A stretch of 63,979 nt of DNA, filler included, from an uncultured bacterium (GTDB taxonomy: Bacteria; CAYJOG01), in NCBI GenBank assembly GCA_964371695.1. It is 6 parts of 6 records of this genome, joined end to end, with 100 filler letters (N's around TTAATTAATTAA, not from the genome) between each part and the next. Parts side by side here need not be neighbours in the genome. Positions count along the whole stretch, not along the records: positions 56,214 to 63,979 come from CAYJOG010000115.1; 5 more parts are not named here. One strand, written 5' to 3'. Shown in pieces: positions 1 through 63,979 of this stretch. Positions within the stretch are counted from its first letter, which is position 1. Each line of letters starts with the position of its first letter. A program made the position numbers and the translations under genes. Below the pieces are notes generated by a model. It made no database searches and was not told the DNA's origin. It saw only the letters and a list, made by a program, of their open reading frames with translations.

Positions 1-93
1 GGGGAACCGCTGTTCCCCCGGTGGGGGTGCGGGAGCAACGCCCCCGCTTAAACAACAATAGGCAAAAATCTCTTTTGAAAGGTTGAGAAAAAC

Positions 94-912
94 TCAGCCT
101 GTTTTTGGTTTGGCCGGAGGTGGGGTTTCTCCTGGCAGCGGCGGCATCAGGGTTTTGCCTTTGCGGGTGAGTGCCCAGTGCAGCAGCAGGCCGCCCGCAA
201 AAATGGCCACGCTGGCCCACTGGCCTTGTGTGATGGGGCCAATCAGTTTGGCCGAAGCTCCTTCGCGGAAAAACTCCATCAGGCTGCGGGTGAAGGGATA
301 AATCAGCATCCAGGCCACCACCAGTTGACCGTCGTATTTCCGGCGGCTGTAGAACCACAGCAGGAATCCGAAGATGCCCATGTTGGAGAGGAAGTCGTAA
401 AGCTGTGTGGGGTGGCGCAGCATGTTGTCACCCAGCACGGGAAACACCACGCCCCAGGGCGCGGCTGTTTCAAACCCGTAGCAGCAGCCGTTGAAAAAAC
501 ACCCCAGTCGGCCAATGGCGGCCCCCAGCGCCAGAGAGGGCATACACACGTCTCCCAGAGGCCAGAGGGGGATGGATTTTTTACGGGCGTAGAGAATGAC
601 CGCCGCTGCGCCGCCTGCTACGCCGCCCATAAAGGTGAGGCCGCCCTGTGAGAAATCCAGCAGTTGCCGCCAGTCCTTGCTGTATTCCTCAAGGTGCGCC
701 GCGATGTAAAACAGGCGGCTGCCCAGAATGGCCGCCACCACGATGTAGACAATCACGTCATACACCCATTCCGGTTTCACCGCCGTGCGACGGGCCAGGC
801 GGGTGCTCACAATCAGTCCGGCCAGAAACGCCAGCGCCACCATGAAGCCATAGGTGTGGATGACTTTTTCGCCCAGCCAGGGCAGCGGAATGGTGAACAG
901 GTCGGGATACAT
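94..912 (-). CDS. lgt: Prolipoprotein diacylglyceryl transferase
   Basis: MYPDLF..IHTYGFM start, GSRLFY, GGLTFMGG, AIGRLGCFFNGCCYG, HPTQLY and EFFR motifs; multiple TM segments; start set at ATG 912, just after the lspA stop. Confidence 0.95.
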   Translation of the reverse strand: MYPDLFTIPLPWLGEKVIHTYGFMVALAFLAGLIVSTRLARRTAVKPEWVYDVIVYIVVAAILGSRLFYIAAHLEEYSKDWRQLLDFSQGGLTFMGGVAGGAAAVILYARKKSIPLWPLGDVCMPSLALGAAIGRLGCFFNGCCYGFETAAPWGVVFPVLGDNMLRHPTQLYDFLSNMGIFGFLLWFYSRRKYDGQLVVAWMLIYPFTRSLMEFFREGASAKLIGPITQGQWASVAIFAGGLLLHWALTRKGKTLMPPLPGETPPPAKPKTG

Positions 913-913
913 G

Positions 914-1426
914 TCAGGTGGTTTTGGTGTTGGGCGCAGCAGCGCTGGCGGGAGGTGTTTCTTCTGAGGGTTCTTTATAGGTGAGCATGAGCCACATGAA
1001 AAGGGCTGTGCCGCAAACAATCAGCACGTCGGCCACGTTGAAGGTGTACCAGAACTTGAAATCGATGAAATCCCGCACAAAACCCAGCCGCACCCTGTCC
1101 AGCAGGTTGCCCACCGCGCCAGAGGCGATCATGGACGCCGCCACGCGAAAGAGGGGTTTCTTCCAGAACCGCACGGCCCACCAGGCCATGAGGCCAAAGG
1201 CGGTGAGCGTGAGGGCCAGCAAGGGAATTTTTCCGGCGCCCTGAAAAAGGCCAAACACGATGCCCCGGTTTTCCACCGCCTTGAAGCTGAAAAACCCCTT
1301 GATGAAAACGTGTTCTTCGTGGCCCTTCAGCCACTGGCTGAAAATGGCGTGTTTGGTCCACTGGTCCAGCGCCGTCAGGGCAAGCAGGGCCAACAGGACA
1401 GGCAAAAGCGGGCGAAGGTTTTTCAT
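914..1426 (-). CDS. lspA: Lipoprotein signal peptidase II
   Basis: DQWTK, NRGIVFG, GAVGNLLDR, VRDFID and FNVAD motifs. Confidence 0.95.
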   Translation of the reverse strand: MKNLRPLLPVLLALLALTALDQWTKHAIFSQWLKGHEEHVFIKGFFSFKAVENRGIVFGLFQGAGKIPLLALTLTAFGLMAWWAVRFWKKPLFRVAASMIASGAVGNLLDRVRLGFVRDFIDFKFWYTFNVADVLIVCGTALFMWLMLTYKEPSEETPPASAAAPNTKTT

Positions 1427-1435
1427 GCAAATGGC

Positions 1436-2875
1436 CTAAAACCGGATGCCCACCCACACCGCGCCAATACAAAGCCCCAAAAAGGCAACCAGCCACACCG
1501 GCAGCAGGCTTTGTTTGAGCAGGTCGTTCACGTCCACCTTGAGATAATTGGCCACCCACACGTTGTGGGTGTTGGTGGGGTCGCAGGCCCCTTGCACCTG
1601 ACCGGCGGAAAGAAACAGCACCACCACGCCCAGAGCGGGCTCAATCAGGCCGGTGGAGGCGATGACGGCAAACAGGCCCGCCCCCATGCCCCACATGTTG
1701 AAGGGGCCGCGATAAAGGCTCAGCGGCGGGGCCAACAGGCCGAACACCAGCATGAACATGACCAGATTGCTGGGGAAGATGCGGTCCAGCGTTTTGACCA
1801 TGGGGTCTTTCACCATGGGGTCCATGGCCACCATCAGCAACATGCCGATGCCCATGATGAGCACCAGCACCGGCGCCATGGCCTGCACGCCTTCCAGCAC
1901 GCTGGCCACCAGATTTTTGAGGTGTCCGGGGCGGTAAGTGGCCACAAAACCAAAGCCGATGCTCAAAAGAAACGCCATGGGCGGCGGAATGGCCATCCAC
2001 CACGGCGCGGGCGCGGGGGCGTAACCCAGCTTTTGCAGCAACAACGGCAGGCCGATGATGAGAATGGGCAGCACAGGTGTGAAATAGGCCAGCGGCCCCA
2101 GCAGCCAGGTTTCGCCGTCAGCCTTGGGCAGGGCCACCTGGGCGAAATAACGGGTCTCGCGGCGGCGGGTCTCCCAGAACAACATGCCCACCATGGCCAC
2201 GTTTGCAATCACAAACAGCAAAATGCCAAAGGGCATGATTTGTCCGGCGGTGAGGTGCAGGGTGGGTTCGTTGAGGTACAGCCCCCAGTTGGCGATGTTA
2301 AGAATGCCGCCAAAACTGAGCGCCATGAGAAACAGCACCCCTGCCCCCAGGGGGCGAAAGCCGGTGCTGAGCAGCACGGGCAATATCACGCTGCCCACCA
2401 TGATGATGCTGCCCAGGCCCCCCAGCACGGTGAACAGCAATTCGCTCACGCCGCACAGCACCAAGCCAATGAGAAACGGTTTTTCGCCGCCCAGTTCTGC
2501 GGCGGCCACCACCACGCGTTTGGTGATGCCGGAGCGGTTCACCAGTTCCGCCAGCACACCGCCCAGCATCATGAGCACCATGTGGCCAGACAGGCGCGCC
2601 GCGCCATCGGTCACCACGGTGGCCATGATTTTGGGGGGATCAAAACCGGCGGTGACCGCAAAGGTGAGGGCCATCAGCGGCAGCGCCAGCAGGGCGGGCA
2701 ACAGGCGCGTCATCATCACGCCCGCATAGGCCAAAAACACCAACAAAAGCAACAGGGGCAAAAAACGCGGGTCCATCCACACATGGGCCATGTGCAGCAG
2801 CCACACGCCCAGTCCAGCGCCCAACAGGACCAGCACCGGCACAAGCCGGCCCTTCGCCCCGGCTGCCGCCGTCAA
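1436..2875 (-). CDS. Ion-transporter superfamily permease (GntP/citrate-transporter-like)
   Basis: 12 or more hydrophobic segments, DPTNTHNVWVA motif near the C-terminus; TTG start overlaps the stop of the upstream B12-binding gene. Confidence 0.65.
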   Translation of the reverse strand: MTAAAGAKGRLVPVLVLLGAGLGVWLLHMAHVWMDPRFLPLLLLLVFLAYAGVMMTRLLPALLALPLMALTFAVTAGFDPPKIMATVVTDGAARLSGHMVLMMLGGVLAELVNRSGITKRVVVAAAELGGEKPFLIGLVLCGVSELLFTVLGGLGSIIMVGSVILPVLLSTGFRPLGAGVLFLMALSFGGILNIANWGLYLNEPTLHLTAGQIMPFGILLFVIANVAMVGMLFWETRRRETRYFAQVALPKADGETWLLGPLAYFTPVLPILIIGLPLLLQKLGYAPAPAPWWMAIPPPMAFLLSIGFGFVATYRPGHLKNLVASVLEGVQAMAPVLVLIMGIGMLLMVAMDPMVKDPMVKTLDRIFPSNLVMFMLVFGLLAPPLSLYRGPFNMWGMGAGLFAVIASTGLIEPALGVVVLFLSAGQVQGACDPTNTHNVWVANYLKVDVNDLLKQSLLPVWLVAFLGLCIGAVWVGIRF

Positions 2876-3396
2876 ACTCTGGCCTCCTGGGCCATGCGGG
2901 TGACGAAAGCGACGATTTCATCGGTGGTGGCGCCGGGGGTGAACAGTTCGCGCACCCCCAGGGCTTTCAGTGCATTGATGTCGTCGTCCATCATGATGCC
3001 GCCGCCGATCACCTGAATGTTGGTGGCATTTTTCTTTTTGAGCAGATTCAGCACCCGGCGGAACAATACCATGTGCGCGCCGCTGAGCACGCTCAGGCCG
3101 ATCACGTCCACGTCCTCCTGCAGGGCGATGCTCACCACCATTTCGGGGGTCTGGTGCAGGCCGCCATACACCACGTCAAACCCGGCGTCGCGCAGGCAGC
3201 GGGCGATGATTTTGGCCCCCCTGTCGTGGCCGTCCAACCCCGCCTTGGCCACCAGCACCTTGAAGGTGCGCCGGGGCTGCGCCACCGCTGCGCCAGCGGC
3301 TTTGGCGGCGCGTGGGGGCGCTTTGGGGGTTTTTGCGCCAGCGGTTTTTTTGGGACTCGCGGTGGGTGTTCGGGTCTGGGTTTTAGCGGTGGACAT
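2872..3396 (-). CDS. icmB: Cobalamin-binding small subunit of acyl-CoA mutase (IcmB/MutB C-terminal type)
   Basis: AKAGLDGHDRG (DxHxxG), GLSVLSGAH, IGGG; coupled to the large subunit; low-complexity N-terminal tail. Confidence 0.8.
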   Translation of the reverse strand: MSTAKTQTRTPTASPKKTAGAKTPKAPPRAAKAAGAAVAQPRRTFKVLVAKAGLDGHDRGAKIIARCLRDAGFDVVYGGLHQTPEMVVSIALQEDVDVIGLSVLSGAHMVLFRRVLNLLKKKNATNIQVIGGGIMMDDDINALKALGVRELFTPGATTDEIVAFVTRMAQEARV

Positions 3397-4970
3397 CAGA
3401 ACTGGCTGGCCTCCCGATAGGTTCCATAAACTTCCTTCAGTTCGTCCACCATTTCTCCCAGCGTGGCCAGCGCATCGGCGGCCTCCAGCAGGGCGGGCAT
3501 GATGTTTTTATTTTTTCGGGCGGCGTCTTTGAGTGAACGCAGTTTGCGTGAAACGTCGGTGTTGTCGCGCAACCGCCGCACACGCCGCACCTTGCGCCGC
3601 TGGGCGTCTTCGGTTTTTTGCGTGATGCGCAACAGGTCAATGTCCAGGGTTTCATCTGGCTCTACAAAATCGGTCACACCCACCACGTGGCGTTTGCCCT
3701 CTTCGAGTTCCTTTTGATAGGTGTAACTGGCCTGGGCGATTTCCCGTTGAAAAAAACCATCCCACACACCATTGATGACGCCACCCATTTTGTCGATTTT
3801 CTGGAAATATTTTTCGGCCTCGGCTTCCATGCGGTCGGTGAGTTCTTCGATGAAATAACTGCCTCCCAGGGGGTCGGCCACCACCGGCAGGCCGGTTTCA
3901 TAAGCCAGAATCTGCTGGGTGCGCAGGCTGATTTTGGCGGCTTTTTCGGAGGGGAGCGCCAGCACTTCGTCCATGCTGTTCACGTGCAGGCTCTGGGTGC
4001 CCCCCAACACGGCGGCCATGGCTTCATAGGCGCTGCGGATGATGTTGTTTTCGGGTTGCTGCGCCGTGAGGGAACACCCGGCGGTCTGGGTGTGGAACTT
4101 CACTTTCATGGAGCGTTCGTCTTTGGCGCCGTATTTTTCTTTAAGCCGTTTGGCCCAGATGCGCCGGGCGGCGCGGAACTTGGCGATCTCCTCGAAGAAA
4201 TCGATGTGGCTGTTCCAGAAGAAACTCAGGCGCGGGGCAAAGTCGTCCACGTTCAGGCCGCGGGCCATGGCGTCTTCGACATAGGTGAAACCATCGGCCA
4301 GGGTAAACGCCAGTTCCTGCACCGCGCTGGAGCCAGCCTCGCGGATGTGGTAACCACTGATGGAAATGGTGTTCCACCTGGGCATGTGTTTGGTGCAGAA
4401 CTCCACGGTGTCGGTGACGATTTTCAGGCTGGGTTCGGGGGGATACACCCATTCCTTCTGGGCGATGAACTCCTTGCGCATGTCGTTCTGCAAAGTGCCG
4501 CCCAGTTGCTTCATGCTGTAGCCCTGTTTCTTGGCGGCCAGAATGTAGAACGCCAGCACCATGGCGGCGGGTGCGTTGATGGTCATGCTGGTGGTGATGT
4601 CCCCCAGGGGAATGCCCTCGAACAGGTCCAGCATGTCCACCAGACTGGCCACCGCCACGCCACACTTGCCCACCTCGCCTTCGCTGAATGGGCTGTCGCT
4701 GTCCAGGCCCATGAGGGTGGGCATGTCAAAGGCCACCGAAAGCCCCATCTGCCCCTGCGAGAGCAGATATTTGTAACGCTGGTTGGTGTCTTTGGCGCTG
4801 CCAAAACCGGCAAACTGGCGGAATGTCCATAGTTTGTCGCGGTAAAGGGTGCGGTGAATGGACCGCGTGAAGGGATATTCCCCCGGGGCTTCTGGTTTGC
4901 GCGCCTTTTTGGCCGGGCCATAGCTGACATCCAGCGGCAGCCCCGACAGGGTGAACGGATGCGGTTTCAT
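3396..4970 (-). CDS. icmA: B12-dependent acyl-CoA mutase large subunit, isobutyryl-CoA mutase type
   Basis: PGEYPFTR, WTFRQFAGFG, TLQNDMRKEFIAQKEW, ISISGYHIREAG, HTQTAG; ATG at 4970 (the longer ORF extension is repeat DNA). Confidence 0.8.
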   Translation of the reverse strand: MKPHPFTLSGLPLDVSYGPAKKARKPEAPGEYPFTRSIHRTLYRDKLWTFRQFAGFGSAKDTNQRYKYLLSQGQMGLSVAFDMPTLMGLDSDSPFSEGEVGKCGVAVASLVDMLDLFEGIPLGDITTSMTINAPAAMVLAFYILAAKKQGYSMKQLGGTLQNDMRKEFIAQKEWVYPPEPSLKIVTDTVEFCTKHMPRWNTISISGYHIREAGSSAVQELAFTLADGFTYVEDAMARGLNVDDFAPRLSFFWNSHIDFFEEIAKFRAARRIWAKRLKEKYGAKDERSMKVKFHTQTAGCSLTAQQPENNIIRSAYEAMAAVLGGTQSLHVNSMDEVLALPSEKAAKISLRTQQILAYETGLPVVADPLGGSYFIEELTDRMEAEAEKYFQKIDKMGGVINGVWDGFFQREIAQASYTYQKELEEGKRHVVGVTDFVEPDETLDIDLLRITQKTEDAQRRKVRRVRRLRDNTDVSRKLRSLKDAARKNKNIMPALLEAADALATLGEMVDELKEVYGTYREASQF

Positions 4971-4982
4971 GCACCGATGATA

Positions 4983-5172
4983 ATACCAATTCACACGCAA
5001 AACAGCCGTTACTCTCCTCCATCGACTTAAAGAAAAAAGGCCGGTGCGAAGAAATGGGGGTGGTGTGAATTGGTATGAATTCATGGATGAATTCACCCCG
5101 AACACCGAGGCGTTACAAGCGCCGCAGGTGTTCGCGGCGCAAGCAGGCTTTGCCTGCGCCGCGCCGGGCCGG
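4983..5172 (+). repeat. Five-hairpin repeat element, ATACCAATTC-arm variant, truncated near the internal gap
   Basis: ATACCAATTCACAC...GTGTGAATTGGTAT arm, then GAATTCATGGATGAATTC, CGAACACC..GGTGTTCG and GCAGGCTTTGCCTGC; near-identical to the reverse complement of 38410-38516. Confidence 0.85.
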
Positions 5173-5270
5173 GCGGGGGAGCGAGAAAACGCCCGCCCCA
5201 AAAAAACAAAAAAAAAAAAACCNNNNNNNNNNCGTCAAGCTTTGAACCTGCGAAAGGAAACCCCTTTGCC

Positions 5271-6071
5271 ATGAATTGTCCTGCCTGCGGCGCGCCGCTG
5301 AAAAACCCCACCGTCACCTTTTGTTCAAAGTGTGGTCACAAATTGCCGCCACTGGCCCCGCCAGAGGAATTTCAGGCCCCGCCCGAGCCGGTGGAAATCA
5401 ACCGCACCGATACCCCGGCCCACGAATTCCGTGGCCCCAAACCGCCCCCCATTCCGCTGCTGGAACAGGAACAGGCCAACTTGCCCAGCCCCGGCCCCCA
5501 TGCGCTTTCTGGCGCGCCGGTGTGGCGCTGCCGTGAGCGGGTGTGGACCATCCGGGACCGTTACGACGTGAAGGACCAGTCCGGCAATGTGCTGTTTACC
5601 GTGGTGGGGCGCATTGTGCAGATTTTCCCGAAGGTACAGTTTTTTCTGCCCCACAACCCTCACACGCCGTGGCTTACGCTGGCCTGGCGCTGGCGGGGAC
5701 TGGCGTCGTTGTTCAACAGCCATTACGTGCTCACCCAGCCCGGCGGCGAAGAGGTCGCGGTGTTCAAAAAAAGCCTGATTCTGGACGTGATCATCAGCCG
5801 TTGGCATCTGCTGGACCCGGACGGCCGCGAGTTTGGCATGGCAGAGGAAGAAAGCCTTATCAAGGCTCTCATGAACCGCTTTGTGGCCAAGATGTTTCGC
5901 AGCAATTTCAACATCTTTTTTGACGGCCAGCCCGCCGCCCGGTTTGTGCGCAACTGGACGCTGTTTGACAGCTACACCATGCAGCTTGGGCAGGGCGCGA
6001 ACCTGGACGACCTGCAGGCGGCGTCTCTGGCGTCTCTGGTTGTGGTGCTGGACAAAGGACAACGACGATGA
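5271..6071 (+). CDS. Double zinc-ribbon plus LURP-one/scramblase-like (Tubby C-like) domain protein
   Basis: CPACG..FCSKCG N-terminus, Pro-rich linker, beta-rich domain starting IRDRYDVKDQSGNVLF. Confidence 0.65.
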   Translation: MNCPACGAPLKNPTVTFCSKCGHKLPPLAPPEEFQAPPEPVEINRTDTPAHEFRGPKPPPIPLLEQEQANLPSPGPHALSGAPVWRCRERVWTIRDRYDVKDQSGNVLFTVVGRIVQIFPKVQFFLPHNPHTPWLTLAWRWRGLASLFNSHYVLTQPGGEEVAVFKKSLILDVIISRWHLLDPDGREFGMAEEESLIKALMNRFVAKMFRSNFNIFFDGQPAARFVRNWTLFDSYTMQLGQGANLDDLQAASLASLVVVLDKGQRR

Positions 6072-6508
6072 GCGAAGCCCCCTTTCTCACCCATGTCCAG
6101 GTGCGGTTCCGCGACATGGACGCCATGGGTCACCTGAACAACGCCGTCTACGTCACCTATCTTGAGATGTGCCGCGTGGCTTATTGGCGCGACCGCTTTG
6201 GCCCGGATTCCACACGCACCTTTGACGTGATCATCGGCGAAATTCGCCTGCGTTATCTGCTGCCGCTGGAGTTGCAGGAAGAAACCGTGCTGGTGGTGAT
6301 GGGTTGCTCGCGCCTGGGCAACAAGAGTTTTGACATGGCCTATGAAATCCGCTCCAAAGACCATCAAAAGGTTTTTGCTCAGGCTGTGAGCACACAGGTG
6401 GGGTTTGATTATGCCGCGCAAAAAAGCGCGCCGCTGGGTGAGGTGTTTCGTCATCACCTGACACAGGACGCCTGGACACCGGCATGGCTGAAACCCGTCG
6501 GAGGCTGA
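6068..6508 (+). CDS. Acyl-CoA thioesterase (4HBT/YbgC hotdog fold)
   Basis: VRFRDMDAMGHLNNAVYVTYLE motif. Confidence 0.9.
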   Translation: MSEAPFLTHVQVRFRDMDAMGHLNNAVYVTYLEMCRVAYWRDRFGPDSTRTFDVIIGEIRLRYLLPLELQEETVLVVMGCSRLGNKSFDMAYEIRSKDHQKVFAQAVSTQVGFDYAAQKSAPLGEVFRHHLTQDAWTPAWLKPVGG

Positions 6509-6509
6509 G

Positions 6510-7994
6510 TTGAATCAAACCACCGCCGCCCCATTCGCGCCCCGGCCCCTGTCGGTATTGCAGGTCAACAAAATGGTCAAGGGGGCGCTGGAGCAGGTGC
6601 TGCCGCCGCGCTTTTGGGTGACGGGTGAACTGATGGGTTATGACCGCAACAAACACAGGCAGCATCTTTATTTCGACCTGGTGGACAAAGACCCGGACAC
6701 AGAAAAAATCGCCGCCCGGCTGGGGGCCGTGATTTTTGCGGGGCGCAAAATCCCCCTGTTCAACAAGTTGCAACAGGCCCGCGCCGGTGAACTGACAGAC
6801 GGTGTGCGGGTGTGCCTGATGGGCCACCTGGACATGTATTTGCCCAGCGGCCAGATACAACTGATTGTCGAGGACATCGACCCCACTTTCACGCTGGGCG
6901 ACCTGCTGCGCCAGCGCAGGATTTTGCTGGAGAAACTCACCGCCGAGGGCCTGCTGAACCGGAACAAGGCCGTGCCCCTTTCGCGGCTGCCGCTGAAGGT
7001 GGGCCTCATCAGCAGCGTGGGCAGCGCGGCTTATGAAGATTTCACGGGCACGTTGTTGCGATGTGGTTATCCCTTTCGTGTGCTGGCGGTGGACGCCCGG
7101 ATGCAGGGGGCGGACACACAACGGGACGTGACCGCCGCACTGCGCCGACTGGGCCAGCCGGACCTGGGGCTGGACGCCATTGTGATTTGCCGGGGCGGCG
7201 GGGGTCAGGCCGATTTGAGCTGGTTCGATCACGAGGCCATCGCCCGCGCCATCACGGCCTGCCCCCTGCCGGTGATCACGGGCATCGGCCACACCACTGA
7301 TCAGAGCGTGGCCGATCAGGTGGCGTTCCACGCCGCCGTCACGCCCACCGATGCAGCGGGTTTTCTGGCTGGGCGCGCAGCGGATTTTGACCAGTGGCTG
7401 ACGGAAAAAAGCCACGGCCTTCAACGGTTTGCGCTTATGACGATGAAAAATGCTCAGGAACAACAGGCCCAAAATACCCGGCGGCTGGCCCTGCGCACTC
7501 TTCAGGTTTTGCGTGAACACGAAAATCATTTGCCCGACCTGAATCGCCGACTTCACCTCACCACCAGCCACGGGCTTCAGCGCAGACAAAACACTCTGCA
7601 CCGGGCGAGTCAGCAAATCGCCAGTCTGGCCAGCCAAAAGATGCTGCTCAAAAACGATTTTTTGCAGCGGACGCCGGAACACCTGAATAGAGCCACCCAT
7701 CGGTTTCTTTTGAAAGAAAAAGAATGGTTGCCCGCCAGTGGCCTGTTTCTGAAAACACAACAACAACTCAAACACCGGAGGGTGACCCTGTCCCACCTCG
7801 CCCAACTGGTGGCCGCCCACGATCCGCAAAAACGCCTGGGTCAGGGTTATGCCCTGTTGCACGACAAAAAAGGCCGCCTGCTGAAAACCCGCAGGGATCT
7901 GCAATCCACGCCGCTGGTGGTGGCCACGGTAAGCGACGGAACCGTGACCCTCCGGCCAGAAAACCGCGCGGGTCTGTTTGATGAGGAACCCTGA
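6510..7994 (+). CDS. xseA: Exodeoxyribonuclease VII large subunit
   Basis: LSVLQVN, WVTGE, HLYFDL, RGGGG..DLSWFD, PVITGIGHTTD, TPTDAA, GYA. Confidence 0.95.
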   Translation: MNQTTAAPFAPRPLSVLQVNKMVKGALEQVLPPRFWVTGELMGYDRNKHRQHLYFDLVDKDPDTEKIAARLGAVIFAGRKIPLFNKLQQARAGELTDGVRVCLMGHLDMYLPSGQIQLIVEDIDPTFTLGDLLRQRRILLEKLTAEGLLNRNKAVPLSRLPLKVGLISSVGSAAYEDFTGTLLRCGYPFRVLAVDARMQGADTQRDVTAALRRLGQPDLGLDAIVICRGGGGQADLSWFDHEAIARAITACPLPVITGIGHTTDQSVADQVAFHAAVTPTDAAGFLAGRAADFDQWLTEKSHGLQRFALMTMKNAQEQQAQNTRRLALRTLQVLREHENHLPDLNRRLHLTTSHGLQRRQNTLHRASQQIASLASQKMLLKNDFLQRTPEHLNRATHRFLLKEKEWLPASGLFLKTQQQLKHRRVTLSHLAQLVAAHDPQKRLGQGYALLHDKKGRLLKTRRDLQSTPLVVATVSDGTVTLRPENRAGLFDEEP

Positions 7995-8059
7995 TTTTGA
8001 CTGGCGGCGACGTGCTTACCGCTCTAGCATCTAGCCCCAAGAGTGGCGGAACATGGCGC

Positions 8060-8329
8060 ATGGCCAAAAAATCAGCAAAACCCAACTATGAAGAAGCCGT
8101 CGCCCGCGTGGAGGCGCTGATTCGCGCCATCGAGCAGGAGGAAATCGGCGTGGATGACCTGGCCGGTGCGGTGAAAGAAGCCGTGGGCCTCATCAAGGGC
8201 TGTCAGGAAGTGCTGAACCAGACTCAGGCTGAAGTGACACAACTTTTGTCGGCCCTGCAGGAGCCGGGCAAAAACAAACCGGAAAGCCCTGCGCCCCAAT
8301 CGACAGAGGAGGAAGAAGACGGGTTCTGA
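8060..8329 (+). CDS. xseB: Exodeoxyribonuclease VII small subunit
   Basis: YEEAVARVEALI..IE..DDL..VKEAVGLIKGC; follows xseA. Confidence 0.9.
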   Translation: MAKKSAKPNYEEAVARVEALIRAIEQEEIGVDDLAGAVKEAVGLIKGCQEVLNQTQAEVTQLLSALQEPGKNKPESPAPQSTEEEEDGF

Positions 8330-10215
<1,886 letters not shown>

Positions 10216-10217
10216 AC

Positions 10218-11036
10218 TCAGCGCACCTTCTCCAGCAGTTCGCGGATGCGCCGGGCACTGATGAAATGGGCTTTGCGGATAAACCGTGTCGGCTCGGCAT
10301 AACCAGAAACCTTTGAATCCGTGCCGGCTTCTTCATAGGACCGCACCAGAATGCCTACCACCTCTGCGGCACTGTTCAGCAGCGGAAAACCGGAAGCGTT
10401 TTTCAAATCCAGCGAGGACGGAAGTTCCCCCAGCAGGCCATAGGGCGTGATGGCCAGCACGGTGGCGTCGTACATGGCGGGGGCCTGTTTTTCGAGAGAA
10501 CCTCCCCCACCCCAGGCCATGAGGAAGTAGTGCTCCTTGGGATTGGGATCGCCGATGGCCAGCACCAGTTTGGGAATTTCTTCCCGCGTCTTCACCCGCG
10601 CCGCCAGCAAATCCTGGGACACGTCCAGGCGGCTGCCCGCCGCGTCGGCCTCGCTGCGCAGGGTAGTGAGAGATCCCAAAGATTCCGGGCTGCCCGCTGT
10701 GCCGCCTGCGGTGTCCACGCTGGTGCTCAGTTCAATGTCCGCCACCACCGCCGCCGCGTCAAAGCCTGTCATTTCGATTTTGCCCGGATAAAACCGGGCG
10801 AAATTGCTCATGGCCGTGATCATCACGCCCTCTTGCCGCCCCCAGTGAACCACCACCGCGCCCCCCCCTGCCACAGCGGCCCCATTGGTAAGGCGAAACA
10901 CCGGATAAACCAGGGCGGCGGCCCCCGGCTTGGGCGCGTTCACGCCCCCGGCCCGCTGAAATATCGGCTTGGCCCGGCACCCCGTCAGGAATATTCCCAG
11001 GGCCATCCATAACAGAAAGGAATAACGGAACCGCAT
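10218..11036 (-). CDS. Lipoprotein with a degenerate trypsin-like protease fold
   Basis: Lipobox FLTG-C; ASGFPLLNSAAEVVGI resembles the GxSGxP..G.VVGI serine motif. Confidence 0.55.
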   Translation of the reverse strand: MRFRYSFLLWMALGIFLTGCRAKPIFQRAGGVNAPKPGAAALVYPVFRLTNGAAVAGGGAVVVHWGRQEGVMITAMSNFARFYPGKIEMTGFDAAAVVADIELSTSVDTAGGTAGSPESLGSLTTLRSEADAAGSRLDVSQDLLAARVKTREEIPKLVLAIGDPNPKEHYFLMAWGGGGSLEKQAPAMYDATVLAITPYGLLGELPSSLDLKNASGFPLLNSAAEVVGILVRSYEEAGTDSKVSGYAEPTRFIRKAHFISARRIRELLEKVR

Positions 11037-11141
11037 CAGAACCATTGTACCTTCCGCCAGCATGACCTCTGGCGTTACCCCAATCGGCCCACTACACTTC
11101 CGCACCAGCCGACCGGCCATCAGGGTCAAGAGGAGGCAACT

Positions 11142-11231
11142 TTGCCACCCACACGTTCCAAAGCCAACAGCAAACCCAAACCCACCGCACCCCCAAAAAC
11201 ACGGGTGCTGCTGAAACTTTCTGGCGAGAGC
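11142..11231 (+). CDS. pyrH: UMP kinase, 5' fragment truncated by the contig end
   Basis: AGGAGG RBS, TTG start, translates to ...TRVLLKLSGES, the PyrH N-terminal motif; not in the ORF track. Confidence 0.8.
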
Positions 11232-11331
11232 NNNNNNNNNNNNNNNNNNNNNNNNNNNNNNNNNNNNNNNNNNNNTTAATTAATTAANNNNNNNNNNNNN
11301 NNNNNNNNNNNNNNNNNNNNNNNNNNNNNNN
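11232..11331. other. Artificial contig linker (also 22512-22611, 33763-33862, 44964-45063, 56114-56213)
   Basis: Identical N44-TTAATTAATTAA-N44 spacers with stops in all six frames; genes are truncated on both sides; contig lengths decrease in order. Confidence 0.98.
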
Positions 11332-13166
11332 TTGACGTGCTGCACGGCATGGGGCCATCGGGCGGCGACCTCATCCTGTTCCGGGGCCTGAGCGACAATC
11401 TGCGCAACAACCACGGCGTGAGCCAGGGCATGAGCGGCAGCCCCATTTATTTCAAGGGAAAACTCGCGGGCGCGGTGTCGCTGGCGTTTGCCAGCGGCGA
11501 CCCCATGGTGGGCGGCGCCACGCCCATCGGCGAAATGCTCGACGCGCTTTCCGCCAGTCAGAACCACAAACCCCTTTCCACCAGTTATGTGATTCCCGGT
11601 TATGGCCGCGCACGGCTGGCGGCCTCGCCGGTGTTTGTGGCCGGGGGCAGCCCCCGCGCCCAGCAGCGGCTGCAGGACGACCTCAACACCTGGGGCCACC
11701 AGGTGATGGTGCTGGGCGGCGCACCCGCCGCCGCAAACGAAGAAACCCGCGTGCTCGAAGATGTCCCCCAGCCCGGCAGCATGATTGTGGTGGGGCTGTT
11801 GCAGGGAGACGTGTCGGTGTTCACGGCGGGCACCCTCACGGCGGTGCTCGAAGACCGTGTGGTGGCGTTTGGCCATAGCTTCAAGCGGGTGGGGCCGGTG
11901 AGTCTGGTGCTGGGCAAGGGGCTGGTGAGCCACGTGATGAAACACCGCGAGGTGGCTTATAAGGTGGTGAAACCGGCGGGTGTGTATGGCCGCATGGACG
12001 AAGACCGGGGCGTGGCCATGGTGGGCACCCTCATGCGGTTTGTGCCGCTGGCGGACATTCTTGTGCGGGTGGACGACCGCACCCAGGGCGTGGTGCGCGA
12101 GGGACATTTTCAGGCGGTGACCGATGAGAAATTTTCTCTGGAGGTCACCCGCACGGCGCTGTTGAGCGCGCTGGACAAAACCCTGGACCGCATTGGCAAG
12201 GGCACCAGTCAGGTGAGTTTTTCCATACGCCTCAAGGGCCGCGAAAAACCCATCGAGCGCGCCAACACGTTTTATAACCCCGTGGACGTGGCCGCCGAGA
12301 GCATCCGCGAGGCCGACGGCCTGCTGCGGTTTTTCCAGTTCAATGAGTTTCAGGAAGTGGCGCTGGAGGCCCTGAGTTTTTCGGTGACGCTCTCAGACGC
12401 CGACAACACCATGAACGTGCGCAAGGTGGTGCTGCTGAGCGCCGGTGAGCGCAGCGGCGTGCTCACGGGCGTGACCGATGGCGGCAAGACACTCATCCTC
12501 AAAAAATCCGTGGGCGGCCCTGCGCCCAAACAGTCCGGCGAAGGCAAGGCCAAACCCCAGGCCAAAGAGGAACCCGCCGAAGACGAAGACTCCGACGACA
12601 AGAAAAAGGAAGACGACAAGGACACCCGCGCAGGCGGCGGCGATGAAAAATCCCGCGACGGCAAACCGGGTCAGGATCCGCACCTCACGGTGCGCCCCGG
12701 CCAGTCGGTGACGGTGGACGTGACGCTGCTGCCCTTCCGGCAAAAACCCGTGCAGAAAAGTTTTCGCGTGAAACTCGACAGGCAGACCTATCCGCCCGGC
12801 GATTACAACTTCACCGTGGGGGGATATGAGCCGCCGGGCGAGGGTGACGAACAGGGCAAGGAACCGCCCCTGAATTTTGAAGAAGCCATCCGCGAGCTGG
12901 ACGACATCAGCCCCGGCGATCAGCTGATTCTGGAATGCCGCAGCATCCTCGTGCGCGACCCGCCCAAGAAAAACGGCAAAGACCCCGACAAAAAAGCCCT
13001 GCGGCAGGTGATGAAAGTGAACGGTTTCGCCGTGACGGGCAAAAAGAACTTCCGCATCACCGTGAAAAGCCACGCCGTGACCAAAGACAAACCCGGCGGC
13101 GACTCTTCGCGTCTGCAAAAATCCGCCCCCCGCAAAAGTCGCCTGGACCCACCGGGCAAGAGATAG
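11332..13166 (+). CDS. SpoIVB/peptidase S55 domain protein, 5'-truncated
   Basis: GVSQGMSGSPIYFKGKLAGAVS, AGTLTAV..VVAFGHSF; charged low-complexity insert. Confidence 0.85.
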
Positions 13167-13227
13167 GCGCGACCGGCAGAAAGCCGGAGGATGGGAGCTG
13201 GAAAAAAAGCACCCTTCGTCTCCTGGC

Positions 13228-13428
13228 GTCATTCCCGCGAAAGCGGGAATCCAGTTGAACACAGGAAAAAATCCAGTTCTGGTGGGGCAGGCATCTTGCC
13301 TGCCATAAAAGAATTAGAGGAGTAGGTGCGGTGTCCCCACCGCACCATGACAGCAGCGATGGGGACATCGCTGCTACTCATCTTGAGTGGAATGAACCAT
13401 TGGTTCATTTTGACAAAGTTTGTGCATG
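13228..13428. repeat. Mosaic REP cluster (dRS3-like palindrome, three GTAG/GGTGG REPs, TRGTTCATT ends)
   Basis: GTCATTCCCGCGAAAGCGGGAATCC; GGTGGGGCAGGCATCTTGCCTGCC; GTAGGTGCGGTGTCCCCACCGCACC; GTAGCAGCGATGTCCCCATCGCTGCT (minus); matches 45070-45245 and 56059-56112; lies between convergent genes. Confidence 0.9.
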
Positions 13429-13453
13429 AGCTTCCGACTTCCGTCTTCCTGAT

Positions 13454-13939
13454 TTACCCATTCAATGTGCGCTGAAAACGCTGCATCAGGCGGTTTTTCA
13501 TTTCGCTGGACTTAAGCCGGGGCACGGCCCGAAGCACGGCGGGTGTTTGCAGATACACAACCCCTCCCACGCACACAGCCAGCAGCAAAACGCCCTGGGA
13601 AACTTCCAGCGAATAAGACCCACCCACAAAAGTGGCCTTGAGCGCCCGCACCGCCGCCAGCGAAAAAAAGATGTAGGCGCTGCTGCGCAGCCGTGCCGTG
13701 CGCCGCGCCACCGCCCAGGCCGCCATGGGGGCGAACACCAAATGTGTGAGGGCCGAGGTCCACCCCCGGCCAAACACCCAGAACGGCTGGCCATTCACCA
13801 GGGCGAAGGTTTCCAGCACCAGGGCGGAAAGCTCCACCATCGCCAGCACCCACACCCCTGCGGGCAGCGGCGCCAGATGACCGGCGGGCACAGGGTCTGG
13901 CAATCCTGCGGCGGTGAATCTCATTTCGTAATCAGACAT
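13454..13939 (-). CDS. Hypothetical membrane protein (about 4 TM)
   Basis: ATG start, four hydrophobic segments, divergent from the EamA gene. Confidence 0.6.
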   Translation of the reverse strand: MSDYEMRFTAAGLPDPVPAGHLAPLPAGVWVLAMVELSALVLETFALVNGQPFWVFGRGWTSALTHLVFAPMAAWAVARRTARLRSSAYIFFSLAAVRALKATFVGGSYSLEVSQGVLLLAVCVGGVVYLQTPAVLRAVPRLKSSEMKNRLMQRFQRTLNG

Positions 13940-14004
13940 GAATCTGCATCCTTTTTTGACGCGGTGTGTATCCTACCCCCTTCGCGCCACGGGGCGTGCA
14001 TGCC

Positions 14005-14943
14005 ATGCCACTCACACCCAATCCATCGCGGCGCGAGGTGCGCCAGGCCGACCTGGCCCTGCTGCTGGCGGTGGCGGTGTGGGGCAGCTCCTTCGCCATG
14101 GTCAAGGACATGCTGGCGATTCTTTCTCCGGCGGGCATTGTGGGCCTGCGGTTTGCATTGGCGAGCCTGCTGATGATGGCCATCGCCCTGGCCGCCGGGG
14201 GACGAAAAACCCTGTTTCGCTGCCTGTGGCCCGGCCTGCTGCTGGGGGCCTGCCTGGGCGTGGTGTTTGTGAGCCAGACGGTGGGCATGATGTATACCCG
14301 CGCCAGCAACAGCGCCTTCATCACCGGCATGTTTGTGGTGTTCACGCCCCTGTGGGCCTGGCTGGTGGCCAGGGTGCCGCCCCGCTGGAGCGACGCCGTG
14401 CTGGGCCTGCTCGCGGTCACCGGCATGGCGCTGCTGAGCCTTCAGTTCAGCGGGCCAGAGAAGTTTCAGGTCAACCGGGGCGACGCCATCACGCTGTTCA
14501 CCGCCTTGGCCCAGGCGCTGCACATTGCGTTCACCCACAAGTATGTGCGCCGCAGCCTGGACCCCTTCGCCCTGCTGTTTTTCCAGTTTCTGGTGGTGGC
14601 GGGGGTGAGCTTTGCCAGCGCGCCGTTTTATGCCCACGGCCTGGGGCAACTGCACCTGATGGGGCCGGTGCATTGGCTGGCCATTGTGTATCTGGCGATT
14701 TTTCCGGCGAGCCTCACCTATCTCATTCAGGCCCTCACGCAGAAGTTCACCGAGCCGATGCACCTGAGCCTCATCTTTGCCCTGGAGCCGGTGTTCGCCA
14801 GCCTGTTTGCGGTTTATTTTTTGCTGGAGCGCTTTACGCCCCAACAGATCACCGGCGCGGTCATCCTGCTTTTGACCTGCGTGATGAGCGAGTGGATAGC
14901 CGGCAAGACGCGGCCGGGCCATAAAAAAACGGGCGCGGACTAA
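14005..14943 (+). CDS. EamA/DMT family transporter
   Basis: VWGSSFAMVK, LRFALA, ASNSAFITG, NRGDAITL, LIFALEPVFA; about 10 TM. Confidence 0.92.
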   Translation: MPLTPNPSRREVRQADLALLLAVAVWGSSFAMVKDMLAILSPAGIVGLRFALASLLMMAIALAAGGRKTLFRCLWPGLLLGACLGVVFVSQTVGMMYTRASNSAFITGMFVVFTPLWAWLVARVPPRWSDAVLGLLAVTGMALLSLQFSGPEKFQVNRGDAITLFTALAQALHIAFTHKYVRRSLDPFALLFFQFLVVAGVSFASAPFYAHGLGQLHLMGPVHWLAIVYLAIFPASLTYLIQALTQKFTEPMHLSLIFALEPVFASLFAVYFLLERFTPQQITGAVILLLTCVMSEWIAGKTRPGHKKTGAD

Positions 14944-15013
14944 AACCACCCAGGCCGGTATTTTGGCCAGCCGCCCTGCTCACGAAAGTGGCCGGGATTA
15001 GAGCGCAAAACGC

Positions 15014-15042
15014 TTGAATTGTCAAGCCTCTTGAGGTAAAAT
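15014..15042 (+). promoter_or_regulatory. Candidate sigma70 promoter of the TA operon
   Basis: TTGAAT-17 bp-TAAAAT upstream of the antitoxin. Confidence 0.45.
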
Positions 15043-15200
15043 GGTTGCGTGGGGGGAGGTGTCCACATTCTCGAGAAACCACCGTCACCAGCATTCTGCG
15101 AATGCGGCGTCATGATACCCTGCGCATGCTTTTAAACACCTCACCCTTTCCTAAAGAAGCGAACGGGAAAGACGATAAGTCCCTCAAGGAGGGTAGAGTA

Positions 15201-15680
15201 ATGGCAACCACGGCGCTTAAAGCTGCTGAGTACTTTCTGAGCAAACAAAGTCCTGAAAAAGAGTTTTGGTTTACCAACCTTGCTCTTCAAAAGCTCCTTT
15301 ATTTTGCTCAGGGCTTCCACTTGGCCCTAGAGGGCAAGCCACTCTTTAAAGACGAAATCCATGCTTGGAAATATGGCCCAGTGGTTCCTGAGGTTTATAG
15401 GAAATACAGCAAATACAAGGCTTCACCAATACTCGAACAATTGAAGGTGGATTCTAACGGGGTTGTCACGGGCAAGGTGCCGCCATCACCCAAGAGAATA
15501 AACCCGAGGGCAGTAGATATTATTGATCAGGTTGCCTTGCAGTATGGCCAGTTCAGTCCGTGGAGATTGGTTGAACTTAGCCACAATGAACCACCATGGA
15601 CAAAAGCATGGAACAGTGATGCTGGCGTGATCCCGCAGGGAGAAATCAAAGCACACTTTTTAACAAAAATTAGGGGTTAA
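15201..15680 (+). CDS. Panacea-domain antitoxin (DUF4065/SocA/GepA family)
   Basis: AAEYFL, TNLALQKLLYFAQG, IHAWKYGPVVPEVY, LVELSHNEPPW; AAGGAGG RBS. Confidence 0.9.
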   Translation: MATTALKAAEYFLSKQSPEKEFWFTNLALQKLLYFAQGFHLALEGKPLFKDEIHAWKYGPVVPEVYRKYSKYKASPILEQLKVDSNGVVTGKVPPSPKRINPRAVDIIDQVALQYGQFSPWRLVELSHNEPPWTKAWNSDAGVIPQGEIKAHFLTKIRG

Positions 15681-15681
15681 C

Positions 15682-16116
15682 GTGGGCGAGATTAAATCTC
15701 CAAGTCTCCAACCCGCCGCCGGGAAAGTCTCTTCAGAAAAAGACATCGCCCGTGCCGACGAAGGAGATGACGCCTATTTCCTTTTCTCTTTGGCCAGGGC
15801 GCATAGGTCTAAGTACGCACCTAGAAAATGTTCGCCGGATGAACTCAAGGAAATGTTTGTCTCTCTTGCTAAACGCATCCCACTTAAGTGGAAAGATCTA
15901 AAAAGTCGTGACAAAACACAACTTGGCACTGACATCATAAAAAATCCTGGACCAAATCTTACTACTCTCATGGGGAATGGCTGGGATAAAAGCATTCAAA
16001 TTATCTCTTTTTATGGGAAGAACAAATCAGTCAATCGCATCATCGGCTACAGAGATGAGACGGGCGTTTTTCAAGCTATTCTCTTCGATCCACAGGGGGA
16101 GGCATATGGGCATTAG
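15682..16116 (+). CDS. Putative toxin partner (RelE-like RNase, MAG6450-like)
   Basis: Starts 1 nt after the antitoxin stop; basic 144 aa; C-terminal RIIGYR...VFQAILFDP..Y pattern. Confidence 0.55.
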   Translation: MGEIKSPSLQPAAGKVSSEKDIARADEGDDAYFLFSLARAHRSKYAPRKCSPDELKEMFVSLAKRIPLKWKDLKSRDKTQLGTDIIKNPGPNLTTLMGNGWDKSIQIISFYGKNKSVNRIIGYRDETGVFQAILFDPQGEAYGH

Positions 16117-16176
16117 AGCGACCCCTCTTACCAGGCGATCAGAGCCAATGCTTCTGCACCGCATATTCAAGTGCGC

Positions 16177-16210
16177 AAAAAAACGGGCGCGACTTTTGCC
16201 GCGCCCGTTG
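16177..16210 (-). terminator. Intrinsic terminator of the OMP gene
   Basis: AACGGGCGCG...CGCGCCCGTT hairpin followed by a T run on the minus strand. Confidence 0.7.
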
Positions 16211-16232
16211 CGTGTTCAGAAAGCGAACCGGA

Positions 16233-16973
16233 TTAAAACCGGTACGTCGCCCCGATGGAAATCACGGGGTAAATGTCGAAATCGTCAATGGCGTTTTCCA
16301 GCTCGGCCTGCTCGGTGGCCAGCGCACCGGCGGTGACGCCCGCAAAGGTGGTGCTCAGCTTGGCGTCGGGGCTGCCCTGAAACAGCACGCCCAGGTCCAG
16401 CGAAAAAGACCAGTCTCGGTCGCCGTCTTCACCAAAAGGATTGCCATAACCCACGCCCAGATAGGGGGCAAAGCTTTTGAAATCCACCTTGGAGCGCAGG
16501 TTGCCAGCAGTGCCCGCAGCCACGGCGGTGCCGCCGATGGTGACGCCTGTTGCGGCGGTGGTGGTGGCCGTGAGGGTGATGTCGTTGTTGTTGATCATGA
16601 AACCGCCGGTGGCGCGCCAGCCGGATTTTTTGCCGTGGTAGTCGGCCAGAAAGGCGTAGGTGTTCAGGTCCAGGTCGCCTTCATAACGAATGCCGCTTTC
16701 GGTGCGATCGTCGCTTTTGGTCCAGTAGTTGATGCCAAGGCGGCCATTCCAGTTCTCGTCAATGGGCTTGCTCCACTCCACGCCAAAACCCAGTGTGCCG
16801 ATTTTCGCCCCCAGGGCGTTGTCGCTGGAATCCACGCCTTTTTTGGCAGGCGCTTTTTTTGCGGGTGCAGCCTTTTTGGCTGGGGCTTTTTTGGCCTCTT
16901 TTTTGGCGGCGTAGGAAACGCCGGTGGTGGTGAGCGCCGCAATGGCCAGCGCGGCAGCGGTGAGTTTTTTCAT
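16233..16973 (-). CDS. Outer-membrane beta-barrel protein
   Basis: Signal peptide, AKKAP repeats, GTLGFGVE, APYLGVGYG, terminal GATYRF. Confidence 0.85.
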   Translation of the reverse strand: MKKLTAAALAIAALTTTGVSYAAKKEAKKAPAKKAAPAKKAPAKKGVDSSDNALGAKIGTLGFGVEWSKPIDENWNGRLGINYWTKSDDRTESGIRYEGDLDLNTYAFLADYHGKKSGWRATGGFMINNNDITLTATTTAATGVTIGGTAVAAGTAGNLRSKVDFKSFAPYLGVGYGNPFGEDGDRDWSFSLDLGVLFQGSPDAKLSTTFAGVTAGALATEQAELENAIDDFDIYPVISIGATYRF

Positions 16974-17122
16974 GAGAATCCCCCTTGGATGAGTTTGTTC
17001 TGAATGGAAGTCTGGGGAGTGTAGCGGCAAAAAGAACCTGTCCACAAACGAAAGGAGGTTCGTCTGTGGACAGGCGCGCAGGCCACGGAGGGCAAAGCCC
17101 TTTTTTTGCCGGACGTCCCACT

Positions 17123-17339
17123 CATACCAATGAACATTCAAAACATCAGAATGTTCATTGGTTTAATTGGCCTTGCCGTTTGTCGTGAACGGCTGCAGCG
17201 CTTGTTGCGCCTCGTTGTTCGAGCGAATTCATCCATGAATTCATACCAATTCACACCCGCACCACTTCACTTCGTCGCACCCGTTTCCCAACCGGTTCAT
17301 CGCTCAGGGTTAATGCTGTTTCGGTTGAGAATTGGCATC
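17123..17339 (-). repeat. Five-hairpin repeat element, internally deleted (no hairpin 4)
   Basis: Shares GAATTCATGGATGAATTC and GCCGTTC-ACGAC-AAACGGCAAGGCCAAT with the 38341 copy; the arm region matches 48878-48970. Confidence 0.85.
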
Positions 17340-17418
17340 ATTTGAAAAATCAATAAATAATCAAGCAGCCTTTTTTGTGGTCTCACGGGGCGCTTTTTGT
17401 TAGTGTGTCCCTTCGGCC

Positions 17419-18324
17419 ATGTCGCTGCCTGATTTCTCCTCGATTCGTTTCACAGAGCACCCCCAAAATCCTTTGCTGGAACCCCCCTGGCCAGAGTGGA
17501 TATTGGCGGACCCCACGGTGGCGCATCCGGGCCAAAGCCCCGACGGTCTGTGGCACCTCATTGCCCACACACTGGTGTCGTTGCAGCACTACACCTCGGT
17601 GGATGGCCTGGAATGGAAACGCGAAAGCTCTCTGTTCAACGGCCTGAGACCCCATCTGTTTCACGAAGACGGCCTGTGGTTTCTCACCTATGAAAAACTG
17701 GAGCCGCCCCTGGGAGGTTCCATTGAGATGCGCACCAGCACCGACCTGTTTGAGTGGTCCGCGCCCCGCACCATTCTGCGCCCCACGCTGGACTGGCACG
17801 GCTCGGTGCTCAAGCGGGTGGGCAACCCCTGCCTGCTCAAGGTGAAAGACGAATACCGTTTGTATTACAGCGCGGGCCACGTGCTGTTGCGCGACTGCGC
17901 GTTTACCGAGCCGGTGTATGTGGGCCTGGCCCGCGCCGCCGACCCCAACGGCCCCTTTGAGCCAGACGAAGAACCCCAGCTTGGCCCCGGCCCCGACGAC
18001 CCCCACCGCAACCTGGGGGCCGGGGCCATCAAAGTGCTGCATGACAAACGGCGGCGGTTGTTCTGGGGCTTCAACAACGGCATCTGGACCGACGAAGAAG
18101 GCAAAAGCCGTAGCGCCATCCTGCTATTGAAATCCAAAGACGGCGTGGCCTGGGAAGACGCCGTGGAACAACCCCTGCTTGGCCCCGGCGGCAAGGGCTG
18201 GAAAAAGGCCCTGGTCTATGCCCTGGACATCACGGTTTATGACGGCAAGGCGTGGCTCTATTTCAACGCCCGCGACGGCTGGCTGTTTGGCCGCGAACGC
18301 CTGGGTCTGGCGTGGGGAGAGTAG
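17419..18324 (+). CDS. Five-bladed beta-propeller glycoside hydrolase-like protein (GH43/32/130-like)
   Basis: EHPQNPLL, ADPTV, SxDGxxW boxes, GNPCLL..YRLYYSA, WLYFNA. Confidence 0.75.
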   Translation: MSLPDFSSIRFTEHPQNPLLEPPWPEWILADPTVAHPGQSPDGLWHLIAHTLVSLQHYTSVDGLEWKRESSLFNGLRPHLFHEDGLWFLTYEKLEPPLGGSIEMRTSTDLFEWSAPRTILRPTLDWHGSVLKRVGNPCLLKVKDEYRLYYSAGHVLLRDCAFTEPVYVGLARAADPNGPFEPDEEPQLGPGPDDPHRNLGAGAIKVLHDKRRRLFWGFNNGIWTDEEGKSRSAILLLKSKDGVAWEDAVEQPLLGPGGKGWKKALVYALDITVYDGKAWLYFNARDGWLFGRERLGLAWGE

Positions 18325-18375
18325 GACCCGGCGCGTAATGGACGCAGACGGTCTTTTGGGCAAGCTGCGCGGCAT

Positions 18376-18556
18376 TGCCCTCTCCCTCAGGGAGAGGGCG
18401 CCAAGGGTTGAGCAAGGCGAAACCCGAGGCGGGTGAGGGGGTAAGCCCGGAACATAAAAATCGGAGCTTTGGCCCCTGGTTCCGCTCCCCCTCACCAGAC
18501 CACAGCCTCACTTCGTTCGGCTGTGGTCTGCCCTCTCCCTCAAGGGAGAGGGCAAG
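18376..18556. repeat. CCCTCACC/CCCTCTCCC-GGGAGAGGG paired palindromic element
   Basis: Inverted pair of TGCCCTCTCCC.{4,5}GGGAGAGGG; reverse-complement homolog at 57877-58058; single units at 22450, 37376 and 49097. Confidence 0.85.
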
Positions 18557-18640
18557 TGACGGAAAGATGACAATGAGCAACACCCCGCCACAACCAAAGA
18601 TTACCCCGCCGTGAGCACTTCGCGCTCGCCCGCTGCCCAT

Positions 18641-18822
18641 AATCTGTTTTAAAAGTCCGTCATGGACTTTTAAAACCCAACGCCTTCAGGGGCAAAGCCC
18701 TCTCGGCGTGGCGAAAACCTGCGCTTTTGAAAGCTACGGTTTTCGAATGCGGTCATCCCTGACCGCAAGAGCCTGTTTATTGTGCGCCCTGTTCTACATA
18801 ACGCACTTTTACAACAGGCTCT
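18641..18822 (-). repeat. Five-hairpin repeat element overlapping the dxs 3' end
   Basis: Colinear with 57469-57651: GAGCCTGTT..AACAGGCTC, GCGGTCAGGGATGACCGC, CGAAAACC..GGTTTTCG, GGGCTTTGCCC, AAAAGTCC-ATGAC-GGACTTTT. Confidence 0.9.
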
Positions 18823-20696
18823 GAGAGCGCCGCCTTCACGATGCCCTCGGCGCACAGGCCCAGGCGGGCCAGCATTTTTTCGCGGGAGCCTTGTTCCACC
18901 AGTTGGTCGTTTATGCCCAGGCGAATCACCCTGGGGGGCACGGCCCCGGCGTCTGCCAGCGCCTCCAGCACCGCCGAGCCAAAGCCCCCGGCCAGAATGC
19001 CTTCTTCCACCGTCATCAGCACCCGTGCGCCGTCGGTGGTTTTCAGCAGCAGGGCGGTGTCCAGCGGTTTGGCGAAACGGGCGTTCACCAGCGTCACGCC
19101 CAGGCCCGCCTCGCGCAGTGCGGGCAGCGCCCCCAGGCTCTCTTCCACCATCGTGCCATAGGCCCAGATCACCACGTCGCGGCCTTCGTCGCACAGCACC
19201 TCGGCCCGGCCCAGTTCCACCGGCGCGCAGGGGGCGGGTTCGGGCACGTTGCCACGGGGATAGCGCACGGCGCTGGGGCCGGGCAAGGTGAGGGCGAGGC
19301 GCAGCATCTGGTCCAGCTCGGTTTCGCTGTGCGGCGCCATGAGCGTGATGCCCGGCATGGGCCGCAAAAAGGCGATGTCATAGGCCCCCTGATGGGTCTC
19401 GCCGTCGTTGCCCACAATGCCCGCCCTGTCCAGGGCGAAGATCACCGGCAGGTTCTGGTTGATCACGTCGTGCAGCACCTGGTCATAACCCCGCTGCAAA
19501 AAGGTGCTGTAAATCGCCGCCACGGGGCGCAGGCCCCCCGCCGCCAGACCAGCACAAAAGGTGACGCCGTGCTGCTCGGCCATGCCCACGTCAAAAAACC
19601 GCTTGGGATACGCCGCCATGAGTTTGTCCATGCCGGTGCCGTCGGGCATGGCGGCGGTGATGCCCACCACGCGGGGGTCTTCGGCGGCGATGGCGAGCAT
19701 TTTTTCGGCAAAGGCGGCTGTCCAGCTTTTGGATCCGCCGCTTTTTTTGTGAGATTTGCCCGTGGCCGGATCAAAAGCCGACACGCCGTGAAACCGCTGG
19801 CCGTCTTCTTCGGCGGGGGCGTAGCCTTTTCCTTTTTCGGTGACGCAGTGCAGCACCACGGGGGTGTTCAGGTTCAGGCACTGTTTGAGCGACCGCAGCA
19901 CTTCTTCCAGGTCGTGGCCGTTGATGGGGCCGACATAAGTCAGCCCCAGGTCTTCAAAAAACTGGCCGGGCAGCAGCAGGGCCTTGATGGCTTCCTTGAC
20001 CCTGTGGGCCGCGCCCACCGCCGAGCCGCCCACCACCGGCAGGCTGGCGATCATGTCGTGCAGTTGATCGCGCAGGTGCAGATAGTTGGGGCTGGTGCGC
20101 ATGGACTTGAGCGTCTTGTTGAGCGCCCCCACGCTGGGGGCGATGGACCAGGCGTTGTCGTTCAGCACCACCAGCAGGCGGGGTTTGTAGTGGCCAATCT
20201 GGTTGAGCGCCTCAATGGCCATGCCGCCTTGCAAACTGCCGTCGCCCACAAAGGCCACCACGTGCTCGCGGCCGCCCCGCAGGTCACGCTCCATGGCATA
20301 ACCCATGGCGGCAGACAGCGCCGTGCAGGCGTGGCCCACGTTGAAAAAGTCGTGTTCGCTCTCGGTGATTTTGGGGAACCCGCTGAGGCCGTCGTCTTGC
20401 CGCAGGGAGTGAAACTGCCGGGCGCGGCCCGTGAGCAGTTTGTGGGGATAACACTGGTGGCCGGTGTCCCAGATGATCTTGTCGGTGGGGCTGTTGAGCA
20501 GGTGATGCAGCGCCACGGTCAGCTCCACCACCCCCAGGCCAGCGCCCAGGTGGCCGCCTGTCACGGCACAGGCCCCCACCATGAACTCCCGCAGGGTGGT
20601 GGCAAGCTCCTGCAACTCGTGGGGGGTCATGCCGCGCAGGGCCTGGGGCAAGTCGGGCCGGGCGAGCACCGGCGGCACTGGGGGAAAAGCAGTCAT
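18777..20696 (-). CDS. dxs: 1-deoxy-D-xylulose-5-phosphate synthase
   Basis: GGHLGAGLG, WDTGHQCYPHK, GDGS..EALN..LNDN, DVGMAEQH, YSTFLQR, DGETHQG. Confidence 0.97.
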   Translation of the reverse strand: MTAFPPVPPVLARPDLPQALRGMTPHELQELATTLREFMVGACAVTGGHLGAGLGVVELTVALHHLLNSPTDKIIWDTGHQCYPHKLLTGRARQFHSLRQDDGLSGFPKITESEHDFFNVGHACTALSAAMGYAMERDLRGGREHVVAFVGDGSLQGGMAIEALNQIGHYKPRLLVVLNDNAWSIAPSVGALNKTLKSMRTSPNYLHLRDQLHDMIASLPVVGGSAVGAAHRVKEAIKALLLPGQFFEDLGLTYVGPINGHDLEEVLRSLKQCLNLNTPVVLHCVTEKGKGYAPAEEDGQRFHGVSAFDPATGKSHKKSGGSKSWTAAFAEKMLAIAAEDPRVVGITAAMPDGTGMDKLMAAYPKRFFDVGMAEQHGVTFCAGLAAGGLRPVAAIYSTFLQRGYDQVLHDVINQNLPVIFALDRAGIVGNDGETHQGAYDIAFLRPMPGITLMAPHSETELDQMLRLALTLPGPSAVRYPRGNVPEPAPCAPVELGRAEVLCDEGRDVVIWAYGTMVEESLGALPALREAGLGVTLVNARFAKPLDTALLLKTTDGARVLMTVEEGILAGGFGSAVLEALADAGAVPPRVIRLGINDQLVEQGSREKMLARLGLCAEGIVKAALSEPVVKVRYVEQGAQ

Positions 20697-20914
20697 AGAC
20701 TCACCAGCGTAGAAAGATTTGTGTGGTCTGCCAAATAAAAAAGCCATCGCTTGCCCGGCGGGCGCAAATGATTAGAATGCGTCCTCCGACGCGCCGGTTA
20801 ATGCAACAGGCGTGAAGGATTGTTCACTTGCCTTGTCAGCAAAAAGTGGCGCTCTTGCCGCTCTTTGCACCGCCCCGGCGGCTGGCAGGGCCACCAACCG
20901 GCAGGAGGCACCCC

Positions 20915-21301
20915 ATGCAGGCGTTGCTCAAAAAAATCACCCAGGATTCCCTGAAAACAGACATCCCAGACTTCAGCTCCGGCGACAGCGTGTCGGTGCA
21001 CCTGAAAGTGGTGGAGGGCAACAAGGAGCGCGTGCAGGTGCTCAAGGGCGTGGTCATCGCCCGGCGCGGCGGCCTTGGCCACAGCGGCACCTTCACCGTG
21101 CGCAAGGTCACCGGCGGCATTGGTGTGGAGCGCACGTTCTTTCTGCATTCCCCCGCCATCGCCAAAATCACGGTAGACCGCCGGGGCCGTGTGCGCCGCG
21201 CCAAGCTGTATTACCTGCGTGATCTTTCCGGCAAAGCCACCCGCATCAAGGAAAAACGCTACACCGGCAAAGACACCGCCAAAAAAGCGACCAAGGAATA
21301 A
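20915..21301 (+). CDS. rplS: 50S ribosomal protein L19
   Basis: [42 protein letters not shown]. Confidence 0.98.
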
Positions 21302-21352
21302 GGCGCTCCTCTTGACCCGGCCCGTGGCCGTGTCTAAAACCGTTACCGCATC

Positions 21353-22348
21353 ATGGCCCGCGCAATCCCGCTGGAATTAGAGCCCAACAACCTGCGGCTG
21401 AAGGCGGGCAGCACCGAGCCGGTGCGCGTGGTGGTTTCGGCCAAAGACGCAAACCTGAACGGCGACTGCGCGGTGCGCGTGACCCACGGCAAGCTGATAA
21501 ACAGCGAGGCTCTGGTGGGCGGCAAGCTGGCGGTCACCCTGATGCCTCCCAAACGCAGCGGCGTGCTGGCTGTGAGCGTAAGCTCCGAAAAAGACGGCCG
21601 CAAAACCCTCTACCGCGCCGGTCTGCCGGTGGACACCACCCCCCTGCGGTTTGTGTGGGAGCTGTTTGAGAGCCTGGGTGTGGCCCTGGTGCTGGGGATC
21701 TTCATCAAGGCGTTGCTGTTCCAGCTTTTTTTCATTCCCAGGGGCAGCATGGAGCCGACGCTCTATGAAGGCGACCGGCTCATCGCCACGCCGTTGCCCT
21801 ATCACCTGCGCAAACCCCACCGGGGCGAGGTGGTGATCTTCCGCGCGCCGCCCCAGGCCAGCCCCCATCGCAACCGCGACGAAATCGACCTTTACCTGTT
21901 CGAGATTTCGCTGCCTGGGTTCTTTCGCAAAAACGACTACCTGGAATTTGCCGGGCGCAAGTGGTGGTTTCCCTATCGTCTGAAGCACCGGGTGGACGAC
22001 TACATCAAGCGCTGCGTGGCGGTGGAAGGCGACACGGTGCAGATCAAGGGCGGGTTTGTTTACGTCAACGGCAAACGCCAGAACGAACGGGTGATGACCG
22101 AAAACGGCCCCTCCAAAGGCAAGACGACCTATGTGCTGGCCGAGCGGCCAGCCGACACCTACATCCGCGTGAACGGTTTTGAAATCACCGAGCCGGTGAA
22201 GGTGCCGAAGGGTTATGTGTTTGTGCTGGGCGACAACCGCAACAACAGCCACGACAGCCACAAGTGGGGTTTCCTGAAAGAAGACCTGGTGATGCAGAAG
22301 GCGCTGTTTCTCATCCTGCCCCTGGGCCGCATGGGGCGGATTCCGTAA
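21353..22348 (+). CDS. lepB: Signal peptidase I with an N-terminal extension
   Basis: IPRGSMEPTL (Ser), DYIKRCVA (Lys), GDNRNNSHDS; follows rplS. Confidence 0.93.
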   Translation: MARAIPLELEPNNLRLKAGSTEPVRVVVSAKDANLNGDCAVRVTHGKLINSEALVGGKLAVTLMPPKRSGVLAVSVSSEKDGRKTLYRAGLPVDTTPLRFVWELFESLGVALVLGIFIKALLFQLFFIPRGSMEPTLYEGDRLIATPLPYHLRKPHRGEVVIFRAPPQASPHRNRDEIDLYLFEISLPGFFRKNDYLEFAGRKWWFPYRLKHRVDDYIKRCVAVEGDTVQIKGGFVYVNGKRQNERVMTENGPSKGKTTYVLAERPADTYIRVNGFEITEPVKVPKGYVFVLGDNRNNSHDSHKWGFLKEDLVMQKALFLILPLGRMGRIP

Positions 22349-22388
22349 GAGCCTGTTTTAAAAGTCCGTCGTGGACTTTTAAACACAG
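22349..22388 (-). repeat. Terminal fragment (hairpin 5) of the five-hairpin element
   Basis: GAGCCTGTTTTAAAAGTCCGTCGTGGACTTTTAAA directly after the lepB stop. Confidence 0.75.
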
Positions 22389-22611
22389 CGACATAAAAAA
22401 TGCCGCATGCTTGGGAAACAGGCAGATGGGGCGGGCGGGCTTTTCCATTACCCTCTCCCGCGCCCCAGCGTGGGAGAGGGTGGTTTTGACTGGCGACGCC
22501 AGTCAAAACCGNNNNNNNNNNNNNNNNNNNNNNNNNNNNNNNNNNNNNNNNNNNNTTAATTAATTAANNNNNNNNNNNNNNNNNNNNNNNNNNNNNNNNN
22601 NNNNNNNNNNN

Positions 22612-22671
22612 GAGCCTTGCTTGAGCAAAATGGGTTGAGAAAGTCCAGGAGGGACTTTCTCAACACCCTGA
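22612..22671 (+). repeat. 3' end of the five-hairpin element at a contig start
   Basis: TTGAGAAAGTCC-AGGAG-GGACTTTCTCAA followed by CACCCTG. Confidence 0.75.
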
Positions 22672-22727
22672 TACAGGAGGGTGAACTGGGGTATACTGAA
22701 GTTTACCGAATGTCTTGGGGAGCCAGC

Positions 22728-25700
22728 ATGTCAAGGCGGCTTCGGTGGGGTTTGGCGGCCCTGCTGGTGGTGGGGGCGTGCGTCTCTTTACCGGCCCCCA
22801 AGTCCGCCGAAGTCAAGAAATACAGCTCCGACGCCTACAGCGGCTACGTTGTTCCCCCCAACCAGGCCTGCAACAACCTCAGCCCCATCGCCTACATTCA
22901 GGATTTTGACGCGGGCAAGGGCCAGACCACCAAGCCCATCGAAATCCGCGGCCAGCTTTTTTTGCAGGCCGACACCATCAACAACAACACCGTGGTGCTG
23001 GAGTGCCCCAACGGCAACGCCCTGCCCGTGCTGGGTCACGAGTCCATCACGCCGGCCCTGCCCCCCGGCAGCGGCAGCGCGCCAGACTGCACCGCCGAGT
23101 GGGACGTGGCCACCTTTCTCACCACCGGCACCTTTGCCGGCGCGGTGCCCGATGGCTGGTGCGAACTGGTGATCACGGCGGGCACCAACACCTGGCATTT
23201 TCCCAATGCGTGGCGCAAAGACACCGTGCCCCCCACCCTGGCCGTGCAGGGGGCGCTGAAGACGGGCCGCGTGGACGGCACCCCCGGCGGGCGGGGTCTG
23301 GTGCATTTTCTGGTGGACGAAGCCAACAACGGTTTCAGTGACCCCGACGGCACCTGCAACACCTCTGCCTGCAACCAGACCGCCAACTTTTTTGGCGCAG
23401 AGGTGTATTACCACCTCGAAGGCACGGCCTGGGGCAGCAAGTCGGGCACCACCAGCGGCGGCATGACCGAGTTTGAAGGCCCCACCGCCAGTCTGGTGGC
23501 CACCAACCGCAACGACCCCGCCCTGCCCAGGGCCTGTTATGCCCTGCGCCTGCTGGACACCGCCGCCAACCTGAGCGGCTTTGGCGACCCCAACGGTTTT
23601 GACGCCGTGCCCGGTGGCGGCGACGACGTGACCGTGGCGAACAGCGCCAAGCCCCGGTGCTTTGTGCCCGACGGCAAAAACCCGGAAGTCACCAAGGTGG
23701 AGGCGTACTTCGACAGCACCCTGCTCACCCAGAACATGCTGCCCGTGGCCAGCGACGGCGCGTGGGTGGTGAACAAGAACGAAGACGAAGCCCCCCTTGC
23801 GCACCGCGACAAAATCGTGTATCTCAAAATTCATGTCTCCGAGCCGTTGTTTGACCCGATCTCTGGCGGGGGCAACCGCTTTGGCTCACCCGCCGCCATG
23901 GCCGATGGTCTGGACGGTGACAACGACGGCAGCATTGACGAAGAAGTGCTCAACAACGCCGACGACGACGCCGACGGCGTGGCCGATGAAGACCTGCGCC
24001 TGACCGGCTGCACCGTTACCGCAGCGGTGGCGGGCGACAAGATTGACAACGACTGTGACGGCTACATCGATGAAGACAGCACCGGCGGCACCGACACCGG
24101 CACCGGCGTGCTTTGCGGCTCCAAGGAAAAAATGCTCTACACGCAAGACGCCACCTGTGTGCCCACGCCGCAGATTTCCATTCAGGGTGCGGACCCCAAC
24201 GGCACCATGTTCAGCCAGTCCATCACGCTTTACAGCACCCCCAGCGCGTTCCGCTCGCTGAGCGAAACGGTGTATGTGTTCCCCTACAACGTGGGCAACA
24301 TTTCGTCTGAAGACGACTACACCATCACGGTTTCCATGGCCGACGGCGTGGGCAACGCCGTGATCAACGCCGTGCCGCTTTCGGGCGGCGTCATCCGCGT
24401 GGACAACACGCCGCCCACCTACAAGGTGAAGTATTACAAAGACACTGTGCTGCTGAGCGAGCTGAACAAAACTGGCAGTCCCCTGCTGCCCCTGGCCGGA
24501 CAAAGCACCGTGAGCATCAAGATTGACGCCTATGACCCCAACAGCGGTCTGGTGGAGGACGTGCGTGTTCCCTTGGTGGCGGTGGATCAGCCCGGCACCA
24601 CCGATGTCACCAACCAGACCGCCAGCGCCCTGTCGGGCACCAGCACCACCGTCTTTTCCACGTCTTATCTTGTAAACGCCGCCACGGGGGGCACTTATAT
24701 CGACGGCGTCGCCAGTGTTTCCATCAAGGGCAAAGACCTGGGGGGAAACTGGACAGGCGGCGGCGCGGGGGTTTACATCGCGCCCAGCGAGGGCGACCAG
24801 TTCCGCATTGACACCTCGCCCCCCAGTCTGGGCACCATTTCGCTCTATGCGCCGCTGGACAAGGCCGTGGCGGTGAATGAAAGCAACGGCAAACCCACCA
24901 CACAGCCCGTTTTGCGCTGGAACAACAGCGACGCCGACGCCACCAGCTACAAGGTGGAAATCGCCACGAATAACACTTACACCAGCAGCGCCATTGTGCG
25001 GCAGACCAGTGTGCTGCTCACCAACTATTCCGTGGGGTTGTTGGCCGACAACGAAAAGGACGGCCCCGTGTGCGCCGTGCAGGCCGACTGCGACGCCGCT
25101 TATGGCGCAGACAGCGGCTTTGAATGCGAAGCCAGCGTGGGCAAGTGCCGTGAGTATTACTACTGGCGTCTGGCCCCCATGGACGTGGCGGGCAACACGG
25201 CGGCCTTCACCAGCCCGTCTTACCGTTTTCGCGTAGACGCCCAGCCGCCCCAGATGTCCGTGGAGCTTTACAACAACTACGCCACCGGCGTGTTCACCAA
25301 CCCCCTCACCATGACCAGCCAGGGTTATCCCGTGGCCATTGCGGGCACCGTTTATATCCGCCTTTCCGCCAGCGAGGCGCTGGGCAGCCTACCCACCTTC
25401 AGCATCAATCAGGTGGGCGAAACCGACGCGCTGAATCAGCTTGCCACCGAGACCGCCCCTGGCTCTGGTGTGTATTACGGCCAGTACATCGTCCAGCCCG
25501 ACAACGGCCTTGGGTTTCAGGACGGCTTGGCGAACATCACCTTCAGCGCTCTGGACACCAGCGGCAATGAGGCGACAAACGCCACGCCCAACACCGGCAG
25601 CCAGTTTCTGATCGACACCAAACCCCCCAACATCAGCGCGCTCACGGCCAATCCATCTCCGGCGGGCAATGTCACGGTGAGCTTCAGCATGGTGGTGAGC

Positions 25701-28418
25701 GAGCAGATTCAGACACCGCTCAGCGCCAATATCACCGGCGATTGCCTGGGGGGCGCGGGCACAGCCCCCCTCACCTATGTGAACGCCACGGCGTTTCAAT
25801 ATCTGGGGTCTTACAGCGTGACGGCCGCAGACACCACCTGCACCGCCACGGTCACCGTCACCGTGACGGACTTCGCCAATCAGGTGGCCACCCGGCAGGC
25901 CACTTTTCAGGTGGACACGCTGGACCCCGACAGCCCCGAACTGGACCTGCCCCAGGACAACACCGACGTGAACGTGTCCCCCTCCAAAATTCTCACGCCC
26001 CTTTTTGTGTGGGGGAGTGTTTCGGACGCCGTGAGTTATCACATGGAGCTGGCCACGGCGCAAACCTTCACCAGCGGCAGCATTCTCATTGACGAGTCGG
26101 GTCTCACCGACACGCAGATATTCGCGCCCAATCCGTTGCCCAATCCCAATGGGGATTATTTCTGGCGGGTGCGGGCGGTAGACCTAGCGGGCAACACCAC
26201 CCAGAACCCACAGGTGTTCAAATACACCACCGACAACACGCCCCCGGCGGCCCCCACCTTCAACGCCTCTGTGCCCGCCACCACCAAAAGCGCCAGCGTC
26301 ACCATCAGCGGCCTCGCCGAGGCCAAGTCCATGGTCAAGCTCTACCGCAACGGTCAGGTGGTGCAGGTGCTCACACCCGAAGGCACCCTGGACGCCATCC
26401 GCGCCAGCGACGCAGGGGCCTTTACCTTTACCTTTGACAACGACGGCGACGGCGTGAAGGACGAAGACGGTTTTGACGGCCTGGACAATGATGAAGACGG
26501 CCAGACCGACGAAGACCCGCCAGACTATCCCCTCTTTCCCGGCATCAACCAGCTCACCGCCAAGGCCACCGACAGGGCGGGCAACGAAGGCCCCCTGAGC
26601 GCGATCAAGGACATCTCGCTGGACACCGGCCCGCCCAAGTTCAACGTGAGTTTTTACAAGGGCGACCCCGGCATTGCGGGCCAGACGCTGGTGCCCACGG
26701 GCGCAGACGGTCTGCCCCAGGTGGGGGAGGGGCAGGTGTGGTTCAAGTTCACCGCCAACGAAGACCTGAAAGACGACATCTGCACCTATTCCATCAACCA
26801 GCCGGGGACATCCGATGTGCTGGGTCAGGCATGCATTCTCATCAGCCCCGCCAACAAGCGGGAGTTCAAGGGCAATTACACCGTGAGCGCCGCCAACGGC
26901 GGCACGTTTGTGGATGGTCAGGCCACCATCACCCTCACCGCCACCGATCTGGACGGCAACACGGCCACCGACACCGTGCCGGAGGTGGGTCGGGCGTTTC
27001 GCATTGACACCAGCGGGGCCACGTTTGAGGCAGAGTTTTTTCGTGAGGGTGGGCTGAACGAACGCCTGCCGCGTGATGCGAATCTGGTTTACATTGCCAG
27101 ACAGGGGCCGGTCTATATCAAGGTCATCGCCAGCGAGGGACTCAAAGACGGGGCCACGCTCACAGTCAACCAGCCGGGCACCGCCGACGACACCGTGGCC
27201 ATCACTCCCCTCACTGGCAGTCAGACCATTTTCAAAGCGCTCTACAACGTGCAGGCGGCGGATGGCGGGTTGTATGTGGACGGTCTGGCGAATCTGGCGT
27301 TCAGCGGAGAAGACCTGGCGGGCAACACGTTTGCCGCCGTGGTTCCCCTCACCGGGCCGACTTTTGCGCTGGACACCACGCCCCCCGCACCACCCATATT
27401 GGGCCTGCCCGCCACACAGCCCAACTTCTCGAACATGGCCGTGGCGGTGACAGGCGAGCCTTTTGGCACGGCGGTCATCCGCCACAGCCGCAAGATGCCA
27501 GACATTGTGGTGACGCCCGGCGACACCCTCGACAACGACGACGACCTGCGCACCGACGAAGAACCCGGCGGCGTGAACGGCCTGGACGACGACCAGGACG
27601 GTTTCATTGACGAGGATGTGTCCAACACCCCCTGCGCACTGGGGCAATATCTCTCCGGCTCGGTGTGTGTCCTGGCCACCAGCGACAACCGTCTGGTTTT
27701 CTCACAGGAGCTGGACGAAAACGGCCAAGCTGCGGTGGACGTGACCACGCTGGCGAACGGCCTGAACCTGCTCACCGCCTATCAGGTGGACATGGCGGGC
27801 AACAGCAGCACGGCGGCGGTGGCGGCCTCGGTCACCGGCACGGGCATTGAAATCATCGCCCTGCAGCACAGTTTTCCCAAGGCGGGCTGGCAGCCGGTGA
27901 GCATTCCCCTGTTCAACCCCGTGGCCCCCAAGCCCAAGGCCGGTTTTCAGCTCAACACCGATTTTGTCAGTGTGGAGCAACCCCCGCTGAACCAGGGCGG
28001 CGTGCAGGATCCGCTGACCCTTTACCGGGTTGATTCCAAAGTGGCCAACATGCTGCCGGGGGTGGGTTATTGGGCCTATCTGCCCACCGCGCCCACCACG
28101 GTGACCCTCAACGGCCAAAAGAGCAAAGTCAGTGTGTTGAACCTGAAAAAAGGCTGGAACCTCATTGGCCCGTCTTATAACCAGACCATCGCCTGGAACG
28201 CCAACGTGAAGGTGGGCAAGACGGGCAGCAGCACCGAGGTCTATCCGCTGGACAGCGCCGGGGCCGAGGCGATGATCCACACCAGCCTTTACATCTATGA
28301 CCCCCAGACCGGCGAATACAGCGCCATTGCCCCCGGCGCGGGCGACTTTCTGCCCTTCATCGGTTATTTCCTGCTGGCCAAGGAAGACTGCCAGTTGATT
28401 CTGCCCGACGCGCCCTAG
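22728..28418 (+). CDS. Giant secreted/surface protein with Ig-like and FN3-like repeats and acidic DxDxDG metal-binding motifs
   Basis: Signal peptide, DxxGN..D.TPP repeats, DNDCDGYIDE-type motifs, C-terminal LKKGWNLIG domain; about 1896 aa. Confidence 0.85.
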   Translation: MSRRLRWGLAALLVVGACVSLPAPKSAEVKKYSSDAYSGYVVPPNQACNNLSPIAYIQDFDAGKGQTTKPIEIRGQLFLQADTINNNTVVLECPNGNALPVLGHESITPALPPGSGSAPDCTAEWDVATFLTTGTFAGAVPDGWCELVITAGTNTWHFPNAWRKDTVPPTLAVQGALKTGRVDGTPGGRGLVHFLVDEANNGFSDPDGTCNTSACNQTANFFGAEVYYHLEGTAWGSKSGTTSGGMTEFEGPTASLVATNRNDPALPRACYALRLLDTAANLSGFGDPNGFDAVPGGGDDVTVANSAKPRCFVPDGKNPEVTKVEAYFDSTLLTQNMLPVASDGAWVVNKNEDEAPLAHRDKIVYLKIHVSEPLFDPISGGGNRFGSPAAMADGLDGDNDGSIDEEVLNNADDDADGVADEDLRLTGCTVTAAVAGDKIDNDCDGYIDEDSTGGTDTGTGVLCGSKEKMLYTQDATCVPTPQISIQGADPNGTMFSQSITLYSTPSAFRSLSETVYVFPYNVGNISSEDDYTITVSMADGVGNAVINAVPLSGGVIRVDNTPPTYKVKYYKDTVLLSELNKTGSPLLPLAGQSTVSIKIDAYDPNSGLVEDVRVPLVAVDQPGTTDVTNQTASALSGTSTTVFSTSYLVNAATGGTYIDGVASVSIKGKDLGGNWTGGGAGVYIAPSEGDQFRIDTSPPSLGTISLYAPLDKAVAVNESNGKPTTQPVLRWNNSDADATSYKVEIATNNTYTSSAIVRQTSVLLTNYSVGLLADNEKDGPVCAVQADCDAAYGADSGFECEASVGKCREYYYWRLAPMDVAGNTAAFTSPSYRFRVDAQPPQMSVELYNNYATGVFTNPLTMTSQGYPVAIAGTVYIRLSASEALGSLPTFSINQVGETDALNQLATETAPGSGVYYGQYIVQPDNGLGFQDGLANITFSALDTSGNEATNATPNTGSQFLIDTKPPNISALTANPSPAGNVTVSFSMVVSEQIQTPLSANITGDCLGGAGTAPLTYVNATAFQYLGSYSVTAADTTCTATVTVTVTDFANQVATRQATFQVDTLDPDSPELDLPQDNTDVNVSPSKILTPLFVWGSVSDAVSYHMELATAQTFTSGSILIDESGLTDTQIFAPNPLPNPNGDYFWRVRAVDLAGNTTQNPQVFKYTTDNTPPAAPTFNASVPATTKSASVTISGLAEAKSMVKLYRNGQVVQVLTPEGTLDAIRASDAGAFTFTFDNDGDGVKDEDGFDGLDNDEDGQTDEDPPDYPLFPGINQLTAKATDRAGNEGPLSAIKDISLDTGPPKFNVSFYKGDPGIAGQTLVPTGADGLPQVGEGQVWFKFTANEDLKDDICTYSINQPGTSDVLGQACILISPANKREFKGNYTVSAANGGTFVDGQATITLTATDLDGNTATDTVPEVGRAFRIDTSGATFEAEFFREGGLNERLPRDANLVYIARQGPVYIKVIASEGLKDGATLTVNQPGTADDTVAITPLTGSQTIFKALYNVQAADGGLYVDGLANLAFSGEDLAGNTFAAVVPLTGPTFALDTTPPAPPILGLPATQPNFSNMAVAVTGEPFGTAVIRHSRKMPDIVVTPGDTLDNDDDLRTDEEPGGVNGLDDDQDGFIDEDVSNTPCALGQYLSGSVCVLATSDNRLVFSQELDENGQAAVDVTTLANGLNLLTAYQVDMAGNSSTAAVAASVTGTGIEIIALQHSFPKAGWQPVSIPLFNPVAPKPKAGFQLNTDFVSVEQPPLNQGGVQDPLTLYRVDSKVANMLPGVGYWAYLPTAPTTVTLNGQKSKVSVLNLKKGWNLIGPSYNQTIAWNANVKVGKTGSSTEVYPLDSAGAEAMIHTSLYIYDPQTGEYSAIAPGAGDFLPFIGYFLLAKEDCQLILPDAP

Positions 28419-28421
28419 GCC

Positions 28422-30506
28422 ATGGTGCAGGCTCTGGGCAGGCGATGTTTCACGGCGGCCATGACCGCCGGGTGTCTCTTGTTGTTCACGCTCTTTGCTG
28501 CGCCTGCCCGCGCCCAGGATGATCTCCAGTCCTGGGCGGTGTCGCGGGGTCATCAGCTTGAGCAGCAATGGTCAGGCCGCGCTGCCCGCCCGGCAGACCC
28601 ACCCCGTTTTCACCCCACGCTGGACATCGCCCAACTGGTGCGGGCCTTTCCCTTTCTCGCGCCGCAAACCCGCGAGGCCCTCGCACCGGTGGCCCGTTTC
28701 ACACGAGAGGCAGAGGGTTTCTCGGTGTTTTATCCCCACGCCAAAACCGCGGCGGCGGCGGGCGAAACCCTGGTCACCCTCACCACCTCACATTTTCTCA
28801 TTCGCCAATACCGCACCGGCCAGAGCACCGAAGAACTGGCGCTCGCCACCACCGCCCAGGTGCTGGAAGAAGTCTACGCCTACGAGGTGCAAAGCCCCCG
28901 CTGGCTTCAGTTCGACAGCCCCCTTCAAAAAAAGAAACCCTACGAGGTCACGCTGCGCAACCTGCCAGAGGGTTATTACGGCCTCACCTATCCCAACCGT
29001 TGTGATGAAGATGGCTGTGGCAGCTTCATTGAAATAGACGACAATTTTTCGTTTCTTTTCAACGGCGCAGACACCGAAGCCGAGCGAAACAAAAAACTCA
29101 CCGAGGCCATTCAGGTCACGCTGGCCCACGAGTTTTTTCATGCCGTGCAGTTCAAGGGTTACCGCATTCTCACGGTGAGCAATGAGCAGTCGGTGCGCCT
29201 CAGCACCTGGTTCATCGAAGGCTCCGCCGTGTGGATGGAAGATTTCGTCTACCCCGCCGTGAACGACTACACGCGGGTCTACACCGCGCCGTTTCTCGCC
29301 AACCCCCAGGATTCCCTCACCGGTGGCCCCACCTCGGCCAATCCGCTCCAGCCCTACGGCACTGTTTTGTGGTTCAAGGAGGTGACAGACAACAGGGGCG
29401 TAGGCGTTGTCAGGAACTTGTTTGAGTATTGGAAAGAGCAATCGTCCAAGGGAGTGGATGCAGAAGTTTTTGAAGAAAACCTGAATTCCACTGTTTTTGG
29501 CGTTCTCACAACGATGTGGGAATACCTGTTGGCGCAGAGCCAAGCCGACGGTGGATTGATTGGCAAACCCAGGGCGCGCTTCAAGGTGAAGTCCGCACCC
29601 TTTCAGGAATCGGTGTCGCTGCCCAAACTGGGGAGTTACCTGCTGGAAATTGACCTGGACTGGTTGCGCTCAATGGCCCTGGAGGAACCCGAAAGTCAAC
29701 TGGAAATCTGCATGGAAGGTTTATCAGGTGATGCCAGTGAGGCTCTTTTGGTGCTGGATGAACAAAACAGACTTGCTCACCTCTGGCTCGGTTCCGGCAC
29801 AGACACCGGCCGCTGCTGGAATACTGTCGAGTTGAGCTTTGGCAGTATTTCACTCTCTCGCGCCAAAGGCCTGTGGTTGCTGGGTGTCTCAAAAAGGTCA
29901 GATGTTTTCACCGTCACCGTCAAAAAAAAGCAGGCGACAACCAATCTGCCGCAAGCCACCGCCCGCATTCCACTGCGGCGGGGCTGGAATCTGGTGTCGG
30001 TGGCCACGGCGCCGCCACGGGGCGTGCCGCAGGATTATTTCACCAGCGCCGACGCCGTCTGGTTTCCCCAGAGCACCGAAACGGGTCTTCAGTTTTTGCA
30101 GGAAGACAACAGCACTTTTCCCCTTATGGACACGCCGGGCCGGGTCTATCTCATTCATCAGAGCAGCCCCAACCCCGTAAGTGTGGGTGTGACGGGAACT
30201 TTTTTGCCGGGAAGAATGCAGGAGGTCAGGTTGTTGCCGGGTTACAACGCCGTGGGCAATCCGGGCTTGGCGGACCTGAGCCTGAAGGCGTTGGCCAAAG
30301 TGGAGCAGGAGAACGGCCAGCGGATTCTTTTGAAAGACCTGCCGCCGGGCTGGCTGGGAGAAGACCTTTATGTGCTCAACGCCGACACACAACAATATGA
30401 AAGTGCGCCGGACTGGACACTGAAACCCGGCCAGGCGGGCTGGCTGGTGGCCCGGCGGCCCATGACGCTTCTGATTCCGGTTTTGCCGTCGACCAGCGGG
30501 GAATAA
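28422..30506 (+). CDS. Secreted gluzincin-like metalloprotease (MXAN_6640/DUF6055-like)
   Basis: VTLAHEFFHAVQF plus WFIEGSAVWMED; signal peptide; LRRGWNLVS C-terminal domain. Confidence 0.8.
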   Translation: MVQALGRRCFTAAMTAGCLLLFTLFAAPARAQDDLQSWAVSRGHQLEQQWSGRAARPADPPRFHPTLDIAQLVRAFPFLAPQTREALAPVARFTREAEGFSVFYPHAKTAAAAGETLVTLTTSHFLIRQYRTGQSTEELALATTAQVLEEVYAYEVQSPRWLQFDSPLQKKKPYEVTLRNLPEGYYGLTYPNRCDEDGCGSFIEIDDNFSFLFNGADTEAERNKKLTEAIQVTLAHEFFHAVQFKGYRILTVSNEQSVRLSTWFIEGSAVWMEDFVYPAVNDYTRVYTAPFLANPQDSLTGGPTSANPLQPYGTVLWFKEVTDNRGVGVVRNLFEYWKEQSSKGVDAEVFEENLNSTVFGVLTTMWEYLLAQSQADGGLIGKPRARFKVKSAPFQESVSLPKLGSYLLEIDLDWLRSMALEEPESQLEICMEGLSGDASEALLVLDEQNRLAHLWLGSGTDTGRCWNTVELSFGSISLSRAKGLWLLGVSKRSDVFTVTVKKKQATTNLPQATARIPLRRGWNLVSVATAPPRGVPQDYFTSADAVWFPQSTETGLQFLQEDNSTFPLMDTPGRVYLIHQSSPNPVSVGVTGTFLPGRMQEVRLLPGYNAVGNPGLADLSLKALAKVEQENGQRILLKDLPPGWLGEDLYVLNADTQQYESAPDWTLKPGQAGWLVARRPMTLLIPVLPSTSGE

Positions 30507-30536
30507 CACCATTTTTCAACTTCCAGCTTCCGCCGT

Positions 30537-31955
30537 TCAATGGCTGAACAGGATGTTGCCCATGAGGATTTTCACGCCCAGTGTCACGCGGCGGAACTCG
30601 CGGTGAGGATATTTCAGCAGCCAGCGCAGGCGTTGCAGCACATAGCGGGGCCGCAGATAGAAGTTCTTGTAGGCCTGTTTCATGAAGCCCGCCAGTTGTT
30701 CGTCGGTGTAATCGCCCTTGAACAATGCGCTGGGGTTGCGCACGAGATAATCGTCCCAGTTGTAGCTGGTGATGCGTGATTCCTGCTCCAACTGTTTGAA
30801 CAGAAAACTGCCCGGCAGGGGCTTGAACACGTTGAACAGCACCAGATCGGGACTCAGGCGCACGGGCACGGAAATGGACTGGGTGATTTCGTCGGGCCGC
30901 TCACCCGGCAGGCCCAGGATGATGCTGATCTGGGTTTCGATGCCCACCTTGCGGGCCAGGTTGATGGCGGCCTCCACCTGCTTCAGGTCAATGTGTTTTT
31001 TCACCACCGCCATCATGCGGTCGGTGCCCGTCTCCACGCCGTATTTGAGTTGGTAACACCCGGCTTTTTTGGCGGCCACCAGCAGTTCTTCGTCCACGCA
31101 GTCCACGCGGCTGAAGCAGTTCCACGTCACTTTCAGATCCCGCTCGCCAATCAACCGGCACATGTCCATGAACTGCTCGCGGAAGTACGTCACGTCGTCG
31201 TCGTAAAAACGAAAATCGCGCATGCCCCAGGTTTCCAGGCAGTGCTGCATTTCGCTCACCACGCTCTCGCCGCTGCGGGCGCGCACGCGCTTGAAAATGG
31301 TTTTCACGGCGCAGAAGGTGCAGGCCTCGTGGCAACCCCGGCTGGCCATGATGGCGGTGGTGGGCAGGCTGGCGAAGTTCACCGGGTTGGGCAGGTAACG
31401 CTCGTTTTTGAGCTTGTGGCGGTCAGGGAACGGCAATTCGTCCAGATCCATCAGCTCCGGCTGGCGGGGGTTCTTGAGGATCTCGCCGTCCCCGCTGCGC
31501 CGCACAATGCCCTTGATTTCTTCCAGGGAGCCTTCGCCCCGGAGGTAATACCGCAGCAACTCAGTGAGAGTGAGGTCGCTCTCGCCAAAGGCCAGCACGT
31601 CAAACTCGGCGTATTCCTCCAGCGTGCGCACCGGCAGGGCGCTGGCGTGATAACCGCCGATGAGCCGGGGCGTGCCGGGGGCCAGTTCGCGGGCCTCGCG
31701 GGCCAGCCGGGCGGCGTTGTTGAGATAAGGCGTGCTGGCGGTAAAACCGATGACGCGGGGCTGGTAATAGTCCAGAAAGGGTTTCAGGCTGCGCACCTGC
31801 TCCACGTCATAATCCACCACCGCACAGGTGAACCCCTCGCGCTCCACATAGGCCGCGAGGCTGATGATGTTCAGCGGAATTTCGTAGCAGGGAATGTAAA
31901 AGTTCTGGCCCTCCGGGCTGGAGGGCGGGCTGATGAGAAGACAGTCAATGGCCAC
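30537..31955 (-). CDS. B12-binding radical SAM protein
   Basis: SLAAY, GGYHAS, GESD, SRGCHEACTFC, YGVETG, GLPGE; GTG start. Confidence 0.9.
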   Translation of the reverse strand: MAIDCLLISPPSSPEGQNFYIPCYEIPLNIISLAAYVEREGFTCAVVDYDVEQVRSLKPFLDYYQPRVIGFTASTPYLNNAARLAREARELAPGTPRLIGGYHASALPVRTLEEYAEFDVLAFGESDLTLTELLRYYLRGEGSLEEIKGIVRRSGDGEILKNPRQPELMDLDELPFPDRHKLKNERYLPNPVNFASLPTTAIMASRGCHEACTFCAVKTIFKRVRARSGESVVSEMQHCLETWGMRDFRFYDDDVTYFREQFMDMCRLIGERDLKVTWNCFSRVDCVDEELLVAAKKAGCYQLKYGVETGTDRMMAVVKKHIDLKQVEAAINLARKVGIETQISIILGLPGERPDEITQSISVPVRLSPDLVLFNVFKPLPGSFLFKQLEQESRITSYNWDDYLVRNPSALFKGDYTDEQLAGFMKQAYKNFYLRPRYVLQRLRWLLKYPHREFRRVTLGVKILMGNILFSH

Positions 31956-31956
31956 G

Positions 31957-33378
31957 TCAGTGCCCCCCGCCTGTTTGCGGCTGCATGAACAGCCGCAGGC
32001 CGTCCACCAGGCGCATGGCCTCGCGGCGCGGATTGCGCCACAGCCACCGCAACCGCCCCAGCACATATCCCGCCCGCAGGTAATAACTGCGATAGGCAAA
32101 GCGCATCATGCGCTGCATGGACTCGGTGGTGTGCTCGCCGCGCACCACATAGGTGGGCACCTTGATGGAAAGGTCCTCCCATTTGGTCATGAGGATGTCG
32201 CCGCTCTTGCGCAATTGTTTGAACAAGATGCTGCCGGGAATGGGCTTGAAGATGTTAAAGCCGATGAGATCGGGATTCAGCCGCTGGGCAAAGCGGATGG
32301 TCTCGCGCATGTCGGCTTCGGTCTCGCCCGGCAGGCCCAGAATCACGCTCACCTGGGTTTCCACCCCCAGCTTGCGGGTCACGCGGATGGCCTCCAGGGC
32401 CTGCTCGCGGGTGATTCTTTTGTTGGTGAGCGCGAGGCCCTTGTCGGTGCCGCTCTCCAGGCCATATTTGATCTGGAAACACCCGGCGGCCTTCATGTGG
32501 CGCACCAGCTCTTCGTCCATGCAGTCCACGCGGCTGAAGCAGTTCCAGTCCACCTTCAGGTTGCGGTTCAGGATTTCGTCGCAGAAATCCATCACGAACT
32601 GGCGCGAAGTGGTGAAGGTTTCGTCATAAAAACGGAAGCCCTTGATACCCAGGTCTTTCACGCAGTGTTCCACTTCGTCGGCCACGCGGGTGGGGCTGTG
32701 GCGGCGTTCTTTCTTCCACATGTTTTTGGCGCAGAAGGTGCAGGTGAAGGCGCAACCCCGGCTGGTGACGATGCCCGTGGTGCGGCTGTTGTCCAGGTGG
32801 TTCACGCTGTTGGCCACATAGCGGTCAAAGGGCAGTTTGTGGCGGGCGGGCAGGGGCAGGGTGTCCAGGTCGGGCACTTCGCGCTGGTGGGGGGCCAGCA
32901 CAATGCTGCCGTCTGGCGCACGGCTGGCCGTGCCCTGCAGGTGGGTGGTGGTATTGCCCCCCAGCACGGCCTGCACCACGGCGTGAAAGGTCAACTCGCC
33001 TTCGCCCGCCACGGCGGTGTCAAAAGAGGCGAACTCCTCCAGCGTTTCCACCGGCAGGCTGCTGACGTGATAGGCCCCGATGACGGTGTGAATGGCAGGG
33101 TCCACCGCCTTGACGCGGGCGGCCTGACGGGCGGCTTCTTCGATATAGGCGCTGAAGCTGGCAAAGCCCACCACGCGATAGTTTTTGCCCGCCAGGGCGT
33201 CTTCGATGCGAAAACCGGGGCCGTGCAGGTTCATGTCCAGCAGGTCCACGCCAATGCCCTCGCGCTCCAGATAGGCCGCGAGATAACAGATGCCCAGGGG
33301 CACCTCGAAATTGGGAATGTAGTAATTCCCGGTGGTGAGGTGCGAGGGCGGAAAAACGCAGAGAACTTCGTTTGGCAA
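31957..33378 (-). CDS. B12-binding radical SAM protein (paralog)
   Basis: PLGICYLAAY, GAYHVS, GEGE, SRGCAFTCTFC, GLESG, GLPGET; start (TTG) approximate. Confidence 0.88.
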   Translation of the reverse strand: MPNEVLCVFPPSHLTTGNYYIPNFEVPLGICYLAAYLEREGIGVDLLDMNLHGPGFRIEDALAGKNYRVVGFASFSAYIEEAARQAARVKAVDPAIHTVIGAYHVSSLPVETLEEFASFDTAVAGEGELTFHAVVQAVLGGNTTTHLQGTASRAPDGSIVLAPHQREVPDLDTLPLPARHKLPFDRYVANSVNHLDNSRTTGIVTSRGCAFTCTFCAKNMWKKERRHSPTRVADEVEHCVKDLGIKGFRFYDETFTTSRQFVMDFCDEILNRNLKVDWNCFSRVDCMDEELVRHMKAAGCFQIKYGLESGTDKGLALTNKRITREQALEAIRVTRKLGVETQVSVILGLPGETEADMRETIRFAQRLNPDLIGFNIFKPIPGSILFKQLRKSGDILMTKWEDLSIKVPTYVVRGEHTTESMQRMMRFAYRSYYLRAGYVLGRLRWLWRNPRREAMRLVDGLRLFMQPQTGGGH

Positions 33379-33469
33379 GGATTTCAGTGTAAAGGCCCGC
33401 CCGGCAGCGGCCAATTTTTTGAGGTTTTTGGGGAGATTCGGGAGTTTTCGGGCGGGGCCAGCTTCCGGC

Positions 33470-33762
33470 TCACATTCTGAACAAACCAAACCGGCCCATG
33501 CCGCCCGGCTCGCGCAGGGCCGTTTCCAGCGCCAGCGCCAGCACCTGACGGGTGTCCGTGGGGGCAATCACGCCGTCGTCCCACAGGCGGCTGGTGGCAT
33601 ACCAGGGCAGGCCCTCGCGCTCGAACTGTTCGCGCACGGGGCGGGTGATTTTTTCTTCTTCTTCGGGCGAAAGGGTTTTGCCCGCCGCCGCGAGTTGCTC
33701 GCGCTTGACCTGCGCGAGCACCCCCGCCGCCTGCTCGCCGCCCATCACGCTGATGCGTGCGT
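33470..33762 (-). CDS. Acyl-CoA carboxylase carboxyltransferase (methylcrotonyl-CoA carboxylase beta-like), 3' fragment
   Basis: [23 protein letters not shown], terminal FGLFRM. Confidence 0.88.
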
Positions 33763-33862
33763 NNNNNNNNNNNNNNNNNNNNNNNNNNNNNNNNNNNNNN
33801 NNNNNNTTAATTAATTAANNNNNNNNNNNNNNNNNNNNNNNNNNNNNNNNNNNNNNNNNNNN

Positions 33863-34205
33863 CATGGGGGCCAGCGAGGCCGATTTTCAGCACGGGCCCA
33901 TCCGCCTGCTGAACCGGGGGTATCCGGCGTTTGTTTTCGCCACCGATGGCCCCACTGAAGCCAGCACCCAGGCCTTGCTGGAAAAGGCCGGGCCTACGGG
34001 TTCGGGCCTGTTTCTGTGGACCGATCACCGCCCCTGGCTGAAGGGGGGCCGCGAGGGTTTTTATGTGAAACGCGCCGCGCCCCCCGCCCTGGGGCCTCTG
34101 GTGATGACCCCCTGCTGGCAGTGGTTTACGGCTTCGCTGGCGCTGGAAAAGGGTCTGAACCCCGACGCACCACCGCACCTGAACAAAATCACGCGGACGA
34201 CATAG
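33863..34205 (+). CDS. SIS-domain protein (GlmS-like), 3' fragment
   Basis: DFQHGPI, KGLNPDAPPHLNKIT. Confidence 0.8.
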
Positions 34206-34343
34206 AACCTGGTTTTTCAGGGTATTGCCCAACACCCTGCCAATGCCTTCAACCCGGCGAAATGCAATTCCTCCATTTTTTTGCAGCCACCGCTTCTGGT
34301 TTTACACTTGCCGTTCACCCTCAAGGCCCCAGGAGGTCTGTGC

Positions 34344-35663
34344 ATGAAGCGCGTCATCCTTCCGTTTCCCCCTGCTGGTTTTAAACCTGCCGCCCTGGCG
34401 CTGCTGCTGGTGCTGGTCGCGCCCGCTGCCCGCGCCGATGTGCAGATTGACAAGGGCGGCAAACACAAGCTCTCGATTCTGCTGGATGCCCGCGTGGGGG
34501 TGAGCGACGCCGAGGCGTCTCACCGCGACCGGGGCGTGGGCCTGCTGCGCCTGGGGGGCAAAGACACCGACACCGACGGCCTGGGCGAAAAAGCGCGCTT
34601 GAGTGGTTATCTGGGCCAGCTTGGGTTGCAGTTCACCGGGCGAATGGGGCCGTATACCTCTTATATGGTGGAACTGAACAGCCAGTTGGACGGCCACGAG
34701 CGCACTGGCCTGAGTGTGCCAGAGGCGTTCATCAGCCACGAGGCGCGCTGGCACACGGCGGCGCTGCGCTTCAGGGCCGGTTTTCTGATTCCGCCGGTGA
34801 GCCTGGAGCACCCCGGCCGGGCCTGGAGCACTTTTTTCACCCTCACCCCCAGCGCCATCAACAGTTGGATTGGTGAAGAAATCCGGGGCACGGGTTTTGA
34901 GGGGCGCTACAGCCTGCGGCTGGCCCAGAAGAAGCGCCTGTCCGTCACCCTGGGCACGTTCATGGGCAACGACACGGCGGGACAACTGCTGAGCTGGCGC
35001 GGATGGGCCATGCACGACCGTCAGGCGGGTTATGGCGACCGCACCCGCTTCCGGGGCAACCGCTTTCTCACCAGCCCGCAGTTTTTCGGTTTCACCAATC
35101 CCTATGCCCGGCCCTTTCTGGAGATGGATGAAAACTGGGGGATGTATGGCAGTGTGAACCTGGAAACGACGCGCACACGGTTCAGTTATCTGGCCTGGGA
35201 CAACCGGGCCGACCGCACCGAGCGGGAAAAAAGCAAACTCTTTGGCTGGGACACGCAGTTTCAGGCGGTGGGCTGGCGCTATGAACCCGTGGACCGCCGC
35301 TTCATGGTGCAGGGCCAGTGGATGCGCGGCAGCAACCGCATGGGCGGCGGACACCCCGCACGGGTAGAGAACGACTACAACGCGTGGTATGTCCTGTTCA
35401 GCAAACCCTCGCGCTTTGCCCGCTTCACGTTGCGATACGACGATTTCTGGGTGAAAGACCACGACATTTACCGCACCTTTGACCCCAACGGCCAGGATGG
35501 CCGCGCCGTGACGTTTGCCGTGGTGAAGTCCCTGAACAAACAGTCGGACCTGGTGGGTGAAGTGGTGAACATGGTCTCGAACCGCCCCGGCAACGCCCTG
35601 CTGGGGGCGGACACGCACCTGGAACAGACCCAGTGGCAACTGGCCTGGCGGTTTTACCGCTGA
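34344..35663 (+). CDS. Outer-membrane porin-like beta-barrel protein
   Basis: AGGAGG RBS, signal peptide, SAINSWIGEEIR and GWAMHDRQ motifs, aromatic C-terminus QLAWRFYR. Confidence 0.7.
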   Translation: MKRVILPFPPAGFKPAALALLLVLVAPAARADVQIDKGGKHKLSILLDARVGVSDAEASHRDRGVGLLRLGGKDTDTDGLGEKARLSGYLGQLGLQFTGRMGPYTSYMVELNSQLDGHERTGLSVPEAFISHEARWHTAALRFRAGFLIPPVSLEHPGRAWSTFFTLTPSAINSWIGEEIRGTGFEGRYSLRLAQKKRLSVTLGTFMGNDTAGQLLSWRGWAMHDRQAGYGDRTRFRGNRFLTSPQFFGFTNPYARPFLEMDENWGMYGSVNLETTRTRFSYLAWDNRADRTEREKSKLFGWDTQFQAVGWRYEPVDRRFMVQGQWMRGSNRMGGGHPARVENDYNAWYVLFSKPSRFARFTLRYDDFWVKDHDIYRTFDPNGQDGRAVTFAVVKSLNKQSDLVGEVVNMVSNRPGNALLGADTHLEQTQWQLAWRFYR

Positions 35664-35682
35664 GCGGTGAGGAGCGCAACCG

Positions 35683-36213
35683 ATGAAACAGGAAAAATTT
35701 TACGGATTGTTTTTGGGATGCCTGACGCTGGGCTTTTTGCTGGCAGGCCTGGGTTGTGGCGGGAGCAGCCCCCAAAGCCCCCAGGCCACCACCTCGCCCG
35801 TGGCCGTGGCGGGCAACTGGGCCTATGCCCGCACACAAACGGCGGCCAGTCACGCCCAGTGCGGCGCGGTGGGCGACACGCTTTCTGAAAGCTGGTTCAT
35901 CACCCAGGCCGCAGGCAGCGCGGCCTTTGCCGTGAGCGCCAGCGTAAACGTGGGGGGCGAACAACGCACCTACGCCGCCACACAGCTCAACAACGGGTCT
36001 TTCTCGGCGGGCGAAGAAAAGATCACCTCCATCGCCGGGCGGTGTTTTGTGGCGCGCACCACGGTACTTGTCGGAACCTTCAACGCTGCGGCCAACGCCG
36101 CCACGGGCACGGCCACTGTCACGCTGAAATCAGACCCGCCTGAAATCTGCGAACCCCTGGGCCAGCCCGCCACCTGCACAGGGGGTTACAGCTTCACATT
36201 GCAGAAGCAATAA
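35683..36213 (+). CDS. Hypothetical lipoprotein
   Basis: GAGGAG RBS, lipobox ending GLG-C, four further Cys. Confidence 0.65.
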   Translation: MKQEKFYGLFLGCLTLGFLLAGLGCGGSSPQSPQATTSPVAVAGNWAYARTQTAASHAQCGAVGDTLSESWFITQAAGSAAFAVSASVNVGGEQRTYAATQLNNGSFSAGEEKITSIAGRCFVARTTVLVGTFNAAANAATGTATVTLKSDPPEICEPLGQPATCTGGYSFTLQKQ

Positions 36214-36229
36214 AGGGGGGCGTTCAGAA

Positions 36230-37309
36230 TCACCTGAGCGCGCTGAGCACCGAAGCCGACATTTTTTCAATCGGCATCACGGCGTCCACCGCGTCCAGTT
36301 CCACTGCCGCCTTGGGCATGCCAAAAACCACACAGGAGTTTTCATCCTGGGCAAAGGTGCGCGCCCCGGCGCGACGCATGGCCAGCAGGCCCCGTGCGCC
36401 GTCTTGTCCCATGCCGGTGAGAATCACCCCCACCGCGTTGGCCCCGGCGTAATCCGCCACACTCTGGAACAGCACGTCCACGCTGGGGCGCTGATAAAAA
36501 ACCGGCGCGCCCTGGTGCAGCTTCACCAGATACAACGCGCCGTGGCGACGCAGTTCCATGTGAAAGCTGCCCGGCGCCAGCAACACCTGGCCGGGGACGA
36601 GCGCGTCGCCGTCCTTGGCCTCGCGCACATCGGGGGCACAGAGTTCGTTCAGCCGCTTGGCAAAAGCGGTGGTGAACTGGGCAGGCATGTGTTGCACCAC
36701 CAGCGTGGGTGGGCAGGAAGCGGGGAACCCCCGCAGCAACAGGCTGATGGCTTCGGTGCCACCGGTGGAGGCTCCCACCGCCAGAATCTGTCGCGTGGTG
36801 CGAATCAGCGCCTTGCTGCGCATGGGCGGCAGGGGCTGGGCGTTGCGGTGGGCCAGCAGTTTTTTTACGTCCACCCACCGGGCCATCTGTATTTTTTCCG
36901 CCAAGTCACGGGCCATGTCTCCCACCGCATAGGCCGCGCCGGGTTTGCCCACAAAATCCACCGCTCCCCGGCTCAGCGCGTCCAGCGCCACCTCGCTGCC
37001 TTTTTGCCCCAGCGAGCTGACCACAATGACCGGCATGGGGTGGCGGGCCATCAGGCGGTCCAGAAAAGTCAGGCCGTCCATGCGCGGCATTTCAATGTCC
37101 AGCGTGAGCACGTCCGGGTTTTCATGCACAATCATGTCGCGGGCGGCGTAGGGGTCTGGTGCTGCGCCGATCACCTCAATGCCCGGCTGTTTGGAAAGCT
37201 CCTGGGTGAGCACCCGGCGCACCGTGGCGCTGTCGTCCACAATCAGCACACGCACCGGCGCCGAGACAATCTTGGGCCGGGTTGAAACAGGTGGAGGGGC
37301 TGTTGGCAT
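36230..37309 (-). CDS. cheB: Chemotaxis methylesterase
   Basis: REC domain (LDIEMPRMDG) plus GASTGG, QHMP and GMGQDG. Confidence 0.97.
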   Translation of the reverse strand: MPTAPPPVSTRPKIVSAPVRVLIVDDSATVRRVLTQELSKQPGIEVIGAAPDPYAARDMIVHENPDVLTLDIEMPRMDGLTFLDRLMARHPMPVIVVSSLGQKGSEVALDALSRGAVDFVGKPGAAYAVGDMARDLAEKIQMARWVDVKKLLAHRNAQPLPPMRSKALIRTTRQILAVGASTGGTEAISLLLRGFPASCPPTLVVQHMPAQFTTAFAKRLNELCAPDVREAKDGDALVPGQVLLAPGSFHMELRRHGALYLVKLHQGAPVFYQRPSVDVLFQSVADYAGANAVGVILTGMGQDGARGLLAMRRAGARTFAQDENSCVVFGMPKAAVELDAVDAVMPIEKMSASVLSALR

Positions 37310-37453
37310 GGGGTGCTCAGGAAGGGGTTGGAGCGGTTTCAGGAATGGCAGGGCAGGAAGGCGGGAGGGTTTTTCACCTCTCCCCTTGAGGGAGAGGGGG
37401 CGGCATTCCCGGCATCCGCCTTGGATTTGTGTCTCGTCGTTTCCAAATACAAA

Positions 37454-38332
37454 CTAATTCCCTGCCCTTTGATAGACGCTGGGCTGAATGTAACGCAGGG
37501 GGTGGCGGATGCGCGTGAGGCTTTCGGAATGTCCCACCACCAGAATGCCGCCGGGGTGCAGGGCATCGTGAAAGCGCTGCACCAGTTCCTCTTGCGTGGG
37601 CACGTCAAAATAAATCATTACGTTGCGGCAAAAGATGAGGTCGAACCGCCCCTGCATGGGCCACGGCCCGGCGAGGTTGAGCGGGCGAAAGCGCACCAGC
37701 CGCCGGGGGAGTTCGTTCACCCGGTAACCCAGTTCCTTGCCCTGCCTGCCGCTGCTGAAATAGGCCGCCCGCCAGTGGGGGGGCACCTCGCGCAGGGCAG
37801 TGGCGGGGTAGACCCCGGTGCGGGCTTTTTCCAGCATTCGGGCCGAAATGTCGGTGGCCAGGATGAGGGTGTCGGTGAGTTTTTCCGGCAGCATGTTCTC
37901 CATCATCAGCATGGCCAGGGAATAGGCCTCTTCGCCCGATGAACACCCGGCGCTCCACACCCGAAGGCGGTTTTTCTTTTCGCCCAGCCAGCGGGGGATG
38001 AGCGTGTCCCGCAGATACTGGAAGTGCGGGGCCTCTCGCAAAAAAAACGTGAGGTTGGTGGTGAGCAGGTCCACCATGATCTTCAGCTCTTCGCCGCTCA
38101 GGTCGGTTTGCAGATAATGCAGGTAATCCTCATAAGACCGCATGCCCAGATCGCGCAGGCGTTTGCCCAGGCGCGCATGCACCATCTCCCGTTTGCCATC
38201 GCCCAGGTGAATGCGGCACTGGGTGTGCAGACGCTTGGCTATCCACGCGAAATCCTCGTCGCTGAGGGGCTGACGATCAAACCAGCTTTTGGGCAGTTCG
38301 TTGCCGCCGGGAAGGGGTAAGGATTCGGTCAT
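37454..38332 (-). CDS. cheR: Chemotaxis methyltransferase
   Basis: TTNLTFFLRE, WSAGCSSGEE, IFCRNVMIYF, GHSES. Confidence 0.97.
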   Translation of the reverse strand: MTESLPLPGGNELPKSWFDRQPLSDEDFAWIAKRLHTQCRIHLGDGKREMVHARLGKRLRDLGMRSYEDYLHYLQTDLSGEELKIMVDLLTTNLTFFLREAPHFQYLRDTLIPRWLGEKKNRLRVWSAGCSSGEEAYSLAMLMMENMLPEKLTDTLILATDISARMLEKARTGVYPATALREVPPHWRAAYFSSGRQGKELGYRVNELPRRLVRFRPLNLAGPWPMQGRFDLIFCRNVMIYFDVPTQEELVQRFHDALHPGGILVVGHSESLTRIRHPLRYIQPSVYQRAGN

Positions 38333-38340
38333 GGAAATCC

Positions 38341-38601
38341 TACCGATTCCAATTCAAAACTGCATGAATTGGAATCTTTATATTGGCCTTGCCATTCGTC
38401 GTGAATGGCTGCGGCCCGGCGCGGCGCAGGCAAAGCCCGCTTGCGCCGCGAACACCTGCGGCGCTGATTGCGCCTCGGTGTTCGAGTCGAATTCATCCAT
38501 GAATTCATACCAATTCTTGTCCTCTCTTTGGTTTGTTCCTCTTGGGCTGACTAACCATGCTTGGTCTGGTTCCAAGCAATCTCGATTTAGAATTGGTATC
38601 A
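38341..38601 (-). repeat. Five-hairpin repeat element inside the chemotaxis operon
   Basis: Starts at the MCP stop codon with an ATACCAATTC..GAATTGGTAT arm; CATGGATG loop; CGAACACC..GGTGTTCG; GCGGGCTTTGCCTGC; GCCATTC-ACGAC-GAATGGC. Confidence 0.88.
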
Positions 38602-40666
38602 AAACTCGTTAAAGCTCTCCTCACCGTCGAGTGGGAAAACCGCTTTGGGGTTTTTGCCGCTGGGGTGGGTGGTGGCGATGGCCTTGCCGGAATGCCCGCG
38701 CCGAGCTTTGCCGTGGGGCAGTGCAGCGGGGTTGTTCACACGGGCCTGCTGCACGTTGGGTGCATTGCTCCCGCCGCTTCCGCCATAGGTGTGGCCGTTA
38801 CTGTTATAAGTGTGGGCATAGGCAAGGCTGCGGCCTTGTGCGGGGGCTTGCCCCCCTGCGCCGCCCACCACATGCACCAAATCTTCCACCATGCTGTTCA
38901 CGGCGCTGGCCTGGGCCGACATTTCACTGGCGGCGGCGGCGCTTTCTTCAGCGCTGGAAGACGACTGCTGGGTCACTTTGTCCATCTGCCCCATGGCGAT
39001 GTTGATCTGGTCAATGCCCTGGGCCTGCTCCTTGCTGGCGGCGGCAATCTCGGCCACAAGTTCCGACACCTTGCCGGAACCCTGGGTGATTGCCCCCAGC
39101 GCCTGCACCAGTTCACCGGCGATTTTTTCACCCTGGTTGGTGTTGTTCACCGAGCCTTCGATGAGGTCGGCGGTGGTGCGGGCGGCGTCGCCTGCGCGCT
39201 GGGCCAGGTTGCGCACTTCTTCGGCCACCACGGCAAAGCCCTTGCCCGCCTCGCCTGCGCGGGCGGCCTCCACCGCAGCGTTCAGGGCCAGCAGATTGGT
39301 CTGAAAAGCGATTTCGTCAATGGTCTTGATGATCTTGCTGGTTTGTTCGGAAGAGGTGCAGATTTTCGCCATGGCCTCGATCATCCGCTGGGTGGCGTCG
39401 TTGCCGCCCCGTGCGGCTTCCAGCGCCTGTTTGGCCAGGGCGTTGGCTTCTTCGGCGTTGCCCGCGTTCTGGCGAGTCATGGAGGCGATCTGTTCCAGCG
39501 AGGCACTGGTTTCTTCCAGCGAGGCCGCCTGTTCGCTGGCCCCTTCTGCGAGTTGCTGGCTGGCGGTGGACACCTGACCCGAGGCGGCCATCACCTGGGT
39601 GGCCCCTTCGCTGAGGCCCTCGATCACGCGGCTGATGGGGCGAGAAATGGAGCCGGAAATGAAGCGCGCCAGAAGAATGATCAGCACGGAACAGACAAGC
39701 ACAATGCCCATGACCACCATGGTGAGCTGCTTCACCAGGGCCATGGCCTCAACGGTGTCTTCTTTCACAATGCTGGCCCAGGTGGTGTCATAGACCTGCA
39801 CGGGGTGATAGGCCCCGATGGTTTCCTTGCCCCGGTAGTCGGTGAAAAACAGCGTGCCGGAATTGCCCGCCAGAGCGGCGCGGGAGGCCACCGAGTCCAC
39901 CTTGCCTTTTTCGGGATTTTTGAACGAAGCGGCCACACTGTGGTGGGTGGGGTCCAGGCGCGAGTCGGCGCGCATCAGTTTGTCGGCTCCCACCAGAATG
40001 GTCTCGCCGGTTTCGCTGTTGGCATTGGTGTTGATGAGGTTGTTGATGAGGCCCACCGGCAGTTGAATCATCACCACGCCAAGGGTTTCGCCCCCCTCCT
40101 TGACGGGCGCCGGCCACAAACGAAGCGGGGTCTCCGTTTGAAGGCGCATAGGGCATGAAATCCCCAAAACCAAAGTCACCGTCCATGGCTTTTTCCACCG
40201 CCACACCCGCCGAGGTGTTGCGCAGCGTTCCCCGCAACAGGTTCTGCCCCAGGTCGCTTTCCCGCTCGTTGGTATACACCACGTCGCCACCCGCATTGAT
40301 CAGGAAAAGGTCGTAATAACTGTAATTTTTCTGAAAGGCGTTGAGCCATCCGCTGTGTTTTTTCTCGGCCACGCGCCAAGCGTGGCCCGTGGGGCCGCCC
40401 CCGGCAGCAAAGGCGGTGGTGAACTCCCTGAGCGCCTCTTTGGTGGCCGGGTTGCCCGCCAGTGTGGTGATGTCCACCTTGCGGAACTTGAAGTATTGCT
40501 CCAGACGCGCCGCCTGAGCCGTGCTGGCCCCCTCCATCTGGTGATAGACCTCCGTTCTGATGTTGTCCGTGGCCATTTTGAAGGTGACCAGGCCAATGGT
40601 GAGCGCCGGGCCAAGGCCCACCAGCAAAAAGAAAAGGATAAGTCGTGTGTTCAGGTGCAGTCGCAT
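38599..40666 (-). pseudogene. Methyl-accepting chemotaxis protein (dCache sensor), frameshifted near 40111
   Basis: The N-half (TM plus dCache, ..DPASFVA) and C-half ([32 protein letters not shown]) are in different frames; removing one base at GTG GCC G GCG restores the frame. Confidence 0.8.
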
Positions 40667-40669
40667 GGG

Positions 40670-41182
40670 TTATGCCTCCTTCGCCGTTTCGGCGTGTTCG
40701 TGTGCCAGGGGTGACAGGGCGAGTTGTTCACCCGCGCTGAGCACCCGTTCAATGTCCAGAAGAATGATGACCTTGCCCTTGATCTTGCCCATGGCCCGGA
40801 TGAACTCGGTGCTGATGTTGGCGCCAAAGGTGGGGGTGTCCTCTACGTCGGCGGCGGCCACGTCCACCACTTCGTTCACCATGTCCACCACCATGCCCAT
40901 CAAAAAGGTGTGCAGGTCCACCACGATGATGCAGGTGAGCTTGGTGTCTTCGGCATGTTCAAACCCGAACTTCAGCCGCAGGTCCACCACGGGAATCACC
41001 TTGCCCCGCAGATTGATGACGCCCCGCACAAAATCCGGCATGCGCGGCACACGGGTGATTTCCATCAGGCCGATGATTTCGCGCACCATGAGCACAGGCA
41101 CGCCATAGGTTTCGTGCCCCAGTGTGAAGGTGAGATGTTTGCCCCCCACGGCAGTGGCCTGGGGGGTGGTTTCAGCAGGCAT
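40670..41182 (-). CDS. cheW: Chemotaxis coupling protein
   Basis: YGVPVLMVREI, VRGVINLRGKVIPVVDLR. Confidence 0.96.
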   Translation of the reverse strand: MPAETTPQATAVGGKHLTFTLGHETYGVPVLMVREIIGLMEITRVPRMPDFVRGVINLRGKVIPVVDLRLKFGFEHAEDTKLTCIIVVDLHTFLMGMVVDMVNEVVDVAAADVEDTPTFGANISTEFIRAMGKIKGKVIILLDIERVLSAGEQLALSPLAHEHAETAKEA

Positions 41183-42950
41183 GGGAAATTTTTTCTCCTT
41201 GGGCCGAAAGGGCCATGGTCTGAAGACTTGCCGGATCCAGCAATAAAGCGACGCGACCGTCACCCAGCACCGCGCCGCCGCTGAGTTCCTTGAGGTGGCC
41301 AAAGGGGCCTTCCAGCGCCTTGATCACCACCTGCTGCTGATCCAGCACTTCGTCCACCAGCAGGCCGAAGTGGCCGGATTCACCCTCGATCACCAGCACC
41401 AGCGCCTGAACGGGGTCGGCCTGCGCCCCGGCCACGCTCATCATGCGGTGCAGGCGGAACATGGGCAGCAGCGCGCCGCGCAAAAGCAGCATTTCGCCCT
41501 GGCCCGCCACGGTGTGCAGTTGTTCCGGGCGGGGGCGCAGGACTTCCAGAATGGACTCGCTGGGCATCAGAAAGCGCTCCTGGCCGCAGCGGAACACCAT
41601 GGTGTCCACAATGGCCAGTGTGAGCGGCAGGCGGATGGTGAACACCGCCCCCGCACCGGGTGTGCTGTCCACCTCCACCCGGCCCCGCAGGCTCTCCACG
41701 CTTTTTTTCACGGCGTCCAGACCCACTCCCCGGCCCGAAATTTCGCTCACCCGCTCGGCGGTGGAAAACCCGGGGCGGAAGATGAGTTGAAGAATCTCGG
41801 CAGGGACTGGTGTGGTGTTTTCATCCACCAGCCCCAGCCGCCGGGCCTTGGACAGAATGGCCTCGGTGTTCAGCCCCTGGCCGTCGTCGCGCAGGCGCAC
41901 CACCACTTTGCCGCTTTCGTGAAAGGCCTCCAGGTGCAACTGCCCCTGGGCGGGTTTGCCTGCCTTGCGGCGGTCGGTGGGATTTTCAATGCCGTGGTCC
42001 ACGGCGTTGCGCACCAAATGAACCAGCGCACCCCGCAGCGTCTCCACCACGTTGCGGTCCAGTTCGGTGTCCTCACCCGAAAAGGTGAGGGTGGTGGGGG
42101 TGCGGGCGATGCCGGAAAGGTCATGCACCAAGCGTTCCACCTTTTGGAAGGTCGCCTTGAGCGACACCATGCGCATGGCCGAGGCCACCTCTTGCAGGTC
42201 GCGGGTGATTTTGCCCAGCAGGGCGGCCTTGGCGGCGAGGCGGGGGTTATGGGCCTGACGCAGTTCGGGTTCCTGCAGCAACATGGACTGAGCCACCAGC
42301 AGTTCCCCCACGGCGTCCATCAGCCGGTCCAGCCGCTCGGTGGTGACTTTGACGAAATCGTTTTTGTTGTTGGGGCGCTTGTGATGGGCCGGAGCGTTGT
42401 GAAGGGCTGGGGCTGCGGCGGTTGGGGGAGCGGTGGGTTCTCTCGCTGCGGCCTTCTCGGCAGGCGGCAGGATGGCCTCGGCGGCGGGTTCCGCTTCAAA
42501 AAGAACCACTGGTTCCGGCGTGCTTTCTGCCTCAGGTTCCGGCAGGGATTCTGCCTGGGTTTCTGCCAGCCAGTTGAGCGCCGTGATGAACGAGTCCGCC
42601 ACCACCTCGCCCTCGTTGCCGTGGGCGCTCAGGTGCTGAATCAGCCGCCGCAGGTGATCCACCACCGCCAGCAGGGTCTGGGGCAGGGTGGCCTCCATGG
42701 CGGCGGGGTTTTCCCGCAGGGGGCTGAGCAGGTTTTCCGCCGCGTGGGTCAGGCGCTCCATCTGGACCAGGCCCAGACACCCGGCGTCGCCCTTCATCGT
42801 GTGCAGGCAACGAAAAGCCTCGTGAATCAGCTCCGGGTCGCCGGGCTGTTTGTCCAGGTCCAGCAGGGATTGCTCAAGCACGTCGGCGAGTTCCGCCGCA
42901 TCGGCCAGAAAATCCTTGAAGGCATTATCACTCAGCATTGAGTGTGTCAT
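41172..42950 (-). CDS. cheA: Chemotaxis histidine kinase (no obvious P2 domain)
   Basis: FRCLHTMKG Hpt, HLVRNAVDHGIE, DDGQG, GFSTA..SGRGVGLD, LPLTLAI. Confidence 0.96.
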   Translation of the reverse strand: MTHSMLSDNAFKDFLADAAELADVLEQSLLDLDKQPGDPELIHEAFRCLHTMKGDAGCLGLVQMERLTHAAENLLSPLRENPAAMEATLPQTLLAVVDHLRRLIQHLSAHGNEGEVVADSFITALNWLAETQAESLPEPEAESTPEPVVLFEAEPAAEAILPPAEKAAAREPTAPPTAAAPALHNAPAHHKRPNNKNDFVKVTTERLDRLMDAVGELLVAQSMLLQEPELRQAHNPRLAAKAALLGKITRDLQEVASAMRMVSLKATFQKVERLVHDLSGIARTPTTLTFSGEDTELDRNVVETLRGALVHLVRNAVDHGIENPTDRRKAGKPAQGQLHLEAFHESGKVVVRLRDDGQGLNTEAILSKARRLGLVDENTTPVPAEILQLIFRPGFSTAERVSEISGRGVGLDAVKKSVESLRGRVEVDSTPGAGAVFTIRLPLTLAIVDTMVFRCGQERFLMPSESILEVLRPRPEQLHTVAGQGEMLLLRGALLPMFRLHRMMSVAGAQADPVQALVLVIEGESGHFGLLVDEVLDQQQVVIKALEGPFGHLKELSGGAVLGDGRVALLLDPASLQTMALSAQGEKISHAC

Positions 42951-42971
42951 GGGTATGGGTGGGGCCTGTTG

Positions 42972-43469
42972 TCAGGCGGGAATGCGGTGCATGTCCAGAA
43001 TGGTTTCGGCGATCACTTTTTTGAGATTGAGAAGCGAGGGGGAGCTGAGAAAATCCTTCTTGTTCAGCACCCGGTTGGCCCCATAACGTTTTTCACCGTC
43101 TCCCAGGGCCTTGTTGTGCAAAATGGCGCTGGTTTCGGTGGTGAACATGAGAATGGGAACACGGGTGTAGGCGTCGGCCACCTTGACGCCCAGCATCTTC
43201 AGGGCCTCATGGCGCGGGTCTTTGCGCAGAATGGACACCAGTTGAATGCCGCCATATTTCTGGCCAGCGGGTTCCTCGACAAAACCGGGGCAGTTCATGT
43301 CCAGCAACAGGCAGTCATAACGCTTGCCCTCGGCCTGGAAGTGGAGAAGCTGCTCCAAGGCTTCGGGAGCTGTGCCGGTGATGTCCACATGGTGCTCTGG
43401 GGAACTCTTGAAACCCGTGGAAAGAAGCGTCTGCACAATTCTGGAATCATCGAGAGAGAGGAGGTTCAT
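42972..43469 (-). CDS. Atypical single-domain response regulator (CheY-like with insertions)
   Basis: LDDS, LLDMNCPG, ILMFTT, GANRVLNK. Confidence 0.8.
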   Translation of the reverse strand: MNLLSLDDSRIVQTLLSTGFKSSPEHHVDITGTAPEALEQLLHFQAEGKRYDCLLLDMNCPGFVEEPAGQKYGGIQLVSILRKDPRHEALKMLGVKVADAYTRVPILMFTTETSAILHNKALGDGEKRYGANRVLNKKDFLSSPSLLNLKKVIAETILDMHRIPA

Positions 43470-43791
43470 GAGCAGGCCCTTTCTACTTGAAAAGACATTA
43501 AGATATGAGAATCTTGTTGACTAATAAAAATTAAACAAAATGTGTAATATTTTGGGAGCATGGATACCCTGTCCGCGCGGGAGGACAAAATTCCCGCCAT
43601 TCGTTGGGGAAATTGGGTGTGAAGCAACCGTTTCTTGTCGCCAGTTTGTTCCAGTTTGGAAACTTTGCTTCATAACAAATAGGGTGGTTTCGGAAGAAGA
43701 ATGGGTCAAGACAGAAATGGACCCCACCATGATTTAGCTCATACTTAATGACAAATCAAGCCGTTGTTTACATTTTTACCGAAAAGTTGCG

Positions 43792-44292
43792 TTAAACCGT
43801 GGTCGGTATGGGCGAGCCGCTGGAAACCAGCCGCTTCAGCATGGCGGCGAGCAGGCTCTGGCTGTTGACGTTGAGGTATTCGGATTTTTGCAGCACATGG
43901 GTGGCCCCCAACCGGCGGTCCCCCTCGCCCTCCACCCGGTGGATCAGATCGGGGTCTGTTTCGGAAGTAAAAACCAGAATGGGTGCGCTGGTGTAGCGTG
44001 GTGGCGTTTGTGCGATCAGCGGCAAAAGGGTCTGGCGGCGTTTGTCCTGACGCAGCAGCGACACCAACTGATAACCGCCATAACGTTTGTGATCCGGGTC
44101 GGCCTCAAAACCGGGGCAGTTCAGGTCCAGCAGAAAACAGTCATAGGGTGTGTTCTGCTGCTGTGCCGCCTGAATGTGCGCCAGCGCCGCCGGGGCGCTG
44201 TTGGCCAGGTCCAACTGCACGCCCACGGGTTTGAGCAGCAAGAGAAGAATCTGGTGAATCAGCCGGGAATCGTCCATGGCCAGTACCCGCAT
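43792..44292 (-). CDS. Atypical single-domain response regulator (paralog)
   Basis: MDDS, LLDLNCPG, ILVFTS, GATHVLQK. Confidence 0.8.
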   Translation of the reverse strand: MRVLAMDDSRLIHQILLLLLKPVGVQLDLANSAPAALAHIQAAQQQNTPYDCFLLDLNCPGFEADPDHKRYGGYQLVSLLRQDKRRQTLLPLIAQTPPRYTSAPILVFTSETDPDLIHRVEGEGDRRLGATHVLQKSEYLNVNSQSLLAAMLKRLVSSGSPIPTTV

Positions 44293-44752
44293 TTGGTTTG
44301 CCCCCTGATGTTTGATGAGTGGTTAGCTATTTTCGAACAAGACGTCTTAATCGTATTTATGCTTGTTAGTATTAAAATGAGGTTAAAGAAGATGTGTGGG
44401 CTGCTGCCTTATGAAGACAACATCCCTGCGTTTTGTACTTTAATGACAGATATTCGGGTGCGAAAAACATTTTAGGCCAACACGTTTGTATGTCAATCAG
44501 AAATCTTGAAACAACTTAAATTGAAAATGCGTCTCATCCAAAAAATTGGTTAAATTTGGCTGAAAATCAAGCAAAACAGCTCCTGAAATCTCATTTGCAT
44601 GACACAGATCACACACAAACAAAGGCAAAGCATCCAGTCATGCCTGACACGTAATTGTTCAACAGGATGTTGATCAACCCCCTGTTCAAACAGGCGCGCC
44701 AATCCGCCCGGACAGGTACACCAACACACCATCGACCTGTTAGCATCACCGG

Positions 44753-44963
44753 ATGCTCAGGACACTTCCTTCTGCCAAATCGCACTTTTTTTTAAAACCC
44801 GGCTGGGCTTTTCTGGCCCTCTTTCTGCTGCTGGGCGGCTGCGCAAAACAAAACCAGCCGACGCAAAAGCCGGGCGAGACCGCGTCCGCCCCCGTCAACC
44901 AGAGCACCGGCGGCGTGCTGGATGAAATCGTTCGGCGGGGCGAGATGCGGGTGGGGTATCTGG
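44753..44963 (+). CDS. Amino-acid ABC transporter substrate-binding lipoprotein, 5' fragment
   Basis: Lipobox LLGG-C; LDEIVRRGEMRVG, typical of SBP family 3. Confidence 0.75.
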
Positions 44964-45069
44964 NNNNNNNNNNNNNNNNNNNNNNNNNNNNNNNNNNNNN
45001 NNNNNNNTTAATTAATTAANNNNNNNNNNNNNNNNNNNNNNNNNNNNNNNNNNNNNNNNNNNNTTCTCC

Positions 45070-45245
45070 CGGCGTCATTCCCGCGAAAGCGGGAATACAG
45101 TTGAACATAAAGAAAAAACCAGTTCTGGTGGGGCAGGCGTCCCGCCTGCCTTTTTATATGAACGCAGGCAAGATGCCTGCGCCACCAAAAAAGAGGTTTG
45201 TTGTCCATGTTTCTACTGGATTCCCGCTTTCGCGGGAATGACGCC
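45070..45245. repeat. Nested REP doublet: inverted dRS3-like palindromes enclosing inverted GGTGG REPs
   Basis: GTCATTCCCGCGAAAGCGGGAAT...ATTCCCGCTTTCGCGGGAATGAC outside; GGTGGGGCAGGCGTCCCGCCTGC and GCAGGCAAGATGCCTGCGCCACC inside. Confidence 0.9.
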
Positions 45246-45344
45246 ATCCAGGGCGGGGCTTTCAGGCGATGTCTGACCCACCAATTCCGAAAATGCTCTA
45301 GTGAAGACGGCGTGGGCATGGCCACAAAATTCGCTGGCGGCGAA

Positions 45345-46484
45345 TTACAGCCCCAGGCTCTTGGCGATGATGAGTTTCATGATTTCGTTGGTGCCTGCAT
45401 AAATCATCTGCACGCGGCTGTCCACATAGGCCTTGCTGATGGGGTATTCCCGCATGTAGCCATAACCCCCGAAAAACTGAAGGCACGTGTCCGACACCCG
45501 CTTGAACATTTCGCTGTGATACCACTTGGCCATGCAGGTTTCCACCATCACGGGTTTGCCTGCGGTGTGTTCCTCAATCAGACGGTCCAGAAAAACCTGA
45601 TTGATTTCCAGCTCCGTGGCCACTTCCACCAGCTTGAACTGGATGTGCTGGAACTTGTGCAGGTTTTTGCCGAACGCCTGGCGCTCCTTGCAATATTTCA
45701 CGGTGTCCTGATAAACCTTTTGCGCGCCCGCCACGCACATGATGGCCACAATCAGGCGCTCCTGTTGCAGCTTTTTCATCAGATACATGAACCCCGCGCC
45801 CTCCTGCCCCAGCAGGGCCTCCTGGGGCACGCGGCAGTCTTCGAAATAATGCTCGGCGGTGTCCTGGGCCAACAGGCCGATTTTTTTGAGCTTTTTGCCT
45901 TTCACGAACCCCTTGTTGCTGGCGGGCACCAGAAAAAGGCTCACGCCCTGGTGGCCTGCTTCGAGGTTGGTTTTGGCGGCCACAATGGCCATGTCGCAGT
46001 GCAGGCCGTTGGTGATGAAGGTTTTCTGGCCGTTGATGATGTAATCCGTGCCGTCTTTTTTGGCGGTGGTGCGCAGGGCCGCCAAATCACTGCCTGTGCC
46101 CGGCTCCGTCATGTCAATGGCGGTGACCACCTCGCCGCTCACACATCGGGGCAGCCATTCCTGTTTCTGTTCGGGTGATCCGAAATCCTGAATGTAAGGA
46201 ACCACGATGTCGTTGTGCAGGCTGATGCCGAAGCCCGACTGGTACATGCCCACGGTTTCTTCGTTGATAACGGCGGCATATTTGAAATCCGCCCCCATGC
46301 CGCCATATTCCTCTGGCACCATCACGCCCAGAAACCCCTGCTCCCCCGCCTTGGTCCACAGTTCCCGGCTCACCATGCCGTCTTCCTCCCACTGTTCGTG
46401 AAAAGGCACGGATTCTTTCTCCAGAAACTTGCGGTAACTGTCGCGGAAAAGTTTGTGCTCGTCGGTGAAAAGGGTGCGTTTCAT
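45345..46484 (-). CDS. Acyl-CoA dehydrogenase (long-chain type)
   Basis: MTEPGTGSD, NGQKTFITNG, QERL, RQAFG, FGGYGYMREY, IYAGTNEIMK. Confidence 0.95.
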   Translation of the reverse strand: MKRTLFTDEHKLFRDSYRKFLEKESVPFHEQWEEDGMVSRELWTKAGEQGFLGVMVPEEYGGMGADFKYAAVINEETVGMYQSGFGISLHNDIVVPYIQDFGSPEQKQEWLPRCVSGEVVTAIDMTEPGTGSDLAALRTTAKKDGTDYIINGQKTFITNGLHCDMAIVAAKTNLEAGHQGVSLFLVPASNKGFVKGKKLKKIGLLAQDTAEHYFEDCRVPQEALLGQEGAGFMYLMKKLQQERLIVAIMCVAGAQKVYQDTVKYCKERQAFGKNLHKFQHIQFKLVEVATELEINQVFLDRLIEEHTAGKPVMVETCMAKWYHSEMFKRVSDTCLQFFGGYGYMREYPISKAYVDSRVQMIYAGTNEIMKLIIAKSLGL

Positions 46485-46566
46485 GAAGAGAGCTTATAAC
46501 AGCCTCGCTTGATGATTTTCAAGTGGTGGCCACAACGGGCTGTCCAACTTTGGGCATAATTTTCAG

Positions 46567-47037
46567 GTGGAAGATTTCCGCGAAAACCCTATGCGTCTTT
46601 ACCGCAAGCTGCCGCATTTTCGTCTGGAAGCAGGGCTTTATTTCGTGACTTGGCGGTTGCACCCTGCCCAAAAGCCCTTGTCTATGGCCGAGCGAAAAAT
46701 CGTTGCAGACGCCTTGAGCTACTTCCAAAAGACCCGTTACCTGCTTTGGGCCTGGGTTGTCATGGATGACCACGTGCATGTTTTGGTGGAACCCATAAAT
46801 GCCTGGATATTAGAAAAAATCGTTCATTCCTGGAAAAGCTTTACCGCCCATCAAATCCTGAAGGCCGGGCACCGTCCTTCTCCACTGTGGCAGAGGGAAT
46901 ATTTCGACCGGCTCATGCGGAACGAGCAAGAAGCAAGCGAAAAGGCCGATTACATTTTGGGTAATCCACTTAAAAGGTGGCCCGAAGAAAAAAACTACCC
47001 ATGGGTTTGGCTTGCCGGTAAAAACCCTTTTTCCTGA
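46567..47037 (+). mobile_element. REP-associated tyrosine transposase (RAYT, IS200-like HUH Y1)
   Basis: RKLPH, YFVTW, VVMDDHVHVL (HUH), WKSFTA, LWQREYFDR, YILGNP; GTAG REPs downstream. Confidence 0.9.
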
Positions 47038-47096
47038 TTTTTCGGAAAGGGAATGATTTTTCGCAGGCAACCAACTGGCTTCTCCCAATTTGTCTG

Positions 47097-47291
47097 GTAG
47101 CCCCGGCGTCCCGCCGGGAGTATTGGCTGCGCCGCAGGCGCACACCATTCAGATTTTTTCTTCTTTGTGCGTGCAAAAAGAATTGGGTGACGCCTTTGGC
47201 GTTTTTTTGCTCCCGGCAGTTCGAGCGGAGTCTTTCTGGGTGCCCATTGGGGCACCCAGCCGCGAGAAGGCGATAGCACGCCGGGGCTACC
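47097..47291. repeat. Inverted GTAG REP pair downstream of the RAYT (third copy at 49628-49650)
   Basis: GTAGCCCCGGCGTCCCGCCGGGAG and the reverse-complement ACGCCGGGGCTACC. Confidence 0.8.
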
Positions 47292-47321
47292 GAATATTTT
47301 TCCACCGATTAAACCCACTCC

Positions 47322-47486
47322 AGAACTTATCTCATAAATCCCTCCATGGATTTATTCGACCGCCGTGGGCGAAAATGAATTCCGCCCACGAGCGCGAAAA
47401 TCTGCGGGTTTTCAACCCTCCGGTTTTCGAGGCAGGTCCTCCTGACCTGCAGGAAGCCATCTCATCGGTATTATGAGATGGCTTCT
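47322..47486 (-). repeat. Five-hairpin repeat element abutting the radA start
   Basis: GAAGCCATCTCAT..ATGAGATGGCTTC / GCAGGTC-AGGAG-GACCTGC / CGAAAACC..TTGAAAA..GATTTTCG / GTGGGCG..CGCCCAC / ATAAATC-CATGGAGG-GATTTAT. Confidence 0.85.
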
Positions 47487-47487
47487 C

Positions 47488-48828
47488 ATGGCGCGGCCCA
47501 AAACCACATTTGTCTGCACCTGCTGCGGGGCCACCTTTATGAAATGGGCGGGCCGCTGCACCGCCTGCGGCGAGTTCAACAGCATCGAGGAACTGGCCGA
47601 CCCCGGCCTGACGGTGAAGATACACGGCAGCGCCATAGAGCCCCGCTCGGTGCCGCTGGCGGAGATTCCCGCCGAGACCGGTTATGCAATCGCCACCGGC
47701 GAAGACGAACTGGACCGCGTGCTGGGGGGCGGTGTGCGCCCCGGCGGCGTGTATCTGCTGGGCGGCCCGCCGGGCATCGGCAAAAGCACCCTGGCGCTGT
47801 CGCTGGCGTCGCGTTTTGAAGGCGGTGTGTTGTATGTGAGCGGCGAAGAAGCCGGGGGACAGGTGCGCGAACGCCTGGACCGCCTGGGCGAGGCGGGGGC
47901 GGACCTGCGGTTTCTGGCCAGCGGATCGCTGGAAGGCGTGATGGACGAAATCGCGTCGCTTTCTCCCGCGCTGGTGGTGCTGGATTCCATCCAGACCGTG
48001 GCCACCCACGAGGCCCCCGGCGGTGCGGGCAGCGTGGGTCAGGTGCGTGAGTGCGGCCAGCGCCTCACCGCCCAGGCCAAGGTGATGGGCCACGGCCTGC
48101 TGCTCATCGGCCACGTCACCAAAGAGGGCCAGTTGGCCGGGCCGCGCATGTTGGAGCATCTGGTGGACACCGTGCTTTATTTCGAGGGGGAAGACCACGG
48201 CGTGCTGCGCCTGCTGCGTTCGTTCAAAAACCGTTTTGGCAGCACCAACGAGGTGGGACTGTTCGAGATGACACAGGCCGGGCTGAAGGGGGTGAGCAAC
48301 GCCAGCGAGTATTTCCTCAGGGGCCGTCTGGCCGCGCCGGGCAGCGTGGTGACGGTGGCGGTGGAGGGCCTGCGGCCGCTGATTCTCGAAATTCAGGCCC
48401 TCACCAACCCCAGTGGTTACGCCACGCCCCGGCGCACGGTCACGGGCCTGGACCCCAACCGCGTGGCCATGGTGGCCGCTGTGATGGAGCGCCACATGGG
48501 CCTGCGCCTGAGCGACCACGACCTGTTTGTGAACGTGACCGGCGGCGTGCGCCTGAGCGACACCAGCGCCGACCTGCCGGTGGCCCTGGCGATATGGAGC
48601 AGCTTTCACCGCAAGACCCTGCCCGCAGACCTGGTGAGTTTTGGCGAAATCGGCCTGACGGGCGAGGTGCGGGCGGTGGGCCACGCCGAAAAACGCCTCA
48701 AAGAGGCCAAGCAGATGGCTTTTTCCACGGCACTGTGCCCCCACAGCCACGCCGCGCCGGGGGCGGACCTGGGCCTCACGCTGTTGCCCCTGCGCTCGCT
48801 GAATGATCTGTCTGAACACCTGCCGTGA
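47488..48828 (+). CDS. radA: DNA repair protein RadA/Sms
   Basis: CTCC..CTAC zinc finger, GPPGIGKST, DSIQT, GHVTKEG, KNRFG, GEIGLTGEVR. Confidence 0.96.
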   Translation: MARPKTTFVCTCCGATFMKWAGRCTACGEFNSIEELADPGLTVKIHGSAIEPRSVPLAEIPAETGYAIATGEDELDRVLGGGVRPGGVYLLGGPPGIGKSTLALSLASRFEGGVLYVSGEEAGGQVRERLDRLGEAGADLRFLASGSLEGVMDEIASLSPALVVLDSIQTVATHEAPGGAGSVGQVRECGQRLTAQAKVMGHGLLLIGHVTKEGQLAGPRMLEHLVDTVLYFEGEDHGVLRLLRSFKNRFGSTNEVGLFEMTQAGLKGVSNASEYFLRGRLAAPGSVVTVAVEGLRPLILEIQALTNPSGYATPRRTVTGLDPNRVAMVAAVMERHMGLRLSDHDLFVNVTGGVRLSDTSADLPVALAIWSSFHRKTLPADLVSFGEIGLTGEVRAVGHAEKRLKEAKQMAFSTALCPHSHAAPGADLGLTLLPLRSLNDLSEHLP

Positions 48829-48971
48829 AAGCCTGTTTTATACAAATTTTCAACCGAAACGGCATCAGTTCATTTTGATGCCAATTTTCACCGAACCGTC
48901 TGACTTCGCAGCACCCGTTTCCAAACTGGTTCATCGCTCAGAGTTAATGTTGTTTGGGTTGAAAATTGAAC

Positions 48972-49181
48972 TAGTTCATTTTGAGTAAGTTTATGCACAA
49001 TTTTCCGCCTTACCCGCCTGAGCGCGAAGCGCGAAATAGCCGGGGTTTATTCAATAGCAAAAAACCACTGCTTTTTGATTTTTGCTTATGTTTTGCCCCT
49101 CACCCGGTCCTACGGACCACCCTCTCCCCATAAGGGAGAGGGAACGATGTCAGAGTGCATAAACTTATGCAAAATGAACTA
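48972..49181. mobile_element. MITE-like element with 27-bp terminal inverted repeats
   Basis: TAGTTCATTTTGagTAAGTTTATGCAC ... GTGCATAAACTTAtgCAAAATGAACTA; similar end at 13401-13427; contains a CCCTCACC/CCTCTCCC unit. Confidence 0.7.
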
Positions 49182-49258
49182 ACCAGAGGCTTTTTCCCTC
49201 TGCGGCAACGGGAGCGACGCCGCGACTCCGGAAAAGTTGGCAACGATGGGCACGCTCC

Positions 49259-49612
49259 CTACCCCACCTCCAACAGGTAAACACCCGTCAGTTCCTCCGG
49301 CAGTTCCAGGGCCGCCTTGCCACAGGCGGGGCACGTCTGGCCCATGGCGTCTTCGCCGGACTGATGGCCACAGGCGGGGCAACGGCTGTGAGGCGCGGGT
49401 TCTTCAATCACCAGCGCCGCCCCCGACAGGGCCGGGTGTTCGTGGCCGTGATGGTGCTTGAGATGCTCAAAGGCCGCTGCCACCTGGGCCGCCTTTACGC
49501 CGGCAAACGGCCCCACGCTCACCCGCAGGCGGCTCAGGCGCGCCACCCCCTGCGCCGCCGCCAGTTCCAGGGCTTTTTTCACCAGTGCGTCGGTCAGGCC
49601 GTGTTCGTGCAT
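49259..49612 (-). CDS. hypA: Nickel metallochaperone HypA/HybF family
   Basis: MHE start, two CPAC motifs, His-rich insert HLKHHHGHEH. Confidence 0.85.
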   Translation of the reverse strand: MHEHGLTDALVKKALELAAAQGVARLSRLRVSVGPFAGVKAAQVAAAFEHLKHHHGHEHPALSGAALVIEEPAPHSRCPACGHQSGEDAMGQTCPACGKAALELPEELTGVYLLEVG

Positions 49613-49701
49613 GGTGTGAGGTTACCTGTAGCCCCGGCGTCTCGCCGGGAGAAAAAAACCGCCGCAGGCGGCACAAAACAGGTGTTTTTCCGGGTGACCA
49701 G

Positions 49702-51735
49702 CTACCCCGCCGCACTGCGGCGGGGCATGGCCCACAGGGCCGACAGCAGGGCCGCCAGCGGCAGGGGAATCCACCCCATCACCAGCCATCCGCCGCCGGG
49801 CACAAGCCACAGGCCCAGCAACGCGCCCAGCAGGCTGGCCACCACGCCCGCACTCAGGGTGGGGTGAAGCTGTTTCAGGCGCGCCCAATCAGTGGGGCGG
49901 CGCACCAGCGACAGCAGCGCCACACCTGTCGCCAGGGGGGCCATCAGGCCCGGCCAGCGCAATAGCGCCGAAAGGTTCTCATTCAGATACCCCCCCTTCA
50001 TCAACGCCTCCTGACCCGCCAGAAAAGCCAGCGCGCCACCCACCAGCGACACCACCAGCCATTCGCCGCCGCTGCCCGCCCGGTGACTGTGGGCCAGCAA
50101 GAGCGCCAGCAGCACCCCCACACCCAGCGTGGCCGCCACCGGCTGCGCCCCCAGGGGCCCCAGCCCCATGGCCAGCAGCATCAACAGCCCCAGGCCGCCC
50201 CCTGCCCAGGCCACGGCCTTGCTGCGCCCCGGCGCTGCGCCGCCCTCCCAGGCCGCCGCAGTCACCATGCCCCCCAGGGCCAGACCACACAAAAACGGGT
50301 GCATGTCCGTTCTGGCCCAGGCCCCGTCCGGCCCCGGCAAAAACGAAAACCGGCTCAGCACTTCGCCCGAAAAACCATCCACCAGCCCCAGCAGCAACGA
50401 CAAAAAACCTCCGGCCAGCAAGGCCACCGAAAGCCGCCTGCCCAGCCACAACGCCGCCAGCAACAGCAGCAACGCACCCGAAAACGCCAGCCCCGCCCAC
50501 GGCAGCGCGCCCCAGGCAAACCCAAGGGGCGAAAACACCCATAGGGACACGGGCCAGATCAGCACCAGCGCCCCCAGGTTGCCCAGGGCCGAAGCCCCCG
50601 GCGCGCCATAAGAAACATGGCTCAGCAGCCACATCAGCAGCAGACCCAGAGCCAGTGCCGCCACCAGCGGCTGGGGCATGGATTTTTCCAGCGCACGGCG
50701 GCGGGTGTCGTGGTGTTGCAGGTTTCGCAGCGTGTCAAAAGCGGCGACCCCCTGGGGTTTTTTGAGGCCCGGCGCGGCCACACCGGCGGGGGGAGAAAGC
50801 GTGAACAGGCTGCCCACAAGTCCCCCCACACTGGCCGGGAGCACCACGCCCGTTTTTGGCCCCGACATGAGGCCGCCTTTGGGGAAATCCGGCCCCAGCC
50901 CCAGCAACACACCCGGCTCACCGGGGCCGCCCAGACCCATCACCAGCAGGTCGGCAGATTCGCCGGTGTCCTGATGCAGCCGCTGCACCAGCAGGGCCAG
51001 TTCGCCCAGCGCCGAGCGGCGCAAAAAAGGCCGCCGCGCTGCCGAGACAAAGGGCGATTCCTGCGCCAGACGCGAGAGTGTGCCCACCTCGGCCACCACA
51101 AAGGCGCGGCGCGAGAGGGCTGTCCACACCACGGCGGCGAAACGCGCGGTGTCCAGCCGCCGCCCGCAGGCGGCGGTGCCGTCGGCCCGCGTAAAGTCGC
51201 CGGTGGTGCGTACCCAGGGCAAAAAACCGTTGGGTCGGGCCGCCAGCAGGGCCGCTGCGGGGTGGGGCGAAAGGCAGGTGGTGTCGGCCACCAGGGCGCT
51301 TTCGATGCCCACCTGGGCCAGCCCCCCCGCCAGCTCGCCCAGGGCGGGGGAACAGTTTTTCTGCAACACCGCCTGATTGGTGAGGAAGCCCTCACTCTGC
51401 GAAAGCGTGAGTCCCCACAGCCGCCCCGCCAGCGTGTTGCTGGCCGTGCTGGCCAGGCTCAGGTGCGGTGCGTGACGGCACGCCGCCGGGCGCAGCGCCG
51501 AGACAGACGCGAGCGAGGACAACACCGTCCCCGGCGGCAGCAAGCCCACGGTGGCCGACTGGCTAAATGCCTCAAAGGGGCTTTCGGCCCCCAGCACGTC
51601 GTGGGCGGTGAGGCCCGGCGCTGCCAACACCGCCAGACGCCCGGCCCTGGCCCATGCCGGTGAGGCAAACAGAGTCGCCCACAGGCACAACCCCAGCAGG
51701 GCCGCGCCGGTCACGCCATAAAACCGCCGTCGCAT
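49702..51735 (-). CDS. Hypothetical membrane protein (extracytoplasmic N-domain plus about 10 TM)
   Basis: Signal peptide, long hydrophobic C-half. Confidence 0.6.
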   Translation of the reverse strand: MRRRFYGVTGAALLGLCLWATLFASPAWARAGRLAVLAAPGLTAHDVLGAESPFEAFSQSATVGLLPPGTVLSSLASVSALRPAACRHAPHLSLASTASNTLAGRLWGLTLSQSEGFLTNQAVLQKNCSPALGELAGGLAQVGIESALVADTTCLSPHPAAALLAARPNGFLPWVRTTGDFTRADGTAACGRRLDTARFAAVVWTALSRRAFVVAEVGTLSRLAQESPFVSAARRPFLRRSALGELALLVQRLHQDTGESADLLVMGLGGPGEPGVLLGLGPDFPKGGLMSGPKTGVVLPASVGGLVGSLFTLSPPAGVAAPGLKKPQGVAAFDTLRNLQHHDTRRRALEKSMPQPLVAALALGLLLMWLLSHVSYGAPGASALGNLGALVLIWPVSLWVFSPLGFAWGALPWAGLAFSGALLLLLAALWLGRRLSVALLAGGFLSLLLGLVDGFSGEVLSRFSFLPGPDGAWARTDMHPFLCGLALGGMVTAAAWEGGAAPGRSKAVAWAGGGLGLLMLLAMGLGPLGAQPVAATLGVGVLLALLLAHSHRAGSGGEWLVVSLVGGALAFLAGQEALMKGGYLNENLSALLRWPGLMAPLATGVALLSLVRRPTDWARLKQLHPTLSAGVVASLLGALLGLWLVPGGGWLVMGWIPLPLAALLSALWAMPRRSAAG

Positions 51736-51793
51736 CGCGGGTTACTTTACAGCCTGTCAAACCCGCTCTTGAAGTATGCTCACCAACAAGCTT

Positions 51794-52282
51794 TCAGTCA
51801 TCATTGGTTCCACCCAAAAACTTGCCCGCCAGAATCACAGCGAGAACAGTTGCGAAAATGGTTCCAATCGCCTTGATCATGGTTGAAAAACTGTTTTTGT
51901 CTCCGGCCAACCACAGGAGATACGTCAAGCCAAATACTGCCCCGAAATAAATAATGCCTGAAAGAATCTTGAAAAATTCAATCCGGTACTGAAACTTCAC
52001 GGCATTGTCTCTGGTTTTCTGGTCCGCAGTTTCGACCTGATGACGGTGGGCCTGTTCCCTGACAGTCAGGTCCATGATTTGTTTGACGGAACCTGGGTTT
52101 GCGTATTCTGCAACCAAAGCAAAAAGTGGATTGAAGACGGAATCTTGAACATTTGTAATGTTCTGCTGCTGAAAGCTTTGTTGAATCAAAAGCTTCAGTT
52201 CGCTGGGTTCAATAGAAGAACTTTTCGCGCTTTGGGCGGGGACTTCTTCGGATTCATCCTTGGGAGCGTTTTTCAGGTCCAA
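51794..52282 (-). CDS. DUF2335-like membrane protein
   Basis: EYANPGSVKQIMDLTVREQAHRHQVE followed by two TM helices; low GC. Confidence 0.6.
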   Translation of the reverse strand: MDLKNAPKDESEEVPAQSAKSSSIEPSELKLLIQQSFQQQNITNVQDSVFNPLFALVAEYANPGSVKQIMDLTVREQAHRHQVETADQKTRDNAVKFQYRIEFFKILSGIIYFGAVFGLTYLLWLAGDKNSFSTMIKAIGTIFATVLAVILAGKFLGGTNDD

Positions 52283-52289
52283 AATGCCC

Positions 52290-52703
52290 TCACAAACGTC
52301 CTTTTGGAGAAAGTTCTGAAATGTTTTTGAGTTGAAGAAGAGTGGTTTCCAATGCAGATGAAGCCGCTGAGACGGTTGCTTCGTTTTTTACATTTTTTTC
52401 GTAATATCGTTTTAAAGCCTCTTTCAGTGCCGGGTCATTGAGATCGATTTCGCCCTTTGCTGGGGCAGCCAGCGCTAACCGTTCGCGCCAATACAGGGCA
52501 AAAGCTTTTTTGAAATCAGACTTGAGCTTTTGGTTGTCCAGACCAAAGCTTTCAAGGTCGGAAGAAGGGATTGGCGGGAAGGTCTCTGTTTTCTTGAGAA
52601 ATCTCACCGGAGAATCCCACAAGCCAAACGTCAAAGCCGTGCGCAGCCCCGCACCGGCCAAACACAAGGTGTTCCCAACAGAAATTTTGTAGGTTTTGGG
52701 CAT
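52290..52703 (-). CDS. Hypothetical protein, upstream partner of the DUF2335-like gene
   Basis: Low-GC ORF ending 7 nt before the next gene. Confidence 0.55.
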   Translation of the reverse strand: MPKTYKISVGNTLCLAGAGLRTALTFGLWDSPVRFLKKTETFPPIPSSDLESFGLDNQKLKSDFKKAFALYWRERLALAAPAKGEIDLNDPALKEALKRYYEKNVKNEATVSAASSALETTLLQLKNISELSPKGRL

Positions 52704-52840
52704 GTGCAGCTTTCTGTGCAGGTTGACCTTGCCGTTTTTTAAATGCCTCGAAAAGAAACGAAGCAGCCGAAAAACCCCGACGCCCGCACACCGATTTTAT
52801 AGTCAAATCCCCGAATATTGCAAAGGCTTGTGAAACACGT

Positions 52841-54346
52841 TCAGTTCATCAGCGCGGCCTGGCGCTCGGCCAGGGCGGCGATGGTGAGCGAGGGGGGCAG
52901 GCCCGGCGGGTGGGGATAGAGGCTGGCGTCGGCCACATAAAGCCCCGGATAACCAAACACCTGGCCGGTGTGGTCCACCACGCCGCGCTGGCGGTTGGGG
53001 CCGATGCTGGCGCCCCCCAGCAGGTGGGTGGTGATGATGTTGCGCGCGCCTTTGCCCCCCGGAAAATTCGCCCAGGTGAGCAGGGGGTGATAGTGGCTGG
53101 CCAGTTTTTCGGCGGCTGCTTCGGTTTCGTCAAACAGGCCGCCGCCCACGCGCCGGTCCAGGTCGGTGTGTACAAACTGGCCGTCAAACGTGGCCGTGCC
53201 CGTGCCTTTGTCGCGCCCCATCACCAGCAAAAGCGCCGAACTGCCCAGCAGGGGTTTGAGCACCGCCCCCAGGGGCAGCGCGCTGAGGGGCAAGCCCACT
53301 TCGCCCACGGTGAAGTCGTGCCGCGCCCCCTTGCCGGGTCCATAACCCGCCAGAAAAGCCGTGCCTCGACTGGAGTCTTTCAGTTCTCGCGACCCCAGCA
53401 CCACCGCCCCCATGTCGCCGTTGGGCGACAGGTTTTTGCCCAGGGCGGGCGGCAGGCCAGGCAGCGTGCTGTCGGTGTCCCGCGCCTGAAACAGCAGCCG
53501 CAATGTGTTGAGTGTGCCCGCCGCCAACACCAGGCGCGGCGCACGGGCTTTGCGTTTTTTGCCCGTGCGGTGATCGGTGAAGCGCACCTCGTAATGTTTG
53601 CCTTCCTGGCCAATGCCCGTGACCTCGCACAGCGGCTCCACCTTGGCCCCGGCGCAGATGGCCAGGGGCAGATAGGTGAGGTCCAGCGTGGTTTTGGCCC
53701 TGTTGGGGCAACCCATCAGGCACATGCCCCTTTGGGTGCAGGTGCCCTGGGCCACACCGGCGGCGTTGATGATTTTTTCGCCGTGGTGCGGGTCTTTGCC
53801 CCAGGCCACGGCCACGGGCACACGCTCTGGCTCACCCAGGCCGCAGGCCGCCCCCGCCTGGGCAAACAGGCGGTTTTTTTCGGGCAGATCGTGCCCATGG
53901 GGAAAAGGCTGCGGATTGATGAGGGCCTTGACCTTTTTGAAATAAGGGGCCATTTCGCGGGCGGTGATTTCGGGCACAAAACCTTTCCAGAAATCCGCGC
54001 CAGGCTCTTGCAGCACGCTGGTGTAGGCCAGCGAGCCGCCCCCCACCGCGCTGCCCCCCAGCACCAGCAGCCGGTTGAACAGGTGCATTTCATACCACCC
54101 GTCGGGCCGCACCATCAGTTCCCGGCCATTTTCGGTGAGGGCGAAACGCACGTTGCGCAGCAGCCGGGGTGCGCCCTGAAGGCCATGGGGAAAAGCCCGG
54201 CGGTTTTCGGGGGGCTGGCCCTCACCACCGCCGCCCCACCAGGGGCCACGCTCCAGCACCAGCACCCGCAGACCTTTTTCGCTCAAGCGCGCCGCCGTGA
54301 CCGCGCCGCCAAACCCCGACCCCACCACGATGGCATCCCAGGACAT
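52841..54346 (-). CDS. GMC oxidoreductase (cholesterol oxidase-like)
   Basis: VGSGFGG, VLERG, VGGGSL, C..C..GC..AKTTLD..YL, HLLGG, YVADAS. Confidence 0.88.
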   Translation of the reverse strand: MSWDAIVVGSGFGGAVTAARLSEKGLRVLVLERGPWWGGGGEGQPPENRRAFPHGLQGAPRLLRNVRFALTENGRELMVRPDGWYEMHLFNRLLVLGGSAVGGGSLAYTSVLQEPGADFWKGFVPEITAREMAPYFKKVKALINPQPFPHGHDLPEKNRLFAQAGAACGLGEPERVPVAVAWGKDPHHGEKIINAAGVAQGTCTQRGMCLMGCPNRAKTTLDLTYLPLAICAGAKVEPLCEVTGIGQEGKHYEVRFTDHRTGKKRKARAPRLVLAAGTLNTLRLLFQARDTDSTLPGLPPALGKNLSPNGDMGAVVLGSRELKDSSRGTAFLAGYGPGKGARHDFTVGEVGLPLSALPLGAVLKPLLGSSALLLVMGRDKGTGTATFDGQFVHTDLDRRVGGGLFDETEAAAEKLASHYHPLLTWANFPGGKGARNIITTHLLGGASIGPNRQRGVVDHTGQVFGYPGLYVADASLYPHPPGLPPSLTIAALAERQAALMN

Positions 54347-54477
54347 GGGACCAGTATAAACCCAGTGGCGGATAAGGGGATGCTTTTATCCTGACAAGCC
54401 TGTGCTGAGTCGGTGTGAAGTCTTTTTTCCCACCTCCCAACTTCCGATTTCCAGCCCCCAGCCTGTAAACTCTCCTC

Positions 54478-55566
54478 ATGGCCGACCGGCTCTGGGGTTT
54501 TATTGACGACACGGCGCGCCTGTTCAGCGAAGAACTGGGCCGGGACCTGCGGGAACCCCTGAAGGTGGTGGGCCACCTGCCCATGGGAGACGGTGCGCTG
54601 CCAGAGGGCATGAAAACCACCCGCTATGGCCGCGTGCTGCGCCGGGCCGACGACGAGGTGCTCTATCAGGGCTTCGCCAGCGACGATCGCATTGGCCCCT
54701 TTCTGTTGCGGTTGCAGCTCAAGAACACCGCCTCGCTGGGGCCGGTGTTGCCCCTGCGGCTTGATTTGGGGGGGCGGCTGAAGGGCGCGGTAGAGGGCGT
54801 GGCCCGTCTGTCGCCGGTAAAGGGAGACCCGGCGGGGCGGCGTTATGTGGGTGTGGGGGGCAAGGCCGGGGCCATGTTTGGCGACAAGTCTGCGCCGCCC
54901 CAAAACGCATTGGCCGAAGCACTGAACGCCGACCTCACCGGCAGACGGCTGATGGCCGCCCTGCCCAGCCACAGCGAGTGGGAGGCCCAGAGCCTGACCC
55001 TGCAGGTGCGCCACGGCGGCGAACTGGTGGGGCGGGGCGATCACACCCTGGCCCAGGTGAGTTGGGTGCCGGTGCTGAGCGCCGGATTTTCCACCTTCAA
55101 CGTGAACTTTCACCTGAAGGACGCTTTTTTGCTGCTCAAACTCATCGCGGCCACCCTGCCCGACGTGGCCGCCGCCAATCCACCCACCGCACGGCCCACG
55201 GGTGACCTGGAGTTTTTCAAGGACATGGACAAACTGGGCAGCATGGGCCTGCCCGCCCACGCCAGTCAGGCGCGGGAGGTGCTGGATCATTTGGTGGACC
55301 TGCTGCGCCACGACCGGGGCGAAGACGCCGTGTGGCCCCTGCTGAGCAACGACTCGCCTCTGCGCCGCAAAGGCGAAGTGGCCCGCCTGCGCGAAACCCT
55401 GCGCATCCATCACGGCAAAGACGCCTACCGGCTGAAATCCGTGGACTGGCGATACAGCGGCCTGAAAGAAGCCGTGGCCGTGCTCACCACCCCCAGCGGC
55501 CCCTGGACGACCCGCATGAAAAAAGGTGACCGGCGCTGGGAAATCACCACCATCGAGGTGGGTTAG
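54478..55566 (+). CDS. Hypothetical protein
   Basis: 362-aa ORF with host-like codon usage and no recognised motif. Confidence 0.65.
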   Translation: MADRLWGFIDDTARLFSEELGRDLREPLKVVGHLPMGDGALPEGMKTTRYGRVLRRADDEVLYQGFASDDRIGPFLLRLQLKNTASLGPVLPLRLDLGGRLKGAVEGVARLSPVKGDPAGRRYVGVGGKAGAMFGDKSAPPQNALAEALNADLTGRRLMAALPSHSEWEAQSLTLQVRHGGELVGRGDHTLAQVSWVPVLSAGFSTFNVNFHLKDAFLLLKLIAATLPDVAAANPPTARPTGDLEFFKDMDKLGSMGLPAHASQAREVLDHLVDLLRHDRGEDAVWPLLSNDSPLRRKGEVARLRETLRIHHGKDAYRLKSVDWRYSGLKEAVAVLTTPSGPWTTRMKKGDRRWEITTIEVG

Positions 55567-55612
55567 CAGGGTGCTGATAAACACCCTGAAAAATCCATGG
55601 GTGATTTATGAG
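55565..55612 (+). repeat. Collapsed five-hairpin element / CAGGGTG palindrome (solo arm also at 56031-56056)
   Basis: CAGGGTGCTGATAAACACCCTG followed by AAATCCATGGGTGATTTATGAGAT. Confidence 0.6.
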
Positions 55613-55619
55613 ATTCGTG

Positions 55620-55958
55620 TCACGGCAAATGATCGCAGGCTTGGCCGTTGCCGTCGGTGTCCAGATGGTGGGGGTCTTTTTCGGGGCCACCCTGGCGCAT
55701 AAAAAACTCCTGGGCTTCTTGCTGGGTTTTGAAATCTCCGCACTTTTTCAGGTCCAGCTTTTTGTCCAGGCCCGGCGTTAGGCCCAGGGGAAAACGGGTG
55801 CGGGGCACCACGTGGTGGGCGAGGTACCACCCCGTCAACGACCCGGCTCCCGCCAGCACCCCCAGATAGGCACCAAAAGCCAAAAGTCGCAGCAGGCAAC
55901 CTTTGGCGGAAATCTCCGGCTTTTTCTCACCAGCGTCAGGCGGCGGGGATTTTTCCAT
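55620..55958 (-). CDS. Excalibur calcium-binding domain membrane protein
   Basis: One TM, then KCGDFKTQQEAQEFF...DPHHLDTDGNGQAC. Confidence 0.85.
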   Translation of the reverse strand: MEKSPPPDAGEKKPEISAKGCLLRLLAFGAYLGVLAGAGSLTGWYLAHHVVPRTRFPLGLTPGLDKKLDLKKCGDFKTQQEAQEFFMRQGGPEKDPHHLDTDGNGQACDHLP

Positions 55959-56213
55959 GGGGATAACCTGATTGTAGGGCGCACCGCCGCCCTGGTGGGC
56001 CGAATGTTGCTTAACTCCTCTGCGGTGAATAGCAGGGTGTTTATCAACACCCTGCTGGTGGTTCATTCGACTCAAAATGAGTAGCAGCGATGTCCCCATC
56101 GCTGCTGTCATAGNNNNNNNNNNNNNNNNNNNNNNNNNNNNNNNNNNNNNNNNNNNNTTAATTAATTAANNNNNNNNNNNNNNNNNNNNNNNNNNNNNNN
56201 NNNNNNNNNNNNN

Positions 56214-56720
56214 CGCCCCGACGATGCCACCGCCCATGCGTTGGCCGCCGCCGACCCGGCCTGGGCGCAAAAAATTAACCCCAATGATCAGTTGCGTGTG
56301 GTGCGGGGCCTGGAGATTTTGCACCTCACGGGGCAGGGGCCTTCATTTCAGCAGCGGGAAGAAAACCGCTGGCTGGTGAAGGGGGTTTTCCTGAATCCCT
56401 CCAAAGAAGAACTGCACCGCCGCATTGGCGAGCGCACCGAGCGGTTGTTGCAGGAGGGCTGGGTGCAGGAGGTGCGGCGGATGCTGGAGGCTGGGGTGTC
56501 CGCCAGCGCACCGGCGTTGCAAAGCATCGGTTACCCTGAGGTGGTGGCGCTGGTGCTGGGAGAAATGACCGAGGCCGAATGCCTGCGGGCGATTCTCACC
56601 CGCACCCGTCAATATGCCCGCAAACAGGTGCAACTGCTGCGCACCTTCACACAACTCACCGTGGTGGAGCACCCCGAAGAAGCGGCGGAAAGGCTGGTGG
56701 CGCTTGGCCGCACATTCTGA
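56214..56720 (+). CDS. miaA: tRNA dimethylallyltransferase, 3' fragment
   Basis: INPNDQLRVVRGLE, QSIGYPE, TRQYARKQ. Confidence 0.9.
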   Translation, partial: RPDDATAHALAAADPAWAQKINPNDQLRVVRGLEILHLTGQGPSFQQREENRWLVKGVFLNPSKEELHRRIGERTERLLQEGWVQEVRRMLEAGVSASAPALQSIGYPEVVALVLGEMTEAECLRAILTRTRQYARKQVQLLRTFTQLTVVEHPEEAAERLVALGRTF

Positions 56721-56748
56721 AAAACACACTTGGCCCGGTCTGCGCAAC

Positions 56749-57849
56749 ATGGCCATGTTTGTGATTTCGCCCAGTTATCCCCAGTCGCGGGCGGTGGTGT
56801 TGGACGGCGCGGCGGTGCTGCGTCAGAAACTGGGGCTGGAAGTGAAAAATACGATGCGCCAGCCTGAGCCGGATGAAACTTTTCTGGACGCACTTGCGCA
56901 GCGGGTGGCCACGGTGCAGGCTTTGCTGCGACACCCCGGCCCGGCCCTGGGCTGGGCGGCGCGGGGGGGCCTGGGGGCCTATGAGGTGGCGCTGGAACTG
57001 GACAAAAAACTCAGCCGGGCGCGCCCCCGGTTTTTGAAATCGGTGCTGGGTTACAGCGACATCACGGCGCTGCACCTGTTGTGGCGCAAACACCGCCTGG
57101 GGCCGTCATTTTTGGGCCCCCACACGGGGGGGATCGCGAGTGGGCGAGACCCGCTGAGCCTTCAGGCTTTTCGCCTGCTGCTTGAGCCGGGGCCGGTGGC
57201 GGTTTCACTCAAGGGCCGGTGGCTGGGCGACACCACGCGCCTGCCCGCCCAGGCAGAATTGTTGGGGGGCAACCTCACGGTGCTGGCCAGCACCCTGGGG
57301 GGCCCGCTGTGGCAAAACCAGCCGGGACGGTTTGTGTTGTGCCTCGAAGACATTGACGAGGAACCGTATCAGGTGGACCGCGCCCTCATGGCCCTGAAGG
57401 GGGCGGGTGTGCTGAAGCGGGCGGTGGCGGTGGTGTGGGGCGATTTCACCGGCTGCGAAAAGCCCGAAGAGCCTGTTTCTGAATTGCACCATGTGGAACA
57501 GGGTGTCATAGAAACAGGCTCTTGCGGGACAGGGATGTCCCGCCCCAAAAACCGAAGTGTTGAAAACACTGAGGTTTTTGCCCGCCAAGGGGGCTTTGCC
57601 CCCGATGGCGGTGAGTTAATAAAGTCCAGGAGGGACTTTATTAACAGACCCAAAGTCAAATTCGGCCCTGAGTTTGAAGACGTTTTCCGCCACAGGATTT
57701 TGTCACTGGGTGTGCCGGTGCTGCGCACGGATCACTTTGGCCACGGCGCGCATCAGGGTTTGTTGCCGCTGGGTGTGAAGGTGGCCCTGGGCCGGAAAAA
57801 AACAGGTCTGGAGTTGAGGATGGAGGGAGTCAGAGCAAAATCTTCCTGA
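56749..57849 (+). CDS. ldcA: LD-carboxypeptidase (peptidase S66) with an in-frame repeat insertion
   Basis: ARGG, GYSDIT (Ser), GGNL, LEDIDE (Glu), FGHG (His); start approximate. Confidence 0.85.
   Translation: MAMFVISPSYPQSRAVVLDGAAVLRQKLGLEVKNTMRQPEPDETFLDALAQRVATVQALLRHPGPALGWAARGGLGAYEVALELDKKLSRARPRFLKSVLGYSDITALHLLWRKHRLGPSFLGPHTGGIASGRDPLSLQAFRLLLEPGPVAVSLKGRWLGDTTRLPAQAELLGGNLTVLASTLGGPLWQNQPGRFVLCLEDIDEEPYQVDRALMALKGAGVLKRAVAVVWGDFTGCEKPEEPVSELHHVEQGVIETGSCGTGMSRPKNRSVENTEVFARQGGFAPDGGELIKSRRDFINRPKVKFGPEFEDVFRHRILSLGVPVLRTDHFGHGAHQGLLPLGVKVALGRKKTGLELRMEGVRAKSS
57469..57651 (+). mobile_element. Five-hairpin repeat element inserted in frame (183 bp, 61 codons)
   Basis: Colinear with the 18641-18822 copy; AT-richer than the flanking codons; ends GAGCCTGTT...AACAGACCC. 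Confidence 0.88.
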
Positions 57850-57876
57850 ACGTAGACGCAGAAAGCCGTCTGAAAA

Positions 57877-58058
57877 TGCCCTCTCCCTGAGGGAGAGGGC
57901 AGGCTGGGACCAAACGAAGGTGAGGTCTCAGCCGGGTGAGGGGGGAAAGAAAACGCCTGCCGAAACAGGGGTTTGGGAAAAACCAGCCGCTCCCCCTCAC
58001 CCGCCTTGGGTCTCGCTCTGCTCAACCTGCGGCTGCCCTCTCCCTCAGGGAGGGGGCA
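57877..58058. repeat. CCCTCTCCC paired palindromic element
   Basis: Reverse-complement homolog of 18376-18556, again between convergent genes. Confidence 0.85.
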
Positions 58059-58103
58059 AATGACGGCACCTCATTTTTTGACTACATCAAGCTTGGCTTT
58101 GCC

Positions 58104-59099
58104 CTAGCCAATAAGCAAAGCGTCTCTGTGTTTTTCGTTCTCTGCCGCCGTGGCGCCTTCAAAAACAAGACAGTCTCTCAGCACCGCCCCCGCGCCGATT
58201 TTTACCCCCTGGCTGAGGGACACATAAGGTCCGATGACCGCATTTGCGCCAATCTCCACGTGGGGTTCCACATAAACCGGTGCTTTGAATTTCACGCTGG
58301 GGTGCGCCTTGACGAAGGGGCCGATGTAAAGACCCTTTTTGCGGGGCGGGAAGGGAAAGGTTTCTCCCAGCTTGCCCTCCAGCAGCAGGCGGTGGTGAGC
58401 AAGCAGGCGCTGGGGGGTGCCCACGTCGCAGAAATAACCCGTGTGGATGAGGGTTTGAATGGTGAGGTCCTGGCGGAAGAGTTCGGGCAACACATGGGGG
58501 GCCAGGTCCAGCGGGGTCTGGCCAGAAAGGGGTTCCAGCACTTTTTTCAGCGTGGGAATGTGCCACAGGCTCAGCCCCAGAAAACCCCGCGCCGCCACCG
58601 CGAGCGCAGCGTCCGGCCCTTTGCCGCCCACGCTCACCACGCGGTTTTCGGCGTCGATGCCCAGGGTTTGTGGGCAATAGGCGGGCACGGCGGTACACCA
58701 GAACACCACGGGCGCGGGCGGGTTTTTGAGGGCGGCGGTCAGGTTGGCGGGCGAGGTGTCCAGATAGGCGTCGGCGTTATGCACCAGCAGCCAGTCGCTT
58801 TCAAAAAAGGGCAGGGCGTGGCGAATCCCTCCCAGGGGGCCCAGCACGATTTCTTCATGGCTCAGTCGCAGGGGCGCACGCACACCGGCCATGTTTTCAA
58901 CCGCCCTGGCGATGGCCTTTGCGTGATAGTGGGTGTTCACCACCACCTGCTGCGGACCCTCTGCCGCCACGCGGTCCACAGCCCGGCGCAGCAGGGTCTG
59001 GCCCAGCAGGGGAATGAGGGGCTTGGCCAGTTGATCGGTGAGGGGTTTTAACCGGCGGCCTTCACCGGCGGCCAGCACCATGGCGTCAAAAGTTTTCAC
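58104..59099 (-). CDS. Sugar-phosphate nucleotidyltransferase with a left-handed beta-helix tail
   Basis: AMVLAAGEGRRLKPLT..KPL, VNTHY, HNAD, DVGTP, hexapeptide repeats. Confidence 0.88.
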   Translation of the reverse strand: MKTFDAMVLAAGEGRRLKPLTDQLAKPLIPLLGQTLLRRAVDRVAAEGPQQVVVNTHYHAKAIARAVENMAGVRAPLRLSHEEIVLGPLGGIRHALPFFESDWLLVHNADAYLDTSPANLTAALKNPPAPVVFWCTAVPAYCPQTLGIDAENRVVSVGGKGPDAALAVAARGFLGLSLWHIPTLKKVLEPLSGQTPLDLAPHVLPELFRQDLTIQTLIHTGYFCDVGTPQRLLAHHRLLLEGKLGETFPFPPRKKGLYIGPFVKAHPSVKFKAPVYVEPHVEIGANAVIGPYVSLSQGVKIGAGAVLRDCLVFEGATAAENEKHRDALLIG

Positions 59100-60064
59100 G
59101 GTGTCACGGGCAGGGCGGGGCGGCCCAGAAACAGCAGCCCCACCGCCTGACGGGATTCGGCAAAACTCAGGCCCTCGCCCACAAAATCGTCCACTGGCAT
59201 GGCCGCTGGTCGGGGGAGATAGGTGTTGTCATAAAAGCCATATCGCAGTTCAAAGTGCAGGTGGGCGTCCAGGCGGGTGCCCAGCACGCCGTTGGTGGTG
59301 CCGGTGTTGCCCACCGCGCCAATCACCTGCCCTTTTTTGACGGGGCTGCCGGGCTGGAGTTCCGCCGCCACCGCGCTCAGGTGGCAATATCGCGCCACGC
59401 GGGATTTTCCCTGCACCACAGGCCCCAGCCGCACCCACACCTGACGGCCCCGCAACTGGTCCAGCGCCATGGGGGCCGTCAGGTCTTTCCAGTTCTGATC
59501 GGCCAGCAGTTTGCGGTGTTGGTCGCGGGTCATTTCGGTGTAGTCCCTGATCACACGAATCACCACGCCATCGGCCACCGCCAGGGCGGGTGTGCCAATG
59601 TCCACGCCTGCGCCGGTGTAAATACGTCCATAAAAATCCAGGCCCTCGTGAAACCCCTTGCGATAGGCCCGTGGCGCGCCGGGTAGGTGGTTGTCGCGGC
59701 CAGAGAGGTGCGCCCCGGCAATGGGCCAGGCCAGGGGCATCAGGTCCAGCCAGGGGGTGAGGGTGCGGCGCACTTTTTCGGGCAGTCCCGAAAAAGCCAG
59801 GGCCAGGGGCGGCTCAAGGGTGGGGACGCCTTCGGTGGGCAGGGGCGGCGTGATGTGAATGCTCAGGTTTTCCAGACGGTTCTGTTTGGGCTTGCTCTGT
59901 GTGAAACGGGGGTTGTCCTTGCCTGCGTTCTGGCTGCCGCTGAGCGCCCCAGGCTGGCCGCCACCGCTGGAGGAGACCCTGGTCATCTGGCAGCCCCCCG
60001 CCACCAGCACACCCGCAAAGCCCAGGCTCAGCACCCATGTGCGATACGCGAACAATTGTTTCAC
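59096..60064 (-). CDS. M23 family metallopeptidase lipoprotein
   Basis: Lipobox VAGG-C, HEGLD, YCHL, VGNTG, HLHFE; GTG start approximate. Confidence 0.88.
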   Translation of the reverse strand: MKQLFAYRTWVLSLGFAGVLVAGGCQMTRVSSSGGGQPGALSGSQNAGKDNPRFTQSKPKQNRLENLSIHITPPLPTEGVPTLEPPLALAFSGLPEKVRRTLTPWLDLMPLAWPIAGAHLSGRDNHLPGAPRAYRKGFHEGLDFYGRIYTGAGVDIGTPALAVADGVVIRVIRDYTEMTRDQHRKLLADQNWKDLTAPMALDQLRGRQVWVRLGPVVQGKSRVARYCHLSAVAAELQPGSPVKKGQVIGAVGNTGTTNGVLGTRLDAHLHFELRYGFYDNTYLPRPAAMPVDDFVGEGLSFAESRQAVGLLFLGRPALPVTP

Positions 60065-60191
60065 CCGGTCAGCGTAAGGGTGCAAAAAGAAGGGGTCAAT
60101 GGGCGGTATGAAACGGCTGTCTGACAGGGCGCCAACGGGGCGTACAAAAGTGCAAACTTTGGGCTGGATTCGTATAAACTGACCCGGCGAA

Positions 60192-60809
60192 ATGCCCGAT
60201 TTTCCGTGTCTGATATTGGCCACCGGCAACCTTTATAAGGTTGAGGAACTGAAGCCCCTGCTGGCGGGTGTGCCCGTGGTGCTGAAGGGCCTGAAGGATT
60301 TTCCTGAGGCGGCTTGTCCTGACGTGGAAGAAACCGGGGCCACGTTTGCCGAAAACGCCCGGCAAAAGGCCCTGGCTTATGCCGCGCGGTTGCCTTATAT
60401 CGTGTTAGCAGAAGACAGCGGCCTGTGTGTGGATGCCCTGGGCGGTGCGCCGGGGGTGTTGAGCGCCCGATTTGGAGAAGTACCCGGCGGCCCGGCCCTG
60501 ACCGATAAAGACCGCAACGCCCTTTTGCTGCAAAAACTCGCGGGCGTCACCCACCGCCGCGCCCATTATTTCTGCGCCATGTGTCTGGTGCAGGGGGAGC
60601 GGGTGCTGGCAGAGGTCTCCGGGCAGGTGGACGGCGAAATCGCCCTGAGTCCACAGGGAGAAGGCGGCTTTGGTTATGACCCCCTGTTTGTTCCCCAGGG
60701 ACATGAGCAGACCTTTGGCCAGTTGCCCGCTGCGGTTAAGGCCGCCATCAGCCACCGGGCCAGGGCGGCCCAGTCTCTGGCGGCTTGTCTGCAAAGGCTG
60801 GTGGCATGA
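60192..60809 (+). CDS. rdgB: Non-canonical purine NTP pyrophosphatase
   Basis: ATGN..K, EETGATFAENA, EDSGL, GFGYDP, KAAISHR. Confidence 0.95.
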   Translation: MPDFPCLILATGNLYKVEELKPLLAGVPVVLKGLKDFPEAACPDVEETGATFAENARQKALAYAARLPYIVLAEDSGLCVDALGGAPGVLSARFGEVPGGPALTDKDRNALLLQKLAGVTHRRAHYFCAMCLVQGERVLAEVSGQVDGEIALSPQGEGGFGYDPLFVPQGHEQTFGQLPAAVKAAISHRARAAQSLAACLQRLVA

Positions 60810-63800
60810 GGCAAAAGTTTGTTGCGGTGTTTGCCCTGTGGATGGGGGCGTGGCTGGCGGGGGCGCAGGTTTTTGCGTCAGCGCCGGTGCCATTTTATGA
60901 AGGCGCGCACGCCGGATTTCGCAACACGCAGGAAACTTTGGCCCGCCTCACATTTGTCAGGGGAGGCAAAAAAACGCCCCTGGCGGATTATCAGGAACCC
61001 CTGCGGCTGCTGGTGGAAGACCCGGACCAGACCGCCCCGCAACTGCGGGTGGTGTTGCAGACCGGCCTGGGCGACGCAGAAACACTCACACTCTGGCCGC
61101 TGCGGCCGGGTCTGTATGCCGCCGACGTGACAGCGCAAAAGGCAGAGGGCGGCTTTGTTCCCGGCAACGGGTTTCTGGAGGCCGGTTCCCGCGACACGGT
61201 GACGGCGATTTTTTCAGACGACACCCCGGGCGGCGGCAAACCCCTTCAGTCGGTGGCGGCGTCTTTTCGTCTGGCCCAGACCGGGCGGCTCACGGCGCAC
61301 CTGGCCGACGGCAGTGATCAGCTGACCTACGTGGTTCCCCAGGAGGGCGGCCTGCTGGTGCGGGTGCTGGATCAGGACGAAGACGAAGACGGGGCGGCCA
61401 AGACCGACACCGTGCCCGTGTTGTTTGAAACCCGTGCCGGTGACAAGGGTGTGCTGATGCTGGCCGAGACGGTGATCCCCGGCCGTTTCGAGGCCATTTT
61501 GCCCACGGCCCACGGCGTGGCCCAGCGCAACAACGGGCGGCTGGAACTGGCGGCGGAAGACGCGGCGACTTTTTCCTATCTGGACCTCGCCTCGGCCACC
61601 GGCAAAACACTCTCGGCGGTGTTGCCGCTTCAGTCGGCCCATGATGCCCACGCCTATCTGCGGGATGGCAAAAAAGAAGTGTTCGGCCTGCCGCTGGAAA
61701 AAAACGTCTCCCTGCTGCTCTCGGATTATGACCTGGACCACGATCTGAAAGGCGAAACGGACTCGGTGGAAGTGCTGCTGAGCACCTACCGGGGCGACAT
61801 GGAGCGCGCCCTGGCCAAAGAAACCGCCACGCCGGGGGTTTTTGAGGTCACGTTCATGACTTTTTATGGCCAACCGCTCATCAGCGACGGCCGGGTGTCT
61901 CTGCTGGGGGCGGACAGTCTGGCGGTGGAACTGGAAGACAAAAACAACGTGCATCCTTGGGCCCCCGTCACGCGCCGGTGGGTCTACGACGCCGCCAGTC
62001 CGGCGCAGCTCAGCGTGTCGGGCGTGAAGGGCGCGGTGCGTGGCCCCACCGAAGTGGTGTTTCAACTCAAGGACCTGAACCTGGACGAAGACGCCCTGCC
62101 CGCCACCGATTTTGTCATTCTTACCGTTCGCTCCGATCCGAGTGGTTATGAAGAAACAGTGCGATTTGACGAAACCCACGTGCCCGGCGAGTTTGAAGGC
62201 CGCCTGCCGGTGGGGTTCAAGCCCGACCTCACCGGCTCCATGGCGGTGGAGCCGGGGGATTTTCTGGTGGCGGAATACACCGATGAAGTCTCCTGGCCCA
62301 GCCCGCAGCCCAAAACCCTCACGGCGCGGGTGCAGGTGCTGGACGACCCCACGGTGACGGTTGTCGCCGCCAGCAGGACGCTTTCGGGCAACCGCCTTGC
62401 GCTGAACGAAGCCACCCAGGTGGTGTTGTCGGGGGACGGCCTGAAGTATTGGAACAACGCGCCTCAAAAACTGGAGGGCTGGTGGACCGCTCCGGGCGGT
62501 GAAAAGGAAAAAGCCGTTTTCATGCAGACCCGCGAAGGAGCCTATGAGGCCACCCTGCTCACCCACCACACCCAGGCCAAACCGGGCAACGGCGCGGTGG
62601 AGGTGCTGGGCGGCGCGGACGTGGTGCTCAAGCTGGATTATCCCGGTTTGCCCACAAAGGGAAAACTCACGTTCCACCCTGGCCGCGACGCGGTGATTCA
62701 CTTGGCCGATGGTCGGGGCAAGGACAGCCGCCTGCCCCGCGTGCTTTACAGCGCCGGGCCGCTTTCCGTGACGGTGGTGGACCTGGACAGGGACACCGAC
62801 GGAAAGGGCGGCACCGACACGCTCACCGTGGAGTTCGCTGCAGGCACGGCCAAACCCGGCCACAAAAACAAAGCCATGAAGGGCGATGTGGAGCAGGTGC
62901 GGCTTAAGGAAACCAACAAACCCGGTGTGTTCAAGGGGCTGGTGGCTGTGGCCGCAGGCAAAGGCAAGGCCGCAGACGACGTGTTGAGTGGTCTGGCGGA
63001 CCTGGGTGTGACGGTGCGTTATGCCGACAATGCCCCGCTGTTGCTGAAATCCGGGGCCACGCTGGCCTATCTGCCGTTCTGGTCGGGTCAGGCGCGCCAT
63101 GTGCTCAAACAGGGCCACACCACGCTGGAAGCAGGCCCCACCGGCGAAATGACACTCACGCTGCACGATCCGGACCTGGACCACGACGGCGCGCCCGCCA
63201 CTGAGCAGGTGAGCGCCACGTTGCGGCTGAAGGGGCAGGATGAAGAAAGCCTGACGCTGAAGGAAACCGACCTGCCCGGCGTGTTCAAGGCCACCATGCC
63301 CTATGCCATCGGCACGTGGTTTGACCGCGACGGCGTGGTGCAGTTCACCGGCATGGAGCCGGTGTTGCTGAGTTACGCCGACAGCGCCGGAAGAGAAGTG
63401 CTCACCACGCAGACCCCCGTGGTGCTGAACAACCCCACCGATCCGCAGCCCACCGGCCCGGCCGATGATTTTTTCCTCGTGGGTCTGGCGGACATCGTGG
63501 CGGGCAACTTCAACGTGCAGGGGGCCATTGCGCCGCTTGAGATCATGGACGACTTTCACCGGGGGCCTTATGGCGTGGGCAAGGCCAGTTTTTATGCCCT
63601 GGGCAAGATCAAGGGCGTCACGCTGCTGGAGGCCAGTTATGACAGCGAGCGCCGCCGCTCAGACGCCACCGCCAGCGCCACCCCCGCGCCCGACGCCTAT
63701 TACCCCGTTTATGGCGACACCTCGCACACCAGTTACGACGCCGTGCCCCTGGGCAAACTCTATGTGCGGGTGACCCGCAAGCTGCTGGATTTTGTGCTGG

Positions 63801-63979
63801 GGGATTACACCACCACCGCCAGCGCGGGGGAGTTTTTTACCTACACCCGTGCGCTCAGCGGCCTGAAGGCCCAATACACCCACCGCAAGGCCACCGTGCT
63901 GGCCTTTGCCGCCCAGGTGGGACACACCCAGGCGCTGGACCGCATTCAGGGCCAGGGGTTGAGCGGGCCGTATCAGTTG
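60806..63979 (+). CDS. Large secreted/outer-membrane repeat protein, open to the window end (more than 1058 aa)
   Basis: ATG overlaps the rdgB stop; signal peptide MRQKFVAVFALW..; repeats D.D.D.D..TD.V..L.ET..PG.F; YYPVYGDTS..GKLYVR region; absent from the ORF track because it has no stop. Confidence 0.85.
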   Translation, partial: MRQKFVAVFALWMGAWLAGAQVFASAPVPFYEGAHAGFRNTQETLARLTFVRGGKKTPLADYQEPLRLLVEDPDQTAPQLRVVLQTGLGDAETLTLWPLRPGLYAADVTAQKAEGGFVPGNGFLEAGSRDTVTAIFSDDTPGGGKPLQSVAASFRLAQTGRLTAHLADGSDQLTYVVPQEGGLLVRVLDQDEDEDGAAKTDTVPVLFETRAGDKGVLMLAETVIPGRFEAILPTAHGVAQRNNGRLELAAEDAATFSYLDLASATGKTLSAVLPLQSAHDAHAYLRDGKKEVFGLPLEKNVSLLLSDYDLDHDLKGETDSVEVLLSTYRGDMERALAKETATPGVFEVTFMTFYGQPLISDGRVSLLGADSLAVELEDKNNVHPWAPVTRRWVYDAASPAQLSVSGVKGAVRGPTEVVFQLKDLNLDEDALPATDFVILTVRSDPSGYEETVRFDETHVPGEFEGRLPVGFKPDLTGSMAVEPGDFLVAEYTDEVSWPSPQPKTLTARVQVLDDPTVTVVAASRTLSGNRLALNEATQVVLSGDGLKYWNNAPQKLEGWWTAPGGEKEKAVFMQTREGAYEATLLTHHTQAKPGNGAVEVLGGADVVLKLDYPGLPTKGKLTFHPGRDAVIHLADGRGKDSRLPRVLYSAGPLSVTVVDLDRDTDGKGGTDTLTVEFAAGTAKPGHKNKAMKGDVEQVRLKETNKPGVFKGLVAVAAGKGKAADDVLSGLADLGVTVRYADNAPLLLKSGATLAYLPFWSGQARHVLKQGHTTLEAGPTGEMTLTLHDPDLDHDGAPATEQVSATLRLKGQDEESLTLKETDLPGVFKATMPYAIGTWFDRDGVVQFTGMEPVLLSYADSAGREVLTTQTPVVLNNPTDPQPTGPADDFFLVGLADIVAGNFNVQGAIAPLEIMDDFHRGPYGVGKASFYALGKIKGVTLLEASYDSERRRSDATASATPAPDAYYPVYGDTSHTSYDAVPLGKLYVRVTRKLLDFVLGDYTTTASAGEFFTYTRALSGLKAQYTHRKATVLAFAAQVGHTQALDRIQGQGLSGPYQL

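Follow-up and report, generated by a model that had tools for sequence, protein, structure and literature searches.

In-frame insertion of dispersed repeats into coding sequences has precedents in Rickettsia and in other bacteria. The review PMC10969869 describes the Rickettsia palindromic elements (RPEs) as short palindromic dispersed repeats that can lie in frame in housekeeping genes and add a peptide while the fold is kept; they occur in ORFs dozens of times, and the encoded peptide is conserved. Bacterial MITEs (ERIC/RU-1 to RU-3, BOX, Correia, QMITE1) are, according to PMC2759123 and PMC10969869, small, non-coding, multicopy elements with terminal inverted repeats, which are mostly intergenic and occasionally fused in frame to an ORF. 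REPs, according to PMC3733652, are palindromes 20–40 bp long that are marked by a GTAG or CGTC tag.

The DNA analysed here (the window) is a stretch of 63,979 nucleotides made up of six draft contigs with N/TTAATTAATTAA spacers between them. It belongs to an uncultured sediment bacterium of a deep-branching lineage with a G+C content of 60%. Its Dxs protein has one relative at 77% identity, the remaining matches being at most 52% identical and coming from mixed phyla, which agrees with the initial annotation that the lineage is different from Rickettsia. The window encodes an S66 LD-carboxypeptidase (LdcA-like), an enzyme of cell-wall recycling, at 56749..57849 on the plus strand, with 366 aa plus stop when the start is taken at MAMFVISPSY. 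Both Pfam domains were found, Peptidase_S66 with 52.5 bits (cut-off 25) and Peptidase_S66C with 84.8 bits (cut-off 23.7).

Positions 57468..57648 (plus strand, approximately 180 nt) are one copy of a dispersed five-hairpin repeat that lies in frame in ldcA. The limits are those of homology to other copies: alignment to the copy at 18640-18824 gives the same end points, and contigs of other copies aligned to the ldcA copy diverge on the left at 57467/57468 and on the right mostly at 57647. In the protein alignment, the DNA that is extra relative to homologues extends from 57469 to 57654 on the plus strand (186 nt, 62 codons) and reads EPVSELHH...DFINRPK where the homologues read CEKPEG-KFGP. 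The similarity of CCCGAAG (57463-57469) to CCCAAAG (57649-57655) leaves the register uncertain by a few bases. The ldcA frame is open across the insert without any stop and reads EPVSELHHVEQG...DFINRP. Thus, the in-frame, stop-free gain proposed originally stands, while its size of 183 bp and 61 aa has to be corrected to 186 nt and 62 aa. The GC3 of the insert is 0.52 compared with 0.76 in the rest of ldcA.

The segment comes from a repeat, and homologues do not have it. All nine aligned S66 homologues, four of them at 54–61% identity, show a gap at this position. Outside the insert, the ORF is intact over 304 codons and is 54–61% identical to orthologues over its full length. S103, E200 and H332 are invariant columns in an alignment of 57 sequences, and all nearly invariant columns of the family are kept. 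We take these three residues to correspond to the Ser-Glu-His catalytic triad of 1zrs, an assignment that fits the titles of PDB entries 2aum (Ser115Ala) and 2aun (His285Ala); the triad columns are intact, as the initial annotation had it. AlphaFold modelled the protein in the LdcA fold with a mean pLDDT of 84.3 and a core above 90. Insert residues 243–285 are modelled with a pLDDT below 50 between the strand 225–232 and the helix 309–316. Together with the PDB alignment, the model places the insert where it had been expected, as a low-confidence loop joining the strand that ends in GDFTGC and the helix that precedes FGHG. Foldseek gave E. coli LdcA 5z01 (E 4e-21, TM 0.80) and 1zrs (TM 0.82) as best matches. 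The window protein has the two Pfam domains, the triad columns and the fold in common with the S66 enzymes of E. coli (5z01) and P. aeruginosa (1zrs) and differs from them by 62 additional residues, which fall between the equivalents of residues 256 and 264 of E. coli LdcA. Judged by model and alignment, the S66 fold and the Ser-Glu-His triad are conserved despite the insert. Consequences for annotation are evident: the insert splits the match to the C-domain in two, the PDB alignment splits exactly there as well, and one archive annotates merely a 217-aa fragment of ldcA.

A search of genome contigs with the LdcA protein returned 80 distant loci, mostly from Bacillota, with no close relative among them. 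One unclassified MAG among these loci (L072/G001) was rejected as a relative, its best Dxs-like match being 30%. P0002, the LdcA of a relative, carries a different, palindrome-like insert of 54 aa, for which tblastn against the window found nothing significant outside the shared LdcA core; it may be a copy of a CCCTCTCCC-type palindrome family.

Folded as RNA, the ldcA copy forms five consecutive hairpins with a minimum free energy of −105.2 kcal/mol (z −11.1, none of 200 shuffles being as stable), and folding as DNA gave a z of −12.8. Five hairpins were obtained for all four best copies, with z values between −8.4 and −12.8 and 0/200 shuffles as stable in each case. All five lie on the plus strand in the ldcA copy. 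Hairpin 1 (57467..57523) has an outer stem, AGAGCCTGTTTCT / AGAAACAGGCTCT, around a small inner hairpin in both RNA and DNA folds, and in it the left terminal repeat is paired with an internal copy of the right terminal repeat. Since some other copies start only at 57523/57524, hairpin 1 is a separable module; BOX elements and BIMEs are also modular. Hairpin 2 (57524..57543; GCGGGACA-GGGA-TGTCCCGC in the RNA fold) includes an ATG that serves as the start of P0245 in a relative. The most conserved segment across the three best copies is hairpin 3 (57546..57580; RNA fold), whose pattern AAAACCG.AG..TT.AAAA ... TTTT matches exactly these three copies, with 0 matches expected by chance. In hairpin 4 (57582..57611) the tip GGGCTTTGCCC is conserved, and the lower stem varies between copies with complementarity kept. 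Hairpin 5 (57615..57645) has a perfect stem of 13 bp, a loop of 5 nt and the tip AAGTCC-AGGAG-GGACTT.

Covariation was counted in hairpin 5. Its 13 pairs were counted ungapped, as the MAFFT pairwise alignment of the two best copies had 1-nt misalignments; by the MAFFT count 16 pairs read as broken, and yet the copy at dxs folds into the same hairpins. The three-sequence RNAalifold likewise misaligned hairpin 1 of the third copy. In the ungapped count, 96.9% of 65 cells were paired, with five pairs altered on both sides and none on one side only, a covariation score reached by 0/500 shuffles. Compensation in the stems is strictly Watson-Crick, without G-T intermediates. These patterns suggest that the hairpins matter at the DNA level.

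Other copies were sought in the 64-kb window with the covariance model R1 at E<=0.01. The 13 rows obtained comprise six full-length loci (57466-57651, 18640-18824, 47327-47488, 8367-8518, 38379-38533 and 4984-5183), two partial loci and five opposite-strand echoes of the palindromic hairpins. The earlier count of about eight other copies was roughly right, as there are seven other loci, five of them full length. Because the window consists of six joined contigs, the copies sit on different contigs. The two best copies are those in ldcA (215.8 bits) and at dxs (214.2 bits). The latter (18640..18824, minus strand; fold z −8.9) is 73% identical to the ldcA copy and colinear with it from end to end, which bears out the colinearity noted initially; in BLASTN against the window, 57469-57651 matched 18821-18643 at 73.5% identity across 181 nt (E 1.7e-28) and 47454-47334 at 68.5% identity across 127 nt (E 1.4e-9). 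The region at dxs had been called mostly non-coding (18641-18822), which does not hold for all of it. Its first 43 nt, 18780-18822, code for the last 14 aa of Dxs (EPVVKVRYVEQGAQ; Dxs Pfam domains were found), followed by an element-borne stop codon at 18777-18779 inside hairpin 1 of that copy.

Two more divergent full-length copies lie on the minus strand. The one at 47327..47488 (52.7 bits) has the same five-hairpin plan with a fold z of −8.4 and is located directly upstream of radA (start 47473; RadA domains found), and the one at 8367..8518 (36.1 bits, fold z −8.7) lies between xseA and ilvC. Weak full-length matches were found at 38379..38533 (minus strand, 19 bits, E 4.7e-4), between an MCP gene and cheR, and at 4984..5183 (plus strand, 15.6 bits, E 0.004), beside an N run and upstream of a methylmalonyl-CoA mutase gene. 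The former has hairpins 3 and 4 in common with the family and forms one sub-family with the latter, the arms 5067-5171 and 38412-38516 being 92% complementary. A short form at 22355..22406 (minus strand, 21.6 bits) consists of hairpin 5 and then the full right end AACAGGCTCT, and adjoins the stop codon of a signal-peptidase gene. Hairpin 5 alone was found at 22631..22664 (plus strand, 30.7 bits) at the very start of a contig, where the copy is cut by the assembly. Hence, of the eight window loci, one is intragenic (ldcA) and one more replaces a C-terminus (Dxs); the remaining copies are in intergenic DNA in either orientation. The loci have a length of 150–200 nt, eight of them lie in 64 kb, and no long ORF was present in the peptides of all six frames.

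Both the ldcA and the dxs copy begin with AGAGCCTGTT. Its exact inverse, AACAGGCTCT, closes the short copy (22347-22356) and was also seen after AACAG elsewhere in the family. The right ends are AACAGACCCA in ldcA and AACAGATTAT at dxs; the right terminal repeat of the ldcA copy matches the full form at 7/10 positions. CCCGAAG and CCCAAAG, equal at six of seven positions, flank the ldcA copy and are no clean target-site duplication, and nothing like such a duplication was found around the dxs copy. No transposase was detected among the 31 window ORFs scanned with Pfam, and no RAYT gene was seen in the 64-kb window.

To the same locus we assigned Logan contigs of sediment-metagenome runs, all four runs coming from one study. 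Error-free contigs cross the left junction in three runs, X1 (56914-57575), X2 (57263-57577) and X3 (56954-57535), and the right junction in two, X1 (57581-57849) and X2 (57616-57849). Both ldcA junctions are therefore real and not the result of misassembly. No single Logan contig spanned the whole element; the left and right pieces of X1 are 5 nt apart. The groundwater run X5, with a 0.05 share of words, was left out of the junction evidence. Summed contig depth rose from approximately 4–6 in the flanks to 190–450 at 57563-57599, an increase of about 50-fold inside the element with its peak at hairpins 3 and 4, and other copies aligned to the ldcA copy were mostly 90–95% alike in short pieces. 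An identical 366-aa protein, P0121, is present on six contigs in NCBI and ENA. None of the runs aligned to the locus contained an empty-site allele, so that mobility is deduced from dispersal, and none of the listed sequencing runs was an RNA run carrying the locus. Among metagenome contigs, the pattern of the three best copies returned 10 stretches, all of which were rejected as family members on account of 29–44% G+C and the lack of the hairpin chain.

Is the repeat made to be translated? The initial annotation had taken it for an RPE-like, protein-invading family. The frame used in LdcA carries three stops in the closest other copy, the one at dxs, and the C-terminus of Dxs is read in the same element frame as the LdcA insert. 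Across the family, 11/36 element frames were free of stops, compared with 9.6 ± 2.3 expected from dinucleotide shuffles. A depletion of stops was therefore rejected, and an invasion of proteins by design is not supported. Because open frames are as common as in shuffles, an in-frame open outcome is not rare. Thus, while the in-frame palindromic insertion was found as described and the covariance model recovered further copies in the 64-kb window, stop depletion was absent and only one of eight loci is intragenic; to speak of a protein-invading family in the RPE sense exceeds the data. A tolerated insertion filtered by selection fits best. The search of the 62-aa insert against 1.84 billion protein representatives yielded six matches at E<=1e-3, namely the window's own protein, P0245, P0244, P0246, P0247 and P0248. 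P0244, P0246, P0247 and P0248 are internally repetitive and were judged unrelated on reading. P0245 is one other, doubtful carrier, with the peptide at its N-terminus and probably a miscalled start. The insert region searched against 5.8 billion proteins returned the window's own protein alone.

We consider it likely that a non-autonomous mobile five-hairpin repeat was inserted in ldcA and is read through as a tolerated 62-residue loop. An element of approximately 180 nt bounded by inverted repeats of 10 bp, AGAGCCTGTT on the left and AACAGGCTCT on the right (degenerate in the ldcA copy), would have been mobilised in trans by a putative enzyme and, presumably by transposition, placed between the codon of Glu240 and that of a residue which is Gly in homologues, whereby 186 nt were added. 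Translation would read through and produce a largely disordered 62-residue excursion in the loop that links a strand of the core to the helix ahead of the catalytic His. The gene would stay open because the copy, by chance, has no stop in the phase in which it landed. Out-of-frame or stop-bearing insertions were probably removed by selection, the element itself not being built for translation, and LdcA with the insert putatively still works. Inactivation or crippling of ldcA, with the open frame as mere luck in a young pseudogene or in a gene dispensable via a paralogue, seems rather unlikely to us. Approximately 27–30% of the element frames are open by chance and a dead gene could therefore look alike; furthermore, one deposited variant, P0122, is frameshifted. 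This variant, however, is located on a single contig of 1584 nt, where an assembly error may be the cause, and the 304 intact codons at 54–61% identity to orthologues, the retained triad and nearly invariant columns, the core pLDDT above 90 and the recurrence of the same 366-aa sequence on six contigs speak against decay.

It is very unlikely that the peptide encoded by the insert was co-opted to lend LdcA some new property, for instance as a loop for binding or localisation. The copy is not brand new, given the mostly 90–95% likeness of other copies in short pieces, and its stems carry compensated variants of their own; on the other hand, disorder is predicted for the peptide, the GC3 of its codons has not come to match the rest of the gene, and the peptide has no relatives beyond copies of the element. 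Even less probable is a removal of the segment after transcription or translation, as an intron, IStron or intein, by which its frame would be irrelevant. The RNA would indeed be very strongly structured, but Rfam gave no match at gathering score in the whole window and nine chance-level matches on the element (E 0.25 to 7.8), all far below gathering scores; Pfam found two S66 domains alone in the window LdcA and no intein domain, and other copies are intergenic in either orientation. An assembly artefact, in which a repeat copy was wrongly joined into ldcA, can hardly be entertained. Highly repeated elements of this kind break assemblies, several contig ends of the window lie in repeats and the whole copy is spanned by no Logan contig; nevertheless, error-free contigs from independent samples cross each junction, the flanks together make up a single gene, with matching orientation and contiguous alignment to orthologues, and the six contigs with the identical protein come from two archives.

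Apart from tolerated read-through, a wider reading appears possible though doubtful, namely that a second, independent RPE-like system exists in a deep-branching uncultured phylum, with a modular five-hairpin family of fixed tips and strictly Watson-Crick-compensated lower stems, machinery reading single-stranded DNA and repeated rewriting of proteins. The fixed tips and strictly compensated stems would then imply a machinery that reads folded single-stranded DNA, HUH/RAYT-like or other, and the proteins rewritten would be LdcA (an internal loop), Dxs (its C-terminus), P0002 (its different 54-aa insert) and possibly P0245 (its N-terminus). As a tolerated insertion, the case is that of a selfish hairpin repeat by which a conserved enzyme gained 62 residues while its fold is predicted to be kept, seen in several samples and outside the lineages in which such insertions are described. 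From such cases one can learn by what route proteins acquire new loop sequence and at which positions the S66 fold accepts it. With the genome at hand, a repeat family with conserved tips, compensated stems and separable modules could point to the enzyme that moves it.

Like MITEs, the window repeat is small, multicopy and without a transposase of its own; unlike them, it keeps its hairpin tips constant among the copies of one genome, with covariation in the lower stems, a pattern not found for MITEs in the accessible parts of PMC2759123 or PMC10969869. With the REP/BIME group (RAYT, Y1 HUH) it has in common that it is hairpin-based, lacks an obvious target duplication and is a mosaic of several palindromic units, and its strictly Watson-Crick stems would fit recognition as folded single-stranded DNA. 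It differs from REPs in that neither GTAG nor CGTC recurs at a set position among the three best copies (CCGAAG, CCGTAG, CCGGAG), CGTAG being present in only one of them. As with RPEs, the repeat is inserted in frame within an ORF at a fold-compatible site. Unlike RPEs, only one of eight window loci is internal to a gene, the sister copy has stops in the LdcA frame and the family shows no stop depletion; in the 64 kb of genome examined, a conserved open reading frame across copies with many genes affected was not seen. Moreover, the repeat consists of five serial hairpins whereas an RPE is one long palindrome, and its host, a deep uncultured sediment lineage with 60% G+C, is unrelated to Rickettsia. 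By analogy, the repeat may best be regarded as MITE- or RPE-like.

In the LdcA open reading frame (56749-57849, starting MAMFVISPSY; 366 residues), both S66 domains of the LD-carboxypeptidase are present, with the C-domain match split in two. The closest homologues (P0002-P0005; 54-61% identity, full length) read CEKPEG-KFGP where LdcA reads CEKPE-[62 aa]-VKFGP, so that the gain is 186 nt or 62 aa. The segment was absent from all nine aligned homologues, these four among them. The initial annotation had proposed an in-frame repeat adding 61 aa; the insertion itself is borne out, and its size is one codon larger by this alignment. Deletion of the 186 nt yields CEKPEVKFGP, a single substitution away from the homologue CEKPEGKFGP. 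The GC3 of the insert is 0.52 compared with 0.76 for the remaining gene, as expected for recently acquired DNA.

The predicted catalytic Ser, Glu and His residues, previously described as intact, correspond to S103, E200 and H332, whose columns do not vary across 57 S66 sequences. The AlphaFold model (mean pLDDT 84.3; 250 of 366 residues at or above 90) contains a sole long low-confidence stretch, residues 243-285, which lies within the insert and is flanked by strand 225-232 and helix 309-316. The closest structural matches were E. coli and P. aeruginosa LdcA (TM 0.80-0.82), and by sequence alignment the insert maps between residues 256 and 264 of the E. coli enzyme. From alignment and model the enzyme looks intact, and it is likely that the insertion is tolerated and translated as a predicted surface loop. 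The relative's protein P0002 carries a different, 54-aa insert in another loop (residues about 165-220). Perfect palindromes of the kind seen in the CCCTCTCCC...GGGAGAGGG hairpins of the window could code for its motifs LSPLGRG and LLPRGEKG; a tblastn search of the window with this insert gave nothing significant.

Misassembly as the source of the insert was ruled out. Error-free contigs cross the left junction in three sediment-metagenome runs of one study (X1, 56914-57575; X2, 57263-57577; X3, 56954-57535) and the right junction in two (X1, 57581-57849; X2, 57616-57849), and the identical 366-aa protein P0121 is recorded on six NCBI and ENA contigs of up to 43,887 nt. The whole copy was spanned by no contig of the runs examined, which is expected of 31-mer contigs in a repeat, and none skipped the element, so that an empty-site allele was not seen in these runs. 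One archive calls LdcA as a 217-aa C-terminal fragment only (P0001), and a frameshifted 215-aa version (P0122) lies on another contig; gene calling and assembly appear to suffer from the insert and the repeats. We regard it as almost certain that the insertion is real and repeat-derived.

The window (G+C 60.6%) consists of six draft contigs, 63,979 bases in all, and is not a single molecule. Five identical artificial spacers (N runs around TTAATTAATTAA; 11232-11331, 22512-22611, 33763-33862, 44964-45063 and 56114-56213) separate them, and genes on two sides of a spacer are not to be taken as genomic neighbours. A further N run lies near 5223-5232. The LdcA insertion site lies some 1.2 kb into the last contig. 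The host is an uncultured, deep-branching bacterium, because the Dxs protein has a single relative at 77% identity and otherwise only matches of at most 52% (those named being Clostridia, Nitrospinota and cyanobacteria), and because the four runs containing the ldcA gene, all from a single study, are sediment metagenomes.

The segment 57469-57651 aligned over its whole length with 18641-18822 on the reverse strand (73.5% identity across 181 nt, E 1.7e-28), confirming the colinearity noted earlier, and with 47334-47454 across the central two thirds of the ldcA copy. The fold of the ldcA copy is a chain of five hairpins (57467-57523, 57524-57543, 57546-57580, 57582-57611 and 57615-57645). As RNA its minimum free energy was -105.2 kcal/mol compared with -58.8 ± 4.2 for shuffles (z -11.1), and as DNA z was -12.8; none of 200 shuffles folded equally well in either case. 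Folded alone, 18640-18824 (z -8.9), 47327-47488 (z -8.4) and 8367-8518 (z -8.7) form the same chain. A covariance model trained on the two best copies and run on the window at E ≤ 0.01 gave 13 hits: six full-length loci, two partial ones and five opposite-strand palindrome echoes. The full-length loci are 57466-57651 (+, 215.8 bits), 18640-18824 (-, 214.2 bits), 47327-47488 (-, 52.7 bits; upstream of radA), 8367-8518 (-, 36.1 bits; between xseA and ilvC), 38379-38533 (-, 19.0 bits; within a che cluster) and 4984-5183 (+, 15.6 bits; upstream of a mutase gene). The partial ones are 22631-22664 (+, 30.7 bits) and 22355-22406 (-, 21.6 bits), the latter directly 3' of a lepB-like stop codon. Summed contig depth, a figure not equal to copy number, was about 4-6 in the flanking sequence and climbed to 190-450 across 57563-57599, and therefore the element is highly multiplied in the sediment samples. 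The JGI metagenome collection contained no copy matching the most conserved pattern of the family.

On the left, contigs of other copies part from the ldcA copy at 57467/57468; their divergence on the right falls mostly at 57647, which gives a repeat proper of about 180 nt. The remaining 5-6 nt of the insert resemble the bases preceding the element (CCCGAAG, 57463-57469, versus CCCAAAG, 57649-57655), and this pair may represent a target duplication that carries one mismatch; nothing similar flanks the dxs copy. The element has AGAGCCTGTT at its left end. The exact inverse of this sequence, AACAGGCTCT, closes hairpin 1, terminates a short copy at 22347-22356 and follows AACAG in several other copies. 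In the ldcA and dxs copies the right end is degenerate. At 22346-22356 the terminal repeat AGAGCCTGTT of the short copy shares one base with the TAA stop codon that ends the signal-peptidase gene (21353-22348). Some copies begin only at 57523/57524, without hairpin 1, and others consist of hairpin 5 alone; the element is therefore modular.

The hairpin tips GGGCTTTGCCC (hairpin 4) and AAGTCC-NNGAN-GGACTT (hairpin 5) are conserved; lower stems vary among copies, yet remain complementary. For hairpin 5 in five copies, 96.9% of the 65 cells (13 pairs) were paired. Both partners differed in five pairs, and no pair had changed on a single side. The covariation score was reached by 0 of 500 shuffles, and slid controls paired at 35-55%. 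Because G-T intermediates are lacking, these five sequences suggest that complementarity is maintained at the DNA level and not in an RNA. Mobilisation as folded single-stranded DNA or palindrome-correcting template switching could account for this. No transposase was found among 31 ORFs scanned with Pfam.

A related multi-hairpin sub-family (17030-17345, 38330-38545 and 4975-5195) has hairpins 3 and 4 in common with the ldcA element but differs in other modules (GAATTCATGGATGAATTC, GATTCCAATTC...GAATTGGAATC), which suggests that modules are shuffled between elements. A second family of GCCCTCTCCC-loop-GGGAGAGGGC hairpins (57875-58060, 18377-18560, 49120-49142 and 22440-22480) includes one large palindromic copy directly 3' of ldcA. 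More hairpin families (GGCGTCATTCCCGCGAAAGCGGGAAT...; AGCAGCGATG-loop-CATCGCTGCT) lie at or near contig ends (13219-13400, 45065-45250 and 56030-56111), and repeats appear to cause the breaks in this assembly. The window also holds an ORF (15045-15680) with a SocA/Panacea antitoxin-like domain (E 1e-25) and two very long ORFs, one of 1933 aa with Asp-rich repeats (22617-28418; GACAACGAC...GACGAAGA) and one of more than 1065 aa that runs off the window end (60785-63979; no Pfam match).

The idea that the family invades proteins found no support. Within the window only the ldcA locus is internal to a gene. In Dxs the C-terminus has been replaced by the dxs copy: the stop codon and the 14 residues before it (EPVVKVRYVEQGAQ) are element-derived (18777-18822, -) and read in the frame used in LdcA. 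The tail of the 77%-identical orthologue P0125 is different. The remaining copies are intergenic. The frame that is open in ldcA is interrupted by three stops in the dxs copy. Among the 36 frames of six copies, 11 were stop-free compared with 9.6 ± 2.3 in dinucleotide shuffles, a number reached by 671 of 2000 shuffle sets, which argues that the family is not built for translation. Among 1.84 billion representatives, the insert peptide matched, besides the window's own protein, only P0245, whose first 38 residues share 74% identity with it; a signal-peptide-like stretch lies farther in, so the start of P0245 is probably miscalled. A search of 5.8 billion proteins returned the window's own protein only. 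The empty searches partly reflect low database coverage of the host lineage.

Comparison with Rickettsia palindromic elements (RPEs), drawn in the initial annotation, describes the outcome fairly and finds no support as a property of the family. Among the matches listed, literature on palindromic, insertion or repeat elements made no mention of LD-carboxypeptidase. The leads worth following are the element architecture and the different insert in the relative's LdcA (P0002). The review PMC10969869 describes small mobile repeats in frame within genes, at high frequency for RPEs in Rickettsia and occasionally for ERIC, BOX, QMITE1 and others, and PMC2759123 describes in-frame intragenic copies of enterobacterial RU elements. 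The LdcA insertion works like these documented copies: both the repeat family and the lineage are new, and the phenomenon itself is already known.
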